26,953 nt of DNA. It comes from a virus. Taxonomy: Duplodnaviria; Caudoviricetes. The translations under genes and the position numbers were made by a program. A model generated the notes under the pieces. It did no database searches. It was not told the DNA's origin and was given only the letters and a program-made list of their open reading frames with translations. Shown here one piece after another: positions 1 to 26,953 of the stretch; position 1 is the stretch's first letter, and every line of letters starts with the position of its first letter. The DNA is taken from positions 1 through 26,953 of IMG/VR virus record IMGVR_UViG_3300030376_001735. The stretch is one strand, 5' to 3'.

Positions 1-90
1 TATACCTGCTATAGATATAATACCTATGATTATACCTATTAATGTTTTTATGTCAAGTTTTACCTGTGACTTTTCTGACAACTCTTCCAT
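1..90 (-). CDS. Small membrane protein, N-terminal 30 aa only (runs off the window); holin/spanin-like role possible
   Basis: Not in the ORF track. ATG at 90..88 overlaps the upstream TAA (TAATG coupling). Translates MEELSEKSQVKLDIKTLIGIIIGIISIAGI, a short charged N-terminus followed by a hydrophobic TM-like stretch. Confidence 0.7.
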   Translation of the reverse strand, partial: MEELSEKSQVKLDIKTLIGIIIGIISIAGI

Positions 91-1268
91 TATCTAAACG
101 TGTAATTAATTCCAAAATTGGAGTTAAACATCTCTGAGTCCCAGAACTTAGTGTATTCTCCTTCAATAAACAAACCAAATGACTTGCTAATTTTAACACC
201 AAATACTAAACCTGCTTGGTAATCACTCCACTGCTCTCCTTCAAGCAAGTCATTGTGACCACCCTTACCCCAGCTATTTCTATGTAAATAACTAAAGTCC
301 TCATTACCTTTTATATATTTATGATAAGGTAATATCCAGCTACCATAGGCATGAAGCCAAAAGTTAGCTTTGTAATGATAGAAGTCAAAACCGACGACCG
401 GAGCAATCTCAGCAAAAGGATCTAACTCAGCCCAAGCCTCTTGATTGTATCTATTTAATAGACTAGGCATTATTCTATCTCTAAAATCAGCATCAGTATA
501 AGCTACAATATCTCCTTGTGCATTAACCCAATACCAATCATATGTTTCATTTCCATATTCATCGTTTTGTGAATAATATATATCATCGTAGCCATATTCA
601 AAACCTAGAGTATACCATGGGTTTACAGCATTACCATCTTCATCTTGTTCATTTAACCATATCTCTACAGGATTATAACCATAAGGACGTTCATGTGTTC
701 TATATATTGCGCCTGCAGATATACTAAACTTCTTACCAATAGGTAACCTGGCTCTTATTTCACCAGATAAATATTTAAAATCAATTTTACCTGTTTCTCT
801 AGCTTCAAATTTAGCTATATGATAGTCACCAGTATGTCTTACAAATAATCTTTTATTTGTAAACTCACTGCCGTTGTGTCTTTCTTTTTCCCAATGCAAT
901 AGGTATTCTAAACCATCTACTGCTGAAGTAGGCGCGGATAAACCTATTTGTTTTTCTACTTGTTGGTTACCTGTCCAGAAAGTTCCTGGTTTTGTTTCAT
1001 AATCAAACCTAGCTAACTTACGTATACCTAAACCATATCTATAGTTAAATGGGTGATAATTAGCTCTATCTTCTACTTGTGGTATACCGTAAAAATCGTC
1101 TGGGTTAGTACGTATAAAGTAGTTCGGTTGTACAGCTTGAGCGTTTTCTATATTACCAGCTGCATAGAACGTACCGTACTTTAAAAAGTCTTTGTATAAT
1201 TCTTCAATAAATTGGGAGTGAGCATTGCTAGATATTAGCAGTGCTAAGATTATTATTAGTTTTTTCAT
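90..1268 (-). CDS. Secreted, putative outer-membrane beta-barrel protein (392 aa)
   Basis: Sec signal peptide MKKLIIILALLISSNAHS|Q. Aromatic-rich with alternating-hydrophobic strands (KKFSISAGAIYR, VVGFDFYHY, GLVFGVKISKSFGLFIEGEY) and a C-terminal beta-signal-like NFGINYTFR. Confidence 0.7.
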   Translation of the reverse strand: MKKLIIILALLISSNAHSQFIEELYKDFLKYGTFYAAGNIENAQAVQPNYFIRTNPDDFYGIPQVEDRANYHPFNYRYGLGIRKLARFDYETKPGTFWTGNQQVEKQIGLSAPTSAVDGLEYLLHWEKERHNGSEFTNKRLFVRHTGDYHIAKFEARETGKIDFKYLSGEIRARLPIGKKFSISAGAIYRTHERPYGYNPVEIWLNEQDEDGNAVNPWYTLGFEYGYDDIYYSQNDEYGNETYDWYWVNAQGDIVAYTDADFRDRIMPSLLNRYNQEAWAELDPFAEIAPVVGFDFYHYKANFWLHAYGSWILPYHKYIKGNEDFSYLHRNSWGKGGHNDLLEGEQWSDYQAGLVFGVKISKSFGLFIEGEYTKFWDSEMFNSNFGINYTFR

Positions 1269-1288
1269 AGTAAAGTCGGTTTATCTTT

Positions 1289-1298
1289 TTATTATTAC
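1289..1298 (-). promoter_or_regulatory. Candidate phage promoter motif GTAATAATAA upstream of the OMP-like gene
   Basis: Identical 10-mer also lies in the intergenic gap at 11518..11527, in the same orientation. Confidence 0.35.
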
Positions 1299-1304
1299 TT
1301 GTTT

Positions 1305-4300
1305 TTACTTTCTTTTAATTTTTCTATTTGAATTTCTACTACCTCTTTGTTTGTTCTTTTTTTCAATAGCTTTTAGTTCGTCATACACTAGTTCTATAAA
1401 ATCATTCTCTTCATTTTTAGCATTAACATCCCAAGTTCTCCAACCCAATAATAATGCTATTCTTTGATAAGCACTATTTCTACTATCTAAAGCTTCAGAT
1501 ATAGAATTTAATTCTACAATAACCCTGTCTAAAGGAAGGTTAAATGCAGCAGAAACAAAACTACCTAATATTTCATAGCTTGGTGATATATTTAATCTAC
1601 CATCAGCGATTATATCCATTCCTCTTTCGTTAATAAGCTCTTTATTATATTTTTTAGTTAAATGAGCACCATATAACTTTCTAGCTTTAGAACCAATTGG
1701 TGGAGATATATTAGCTAATTCAATTAACGTTTGAGTGTGATCAGCTCTAAATCCTTTAGCTTCTTCTTTATAGTATTTATTTATTGTATTTTTCAATGTT
1801 GATATGACAGCACCGGTTAAGCCAGATCCTCTTAATATAGTATCAACCATACTATTAACTATTCTTTCTGTTTTAGTGTTAATTATTTTTTGTCTTTTTT
1901 CGTCATCGTCTTCTGGATCGAATTCTGGTAGTAAAGCAAATAAAGCGTTTTGTAACGATGCAAATATTAAGTTTTGTACAAAACCGTAATACATTATTTT
2001 ACTAACGTTTGTTTTCCAATCACCTCTACCGTTAACTAAATCTTGACCAGCTTTTTTCATTAACCTAACATACTGCATTGGAGTGTTTTGGAAAGCTAAT
2101 ATTAATCTACCTAAATGACTTGCTTGTTGAGATGATATTAACATAGGGTCACCAGATTGCTGTGTTTCGTCTGATATTTTAACAAAGTCCTCAAAAGCTT
2201 TTGCGTCAGCATCTTGTTGCGACATACCTTGTTTTAAATATGTTTTAGTTCTATTCATTAAAAACGTAGCACCACCAGTAGCAATAGCCATACTATCTGC
2301 TATTTGTGTAGGTGTAAAACCTATTTTTAATAAATAAGATATAATTGCAGAAGCTTTATCTTTAGAGTTTTTAGCGGCATTAGCAATCTCTTGTTCTTGA
2401 ACATCAGATCTTAAACCACCTCTTCTCTGTTTTAGTTTGTCAGAATTAAATATTCTTACCCACGTCTTCCAGTAGTTTTTCTGATCAGCAAAAGCGGCTG
2501 CTGCTTTTAATGGGTTGTTATCAGACCAGTTAACAAAGTTTGTAAACGAAAGCATTTGTAGCAATGCTGAACGTCTGTTGAAGAACATTATTGTACCGAC
2601 AGAGTTGTTTACCCACTGCATCCATCTTCCTTCTATATCACCCATTTTCCCTGGTCTATTACTACCAGACTTCATTCTACTTATTATATTTTCTAAAGCT
2701 TTTCTATAAGAAGTTCCATATAAAGCCTCTAGTTTATTTAAGTTTTGTTCGCTAAATATCTCATCTACATTTGATATAAACTCAGCTAGATATTCTTTTC
2801 TACTAACCTTTTGATCTAATTCGTTTAAATCTTTTAATATACTACCCACATCCCAATACTCTTCTGGTTCAGCCCATTTTTGTTTTTTAGTTATCACCTG
2901 AAGTGTGTTAGCAAAGTTTTTATAATCTTGATTTTGATTAACAACATTAATTAATGTTTGTTGATCTCGTTTAGATATACCAGGTACTTCAAACCCTGAT
3001 TTGTTATATAAGTATACTCTTATAGCTTGGTCAAGTGTAAAACCTGTGTCTCCTATTTCTTTATCTAAATTCTTTTTTATTTCTGGGTTTGCTTTTAATA
3101 ATGCTCTGTAATCATTTTTCATAGCTTGTCTAGCAGCTTCTATAGCACCAATACCTCTAACATAAGGTGTAACAAGATTATCTTCAAACCATTGTTGATC
3201 TTGATCACCCTGCTTGCCTTTACCAGCTAAAACATATTGAGTTAAACCTCTAAAATCATCAGCACCATGAGCGAAAAATTTAAACTTACCTTTACTAGCA
3301 CCTTTTTTTCTGGCAACAATTTTTGAATAAGTAGTATCAGCTCTAACACCAGTGTTACGCTCTATCATTTCATTTAACTCACGACTAACACTTCTTTTTC
3401 TATCTGATCTAGCTTGTTGAACTTTACCTTTAACATCAAAAACATTTAAAACATTTTGAACAGCTTGAACATTTTTATAAGCATCATCAACGAAATAAAA
3501 ATCATTAAAACCTTGAGCAACTTTATTTATTATCCAAGCGGCTTTAGCAGCAGGTGTACCATTTTCTAAACCAGTTATATTTTCTATAGGTATATCTATA
3601 CCTATACCTTTTAAAAACTCTTGTATTGCTTTAGCTGAAGCTTGAGGTCTAGCTGTTAGCACAAATATATTTTCATTACCAAACTTATCAATAGCTTTTT
3701 TAATTCTAGGAGCTAATGGTCCCGGTCTTCCTTTTACAACTTGATTAAATTCATTAAAATCAAATGTAGCACCTTGCGATTTTAGCTTTTCATCTTGAGC
3801 AGCAAACTGAGCTGGTGTTATTTTTTTAACCTTACCATTAGGCATTGTGACTATTATTTTACTAGCACTAAAAGCAAGCGTATCATCAAAGTCGTAAACG
3901 CTTATACCTTTTGGTTCTACACTCACAGATCTACTTCTTTCTACTAAATTTTGATTAGTTAATACTTGAGCAAATTCTTCTATTTTTATATCAATAGCTC
4001 TTTGAGCTCTACTTAAAGCTTGTGTTTCTCCAGTTACAGCGTAAAAACTTTTTATTTTGTTTTCAGGTATTGCGTAAACTCTTAGATCACCTAACGAACT
4101 TGTTCTACCATGTACGTCATCTTGTATTTGTGATAACACTTCTGTTCCTATTGACTGACTAAAGTCTGAAACTATATTCATTAAATCTTTTTCTGTTGCT
4201 AAACTAATTAAATCGGAACCAGGATATTCAAGCATGGTATTTATAGTACCTAACTGATACACAGCTATTTTACCAAACGTGTTTGAAGATGGATTCTTGT

Positions 4301-7300
4301 GTTCACCTTTAGCTCTTAATCTTTCTCTAAATTTTTGCTCTATAGACTTATCTAATTGTTTTTGTATTTTATCTTTTTTATCTTGAGATAGTTTGGGATT
4401 TTTTAACTCCTGTATTCTGTTAGCGTCTCTCTGATCAATATACGCTTTGGCTTCTTTGTATTCTGGGTGATTAAAGTTTATGTTGATTTCATTATTGTCG
4501 TATCTAGCTCTTTCTTTAGCTGTTATACTATTATAACCTTTACCATCTAAACCTACAAAAGGAGCTTGATTTTCTGCGTATATTTGAACTTCCTCTATCT
4601 TTGTCAAGCCTCTCAATGCTTTACCTATATTACCATTTGCTTGTAACCATGTTAGATAACCTGGTATCAGTTTTGGATTAGCAGCAACAATTGACTGTGC
4701 TTTTTCTAATATATAAACTAACGCTGCTAAGTTATTTGCGTTAATTGTTTTTATATCTTCACCAAAAGCTTCTTCAAAAGCTTTTTCAGCTGCTTTTTTA
4801 CTTTCAAACTTTTGGTTTAATATTTTGTTTTGTATTTTTAAAACAAAACCACTACCAGCTTGTATTATTTTAACACCAGTAAAAGGAACACCACCTTTTT
4901 TAGCTTTACCTATTTTGTTAAATATTCTAAGGCCATCTGGTTGGTTAGGATCTATAACTCTATCATGTATACCTAATAAAGCTCTTTGTTCTGTTTTACC
5001 AAAAGCATTAAAAAACTCACTAGGCAAAATACTTACTAGCTTAGAAGAGAAAGGTACTATTGCTTTTTTCTTTTCGTCAGGGCTCATGTTTAAAAACTTA
5101 TCTAAGTATGGTTTTACTTTAGCACCAGCTTTTGTTTTAGAATATTCTTTCAAGGGGTTTATAAAACCAGTTATAGATTCTGTTTCAAAAGCTTCTTTTA
5201 AATATAGATCTTTTATAAACTCATAACCTTTAGGTAAATTATTAAGATGGTTATCTAGTTCAGTAAAGCTACCTTGCGCACCTAATATTACAGCGGCTTC
5301 ATAGTATTGGATTGCAGCTCCACGAGATATAGATCTTTTAACACCACCTCTTTCAGCTTGCTCCATGAACTGATTAATCTTATCTACAGCGTTAACAACA
5401 CCTTTTGCTAGTTGATTTTTATTAAACTCTTGAGCTAGTGATCCATTAGGATTATTTACTATCTCATCTATCATAAGTTCTAAACCAATTTCTTGAGCCA
5501 TGTGTTTTGCTAATGCTTCTTTTCTTCCTCGTATTAACTTACCCTTAGCATCGTAAAATTGAGATAAATAAACATTGTCATCTAGTTCAATAGCATTATC
5601 AGCTCTAAAAACTAAATCATGCCCAGATGTTCTACCAGCATTATCAGTACCCATTTTTTCTCTAGCTATCTCTTGACCAACCCACTCAGGGTATGGCACT
5701 CTAACTTCATCACCGTTTTCTAGCTTAATTGTTTTTTCAATAACCTGAGGTATACCACCATTAACATCACCATTTTTTTGCGTCTTACCTTGTAGCCATG
5801 TTGTGGTTGAATTAGTTAATACATCTTGTTTTAAGTTAAGTAGGTTTTCTCTTAATTGACCTCTTGTTCCTAAGAAATTAATCATTGCGTCGTAAACCAA
5901 TGATTCACCAAGATTCTTTTTAAGCTCTTTTATTATAGGTGAGTTCTTAGCGTTTATAGATTTTACATTACTCAATGCTGTGTCTAAGTCTCTTATTATA
6001 GGTAGTAATAAAGTTTTAACTTTTTTCTTTTCATCGGCTGTAAGCTTTTGACCCATTTTTATTTTTGATGCTATTTTTGTAGCTGCTTCAGCTTCTTGCT
6101 TGGCTATCATTAATTCTTCTGGGTTTAAAGAAGTATCTTGTATATCTTGAGTTGTTTGAGTACCTTCTCTATCTACATCTATAGACTTTGTTTTAACTTG
6201 TCTTTTTAATCTGTTAGTTACATTACCAGTTTTAAATCCTATATAGGAATTTAAATATCCAAACAAACCTGTACCTATTGTAGGATCATAATTATTTAAA
6301 TGTTTTACTAATTCAAATCTAGCATCTTCAATAACTTGTTGTCTAGACTGACCATATATATTACTACCTTGTTCTAACTTAGCCCCAATCAAACCATCAA
6401 AAGCTCCCGTATCTATCAAAGCTTTAGCTGTCATATGTGCTTTACTACCTATAAATTCTTCTTTAGGATTAACAAGAGCATCTAGTTTTTCTTGATTAAT
6501 TTTCTCATTCATATTTATAGACTTCTTTCTACCTGATTCATCATCTGGTGTAAAGCTGTCTAACATCCTTTGCTCTTGATTACTTAACTTACCTTTTTCT
6601 ATATTCTCTTTATAGTTTAGCATAAAGTCATAAACTTGACGGCCAGTTTCAAACTCATATTTTTTTAAACCAAACTTTTGTTTAACTACATTTATAAGGG
6701 TTCTACCCATTCTTAAGAAACCGTTGTCGCCTAATTCTTGATAAGTAATTTCATTTTTAAATAAAGCATCGGAAAACATAGTTAACCACTCGTCTTGATC
6801 TTTTCCGCCTTCATCTATTTTAGCACCTATTAATCTATATTTTTTAGCTCTTCCTTCTAACTTACTTAAAACACCTTTTTCTTTTAATATGTTTTTAAAC
6901 TCAGTAACAACTTTACCTATATTTGGATTTTTCTTAAATTCAGATTTTATTATTTTATGTAGTAACTCATGACTAGCAACTGATACAGCTTGATTTTCAA
7001 CAGCGGCTTCCATGTTTATATATATTTTACCATCTTGTTCTAACCAACCATCTGTAAACATTTCTTCTGAAAAACCTGCTTTTATTAATTGATCTAAATT
7101 TTTTAATTGTATAGTTTCTACACCAAAAGTGTCTTTAAACATTTTAACGTCACTTTGTATTGCTTGTTCTGCAGCGGACTCAACTAGTTCTTGTAGTTTT
7201 ATTTTTTTAGAATCTATTTGTGCATTTATTCTATCATGATGACTTTCATCGTATTTTTTTAGATCAGCTTCTAACTTTCTAATATCCTGCTGTATTACCG

Positions 7301-9578
7301 CGTGCTCAATTAACTCGTCGGGTGTATTAAACATCCATGCTGGAAAACTACCATCACTTATAGCTTTTATTTGATCAGCTAATTCAGTAGCTTCTTTTTT
7401 TGTTATTTTACCCCTATCAGCAGCCGCATTAAGCTTTTGTCTAGTACCTTTCAAGTCTTTACCTAAAATAACCATGTTTGCTAGTCTAGCTTTTTTACTA
7501 TCAGGTGTAGCAAAGTTTGCGACACTAGTACCACCAACTAATCCACCAGCAGCAAATGATAATATAGATGTTTGAACAAAATCTTTTAAATTATAATCTT
7601 GTTTTAAAAACTCTTGACCAGCTTGCTCGTTTATATTTCTATTGACAATACCAACCTCACCTAATTGCTGTACGTTTTCTTGAGCAAACTCTTTAAAACC
7701 TTCATTAACAAAAGTTCTTAGTGTAGCTCTATCAGGTATTAATCTTGATAGTTGTTGTTTTAATGTATTTTTAGCCGCTTCTTTCCCACCTTGTTTATAA
7801 GCTTTTATAACATCATTTATTCTAACGTTTCCAGCAACCCAATCATCTAGCTTATTTAAACCAGGTAGTCTAGGATTTATAGGACCTGTTACAGCATACA
7901 GTAAAGCCATTTGAGCAGATGCAGAGTTAGCTAATTTCTCAGCTTCATTAAAAGGTATACCAGCGTCTAAAGCTGCTTTTAACACACTTTCATGACCAGT
8001 TGAAGCACCATAAAAAGCTTGGAACATTGTAGCATCAACAATTCTAGGATCAAAAGGCATGTTAACACCAAATGTTTCTTTTGTACTAGAGTATCTACCT
8101 GTTGATACGTTTCTAGCTCTTGTGTTTAAAGGTTTTAAACCTCTTAACTGTCTTACTTTGTTTAAACCTTGTAAGTATTTAAGCGATGCAACTGTTCTTA
8201 AACTTCCAGCGCCTTTAGTTCCAAGTATTTGAAATACTATATTACCTATTGTATGACCCATTATACCAGAAGCACCTCTTAAATTAAAGTCATTATCAAC
8301 AGCCCCTTCTTCTTTTATCTTTTTTATTAATTCTTGTTTTTTCTCTGGATCCATTGTATCACCTACGCTTACACCAACTGTTTGGTTATATAGTTGACCA
8401 TCGTAATCGTCAACAGTATATCTTACTCCATCAATCTCTAAAGTCTTACCTCTAGCTAACATGTATTTCATTTGTTTTGTTGGATCAGCAAGATCTAATT
8501 CTCTCCTCAACATTCTTGCTTCATTAGCATAACCATCAAGCCCAACAAGATCACCTAAAAATATACTTGTATCTTCAAGACCTTCGCCAAGACCTAGGAA
8601 AGCATTACCAATAAATTCACCTAAACCTAAAAAACCGCCTTCTAATTCTGAATCGTCAGCTCTGTTTTTTAAGTACTCGTGTTGTTTTTCTTTATTCTCT
8701 TGATCTCTAAATAATTTATTTTTAAAATGAACAGAATTATAATATCTATAGTTGTCATAATCAAAAACACTATAACCACCTTCATTTTCTTTTTGCCAAA
8801 AAGCAAACGCATCATCTATGTTTTTAAACTCAGAATATTTATTAGTATCAGCGTTATAATCTTCTAAAAATATTTTTTCATTAGCTCTAACGTTAACATC
8901 AGCTATATAACCGTCTAAATACATAGATAACTGTCTCTCGTAAGCAACTCGTAAATCTTCAGTTTGATCACCAAACGCACCCCAAAAACCATCTTCAAAA
9001 GCACCTTCTTCATATAATTCTTTAAAGTCTTCAGAGTGTCCACTTCTATTTAACCAACCTTGAAAATCTTTTATATTAATTCCTAGGTTTTCTAAATCGC
9101 TAGCTTTGTAAAACTTATTTACAAAACTGTTATCATTTTCTTGATTGTAAAATAGATGCGAAGAATCCGCGTCTACGTCTAGATCGTTTTGTCTAACTCT
9201 TTTTTGTATTTGTTCGTCTAATGATACTTCTTCTTTTATATCACCATTCCATACTTGATATTCATACCACTCTTGATCAGTGTCAAAATTATCTCTTGAA
9301 ACTTCATCACCTAAACCCCCAGATCTATAACCTTGTCTTTGATTCATGTAACCAAACTTAAGGTCCATGAATTTCATATTTCTTTCCTTTATAAGTATTT
9401 CATTTACCTCTTCTTGCTCTTGTTCTATCTCAGAGTTAGGTCTTTCGTAACCTCTAATTCTTAAGTCCTCAGGAGTAGCCTCAACAGCATCTGGGTTTTG
9501 AACTAAGAACATTACTTGTTGATCTTCGTCTAACCCGCTAATATCTTGTACACCGTTTTGTGTTAAGTATTTAGACAT
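1305..9578 (-). CDS. Giant multidomain internal virion/ejection ('polyvalent') protein, 2757 aa, with zincin metallopeptidase, sigma-like and HAD domains
   Basis: Uninterrupted 8.3-kb ORF downstream of the tail genes. Gly/Ala-rich hydrophobic segments in the N-terminal third, HELLH at aa 870-874, a sigma-region-2-like segment at aa ~1050-1190, HAD motifs I-IV at aa ~1890-2050 and a helical C-terminal region. Confidence 0.8.
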   Translation of the reverse strand: MSKYLTQNGVQDISGLDEDQQVMFLVQNPDAVEATPEDLRIRGYERPNSEIEQEQEEVNEILIKERNMKFMDLKFGYMNQRQGYRSGGLGDEVSRDNFDTDQEWYEYQVWNGDIKEEVSLDEQIQKRVRQNDLDVDADSSHLFYNQENDNSFVNKFYKASDLENLGINIKDFQGWLNRSGHSEDFKELYEEGAFEDGFWGAFGDQTEDLRVAYERQLSMYLDGYIADVNVRANEKIFLEDYNADTNKYSEFKNIDDAFAFWQKENEGGYSVFDYDNYRYYNSVHFKNKLFRDQENKEKQHEYLKNRADDSELEGGFLGLGEFIGNAFLGLGEGLEDTSIFLGDLVGLDGYANEARMLRRELDLADPTKQMKYMLARGKTLEIDGVRYTVDDYDGQLYNQTVGVSVGDTMDPEKKQELIKKIKEEGAVDNDFNLRGASGIMGHTIGNIVFQILGTKGAGSLRTVASLKYLQGLNKVRQLRGLKPLNTRARNVSTGRYSSTKETFGVNMPFDPRIVDATMFQAFYGASTGHESVLKAALDAGIPFNEAEKLANSASAQMALLYAVTGPINPRLPGLNKLDDWVAGNVRINDVIKAYKQGGKEAAKNTLKQQLSRLIPDRATLRTFVNEGFKEFAQENVQQLGEVGIVNRNINEQAGQEFLKQDYNLKDFVQTSILSFAAGGLVGGTSVANFATPDSKKARLANMVILGKDLKGTRQKLNAAADRGKITKKEATELADQIKAISDGSFPAWMFNTPDELIEHAVIQQDIRKLEADLKKYDESHHDRINAQIDSKKIKLQELVESAAEQAIQSDVKMFKDTFGVETIQLKNLDQLIKAGFSEEMFTDGWLEQDGKIYINMEAAVENQAVSVASHELLHKIIKSEFKKNPNIGKVVTEFKNILKEKGVLSKLEGRAKKYRLIGAKIDEGGKDQDEWLTMFSDALFKNEITYQELGDNGFLRMGRTLINVVKQKFGLKKYEFETGRQVYDFMLNYKENIEKGKLSNQEQRMLDSFTPDDESGRKKSINMNEKINQEKLDALVNPKEEFIGSKAHMTAKALIDTGAFDGLIGAKLEQGSNIYGQSRQQVIEDARFELVKHLNNYDPTIGTGLFGYLNSYIGFKTGNVTNRLKRQVKTKSIDVDREGTQTTQDIQDTSLNPEELMIAKQEAEAATKIASKIKMGQKLTADEKKKVKTLLLPIIRDLDTALSNVKSINAKNSPIIKELKKNLGESLVYDAMINFLGTRGQLRENLLNLKQDVLTNSTTTWLQGKTQKNGDVNGGIPQVIEKTIKLENGDEVRVPYPEWVGQEIAREKMGTDNAGRTSGHDLVFRADNAIELDDNVYLSQFYDAKGKLIRGRKEALAKHMAQEIGLELMIDEIVNNPNGSLAQEFNKNQLAKGVVNAVDKINQFMEQAERGGVKRSISRGAAIQYYEAAVILGAQGSFTELDNHLNNLPKGYEFIKDLYLKEAFETESITGFINPLKEYSKTKAGAKVKPYLDKFLNMSPDEKKKAIVPFSSKLVSILPSEFFNAFGKTEQRALLGIHDRVIDPNQPDGLRIFNKIGKAKKGGVPFTGVKIIQAGSGFVLKIQNKILNQKFESKKAAEKAFEEAFGEDIKTINANNLAALVYILEKAQSIVAANPKLIPGYLTWLQANGNIGKALRGLTKIEEVQIYAENQAPFVGLDGKGYNSITAKERARYDNNEININFNHPEYKEAKAYIDQRDANRIQELKNPKLSQDKKDKIQKQLDKSIEQKFRERLRAKGEHKNPSSNTFGKIAVYQLGTINTMLEYPGSDLISLATEKDLMNIVSDFSQSIGTEVLSQIQDDVHGRTSSLGDLRVYAIPENKIKSFYAVTGETQALSRAQRAIDIKIEEFAQVLTNQNLVERSRSVSVEPKGISVYDFDDTLAFSASKIIVTMPNGKVKKITPAQFAAQDEKLKSQGATFDFNEFNQVVKGRPGPLAPRIKKAIDKFGNENIFVLTARPQASAKAIQEFLKGIGIDIPIENITGLENGTPAAKAAWIINKVAQGFNDFYFVDDAYKNVQAVQNVLNVFDVKGKVQQARSDRKRSVSRELNEMIERNTGVRADTTYSKIVARKKGASKGKFKFFAHGADDFRGLTQYVLAGKGKQGDQDQQWFEDNLVTPYVRGIGAIEAARQAMKNDYRALLKANPEIKKNLDKEIGDTGFTLDQAIRVYLYNKSGFEVPGISKRDQQTLINVVNQNQDYKNFANTLQVITKKQKWAEPEEYWDVGSILKDLNELDQKVSRKEYLAEFISNVDEIFSEQNLNKLEALYGTSYRKALENIISRMKSGSNRPGKMGDIEGRWMQWVNNSVGTIMFFNRRSALLQMLSFTNFVNWSDNNPLKAAAAFADQKNYWKTWVRIFNSDKLKQRRGGLRSDVQEQEIANAAKNSKDKASAIISYLLKIGFTPTQIADSMAIATGGATFLMNRTKTYLKQGMSQQDADAKAFEDFVKISDETQQSGDPMLISSQQASHLGRLILAFQNTPMQYVRLMKKAGQDLVNGRGDWKTNVSKIMYYGFVQNLIFASLQNALFALLPEFDPEDDDEKRQKIINTKTERIVNSMVDTILRGSGLTGAVISTLKNTINKYYKEEAKGFRADHTQTLIELANISPPIGSKARKLYGAHLTKKYNKELINERGMDIIADGRLNISPSYEILGSFVSAAFNLPLDRVIVELNSISEALDSRNSAYQRIALLLGWRTWDVNAKNEENDFIELVYDELKAIEKKNKQRGSRNSNRKIKRK
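3420..3915 (-). other. HAD-superfamily phosphatase domain within the giant protein
   Basis: Motif I ISVYDFDDTL (DFDDT at 3879..3893), motif II IFVLTAR, motif III Lys in PAAKAAWI and motif IV FYFVDDAYKN, in the canonical order. Confidence 0.85.
6000..6440 (-). other. Sigma70-family (region 2 plus linker)-like segment within the giant protein
   Basis: SRQQVIEDARFELVKHLNNYDPTIGTGLFGYLNSYIGFKTGNVTNRLKR...KSIDVD...DTSLNPEELMIAKQE...KLTADEKKKV follows the sigma pattern (helix-[FY]DP..G..F..Y....I ... SLD ... PEE ... L+..E+.+). Confidence 0.55.
6770..7050 (-). other. Zincin-like metallopeptidase domain within the giant protein
   Basis: GKIYINMEAA...VASHELLHKII (HExxH at 6957..6971), followed ~55 aa later by DQDEWLTMFSD, which could supply a third Glu ligand. 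Confidence 0.75.
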
Positions 9579-9588
9579 GTGTTAAATT

Positions 9589-10848
9589 TTATTTTGAATT
9601 TTTTCTAATATAATCAGCTATTTCTTGTGCGCTAGGTGATTTAATACCTGAATCTATTAAAGCTTGTCTAGCCTCACTAATAGTTAATTTGTCTTTTTCT
9701 GTAGTTACTATTTCGGGTTCAGTATTGCTAGGCGTGCCTGATCCTTTTATGATCTCTACTTTACCATCTGGATAATGATACTCTAAACCACCATCGTCAT
9801 AATATCTTATTTCAAAACCGCTAGGATCTTTAGGCATTCTTCTTTGGTAGTATCTATCACCCGTTTGAAAATGTTTTCCATCAGAAGCATAATGACTACT
9901 ACCGTCAGCTTTACTAGTACTTGGATTAACTTTTCTTTGACTAGCGCCTGTTTGTGATTGCTTAACTAAAACATCCATATAGTTATTTACAACTTGATCT
10001 CTTAACTCGCTAAAACTTAAGTTACCATCTTTATATGCTTGTATTTGATCTTTCATACCATCAGCTAAAACAACGTTGCCAACTAAACCGTCATGTAGTA
10101 TAGACATCAAAGTTGAAGTACCACCTTGATCAATAGCTGTTTTTAATTGATTTTGATACTGAAAATATAAAGGATTATTCTGGCTTAAAACTTGACCTGT
10201 TTTTAAAGCGTTCTGATAAACACCAACACCCATTTTAGTCATAGCTGAAGCTGTTTCATAATCTTTAATAGAGTAGTCAGGCATATCATTTAATGATAGT
10301 TCGCCATCTACACCAACAAATTTAACGTTTCCAGTCTCATCTATCATCATATCTAACTCTTCATTATAAACACTTCTTAATAGGTTTACGTTAGCTTGAT
10401 TTTCACCATACATAGATATAGTTTGACCTTCAATATCACCTATTAAATCTTTTTTATTCTCACCATAAAGCTTCATCTGTTTATCTAAGTTTTCAAATGA
10501 ACTTTTTATTTGATTCATCTTAGCAACTCTATCCATATAATCTTGACTACCAACTTCATACTCGTCTACACTGTTAGCGGCATTAACATACTCTTGTTTT
10601 TGTTGAGACAAAAATTCAGATATATTACCTCTGTACTTAGTAGGTATCGCAGCTAGATCAACATCAGCTGGTAATTTTTTTAAATAGTTAGCTAGCTTCT
10701 GCTCATAGAAATTTTTTACAGATCTAGTGGGGTTGTCGCTACCTTTACCTAATGTAGCTGCTTCATAACCCACGTCAAAAGCCGTTTTAACGTTAGTATA
10801 ACTACCGCCACCAGCAGCGTCGTAAATTGATTGTTGGTTATAATACAT
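9589..10848 (-). CDS. Putative internal virion/ejection protein (419 aa)
   Basis: Long ORF between the 215-aa ejection-like gene and the giant gene. Helical-looking Q/K/N-rich core and Gly-rich N-terminus. Function inferred from position only. Confidence 0.55.
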   Translation of the reverse strand: MYYNQQSIYDAAGGGSYTNVKTAFDVGYEAATLGKGSDNPTRSVKNFYEQKLANYLKKLPADVDLAAIPTKYRGNISEFLSQQKQEYVNAANSVDEYEVGSQDYMDRVAKMNQIKSSFENLDKQMKLYGENKKDLIGDIEGQTISMYGENQANVNLLRSVYNEELDMMIDETGNVKFVGVDGELSLNDMPDYSIKDYETASAMTKMGVGVYQNALKTGQVLSQNNPLYFQYQNQLKTAIDQGGTSTLMSILHDGLVGNVVLADGMKDQIQAYKDGNLSFSELRDQVVNNYMDVLVKQSQTGASQRKVNPSTSKADGSSHYASDGKHFQTGDRYYQRRMPKDPSGFEIRYYDDGGLEYHYPDGKVEIIKGSGTPSNTEPEIVTTEKDKLTISEARQALIDSGIKSPSAQEIADYIRKNSK

Positions 10849-10854
10849 AATATT

Positions 10855-11502
10855 TTATTTTGGTTTTCCTTTTAAAAACTGACCCATATTTGGTACAGCC
10901 ATACTTGCTGCGTCACCAATACCAGATATTAACATTTGATCACTTTGAGATTTAGCAGCTTGAGCAGCTTGAAGTTCTTGACCAGTTAACTGCATCATGG
11001 TGTCTATCTTACCTAGCTCATGTTCTCTTTTCTGATACTCACCTGCTATTTGTGAATTTTGTATTTGAGCAGCTTGGTTCATTGTTCTAGACTGATTAGC
11101 TTGCTCTTGTTGACCTATATCAACAGAAGCTTGTTGCGCTTGTTGATTTGATTGACCAGCCATAGCTTGTGCTAAAGCAGCTATACCAGATCCACCTGCA
11201 GCTTGACTAAATTGATCCATAGTGTTTGCTTGACTTTGTAAAGCTTGTGTTTTAGCAAAGTCCGCCGCCTGTGTATTAACGGTTGCATCCTCATATACAT
11301 TCTCCATATTATCATATAGATTAGAGGTATCCATGTTTTCAAATTGTTGTCTCTGCATATCATATGCTCCTTGAGCGTTCTTCAACTTAGCTTTTTTCTT
11401 TTTTCTACCAGCTAAACCCATACCTATTTTAGCTGCTACGCCTACAGCTTGAGCTATCATTGGTAATGCTTTTAACGGTGAAGATCCTTGGTGTTTTTTC
11501 AT
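10855..11502 (-). CDS. Putative small DNA-ejection/pilot protein (215 aa)
   Basis: Ala/Gly hydrophobic N-terminal helix (IAQAVGVAAKIGMGLAG) followed by a basic cluster (RKKKKAKLK), a Gln/Ala-rich coiled coil and AAGGSGIAALA. This composition is typical of podovirus ejection proteins. Confidence 0.65.
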   Translation of the reverse strand: MKKHQGSSPLKALPMIAQAVGVAAKIGMGLAGRKKKKAKLKNAQGAYDMQRQQFENMDTSNLYDNMENVYEDATVNTQAADFAKTQALQSQANTMDQFSQAAGGSGIAALAQAMAGQSNQQAQQASVDIGQQEQANQSRTMNQAAQIQNSQIAGEYQKREHELGKIDTMMQLTGQELQAAQAAKSQSDQMLISGIGDAASMAVPNMGQFLKGKPK

Positions 11503-11517
11503 CTTAATTTATTTATA

Positions 11518-11527
11518 TTATTATTAC
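11518..11527 (-). promoter_or_regulatory. Candidate phage promoter motif GTAATAATAA upstream of the ejection-gene block
   Basis: Identical 10-mer also lies in the intergenic gap at 1289..1298, in the same orientation. Confidence 0.35.
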
Positions 11528-11530
11528 ACA

Positions 11531-11899
11531 TTATTTGCTAGATTCAAATATTTCTGAACCTACACTGAACAATTCTGCTTTTACCGTAGAGTTGTTACTC
11601 ATCTCAACTTCAGCGTAGTAACCCAGCAAACTAGCCATGTTAGCTCTATTATCTTTACTAAATAAAAAGAAACTACTACTAGTAGGTAAAGCTGTAGAGT
11701 TAGCTATATCAGCTGTTATTACACCTGTAGCATAATTTATAGCTGTTATAACGCCAACCTCAATAACATTGTTACTGTTCAATATAGGACTAGGAGTTCC
11801 CTGCATAGTTTCACTAGCAGGATTAACATAGTATAATACGTCTCCTAATTGTACTGATTCGTTTAGTTCGTTAGTAAATGTTACTGTTATACTTGGCAT
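11531..11899 (-). CDS. Small beta-rich virion/tail protein (122 aa)
   Basis: Co-oriented ORF tightly packed in the tail block with alternating beta-strand pattern. No recognised motif. Confidence 0.6.
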   Translation of the reverse strand: MPSITVTFTNELNESVQLGDVLYYVNPASETMQGTPSPILNSNNVIEVGVITAINYATGVITADIANSTALPTSSSFFLFSKDNRANMASLLGYYAEVEMSNNSTVKAELFSVGSEIFESSK

Positions 11900-11910
11900 A
11901 TCTATTTATT

Positions 11911-13800
11911 TTATGGGTTAGCTCCGTCATTAGCAAAAGCAAACATTACTTTTAAGTTATGTACATCATTAGTAGCTACGCTTGGACTAAAGTTAGTTAT
12001 TGTAACTGTTATATCCATATATAACTGCCTACTACTTGTACCTTGATTTGTAACTGAAAAACTACTTAAACTAGTGCTGTATGTAGCACTGTTAAATTTT
12101 GTTGTGGTAGCACCATAGTTACCAGCTGTAATAGTAATATCACCAGTAGTGTCTACATATGATGGAAAATCATTACTAGATAAATTAACACCAGCAAAAG
12201 TATATGTTATTGTTGATGAACCTGATGTTCTACCTGTAACCTGCTGTATATAGCCACTAGGATATAGTATCGCACTATTACCACCTGTTACATCTTGAAA
12301 CTGTGTAGTTCCTATGCTAAGAACATTAGTTGTTCCACCACCACCTCCAGATACACTATTACAAAACTCATCTATATTAAAGTTTATAACAGTGTTGTTT
12401 ACACCATGCTGCCAGTTATACCAGTCTGATCCAGTTATAGTTAATTTTTTATTAGCGTTTCCACTATTGTCAGCAGATCTTGCCGCTGTGATTGTTCCAG
12501 CTACTATGTTAGCATCACCAGTTACACCGTAATGACTTGATGTTAATGTTATACTACTTGAAAGACCATTAGCACCGCTAAAAGTAAAAGCGTCATTATC
12601 TTGTATAACGGTAACAAAATTAAACTCAGCGTTATTATTACTTTCAATTTCAGTACCACTTTGTCCATTTATTGCATTAGCTCCAGCGCTATGATTTATA
12701 GCTGTTCCAGCGTAATTAGTGTACGTAGAAACAACAGAAGTTAATGTTCCTCTACTTGTTGATGAAGCATTAACTGTTACGGTTTTAAAACCTCTTCTAT
12801 TTATAGTAAAAGGATTTGTTTGTGATATATTATCTGTTGTTGCTGGTTCCTTGTCATCAGCAGTTATAGTTACTGTATAAGTTACATCAGCTAAAACTAA
12901 AGGTAAAGTAATTAATTGAGCGTGTTGTCCGTTGCTACCTATTGTTAAACTACCAGAATTAGTGCTAGAACTAGTAAAATTACCTGCTGAAAAATCATAA
13001 GTATGACTATCACCTGTTCTAGTTATGTTAACAGTAAATTTAGCACCTACATCACCATATACAGTTAAACCTCTTTTAGTTAAAACATACGGAGCATCTG
13101 AAGTGTCCATGCTGTAACTATTAATTCTATTTAAAGCAACTGGTATATCTTCAGCGTTAGCTGTTATATTTATAACATCAGCAGTATCTGTTATCAAAGG
13201 TATTATACCATCAACATTAAAAGTTGTAGCAGTATGACTAGTGCCAGTACCATTTGGTGTACCTACTATAACATAGTTATCAACATTTCCTGTTGCTACA
13301 ACACAAGTTGGAGGTATTTTAAAATAATGCCCACTAGTAGCAGTTACAGTTCTAGTAAATAAATCTACTGTAGTGCCGCTTGTAGCTGTAGCTGTATAAG
13401 CTTGATTTGTAGCAGCTGTTGTAGCATCTGTTACTGATACATTAAAAACACCTGATAAAGTTTTAGGTATATTTTTTTCTAATACAGCAGCGCCATCAAT
13501 ATCTATAGTAAAAGTATGATTGTTAGTTCCTGGATTAAATGTATCTTTAAGATCTACTGTTACAATTACTTTATTGGCTTCAGCGTAAGCCACGCTACTG
13601 TCTGCTAATGTTATATTGTTAATTTGATTAACAAAAGGAGCAGCTGCTAAATCTGTATTTTGAGCAAAATCAGCGGCAGCAACTCTAAAACCAGTGTTAG
13701 CTGTTATAGTTAACACTTGGTTAGCAACGCCAGATCCTAAAGCTTGTGATGGTGTAACCTCAACAGATGTGGAATTTATTGTACAGTTAATTAGTGCCAT
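11911..13800 (-). CDS. Tail fibre/spike-like protein with tandem beta-sandwich modules (629 aa)
   Basis: Extremely Thr/Ser/Asn/Gly-rich and charge-poor. Recurrent T.TA..G..F-type motifs and a GGGGG linker before the last ~135 aa. ATG overlaps the upstream stop (TAATG at 13800). Confidence 0.6.
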   Translation of the reverse strand: MALINCTINSTSVEVTPSQALGSGVANQVLTITANTGFRVAAADFAQNTDLAAAPFVNQINNITLADSSVAYAEANKVIVTVDLKDTFNPGTNNHTFTIDIDGAAVLEKNIPKTLSGVFNVSVTDATTAATNQAYTATATSGTTVDLFTRTVTATSGHYFKIPPTCVVATGNVDNYVIVGTPNGTGTSHTATTFNVDGIIPLITDTADVINITANAEDIPVALNRINSYSMDTSDAPYVLTKRGLTVYGDVGAKFTVNITRTGDSHTYDFSAGNFTSSSTNSGSLTIGSNGQHAQLITLPLVLADVTYTVTITADDKEPATTDNISQTNPFTINRRGFKTVTVNASSTSRGTLTSVVSTYTNYAGTAINHSAGANAINGQSGTEIESNNNAEFNFVTVIQDNDAFTFSGANGLSSSITLTSSHYGVTGDANIVAGTITAARSADNSGNANKKLTITGSDWYNWQHGVNNTVINFNIDEFCNSVSGGGGGTTNVLSIGTTQFQDVTGGNSAILYPSGYIQQVTGRTSGSSTITYTFAGVNLSSNDFPSYVDTTGDITITAGNYGATTTKFNSATYSTSLSSFSVTNQGTSSRQLYMDITVTITNFSPSVATNDVHNLKVMFAFANDGANP

Positions 13801-16800
13801 TAGTCGTTGTTTTCGTTTACTGTTATTGTTACTTTGTATGAGTAGTCATTGCTTGCAGATACAGATCCACTACCTAAACCTTGAACGCTAAATTCACTTG
13901 TATCTAAATTAGACAACGTTGTTTGTGTGCCTTGTATATAATTAAACCATTTACCTTCTTTTTCTACAAACTTTAATACATTACCACTTTGTTTGTCAGA
14001 CTCTATAGAATTACTCCACCAACCAGCAACGCTGTTTTTGTTAAAGAAATCATTATCTGTATCAGAGTTACCACTATTATCTTGGAATATTCTAGCTTGA
14101 GTTCCTTCGTAGTTTAATGTCTTATGCTGCTTAATAGAACCAGGAGCATCGTTAAATATAAATTTAATACTTGAATTATATGGATCTCCATAAAAATTAT
14201 TTCTAGTTTCATTATCATGAACCCAAAGATCACCGTGTTTAAATGTATAATATTTATTGTTTAAACTAACACCATCTTCTTGTAAAAAACTTTTTCTACT
14301 AGTCCAACCATTAGTATCTTCTTTAAAAGATATTGTATCATGGTTTAATGTTATATTGTATTCTTTTTTATTAGTATCATAGCTACCTATAACAGTAGTA
14401 GATAATGCTAAGTTTTCTTTAAAGTAATCTTCCATACCATAACGTGATATAGGTTCAAGACCATCAGCAGATAATCTTAAAACTACTCCTCTAGCTTTAT
14501 CTGAAAAATAAGCCCTATAACCATATGTTGTATAAGATTCAGGGTTTTTACTTATACCAAATTCACCAGTGTAAGGATTTGGTGTACCTAATACATTTGA
14601 TGATACTGTAACTTGTTTACTACCATCAGCTGTAAATAATATATCTTTATTGGTAGGTATTTTAAAACATTTGTCTTCACATAAAACATCTAAACCACCG
14701 TGTCTATGTCTCATTAATTGTATTGAACCATAAACAGGGTTTATTTGTTTTGTTATTTTATCCGCTTGTATAAACTGATTAGTGTTGTTAGTTCCACTTA
14801 TAGAATTATAAAGACCAGAGAATATAACGAAATTTGATTTTCTTTCTTCAGCATAAGGTGTTTCTAACACTGTACTAGCTTTTACACCTTTACTTAGTTT
14901 AGCGGCATTAAAGTCATCTCTAACTCTATCAGACTCTACACCATTGGCGAAACTCCAGCAGTTAGAGTAATCTAAAGTTTGTTCGTCACCATGTACTGAT
15001 TTGTTATAAGCTTGATCTGCTTCGTAATATAGATTTAAATCTGTTATATCTTTTGGTTCTGTTTCAAATATAGCTGGATTATCACTTGTGAAACCTTTTT
15101 CGTCACCACCAGCGTATATATCTAAAAACTCTATTTGAGTAGCCGATGCTTTTGATGTATGTCCATTATCTTCTGGTGCCCATTGTATTTGCTTATCTAG
15201 TTTTAAAGTCCATTTAATAATTCTCATACTACCCCATCTACCTATAGCACCATCTTTAAAAGCACCTATATTACTTCTCCTGTATGCTTTTATTTGATAA
15301 ACAGTTTGATCAGGGTCATCAGTAAACCTAAACTTCATATTTGTTGTTTGCATTGAAGTTACTAGGTTTTTATAAGCAGGTCTATGTTGATACTCAAAAT
15401 TATTCCAAGCACCTTGCCAAGCGTCTCTATCTTGATCGTACCACCAGTGGTAAGCTATTTCAATAAAATCATTACCAGATTGAGCTCCAAAACCTCTAAC
15501 ATCATGAGCGTTACTGTGACTTGTAACACCACCTAAACCACCTCTGTATTTATTACCGTTAGTAACTAAAGTACCACCAGCATCTTTATAATGTCTGTAT
15601 ATATTTCTACATAAAAACCACTCTCCGTGATACGTGTCATTTCTTCCTGCTCCACCTGGATAAACACCTTTTTGAGCATTTCTCCAATAATCCTGTGATT
15701 TATCAGGTGCAAAATTATTAGCATATATATGTGTGTTAGCTATAACACTGTAGTCGTCAGAATTTTCATTATTTAAAATAGCTGATTCTAATATACCATC
15801 TCTTTCTATTTTAGCAAAAAATCTACCACCAAATTCAGGTTCTGTTTTAATATTTTTTTGAGCAATCTCTAAAGATAAACTATTATCACTTTGACTATAA
15901 CTACCTATAAAAGAAACATCATCTTCAGCTAATTTATCTTCTAGTTCGATCTCGTAGTAATCATTACTACCAGCTTCAACAAGTTTTAAATTTGCAATAT
16001 CATACCACTTTGTTTTGTTACCCGCTGATAATACTCTAACTAACAAATCAGATTTGTGATGCACGGGTGGTGTATTTTCATTGAAATCATTTTCACCACC
16101 TCCAAAAACTTTTTTCCATTTACTTTTTAATATGTGCATATAAGTTCTATCTGGTTCAGGAAAACCAGTAGATACGAATATATTTTCATTTTGTTCTCCA
16201 GAGTTAGTAGAATTTAAAACACCCTGTGTGACTCTTTCTATCTTTAAAAAATCTGGAGCTTCGTTTTCAATAGCTATTATTTTATATCTAGCTTCATCTT
16301 CAACAAAAGTATCATCGTTGTGTTTCTTCTTTAAAATTAAAAATGTTTCTTCTGATACCTTGTTTCTTTCTGACGAAGGAAAAGCTATCCAGACATTGCC
16401 ATCTTCAGCTGGATAATGTCTATCCATAGCTAAGTTATAATATTCGTCTGAGGATTCTTTTATAAAATATTTATAAGACTCTGCCCAGTATGGTATTGGG
16501 CTAGTTATTTTTACTTTTAAAATATTGTAATTTATAGCAGATAATTTATCTAGTGTAAAAGATCCAGATGTATCTGTAAACACAGGTGTCTCTCTACCGT
16601 ATTTATCTCTATATACAACACCAACTTGATAAGTTCTAAGCGATTTGATAGATGGATATGGTTCTTTTTCTAAAGTTGATACTGAGGGATTTTGAACTAT
16701 AGATACGTCAAACCTAACGCTTATATCATCACCACTAGAATCTTTCATGTCAAAGTTTTCTATATAGTTACCATACATTATTCTATTAGCAGATAATGCT

Positions 16801-18086
16801 TGCGCTTTAGCTTTTCTAGGAACATTATCCCAAGGTCTTAATGCTTGTATTGATGGTAAAACTTTATATATAACATCTGATGTTATTTCTATCTCACCAT
16901 TAGTACCAGCCGTATATTCTTCATCTGTTGATTTTACACTTTGTACTGTATATATGTTATTACTAGCAGTATCTTTATATAGTATATCTATCTCCTTAAC
17001 ACCATGAGGTGCTCCTTCTGTGAAACCACCTATTTTTAAAGATCTAACATTGTTAACCATACCCTTATTATAACCTTTTTTAGGAGCGTAATCAAAGTCA
17101 GACGGTAAAAAAGCTACCTTACTATAAGGTCCTATAGCTGAATACTCATTGTCGTCAAATTTATATCTATATGAAAACCTAGGAAACTTAAATTCAAACA
17201 TAGGTTTTTCTTCTATTAACTCAACTTTCCAATCTTGTAAACCTTCTTCGATGTTTTCTGAAATAACATCAACATTTATTCTAAACGTAGCTGAGTTGCT
17301 ACTAAAAAATTCTTGAGTTATACTAGCTATAATCTCAGCATCATCACTACCACTTAATAGAGTTAAACGTAACTTATCACCAACTTCAAAATTTGGTGTA
17401 GTTGAAAACGTAACAGTACCATAATCACCAGTGCTTATAGCATCGAAAGGATCTGTTGTCTCTGTAAATCTTTTTTGCAATAATGTAGTTTCAACAATAC
17501 CAGTTCTTTTAGATGCTGACATTGCTATGCTTGGCGGTTTTATTGGAGCTTTCTTTATAACCGTTATTTGATCTTCTGTGAAGTTAGCGCCACTTATTTG
17601 AGTGTGTGTATAATTACTATTAGAGCTATTATAAGCTTTCCAAGTTTTTATATTTATTTTCTTTGGCTCTGTTTGATCGTCTGTCCAGAATAATAAATCA
17701 TCTATTATGTTTATACCAGTTATCAAAAACGTTGCGTTAAAACCTAAAACACCTGTAGTGTCTACTAATATAGGTGAAACAACGTTTAATGTTTGATCAT
17801 ATTCTAGTATTAAAGACTTAGTGTCACTAGCAACAAACCAGTATATCATCTCTGTTTTAGTGTTTGAATAAACACCGATACAAGTAGGGTTAGTACCTAG
17901 ATTAGACAAAGCGTTACCATATGGTCTTCTATTACCTAATATATTTTGCACAGCACCAACGTCACTAGCTTCAGAACTAGACACTTGTATGTTTAATGCA
18001 TCTCTATATTTACCATTAGGAACTATTCTTTCGTCGAGGTCCTTGTTCATAGCACCTCCACCAAATTGTCTCTTTATTTCTGGCAT
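13800..18086 (-). CDS. Tail nozzle/muzzle (stabilisation protein, P22 gp10/crAss-like), 1428 aa
   Basis: N-terminal FGGGAMNKDLDER..P.G.YRDALN, beta-propeller-like segments (GINIIDDLLFWTD, YFSDKARGVVLRLS.DGL..IS), the YQVGVVYRDKYGRETPV motif and C-terminal EKEGKWF, recalled from crAss-like tail stabilisation proteins. Position after the ring genes fits. Confidence 0.75.
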   Translation of the reverse strand: MPEIKRQFGGGAMNKDLDERIVPNGKYRDALNIQVSSSEASDVGAVQNILGNRRPYGNALSNLGTNPTCIGVYSNTKTEMIYWFVASDTKSLILEYDQTLNVVSPILVDTTGVLGFNATFLITGINIIDDLLFWTDDQTEPKKINIKTWKAYNSSNSNYTHTQISGANFTEDQITVIKKAPIKPPSIAMSASKRTGIVETTLLQKRFTETTDPFDAISTGDYGTVTFSTTPNFEVGDKLRLTLLSGSDDAEIIASITQEFFSSNSATFRINVDVISENIEEGLQDWKVELIEEKPMFEFKFPRFSYRYKFDDNEYSAIGPYSKVAFLPSDFDYAPKKGYNKGMVNNVRSLKIGGFTEGAPHGVKEIDILYKDTASNNIYTVQSVKSTDEEYTAGTNGEIEITSDVIYKVLPSIQALRPWDNVPRKAKAQALSANRIMYGNYIENFDMKDSSGDDISVRFDVSIVQNPSVSTLEKEPYPSIKSLRTYQVGVVYRDKYGRETPVFTDTSGSFTLDKLSAINYNILKVKITSPIPYWAESYKYFIKESSDEYYNLAMDRHYPAEDGNVWIAFPSSERNKVSEETFLILKKKHNDDTFVEDEARYKIIAIENEAPDFLKIERVTQGVLNSTNSGEQNENIFVSTGFPEPDRTYMHILKSKWKKVFGGGENDFNENTPPVHHKSDLLVRVLSAGNKTKWYDIANLKLVEAGSNDYYEIELEDKLAEDDVSFIGSYSQSDNSLSLEIAQKNIKTEPEFGGRFFAKIERDGILESAILNNENSDDYSVIANTHIYANNFAPDKSQDYWRNAQKGVYPGGAGRNDTYHGEWFLCRNIYRHYKDAGGTLVTNGNKYRGGLGGVTSHSNAHDVRGFGAQSGNDFIEIAYHWWYDQDRDAWQGAWNNFEYQHRPAYKNLVTSMQTTNMKFRFTDDPDQTVYQIKAYRRSNIGAFKDGAIGRWGSMRIIKWTLKLDKQIQWAPEDNGHTSKASATQIEFLDIYAGGDEKGFTSDNPAIFETEPKDITDLNLYYEADQAYNKSVHGDEQTLDYSNCWSFANGVESDRVRDDFNAAKLSKGVKASTVLETPYAEERKSNFVIFSGLYNSISGTNNTNQFIQADKITKQINPVYGSIQLMRHRHGGLDVLCEDKCFKIPTNKDILFTADGSKQVTVSSNVLGTPNPYTGEFGISKNPESYTTYGYRAYFSDKARGVVLRLSADGLEPISRYGMEDYFKENLALSTTVIGSYDTNKKEYNITLNHDTISFKEDTNGWTSRKSFLQEDGVSLNNKYYTFKHGDLWVHDNETRNNFYGDPYNSSIKFIFNDAPGSIKQHKTLNYEGTQARIFQDNSGNSDTDNDFFNKNSVAGWWSNSIESDKQSGNVLKFVEKEGKWFNYIQGTQTTLSNLDTSEFSVQGLGSGSVSASNDYSYKVTITVNENND

Positions 18087-18087
18087 A

Positions 18088-19179
18088 CTAATGTTTTATT
18101 ATTTTTGATTTGTTTTTCATTATTAAGTTAAGCTCTTCTGCTTTTAGATTAGATAATCTTAACTTAGCTTTTCTTGCCGCGGCAAATCTTTCTTTTTTAA
18201 ATCTAGCTATTATATATTCCGGTGTGTTTACTCTAGATGATAATATACCATGTGCAACCCATTTGTAAACCGCTTCTTCAGCAAACTTATGTACTCTTAT
18301 TTCTTCTTCAGTACCTAAGCTATCACTTATGTATTTTAAAGTTACTGTCTTACCACTTATTCCAGAGCTAAAATATATCATACCTCTAGAATTATCTATG
18401 AAATATAAACCATTAAATTGAGCATTTTCTGGCATTAAACCATATCTTCTACCCTCTGCCAACGTAGCATCAACATCAGGACCAGTAACGTTTTCAACAG
18501 TGTTATCTGAATTAGCTGAGTTTCTAAAATCAGTCCAAGTGTTAGAATCAAGAGCTTCTAATAAAGTTTGGTCCTCATTAAAAGTATAATCATAATCACC
18601 ATCTTGTAATATAGCTAGGGGGTTACTAGTTTTTCTAGCAGGGTATAAAACTCTTTCAATACCAGCGTTATCTTTCCATGTTAACTTGACATAATTAACA
18701 TAATCATGAGGTAGTCTCATTGTTAGCGACGGTGGTATTTCTATTTCTTGAGATTTTTCTGATCTCAATGTATCATAACTTAATTCAGCAATAGCTCTTT
18801 GTACGTGAAATGATATTTCAGGTATTTTTACTTTTCTTATAACTTTACCTTCACCAACATAATTAACTTGAAAGTTAGCTATTATATCATCTATACCTAT
18901 GTATTGATAATTACCAAGTTGCTCGTTTTGATCAGCTACTTGCCTAACAGTAACTTGAGTACCATTAGCTAAAGCAGATCCCATTGTTATAACACCGTTA
19001 GAAGCATTGTAAGCATATAAGTTAGCCGCTATTTCATTACCACCAACAAACACAGCTATTTGAGCCTCCGCTGTAGGTAATGGACTAAATGTTAAAGGCG
19101 GTAATGCCGCGTTGCCATTACTAACTAAAATCTGACTATTGTCGTAATATTGTTGTTGTGTTATATTAAATAATGGCAT
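18088..19179 (-). CDS. Tail ring/tubular (adaptor) protein with N-terminal small beta-sandwich (363 aa)
   Basis: Helix followed by LPHDYVNYVKL and C-terminal VTLKYISD...VHKFAEEAVYKW, typical of podoviral tail-tubular/ring proteins. Synteny fits. Confidence 0.65.
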   Translation of the reverse strand: MPLFNITQQQYYDNSQILVSNGNAALPPLTFSPLPTAEAQIAVFVGGNEIAANLYAYNASNGVITMGSALANGTQVTVRQVADQNEQLGNYQYIGIDDIIANFQVNYVGEGKVIRKVKIPEISFHVQRAIAELSYDTLRSEKSQEIEIPPSLTMRLPHDYVNYVKLTWKDNAGIERVLYPARKTSNPLAILQDGDYDYTFNEDQTLLEALDSNTWTDFRNSANSDNTVENVTGPDVDATLAEGRRYGLMPENAQFNGLYFIDNSRGMIYFSSGISGKTVTLKYISDSLGTEEEIRVHKFAEEAVYKWVAHGILSSRVNTPEYIIARFKKERFAAARKAKLRLSNLKAEELNLIMKNKSKIIKH

Positions 19180-19182
19180 AGC

Positions 19183-19920
19183 TTATTGTTTTTCTTGTTG
19201 TATTTGTTTTAGTTCTTCTTGAGCAGCTTGTTGATAAAACATAGGATCTTTTATAACAATACCAGCTAGTCCGCATATTTTAAATACTAAATCAGTTTCT
19301 TCTGATTCGTGTACTTCAAAGTGAGTTGTGTAAGTAGCCGCTGGATTGTATAAAGGTTTATCATTAACAATGGTATAACCCCATCTAGCTGTACTAGGTC
19401 TTGCTATGTAATTGCAGTAAACAGTTGATGTGATTGTTATAGGAAATATTTGTATTCTTTGCTCCCTGTTTTGTTGATTATCACCAGCATTTGAAAACCT
19501 AACATATATAGGTCTTGTCAACGTTGGAGCTGTTAATGGTGATCTTAAGTAAGTGTGGTGTTCGTTTTGCTCTACGTTTTCTATTTCGTAATACTGACCA
19601 GCTTTTTTATAATATAAAGCTCCCATACGATAGTAATCAGGTAGTATACCTACTCCGTCACCATCGCTCATATCTACTGTAGCTCTAAACTTTTCAAAGT
19701 GATCTATTTTTTCTTGTAAAATATCTACAGTGTCAGCGTATATCGTTTCATTTATGCTTTGTACTCTATGATATTGATTTAAATCATAAAAGTATTGCTC
19801 AAATATATCCATCTGAGCTTGATTAGCAAGTATATTAAACTCCTGTGGAGTTATATATCCTCGTTGCTCTTTATTAGCAATGGTTAATACTCTTTGATAT
19901 ACTGTATTTATATTGACCAT
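19183..19920 (-). CDS. Head-tail adaptor/ring protein (probably 245 aa, start revised to ATG 19920)
   Basis: NKEQRGYITPQEFN..ANQAQ..F, LPDYY and YIARP..ARWGY motifs. The track's GTG start at 19947 lies inside a hairpin, whereas ATG 19920 follows AAAAACAAAAAT. Confidence 0.7.
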   Translation of the reverse strand: MVNINTVYQRVLTIANKEQRGYITPQEFNILANQAQMDIFEQYFYDLNQYHRVQSINETIYADTVDILQEKIDHFEKFRATVDMSDGDGVGILPDYYRMGALYYKKAGQYYEIENVEQNEHHTYLRSPLTAPTLTRPIYVRFSNAGDNQQNREQRIQIFPITITSTVYCNYIARPSTARWGYTIVNDKPLYNPAATYTTHFEVHESEETDLVFKICGLAGIVIKDPMFYQQAAQEELKQIQQEKQ

Positions 19921-19930
19921 ATTTTTGTTT

Positions 19931-19972
19931 TTTATAGTAGTAGTCACCCGTATAGAGTGACTACCCTATAAA
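19931..19972 (-). promoter_or_regulatory. Intergenic RNA stem-loop (no U-tract)
   Basis: Minus strand TTTATAG-GG-TAGTCACTC-TATAC-GGGTGACTA-CTA-CTATAAA. The 10-bp inner stem includes a G-U pair that works only on the minus strand, and there is a 7-bp outer stem. Confidence 0.7.
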
Positions 19973-19979
19973 GTGATTA

Positions 19980-20711
19980 TTAATTTAATCTTTTTTCAAT
20001 TGTTTTTAGAACAGCCATACCTTCATCAGTTTTAAACCAAGCGGCTAGCGCTGAATAAGGGTGCTCTTCATGAGGAACTTCAAATAGTTTTCTACCGTTT
20101 GACGCCCATTTAAATGTTCTTTGATCATCTGTTAATAATAATATTTTAGCTTCAGTAGCTTTAATACCTATGTTTCTCAACATAATATTATCATCTTGAA
20201 CTAAACTTAAAAACAGTTTAGGATTTCTTTCAGCCATTACAATAAGATCTCTTCTAATTTCTTTAGTAGTCATCTTACTAACTTCACTACCAATTTCAAC
20301 TCTTAATATAGCTTCAGCTTGATCTATTTCCATTTCTTTAGCATATTTCATAGATTCTACTTTAAACTCTAAGTAATCTAATTCATCTTCTGCTATTTCA
20401 ACTTTGTTATGTTCTTTAAATAACTTACCATTTAATGGGTGTTTTTCTAAGAACTTTATTAAGTTTTGTTGTTTACCTTCAACATATAGTTTACCGTTTC
20501 TAAAAGCAATATGTCCTAAAGTTGCAGGACCTACTTGTTCATCAACGAATGGTGACCTTTGGTTTGTAGCATATCTTAATTCTCTATTGTAACCTTTTTC
20601 TTCGTCAAACCACATTAAAGGATTTTTTCTAGTATGTCTTGATGGTATTTTATTCAATATTGGTTGATGTCTACCTATCAGTTCATACAATTTATCTTTG
20701 TATTTTTCCAT
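19980..20711 (-). CDS. Phage protein of unknown function downstream of the major capsid gene (243 aa)
   Basis: Full ORF, co-oriented, with an AT-rich start context. No catalytic motif recognised. Confidence 0.7.
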   Translation of the reverse strand: MEKYKDKLYELIGRHQPILNKIPSRHTRKNPLMWFDEEKGYNRELRYATNQRSPFVDEQVGPATLGHIAFRNGKLYVEGKQQNLIKFLEKHPLNGKLFKEHNKVEIAEDELDYLEFKVESMKYAKEMEIDQAEAILRVEIGSEVSKMTTKEIRRDLIVMAERNPKLFLSLVQDDNIMLRNIGIKATEAKILLLTDDQRTFKWASNGRKLFEVPHEEHPYSALAAWFKTDEGMAVLKTIEKRLN

Positions 20712-20736
20712 GATATAATATAATTAAAAAGTTTGT

Positions 20737-20785
20737 AAAAAAATAAAGAGGAGGGGCGATACGTATACCGCCCTCTCAACTTTAT
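20737..20785 (-). terminator. Intrinsic terminator after the major capsid gene
   Basis: Minus strand GAGAGGGCGGTA-TACG-TATCGCCCCTC (GC-rich stem, UACG loop) followed by CTCTTTATTTTTTT, starting ~20 nt after the capsid stop. Confidence 0.8.
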
Positions 20786-20802
20786 ATAATAATTGTTAGC
20801 AA

Positions 20803-22305
20803 TTAGCTCTTAAATAATACGAAGTTGTTTGCTGCTTGAACGCATAAACATCTTTCAGATAAGAAGTTAACTACCATCTCATCAGCGTCAGAAGTATAGT
20901 TTCCACCAACAGATCCAGTGATCCATGATTTCATTTTTCTATCATCAGCTTCAGAAGATCTATATCTAACATGTAAGAATGGTCTAGAGATATTTTTACC
21001 CATAGATTGGTCATACACAGTAGATGTACCAGCTGGTACTAAAAGACCTTGAATATCAGTCAAGTTTCCTCTAGTAGTTGAATCATTTAAGTATTTCCAG
21101 TCAGATTTGTAGAAGTCATAAGAACCTCTTCTGAAACCAGAGAAACCTAAATTTAACGCCATATCTTCTGCGTTGTTGAATACTCCATAAGAAGCACCAC
21201 CAGCAACGTGTGAATTTACAGACGCTAACATGTTATCAATTTCTAAAGAAGTGTTTCTATCTAAGAACATCATGTTCTCTTCAATAGCACCTTGCTTGTC
21301 TAATTCATTAAGAATAGTATCGAACTCACTTAAACCAGCATTTGCAATGTACGTACCACCTGAAACACCAGCGGCGCTATAGTTAGTTTGTACGTCAAAA
21401 TCAGTTCCAGTAAATACTAAACCTCTTGATTCAACAGCCGCAAAAAGACCTTCAGAACCTTGAACCCCAGCAATAGTAGATGTAGAAGCTACTTGTTCAG
21501 CTTCTAACATAGACATTTCTAGGTAGTCTTCAAATCTTAATCTAGCTTCGTGTTCGGATTTCATGTACCATAAGTAACCAGAAGCTCCGTTTTCAGTTGT
21601 AACTTCAACCCAACCGATCTGTGCAGTGTCAGAACCATTAACTTGGTATCTGTCTCTTAAGATGATTGGTCTATTGCTAAACTGAGTAAACCCAGCGTCT
21701 ATACTACCAACGATTCCTGAAGAACCTTTTGGATATTCATTACCATATACAAATACTTTAATATCATCACCATCTTGGAAAAGAGTGTCTCCGATATTAG
21801 CTTGAGTATAAGGTAAAGCAACTAAACCACTAGCAGGAGCAGCTTGACCACCAACAGAAGCTCCGTTGATAGCACCAACTCTACACTTTAAAGTGTTTCC
21901 TAATCTAGCAGATTCGTTGTTTACAATGATAATTGTATCGAATGCTTGTACTAAGTGACCAGCAGGTAACGTAATTGTGTTAACTCCAGCGTCAGCTATT
22001 TGTACAGTGTTAGCTCCAGATTCTAATGAATCATAAGCGATGTGTAATCTTCCTTGTTCAGACCAAATAACTTGATCAGAAGCAAGAGGCATTTCAGCTC
22101 CTACCATTTTAAGGAAACCAGATACAGTTCTTTTTCCGTATCTTTCTACTTCCTTTTCATAAATTTCTGGTAAAAATTGTTGTGCGAATGTTCCACCGCC
22201 AGATGCAGAATCGAAGCTCAAATAATTGTCTCCCCACAACGTTTGAGTTGGGCGAGGTGTCAAGTGCTGTAATTCAGCACCTTGAGCGGGATTAATAAAA
22301 GGCAT
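20803..22305 (-). CDS. Major capsid protein (HK97 fold, crAss-related type), 500 aa
   Basis: Follows portal and scaffold and precedes a strong terminator. Size fits, as do recalled motifs (WSEQGRLH, N...I.RD.Y.V.GSD, G.EGLF..V.SRG, C-terminal FLSERCLCVQAANNF). Confidence 0.85.
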   Translation of the reverse strand: MPFINPAQGAELQHLTPRPTQTLWGDNYLSFDSASGGGTFAQQFLPEIYEKEVERYGKRTVSGFLKMVGAEMPLASDQVIWSEQGRLHIAYDSLESGANTVQIADAGVNTITLPAGHLVQAFDTIIIVNNESARLGNTLKCRVGAINGASVGGQAAPASGLVALPYTQANIGDTLFQDGDDIKVFVYGNEYPKGSSGIVGSIDAGFTQFSNRPIILRDRYQVNGSDTAQIGWVEVTTENGASGYLWYMKSEHEARLRFEDYLEMSMLEAEQVASTSTIAGVQGSEGLFAAVESRGLVFTGTDFDVQTNYSAAGVSGGTYIANAGLSEFDTILNELDKQGAIEENMMFLDRNTSLEIDNMLASVNSHVAGGASYGVFNNAEDMALNLGFSGFRRGSYDFYKSDWKYLNDSTTRGNLTDIQGLLVPAGTSTVYDQSMGKNISRPFLHVRYRSSEADDRKMKSWITGSVGGNYTSDADEMVVNFLSERCLCVQAANNFVLFKS

Positions 22306-22324
22306 AATTTTTAATTTTTAATGT

Positions 22325-23551
22325 TTAACTTATTTTATTTGTGTTTCTGTTAAACCGAACTTTGAAATCGTTAGATGAATTACCAGACACAGCTCTAACT
22401 TTCACGCCACCAGACTGTATAACATTTCCATGTGTTTGGTTAGGTGACATATCAACATTTTTAGCTTTAGCCATACTATCCTTGATAGCATCTGCTTTAC
22501 CTTGTTGATAGAAATGATTAGCAACTAAATCAGGATTCATAGCTGTGAATAAAGATTTATGATAACCTTTAGCATCTTCAACTTGTTGTGTTTTACTATC
22601 AGTAAATTTATTAACAAAGTTTGTTAGATCCATTTGGTTATTTTTAACCTTATCAGCCTCTCTAATGTTAAGTCTAAATCTTTTTTCTCCAACTCTATAT
22701 TCAAAACCTTTGAATTCGTTGTTAAAAACTTCATTTGTTTTCTTTTGAAAAATTGATTTATTCTTTTCAATAGCCTTAGCGTCTTCATTGTATCGATTAA
22801 AGAAGTCAATAGCTTTTTGTTGTTCAGGCGCTAACCTGTTTCCAGCTTTAACTTCAGCATAATATTTGGACTTTTGCCCGTCCAAGTGGCTTTTGGCATT
22901 CGCAACTTGCTCTTTTAATGCCAATTTTTTTCTTTTAATATCTTTTGGGTCGTCAACCTCTTCATCATAAGAATAAAGATCTTCCATAACGAATAATCTT
23001 TCTTCATCTGTTAAGTGAGGTTTTGTTTGTTTAAAGTACTCGTTAAGTAAATCATTATCACCCATACCTGAATAATCTTGATTTAATCTAACGTAATCAT
23101 TTAAACTACCACCGGTTTCGTTCATAAACTCAACTACCTTTTGTATATTTTCAGGCAGTGGTTCACCAGTATCTTGAGCTTCAGCTACAGCTTCTTCAAC
23201 TTCTTCTTGAAGCTCTTCAGTTTTTTCTTCTATTTCTATTTCAGTAATCTCTTCAACAACAGGTGTATCTTCTACCTCTGTTTCTGTTTCAGGAGTAACC
23301 TCTTCTTTAACCTCTTGTACAGGTTCTTCTTTTGGTTCTTCTTCTTTATTAGATAAATCTACTTTAGCTACATCAGTATCTTGTTTTTTATCAACTTTAG
23401 CCCATTTATCTAAATCTACTTTAATAGTTCCATCATCTTTAACCTCATTTGGATTTGAGGGTTCTTCAACCTTTTGTTCTTCAACAACAGGCTGTTCTTG
23501 TACTTGTTCAACGATTTCTTCAACCGCCTCAGCTTTCTTTTTTTTAGCCAT
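22325..23551 (-). CDS. Putative capsid scaffolding protein (408 aa)
   Basis: Lies between portal and capsid. Very acidic low-complexity E/V/P/K N-terminal ~130 aa followed by a helical/coiled-coil region. Confidence 0.6.
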   Translation of the reverse strand: MAKKKKAEAVEEIVEQVQEQPVVEEQKVEEPSNPNEVKDDGTIKVDLDKWAKVDKKQDTDVAKVDLSNKEEEPKEEPVQEVKEEVTPETETEVEDTPVVEEITEIEIEEKTEELQEEVEEAVAEAQDTGEPLPENIQKVVEFMNETGGSLNDYVRLNQDYSGMGDNDLLNEYFKQTKPHLTDEERLFVMEDLYSYDEEVDDPKDIKRKKLALKEQVANAKSHLDGQKSKYYAEVKAGNRLAPEQQKAIDFFNRYNEDAKAIEKNKSIFQKKTNEVFNNEFKGFEYRVGEKRFRLNIREADKVKNNQMDLTNFVNKFTDSKTQQVEDAKGYHKSLFTAMNPDLVANHFYQQGKADAIKDSMAKAKNVDMSPNQTHGNVIQSGGVKVRAVSGNSSNDFKVRFNRNTNKIS

Positions 23552-23577
23552 AATATAATATTATAAAATTAAACAAA

Positions 23578-26004
23578 TTATCTCGGTTCAAAGGCATTCA
23601 TGCCAAAACCGCCACCCATTATATCATTACCTGAAGATTCAAAGTTTTTAGGTGGTTTTTTATTATTTCTTTGATCTATTAATTCAGATTGTTGTGACGC
23701 TTGGATTTTTGTTCTTTCGTCCTTGCGATCTTCTTTTACTTTTTCTCTAGTTTTAAGTATTTCAGTCTCCATTTGCTTTAACTTTAAGTTTAATTCAAAC
23801 TCAAAATTCATAAGCTCTTTCTTAAGCATAGCCTCTTGTTGCATTTTCTGTATCTCTAATTGGCTCTTACCTTGTTCTAATTGCATCTGGCTTTGAGTTA
23901 AAGCTTGATTTTTTTGAACTTCAGCTTGAGCAGCAACTTGTTGAGCTTGAGCGTTTGCTTGTGCTTGTGCTTGTATGTTTTGCTGTTGGATCATTTGATC
24001 TTCTTCAGCTTTTTGTTTACGTTTTAGTTTTAATAACTGATTAGCAAGCTTTATATTTTTAATCTCTCTAATATCTATAGCATCTTCAAGATTTATACCT
24101 TGTTGCTGTAACGCTTGCTGTATGTTATTTTCTAACATAGCTTTTTCTTCTTCATCAGGTGTTAATTCAATAAATATACCAAAATCATATAAATGTAAGT
24201 TAGACATTTCAGTTAACGTAGCAACATTATGTCTACCTAATTTTTGAATAAAAGCTTCTTTAGTTGGTGAATATTCTATTATATCAGATATTCTAAGTGA
24301 TAAACACTCCGCTAATTCTGTTGTTAAGAATAAACCGGCTTGTAATATATGTCTTGTAGCTGTATTACTATTAGCAGCTGCTAATTTTTGAACACCCACT
24401 AATGTCTTAGCATCTGGCATACTACCATCACGCGCCTCGTTTAATCCCGTGACATCTCTGATCATTTGTAGGTAGTAGTTATATGTTTGTATTAAAGACT
24501 GTAATTTAGCGCCTCCATTACCGCTTTGTATTTCTTGTATTGGAACTTTACCTGGGTTCATATCACCATCAGATGTAAATGATCTACCAATTATACTACC
24601 AGTCTGGAAAAACATGTTTAATGCTTCTTGTGGATTATAGTTTGTACCATTACCTAAATCTATTTCAGCTAAACCATCAGCATCTAAATATATACCGTCT
24701 GGAACCATTCTAGACATCACCTGTTGAATTTTAAGGTGTGTTATTTGAATCATATCAGCAAAAGTAGTAATTCTACTAACTAATGACTCTATTTTACCCT
24801 TATACATTCTAGGTGCAACTATATTATAGTTCATTTTAACCTTAGTGTAATCACTCTTAGGTCTCATCATGTTGGATGCTAGTTTCCACTTTAACATTTT
24901 TTTAGATCCTAAAACCATAGCTCCTTCAAATAAAACCTCAATTTGTTTAGATAATTTACCAAAATTAGCTTCCAACAACTCTGTAGGAGGATTAAATTGA
25001 TCATCTTTAACTATAACTTTACTAGCACCTGTTGATGTTGTTTTTGTTTTATAAACTTGAGTCATGTATGTCTTATAATTAAAATATAAGATTTGAACTT
25101 GATTTTTATCTAAATTTGTTGATTCAGATAAAGATCTATTATAAAAACCAGTAGTTTGATGACTTTGATTACTTAACTCTTTCAAGTCAGCTTCGGTTAA
25201 TTCTGGAAACTCTTTTACTATTTCATTTATAGGTAAGGTTTTTATTTCACCAAAATAATATATATCTTCGAAATATGGATCTTCAGTATATGAATAAACT
25301 ATATTAGCTGGATCAACATACTCTACTTTTACTCCTTGAGATTTATTAAAGCTATTTTTAACACAAGCTATACCTAAAACAGTCAAGTCGTAATTTAATT
25401 TTTTACGAGTTAACTCATATCTATTACCATCTAATAAAACATTTATAGCTTGTTCTTCAGCTATTTCTACAGCTTGCTTATAATTTAATTGCATGTGTAG
25501 TTGTAATTCGTCTTGGTTTTGAGGTAACACATCTAGTTGACTAGACATTAGGTTTACTCCAAAAGCCTCAGCTGCGTACTCAGTAAGTTCTTGAGACTTC
25601 ATGTCAGACAATATGTTTTCCATATACTTAGTTCTCTTGTCTACACCAAAAGGATCTTGAGTATATGCTTTTATATCAAATGATCTTTCTGATATACCAT
25701 TAACTACTATGTCCACAAACTTGGGTATAATAGGTACTGGTTTCCAGTCTAAGTTTAAGTAAGACAAATCACCATTTATAGATAACTCATCTTTATATTT
25801 TTGAATAGCTTGTTCTCCTCTCGCGTATAATCTAAGCTTGTGGAAGTTATTTTGGTTACTTGCAAACCTATTAGTGCCAGAGTCTCTTTTAAACCACTCG
25901 CTCTCTATAGCTTTACCTATTTTTAAACCGTAATCTAAAGATAACTTCTCTTTGTCAGGTACTACTTGACTAGGAAAATAATTGCTCATGTAAGACTCAG
26001 CCAT
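23578..26004 (-). CDS. Portal protein (808 aa)
   Basis: Directly after the terminase. PIIPKFVDIVV and IRDVTGLNEARDG motifs and a long Gln/Ala-rich C-terminal coiled coil, as in P22/crAss-type portals. Confidence 0.85.
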   Translation of the reverse strand: MAESYMSNYFPSQVVPDKEKLSLDYGLKIGKAIESEWFKRDSGTNRFASNQNNFHKLRLYARGEQAIQKYKDELSINGDLSYLNLDWKPVPIIPKFVDIVVNGISERSFDIKAYTQDPFGVDKRTKYMENILSDMKSQELTEYAAEAFGVNLMSSQLDVLPQNQDELQLHMQLNYKQAVEIAEEQAINVLLDGNRYELTRKKLNYDLTVLGIACVKNSFNKSQGVKVEYVDPANIVYSYTEDPYFEDIYYFGEIKTLPINEIVKEFPELTEADLKELSNQSHQTTGFYNRSLSESTNLDKNQVQILYFNYKTYMTQVYKTKTTSTGASKVIVKDDQFNPPTELLEANFGKLSKQIEVLFEGAMVLGSKKMLKWKLASNMMRPKSDYTKVKMNYNIVAPRMYKGKIESLVSRITTFADMIQITHLKIQQVMSRMVPDGIYLDADGLAEIDLGNGTNYNPQEALNMFFQTGSIIGRSFTSDGDMNPGKVPIQEIQSGNGGAKLQSLIQTYNYYLQMIRDVTGLNEARDGSMPDAKTLVGVQKLAAANSNTATRHILQAGLFLTTELAECLSLRISDIIEYSPTKEAFIQKLGRHNVATLTEMSNLHLYDFGIFIELTPDEEEKAMLENNIQQALQQQGINLEDAIDIREIKNIKLANQLLKLKRKQKAEEDQMIQQQNIQAQAQANAQAQQVAAQAEVQKNQALTQSQMQLEQGKSQLEIQKMQQEAMLKKELMNFEFELNLKLKQMETEILKTREKVKEDRKDERTKIQASQQSELIDQRNNKKPPKNFESSGNDIMGGGFGMNAFEPR

Positions 26005-26005
26005 A

Positions 26006-26953
26006 TTATTGTTTTATTAATTTTGATTGATACCCTTTATTTTTGTATCTAGCTATTGTTAAGTTTAATTTTTCTCTTGTGACATTTTCTCTTGGCGAGT
26101 ATAAATGTCTATTACAAGCCATTATTGCTAAACCACTGCTAATTGTTGCGTCAAACTTAGTTCTTCTTGTTATGTCAAAACCAGCCCAATCATTTAGTGT
26201 TTGATTGAAAATCATGTCGCCATAACTACCATCTTCTCTTAAACCTACATGATCTTGTATATACATTTCAATAGCAGCAGCGTGTGCTTGTTTAATATCT
26301 TCACTTGAGTTAGGCATACCACCTACTTCTCTTTCAGCAACTGATAGTTTGTTCCAAACTTTATCAGGTCTGTTCATAGAGTATTTTCTATATCCTCTAC
26401 GTTTTAAATAATATAGTAATCTAGGCTTGTTGTTCTCTGCTAGTATTGGCATACCATAGAAAACTAAAGCCATTAAAACATCTTCAAAAAACATTTCAGC
26501 AGTTGCAGGTCTAGCTATGTATTCTAAAAAGAAACTGTTAGCAGGAGCGTCTTCCATACTAAACTTTGTAAGACCATGTAAAGCACCTTTAGATCCTTTA
26601 CCATCTACTGTTCCTGAAATGTCATAAGAGTCACATCCAAATGCTCCCATATGCTCATTACCAGGGTGTTTAAATCCATTTTTTACTATTTGTTTGTTTT
26701 GTAAATGAACAGGTGGTACCCATGATATATTAAATCTGCCTTGTTGATTAGGTAAAAACCTAACAGTTGTATCTTTTATACCTCCAGCCCACTGAAAATT
26801 ACCAGTAGTATAACTACTAGATTCTTCGTTTACATCTATTTGCTCGTATATTTTAACTAAATTAAATATACTATTTTTAGTTTCATCTCTGAAAGCATGT
26901 TCTTCAGTACGCGGAAACTGTCTATAAAACTCATTTAAAGCGTCTTGATCATT
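26006..26953 (-). CDS. terL: Terminase large subunit, C-terminal (nuclease) part; 5' end outside the window
   Basis: The frame stays open from 26953, not only from the track's Met at 26650: NDQDALNEFYRQFPRTEEHAFRDE...GAFGCDSYD...LAENNKP...FDATISSGLA. This shows the linker motif and RNase H-like acidic residues of TerL. Confidence 0.85.
   Translation of the reverse strand, partial: NDQDALNEFYRQFPRTEEHAFRDETKNSIFNLVKIYEQIDVNEESSSYTTGNFQWAGGIKDTTVRFLPNQQGRFNISWVPPVHLQNKQIVKNGFKHPGNEHMGAFGCDSYDISGTVDGKGSKGALHGLTKFSMEDAPANSFFLEYIARPATAEMFFEDVLMALVFYGMPILAENNKPRLLYYLKRRGYRKYSMNRPDKVWNKLSVAEREVGGMPNSSEDIKQAHAAAIEMYIQDHVGLREDGSYGDMIFNQTLNDWAGFDITRRTKFDATISSGLAIMACNRHLYSPRENVTREKLNLTIARYKNKGYQSKLIKQ

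Follow-up and report, generated by a model that had tools for sequence, protein, structure and literature searches.

A junction motif linked to a built-in metallopeptidase domain marks candidate self-processing sites in a giant marine phage protein

A short motif recurs at four module joints of a giant phage protein, and comparison of homologous sequences indicates that natural loss of the protein's peptidase domain ties this motif to that domain: the peptidase is missing from 15 of 210 homologues, and there the motif is nearly always missing too. As relatives without the peptidase nearly always lack the signal, it likely marks points of self-cutting, and the motifs are probably sites at which the protein is autoprocessed by its own peptidase. 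Recognition by the peptidase domain is suggested by this co-loss and cleavage by an invariant general-base Glu, the recognition reading being the better supported of the two.

The giant protein and its modules

The window is the whole 26,953-nucleotide stretch analysed, positions 1 to 26,953 of a genome record (IMGVR_UViG_3300030376_001735) that is about 48% complete. Its source is an uncultured marine phage related to flavobacterial podophages. The giant modular protein (2,757 aa, ORF call at 1305..9578, minus strand) closes the virion gene block as its last large gene. The block, also on the minus strand, includes genes for a tail muzzle-like protein (13800..18086; Pfam crAss_MUZ_C, E 5e-8; phrog_14478), a virion structural protein that by position is probably the major capsid protein (20803..22305; phrog_13704), with 68 Flavobacterium and 15 Cellulophaga phages among its 85 matching phage records, and a portal protein (23578..26004; phrog_6547, E 1e-159). 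Pfam and PHROG searches with the 2,757-aa protein gave no family match, named LPD domains included, and tblastn against cultured phages gave a single weak match to its HAD module. Its gene is syntenic with Elemovirus gp18 (3,694 aa), which is labelled “structural protein” and has a homologous peptidase. From gene position and this synteny we infer packaging in the virion, and the protein is a probable virion cargo (ejection) protein of the polyvalent type.

The zincin-like metallopeptidase domain (aa ~820-1000; 6579..7121, minus strand) carries H870-E871-x-x-H874 with E930 as third ligand. E871, H874 and E930 are present in all 132 peptidase-bearing homologues compared and H870 in 129; in the other three Glu replaces the first His, and the junction motif is retained in those inspected. 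In the AlphaFold model a helix and three strands are followed by the HExxH helix (model residues 70-84) and a later helix with E930 (131-143), which matches the described topology of the zincin-like MPTase, i.e. an N-terminal helix, a three-stranded sheet and two C-terminal helices (PMC5512222). Pfam zincin matches are weak, limited to single members and below the cut-off (M13, E 4e-4; M91, E 5e-4). Neither model submitted to Foldseek matched PDB or BFVD at E<=0.001, a VIA search with a 631-residue multidomain model listed no zincin, the sigma-like part having taken up the list, and PDB sequence profiles gave no useful match. The peptidase query of the ESM Atlas returned clusters without names; 18% of the members of its rank 7 cluster carry LPD23.

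Upstream of the peptidase lies an acidic N-terminal region (aa 1-800; 7179..9578, minus strand) with a single glycine-rich hydrophobic stretch. Its motif density equals background, and since there is no signal upstream of the peptidase, this region presumably remains attached to it. Downstream, all modules being on the minus strand, the segment at aa ~1023-1131 (6186..6512) appears by modelling to have a fold like the helical region 2 of Sigma-70 domain 2. The best 10 VIA-align matches are all sigma factors or a transcription complex (Z 7.5-8.1; top match Z 8.1, rmsd 2.7, 81 residues aligned), and the Z scores are only modest because the fold is helical. There follow a conserved middle domain (aa ~1180-1408; 5355..6041), delimited by homologue alignment and model, and a variable cargo module (aa ~1419-1880; 3939..5324) with an E-H-x-x-P motif, which may be nuclease-like and for which an ESM Atlas search gave no named match. 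The HAD-family phosphatase-like module (aa 1889-2052; 3423..3914) has the motif I sequence DFDDT, with D1896 and D1898 of the DxD in 39 of 39 rows that have residues there, motif IV at D2031-D2032 and a Rossmann-like core. Foldseek places HAD structures at ranks 2-6 (prob 0.97-0.99, weak E of 0.04-0.1). A conserved helical C-terminal domain (aa 2066-2757; 1305..3383, from alignment and model) is 51-72% identical among the first 80 loci listed. Across the family, each polypeptide joins several unrelated swappable domains: the HAD module is missing from many homologues, the cargo falls into 10 groups by blastp among 64 proteins, and there are kinase inserts.

Four junction motifs and their conservation

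The initial annotation read four hexapeptides at domain boundaries as recognition sites for the upstream metallopeptidase. All four are present in the ORF, on the minus strand, and sit at module joints downstream of the HExxH...E peptidase. RKKSIN (site 1, aa 1017; 6513..6530) directly follows the peptidase, VKRSIS (site 2, aa 1413; 5325..5342) follows the middle domain, RSRSVS (site 3, aa 1881; 3921..3938) precedes the HAD module and RKRSVS (site 4, aa 2060; 3384..3401) precedes the C-terminal domain. The AlphaFold models place the sites in low-pLDDT linkers. Site 1 falls in a coil of pLDDT<50 (model residues 217-224). Site 2 is also in a stretch of pLDDT<50, but near where the folded construct ends. 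Site 3 is at a helix end leading into pLDDT<50, and site 4 is in a joint of pLDDT<50 that leads to the C-terminal domain's first helix. The proposed piece lengths (396, 468 and 179 aa) hold provided that the cut offset is identical in each motif.

The pattern [RK]S[IV][SN] occurs five times in the protein, against a mean of 0.31 in shuffled sequence with none of 20,000 shuffles reaching five, a significance that is overstated taken alone because the pattern was picked after being seen; none of the 12 other ORFs scanned in the window has it. NVKSIN (aa 1204; 5952..5969), which had been put forward as a possible fifth site, is noise: it occupies a loop with pLDDT ~80 within a folded domain, and only 5 of the 61 homologues aligned retain its Lys, hence it is not a junction. 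KTKSID, considered as a further site, is not conserved either.

Homologues bear out a conserved signal, but not the consensus first proposed for it. The form shared family-wide is [VI]-K-x-S-x, with lineage-specific middle and following residues, and basic-S-[IV]-[SN] is the variant of this lineage; K-F-S-K, K-E-S-K and Q-F-S-K are seen in others. The four sites persist in all seven closest relatives, including one in which the cargo is no longer alignable. Of 61 homologues aligned at site 2, 56 have the K and 47 the S, and homology with most relatives stops directly after the motif. A free EM motif search settled on the final strand of the HAD module and was discarded; the matrix used instead was trained on site 2 alone, from 59 of 64 proteins. 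Its matches peak just after the peptidase, just before the HAD module and just before the C-terminal domain, with 4.3 per 1,000 aa in the span from peptidase to C-terminal domain against 1.5-1.8 outside; the same span of peptidase-less proteins has 1.5. Up to seven motif copies are found in one homologue of 4,044 aa. Among peptidase-bearing proteins, the strict site-4 pattern is missing from 56 of 195, and 3 of 132 have no match whatever between peptidase and C-terminal domain.

The breaks in homology coincide with the motifs, module trees are incongruent and the modules are mosaic, as would be seen if the repeats were DNA-level recombination tags for module swapping. That explanation is largely refuted at the codon level, and we give it next to no weight. 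Codons at matching residues are identical in 338 of 628 cases where 326 are expected from codon usage, and of 194 pairs within a protein, 103 draw their Ser from different codon boxes. The repeat is thus at protein level, as had been claimed; in the protein itself, Ser is encoded by TCT at aa 1020, 1207, 1416 and 1884 and by AGT at 2063.

Co-loss of peptidase and motif, and the alternatives

The peptidase-less proteins are full-length ORFs, and in several of them homology to peptidase-bearing relatives breaks before the domain and restarts after it. By the pattern [KR]x[SN], site 4 is present in 139 of 195 proteins with the peptidase and 1 of 15 without; by the matrix it is found in 95 of 132 against 0 of 11, and in a held-out set in 33 of 63 against 0 of 4. 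Site 2 is present in 90 of 109 with and 1 of 13 without (chance 12-19%). Site 3, the least conserved, is kept in 59 of 124 homologues bearing both HAD and peptidase and in 0 of 8 without the peptidase (chance 5.5%). The exceptions among peptidase-less proteins are L363, which retains K-A-N-K at site 4, and L394, which has a match near site 2.

The C-terminal tree puts the peptidase-less proteins in 8 positions and the pre-peptidase tree in 11, and a single clade of them is rejected (p-AU 2e-38, 31-row tree). Given that modules recombine, there may in fact have been closer to 4 losses than 11. With the pre-peptidase tree, the test had 10 independent pairs, of which on average 7.1 go with and 0.2 against the association (median p 0.016). 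This was the last tree tried and the only module's tree on which the pair test reached significance; on the C-terminal tree neither four pairs (median p 0.25-1) nor six (median p 0.125-1) were significant. The latter result would suit a motif that is only a habit of structural linkers or helix caps and that peptidase-less proteins lack through shared ancestry, as would the Ser of site 4, which begins a helix in the model, and the chance that peptidase-less back halves spread by recombination from few events. However, in peptidase-less proteins the flanking domains are kept as far as the motif position and it is the motif that is gone, at two or three separate joints; L192 is nested among peptidase-bearing proteins on the middle-domain tree, and a helix cap leaves unexplained why one variant occurs at unrelated joints within one protein. 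We regard this explanation as very improbable.

Within proteins the motif changes in concert. Identity between a protein's own sites exceeds cross-protein identity in 22 versus 4 and 26 versus 4 disjoint nearest pairs, four flank controls are null for each comparison, and own-versus-other identity is raised at -3 to +2 only. With hand-coded classes, the peptidase tree does not track the variants better than other trees (changes at sites 2/4: 15/13 on the peptidase tree, 12/13 on the middle-domain tree and 13/12 on the C-terminal tree). In pairs with close peptidases and distant C-terminal domains the middle residue of site 4 is shared in 5 of 16, equal to the background rate of 0.32, and partial correlations of motif variant with peptidase identity are small (0.10-0.23). 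The lack of tracking is a point in favour of cutting by another protease, either a host enzyme or the product of another phage gene, e.g. a head-maturation protease, and with the record about half complete another protease gene may be out of view. Were this so, the sites should persist after loss of the built-in domain, yet they vanish; in addition, motif scores of the 12 other proteins in the window are at background level (8 hits in 5,781 aa), and Pfam and PHROG find no protease family among them. Another protease is therefore a very unlikely agent, if slightly less so than a linker habit.

It is also conceivable, though unlikely, that the peptidase binds the motif without cutting it, for docking, threading or self-inhibition during packaging or ejection, and that its active site targets the cell wall or host proteins. 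Co-loss shows dependence rather than cleavage; in the available text on N4, the HExxH domain of the virion RNA polymerase is uncut and its region is needed for encapsidation (PMC13434306; PMC5512222), and two papers, as far as their accessible text goes, suggest peptidoglycan digestion for such domains. Set against this, the motif matches a protease subsite footprint in size (-3 to +2) and is found again at each joint downstream, and the catalytic Glu never varies.

We therefore retain self-processing as the preferred reading. The HExxH domain likely recognises [VI]-K-x-S-x at the four downstream joints and likely cuts there, which would free the sigma-like module, the variable cargo, the HAD phosphatase-like module and the C-terminal domain. 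The giant protein is probably packed in the virion and then injected; we favour cutting after host entry, with cutting inside the head as the alternative, and timing is the least certain step. On balance, it seems somewhat more likely than not that this widespread marine phage family, for which scans estimate roughly 700-1,300 viral and 3,500 metagenome stretches, delivers its early weapons as a self-cleaving polyprotein whose built-in zinc protease reads a lineage-specific code at each joint downstream, and that protease-less lineages erase the code and deliver a tethered chain.

Implications and comparison with known systems

Self-processing of giant phage cargo by zincins has been proposed since 2017, our literature search found neither sites nor substrates in the text accessible to it, and the best-studied case, N4, is described there as uncut. 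Four candidate sites, catalytic residues and a natural knock-out series can now be named. In hundreds of marine phage proteins that lack annotation, the motif shows where modules meet, so that their cargo (sigma-like, HAD, kinase, nuclease-like) becomes easier to study singly. If the reading is true, any new module flanked by the code would become a free enzyme in the host, and, with the code, sequence would suffice to predict where modules border and where the chain is cut.

For the zincin-like MPTase domains of polyvalent proteins, Iyer et al. proposed in 2017 autoproteolytic domain release, in the head or after injection (PMC5512222). The present protein resembles those in being giant and multidomain, with HExxH plus a downstream Glu and swappable enzyme-like modules, but unlike them it matches no LPD or MPTase Pfam family. 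The part of that paper's text available names no cleavage motif and does not contain the word “linker”, whereas the present analysis defines candidate sites and links them to the peptidase via natural losses. We found no paper describing such a junction motif in a search of mostly non-subscription journals; the FTP supplements of PMC5512222 could hold linker alignments.

For crassvirus virion cargo proteins, e.g. phi14:2 gp65-gp66-gp67, a zincin-like domain was suggested to process a fused polyprotein; the processing sites are not named in the accessible text (bioRxiv 10.1101/2020.03.07.982082). Both are Bacteroidota podophages with large virion-packed proteins (probably so in our case) and a zincin-like domain, but the protein studied here has no RNA polymerase family match, its cargo being a sigma-2-like domain, a variable module and HAD. 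The N4 virion RNA polymerase gp50, according to the accessible text, has domains still linked after ejection (PMC13434306). It shares with our protein a giant size, ejection (probable here), an N-terminal membrane part, linker-joined globular domains and HExxH, which lies upstream of the cargo here and downstream of it in N4.

Elemovirus gp18 (Flavobacterium phage elemoE 6-9C) occupies the same gene position and its peptidase is homologous (HMM 39.6 bits, E 1e-13), but its cargo differs and the C-terminal domain profile does not match it. R-x-Q-[KA] occurs in it three times, the first directly after the peptidase (post hoc, P 0.044), possibly its own motif variant. Elemovirus can be cultured, on Flavobacterium sp. 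BAL314. Viral polyproteins are cut by their own proteases, and tailed phages have head-maturation proteases. As in such self-cut polyproteins, we propose that a short site repeated at domain borders is read by a virus-encoded protease; unlike in those, the candidate protease is a metallopeptidase module inside the cargo protein of a DNA phage and is optional across the family.

The giant gene and its junction motifs

The 2,757-aa ORF (1305-9578, minus strand) has no family match in Pfam or PHROG and stands at the end of a virion block, encoded like all the window's long ORFs on the minus strand, whose other genes code for the portal, a probable capsid protein, a muzzle protein of crassvirus type and additional structural proteins. 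The window spans the full 26,953 bases of a virus record that is about 48% complete. Matches to the probable capsid protein come from 85 phage records, mostly of Flavobacterium (68) and Cellulophaga (15) phages, and the host is thus probably a marine flavobacterium. In Elemovirus the equivalent gene position is taken by a "structural protein" of 3,694 aa, with a peptidase domain homologous to that of the window protein; gene position and this counterpart suggest that the giant protein is packed in the virion. The 392-aa ORF after the giant gene (90-1268, minus strand), without a family match in Pfam or PHROG, has a signal-peptide-like start and an aromatic-rich C-terminus, and is possibly an outer-membrane barrel.

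Two AlphaFold models, based on alignments of 62 rows each, cover residues 798-1428 and 1855-2495. At residues ~820-1000 the model shows one helix and three strands, then the HExxH helix and further on the Glu helix, in agreement with the polyvalent-protein metallopeptidases described in section 8 of PMC5512222. E871, H874 and E930 are invariant in all 132 homologous peptidase domains, and H870 is present in 129; fold searches with a multidomain model as the query listed no zincin. Residues ~1023-1131 (6186-6512, minus strand) resemble sigma-factor domain 2 in fold (best Z 8.1), and are followed by a conserved middle domain, a variable cargo that falls into 10 groups across 64 proteins, a HAD domain and a conserved helical C-terminal domain. 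E-H-x-x-P, a motif reminiscent of His-Me finger nucleases, is present in the cargo (3939-5324, minus strand) and in many of its counterparts.

The initial annotation proposed that RKKSIN (site 1, residue 1017, 6513-6530), VKRSIS (site 2, residue 1413, 5325-5342), RSRSVS (site 3, residue 1881, 3921-3938) and RKRSVS (site 4, residue 2060, 3384-3401) are recognition sites for the protein's own metallopeptidase, and listed a weaker NVKSIN (residue 1204, 5952-5969). All five are present as described, and the repeated junction motif is real. The pattern [RK]S[IV][SN], picked post hoc, occurs five times against 0.31 in shuffled sequence, an excess that none of 20,000 shuffles reached, and is absent from the 12 other window ORFs scanned. 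In the models, sites 1, 3 and 4 have the expected position at low-confidence joints, and site 2 is in a low-confidence stretch close to the end of the modelled construct. NVKSIN sits in a confident loop and its Lys is not conserved; of the two options left for it, a fifth site or noise, the second stands.

A signal shared by homologues

At least some 410 loci were collected in six scans, at most the best 80 from each, all picked via the C-terminal domain. Giant ORFs were retained if 1,250 or more residues preceded this domain, ORFs open at a contig end without a peptidase match were dropped, and rows that agreed in peptidase state and were more than 93% identical were merged (196 to 143); 139 later rows added 67, giving 210. 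Locus L032, where the giant gene is split into two overlapping ORFs (4150-9579 and 9527-12175) by a frameshift or assembly error, was excluded from counts.

The seven closest proteins among those found by the peptidase region keep all four sites, even with cargo at 37-52% identity or non-aligning, so the motif persists through cargo replacement, as anticipated. Family-wide, the signal is [VI]-K-x-S-x (x being F, R, Y, N, K and others), with K replaced by Q or A and S by N in some lineages, and it precedes the C-terminal domain with or without a HAD domain before it. A matrix built from site 2 only has one peak 0-40 residues past the peptidase, one 0-40 residues ahead of HAD and one 0-20 residues ahead of the C-terminal domain, with no peak immediately upstream of the peptidase; a further peak ~320 residues into the C-terminal domain is read as a chance match that is conserved. 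On this matrix the window's own sites reach 14.2 (site 2), 5.8 (site 4), 3.4 (site 1) and 4.2 (site 3, in a shifted register), placing its variant partly off the family matrix.

The repeat was said to be at the protein level, and the codons bear this out: of 628 codons at matching residues of within-protein site pairs, 338 are identical where 326 are expected, and 103 of 194 pairs use different Ser codon boxes, so selection acts on the peptide; that the motifs are DNA tags is extremely improbable. Sites are more alike within a protein than between proteins only at positions -3 to +2; at the middle residue the values are 0.46 within and 0.18 between proteins. Among disjoint nearest-relative pairs, own exceeded cross similarity in 22 vs 4 (39 pairs, 13 ties) and, in a second comparison, 26 vs 4 (41 pairs, 11 ties). 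All four flank controls were null in both comparisons, and a window-based test on 54 rows went in the same direction. Individual proteins repeat their own variant: K-E-S-K-G at three joints (L041), F-S-E-T at three (L220), and F-S-K or F-S-R at seven places (L233, 4,044 aa). Since the variant does not clearly track the peptidase's own tree, and L011 and L050 mix variants, the reader of the signal appears to be tolerant.

L014 and L233 have a HAD domain interrupted by a P-loop kinase (Pfam AAA_33), at residues 2032-2179 of L014 (E 1e-14; ORF 2885-12217, plus strand) and 2476-2608 of L233 (E 2e-11; ORF from 140, plus strand); the resulting kinase-phosphatase pair is reminiscent of polynucleotide kinase/phosphatase RNA-repair enzymes. 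The L233 insert has no strong motif match on its flanks, as would be expected if motifs occurred only where released pieces join. Among cultured phages, Elemovirus gp18 (L254, 30679-41326) has R-x-Q-[KA] at residues 1683, 2079 and 2302, the first directly after the peptidase (post hoc, P 0.044), a possible junction variant of its own. The syntenic large protein of Maribacter phage Panino, CDS0069 (L253, 31744-37233, 1,829 aa), a candidate counterpart, has neither HExxH nor a motif-matrix match of at least 6 bits.

Natural loss of the peptidase

Fifteen of the 210 proteins lack the peptidase domain, i.e. have no match to a 164-sequence profile with filters off, where the lowest-scoring bearers reach 39 bits (first set) and 31 bits (second). 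Those inspected are complete ORFs that have a start codon; several show homology to bearers that ends before the domain and restarts after it. Site 4 is above threshold in 95 of 132 bearers vs 0 of 11 peptidase-less proteins, using a matrix whose training included site 2 of some of these proteins, in 33 of 63 vs 0 of 4 in a held-out set, and by the pattern [KR]x[SN] in 139 of 195 vs 1 of 15. Site 2, counted in proteins where profiles excluding the motif could place it, gives 90 of 109 vs 1 of 13, and site 3 gives 59 of 124 vs 0 of 8. Peptidase-less proteins conserve the flanking domain as far as the motif itself, which is all that is replaced. The exceptions are K-A-N-K retained at site 4 of peptidase-less L363, a motif match near site 2 in L394, and bearers without the signal at site 4 (L189) or without any match (L195, L238, L244).

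Peptidase state changes 6 to 8 times on C-terminal trees, 4 times among 27 rows of the middle-domain tree and 11 times on the pre-peptidase tree; a single clade of peptidase-less proteins was rejected by a tree test. Tests on independent pairs gave a median p of 0.016 for the 10 pairs of the pre-peptidase tree and of 0.125-1 for the 4-6 pairs of C-terminal trees, with almost none going the opposite way. A structural habit combined with shared ancestry is a very improbable account of the motif.

Some otherwise normal peptidase domains have variant active sites, E-E-x-x-H in L187, L190 and L201, which retain the junction motif, and H-E-x-x-x-H in L248. L072 and L079 are almost the same in their middle domain, C-terminal domain and motifs but very different in their peptidase domains, implying that the peptidase module itself was swapped.

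Probable autoprocessing and known systems

These sequence comparisons point to a signal dependent on the built-in peptidase domain. It lies solely downstream of the peptidase, has a protease-sized footprint and is accompanied by an intact active site, and together with this dependence the simplest reading is autoprocessing at the motifs by the protein's own peptidase. Cutting by another protease is quite improbable given the dependence on the domain; binding of the motif by the peptidase domain without cutting, which would share that dependence, is unlikely, the active site being intact. Autoprocessing would yield an N-terminal part of 1,019 aa that includes the peptidase, then pieces of 396, 468, 179 and 695 aa, the middle three as predicted in the initial annotation; cuts at sites 1 and 2 would free the sigma-like fold jointly with the middle domain. 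Cutting after entry into the host is weakly favoured, by analogy with N4 gp50, whose N-terminus is described in PMC13434306 as membrane-anchored.

Such processing is proposed for polyvalent proteins in PMC5512222, which also notes that N4 vRNAP, ArdC and TraC1 are delivered whole, and the phi14:2 and phi24B preprints suggest that similar domains act in processing or in cell-wall digestion. We found no published description of a junction motif in such proteins in the literature searched; what is new here is that the motif is lost together with the peptidase.
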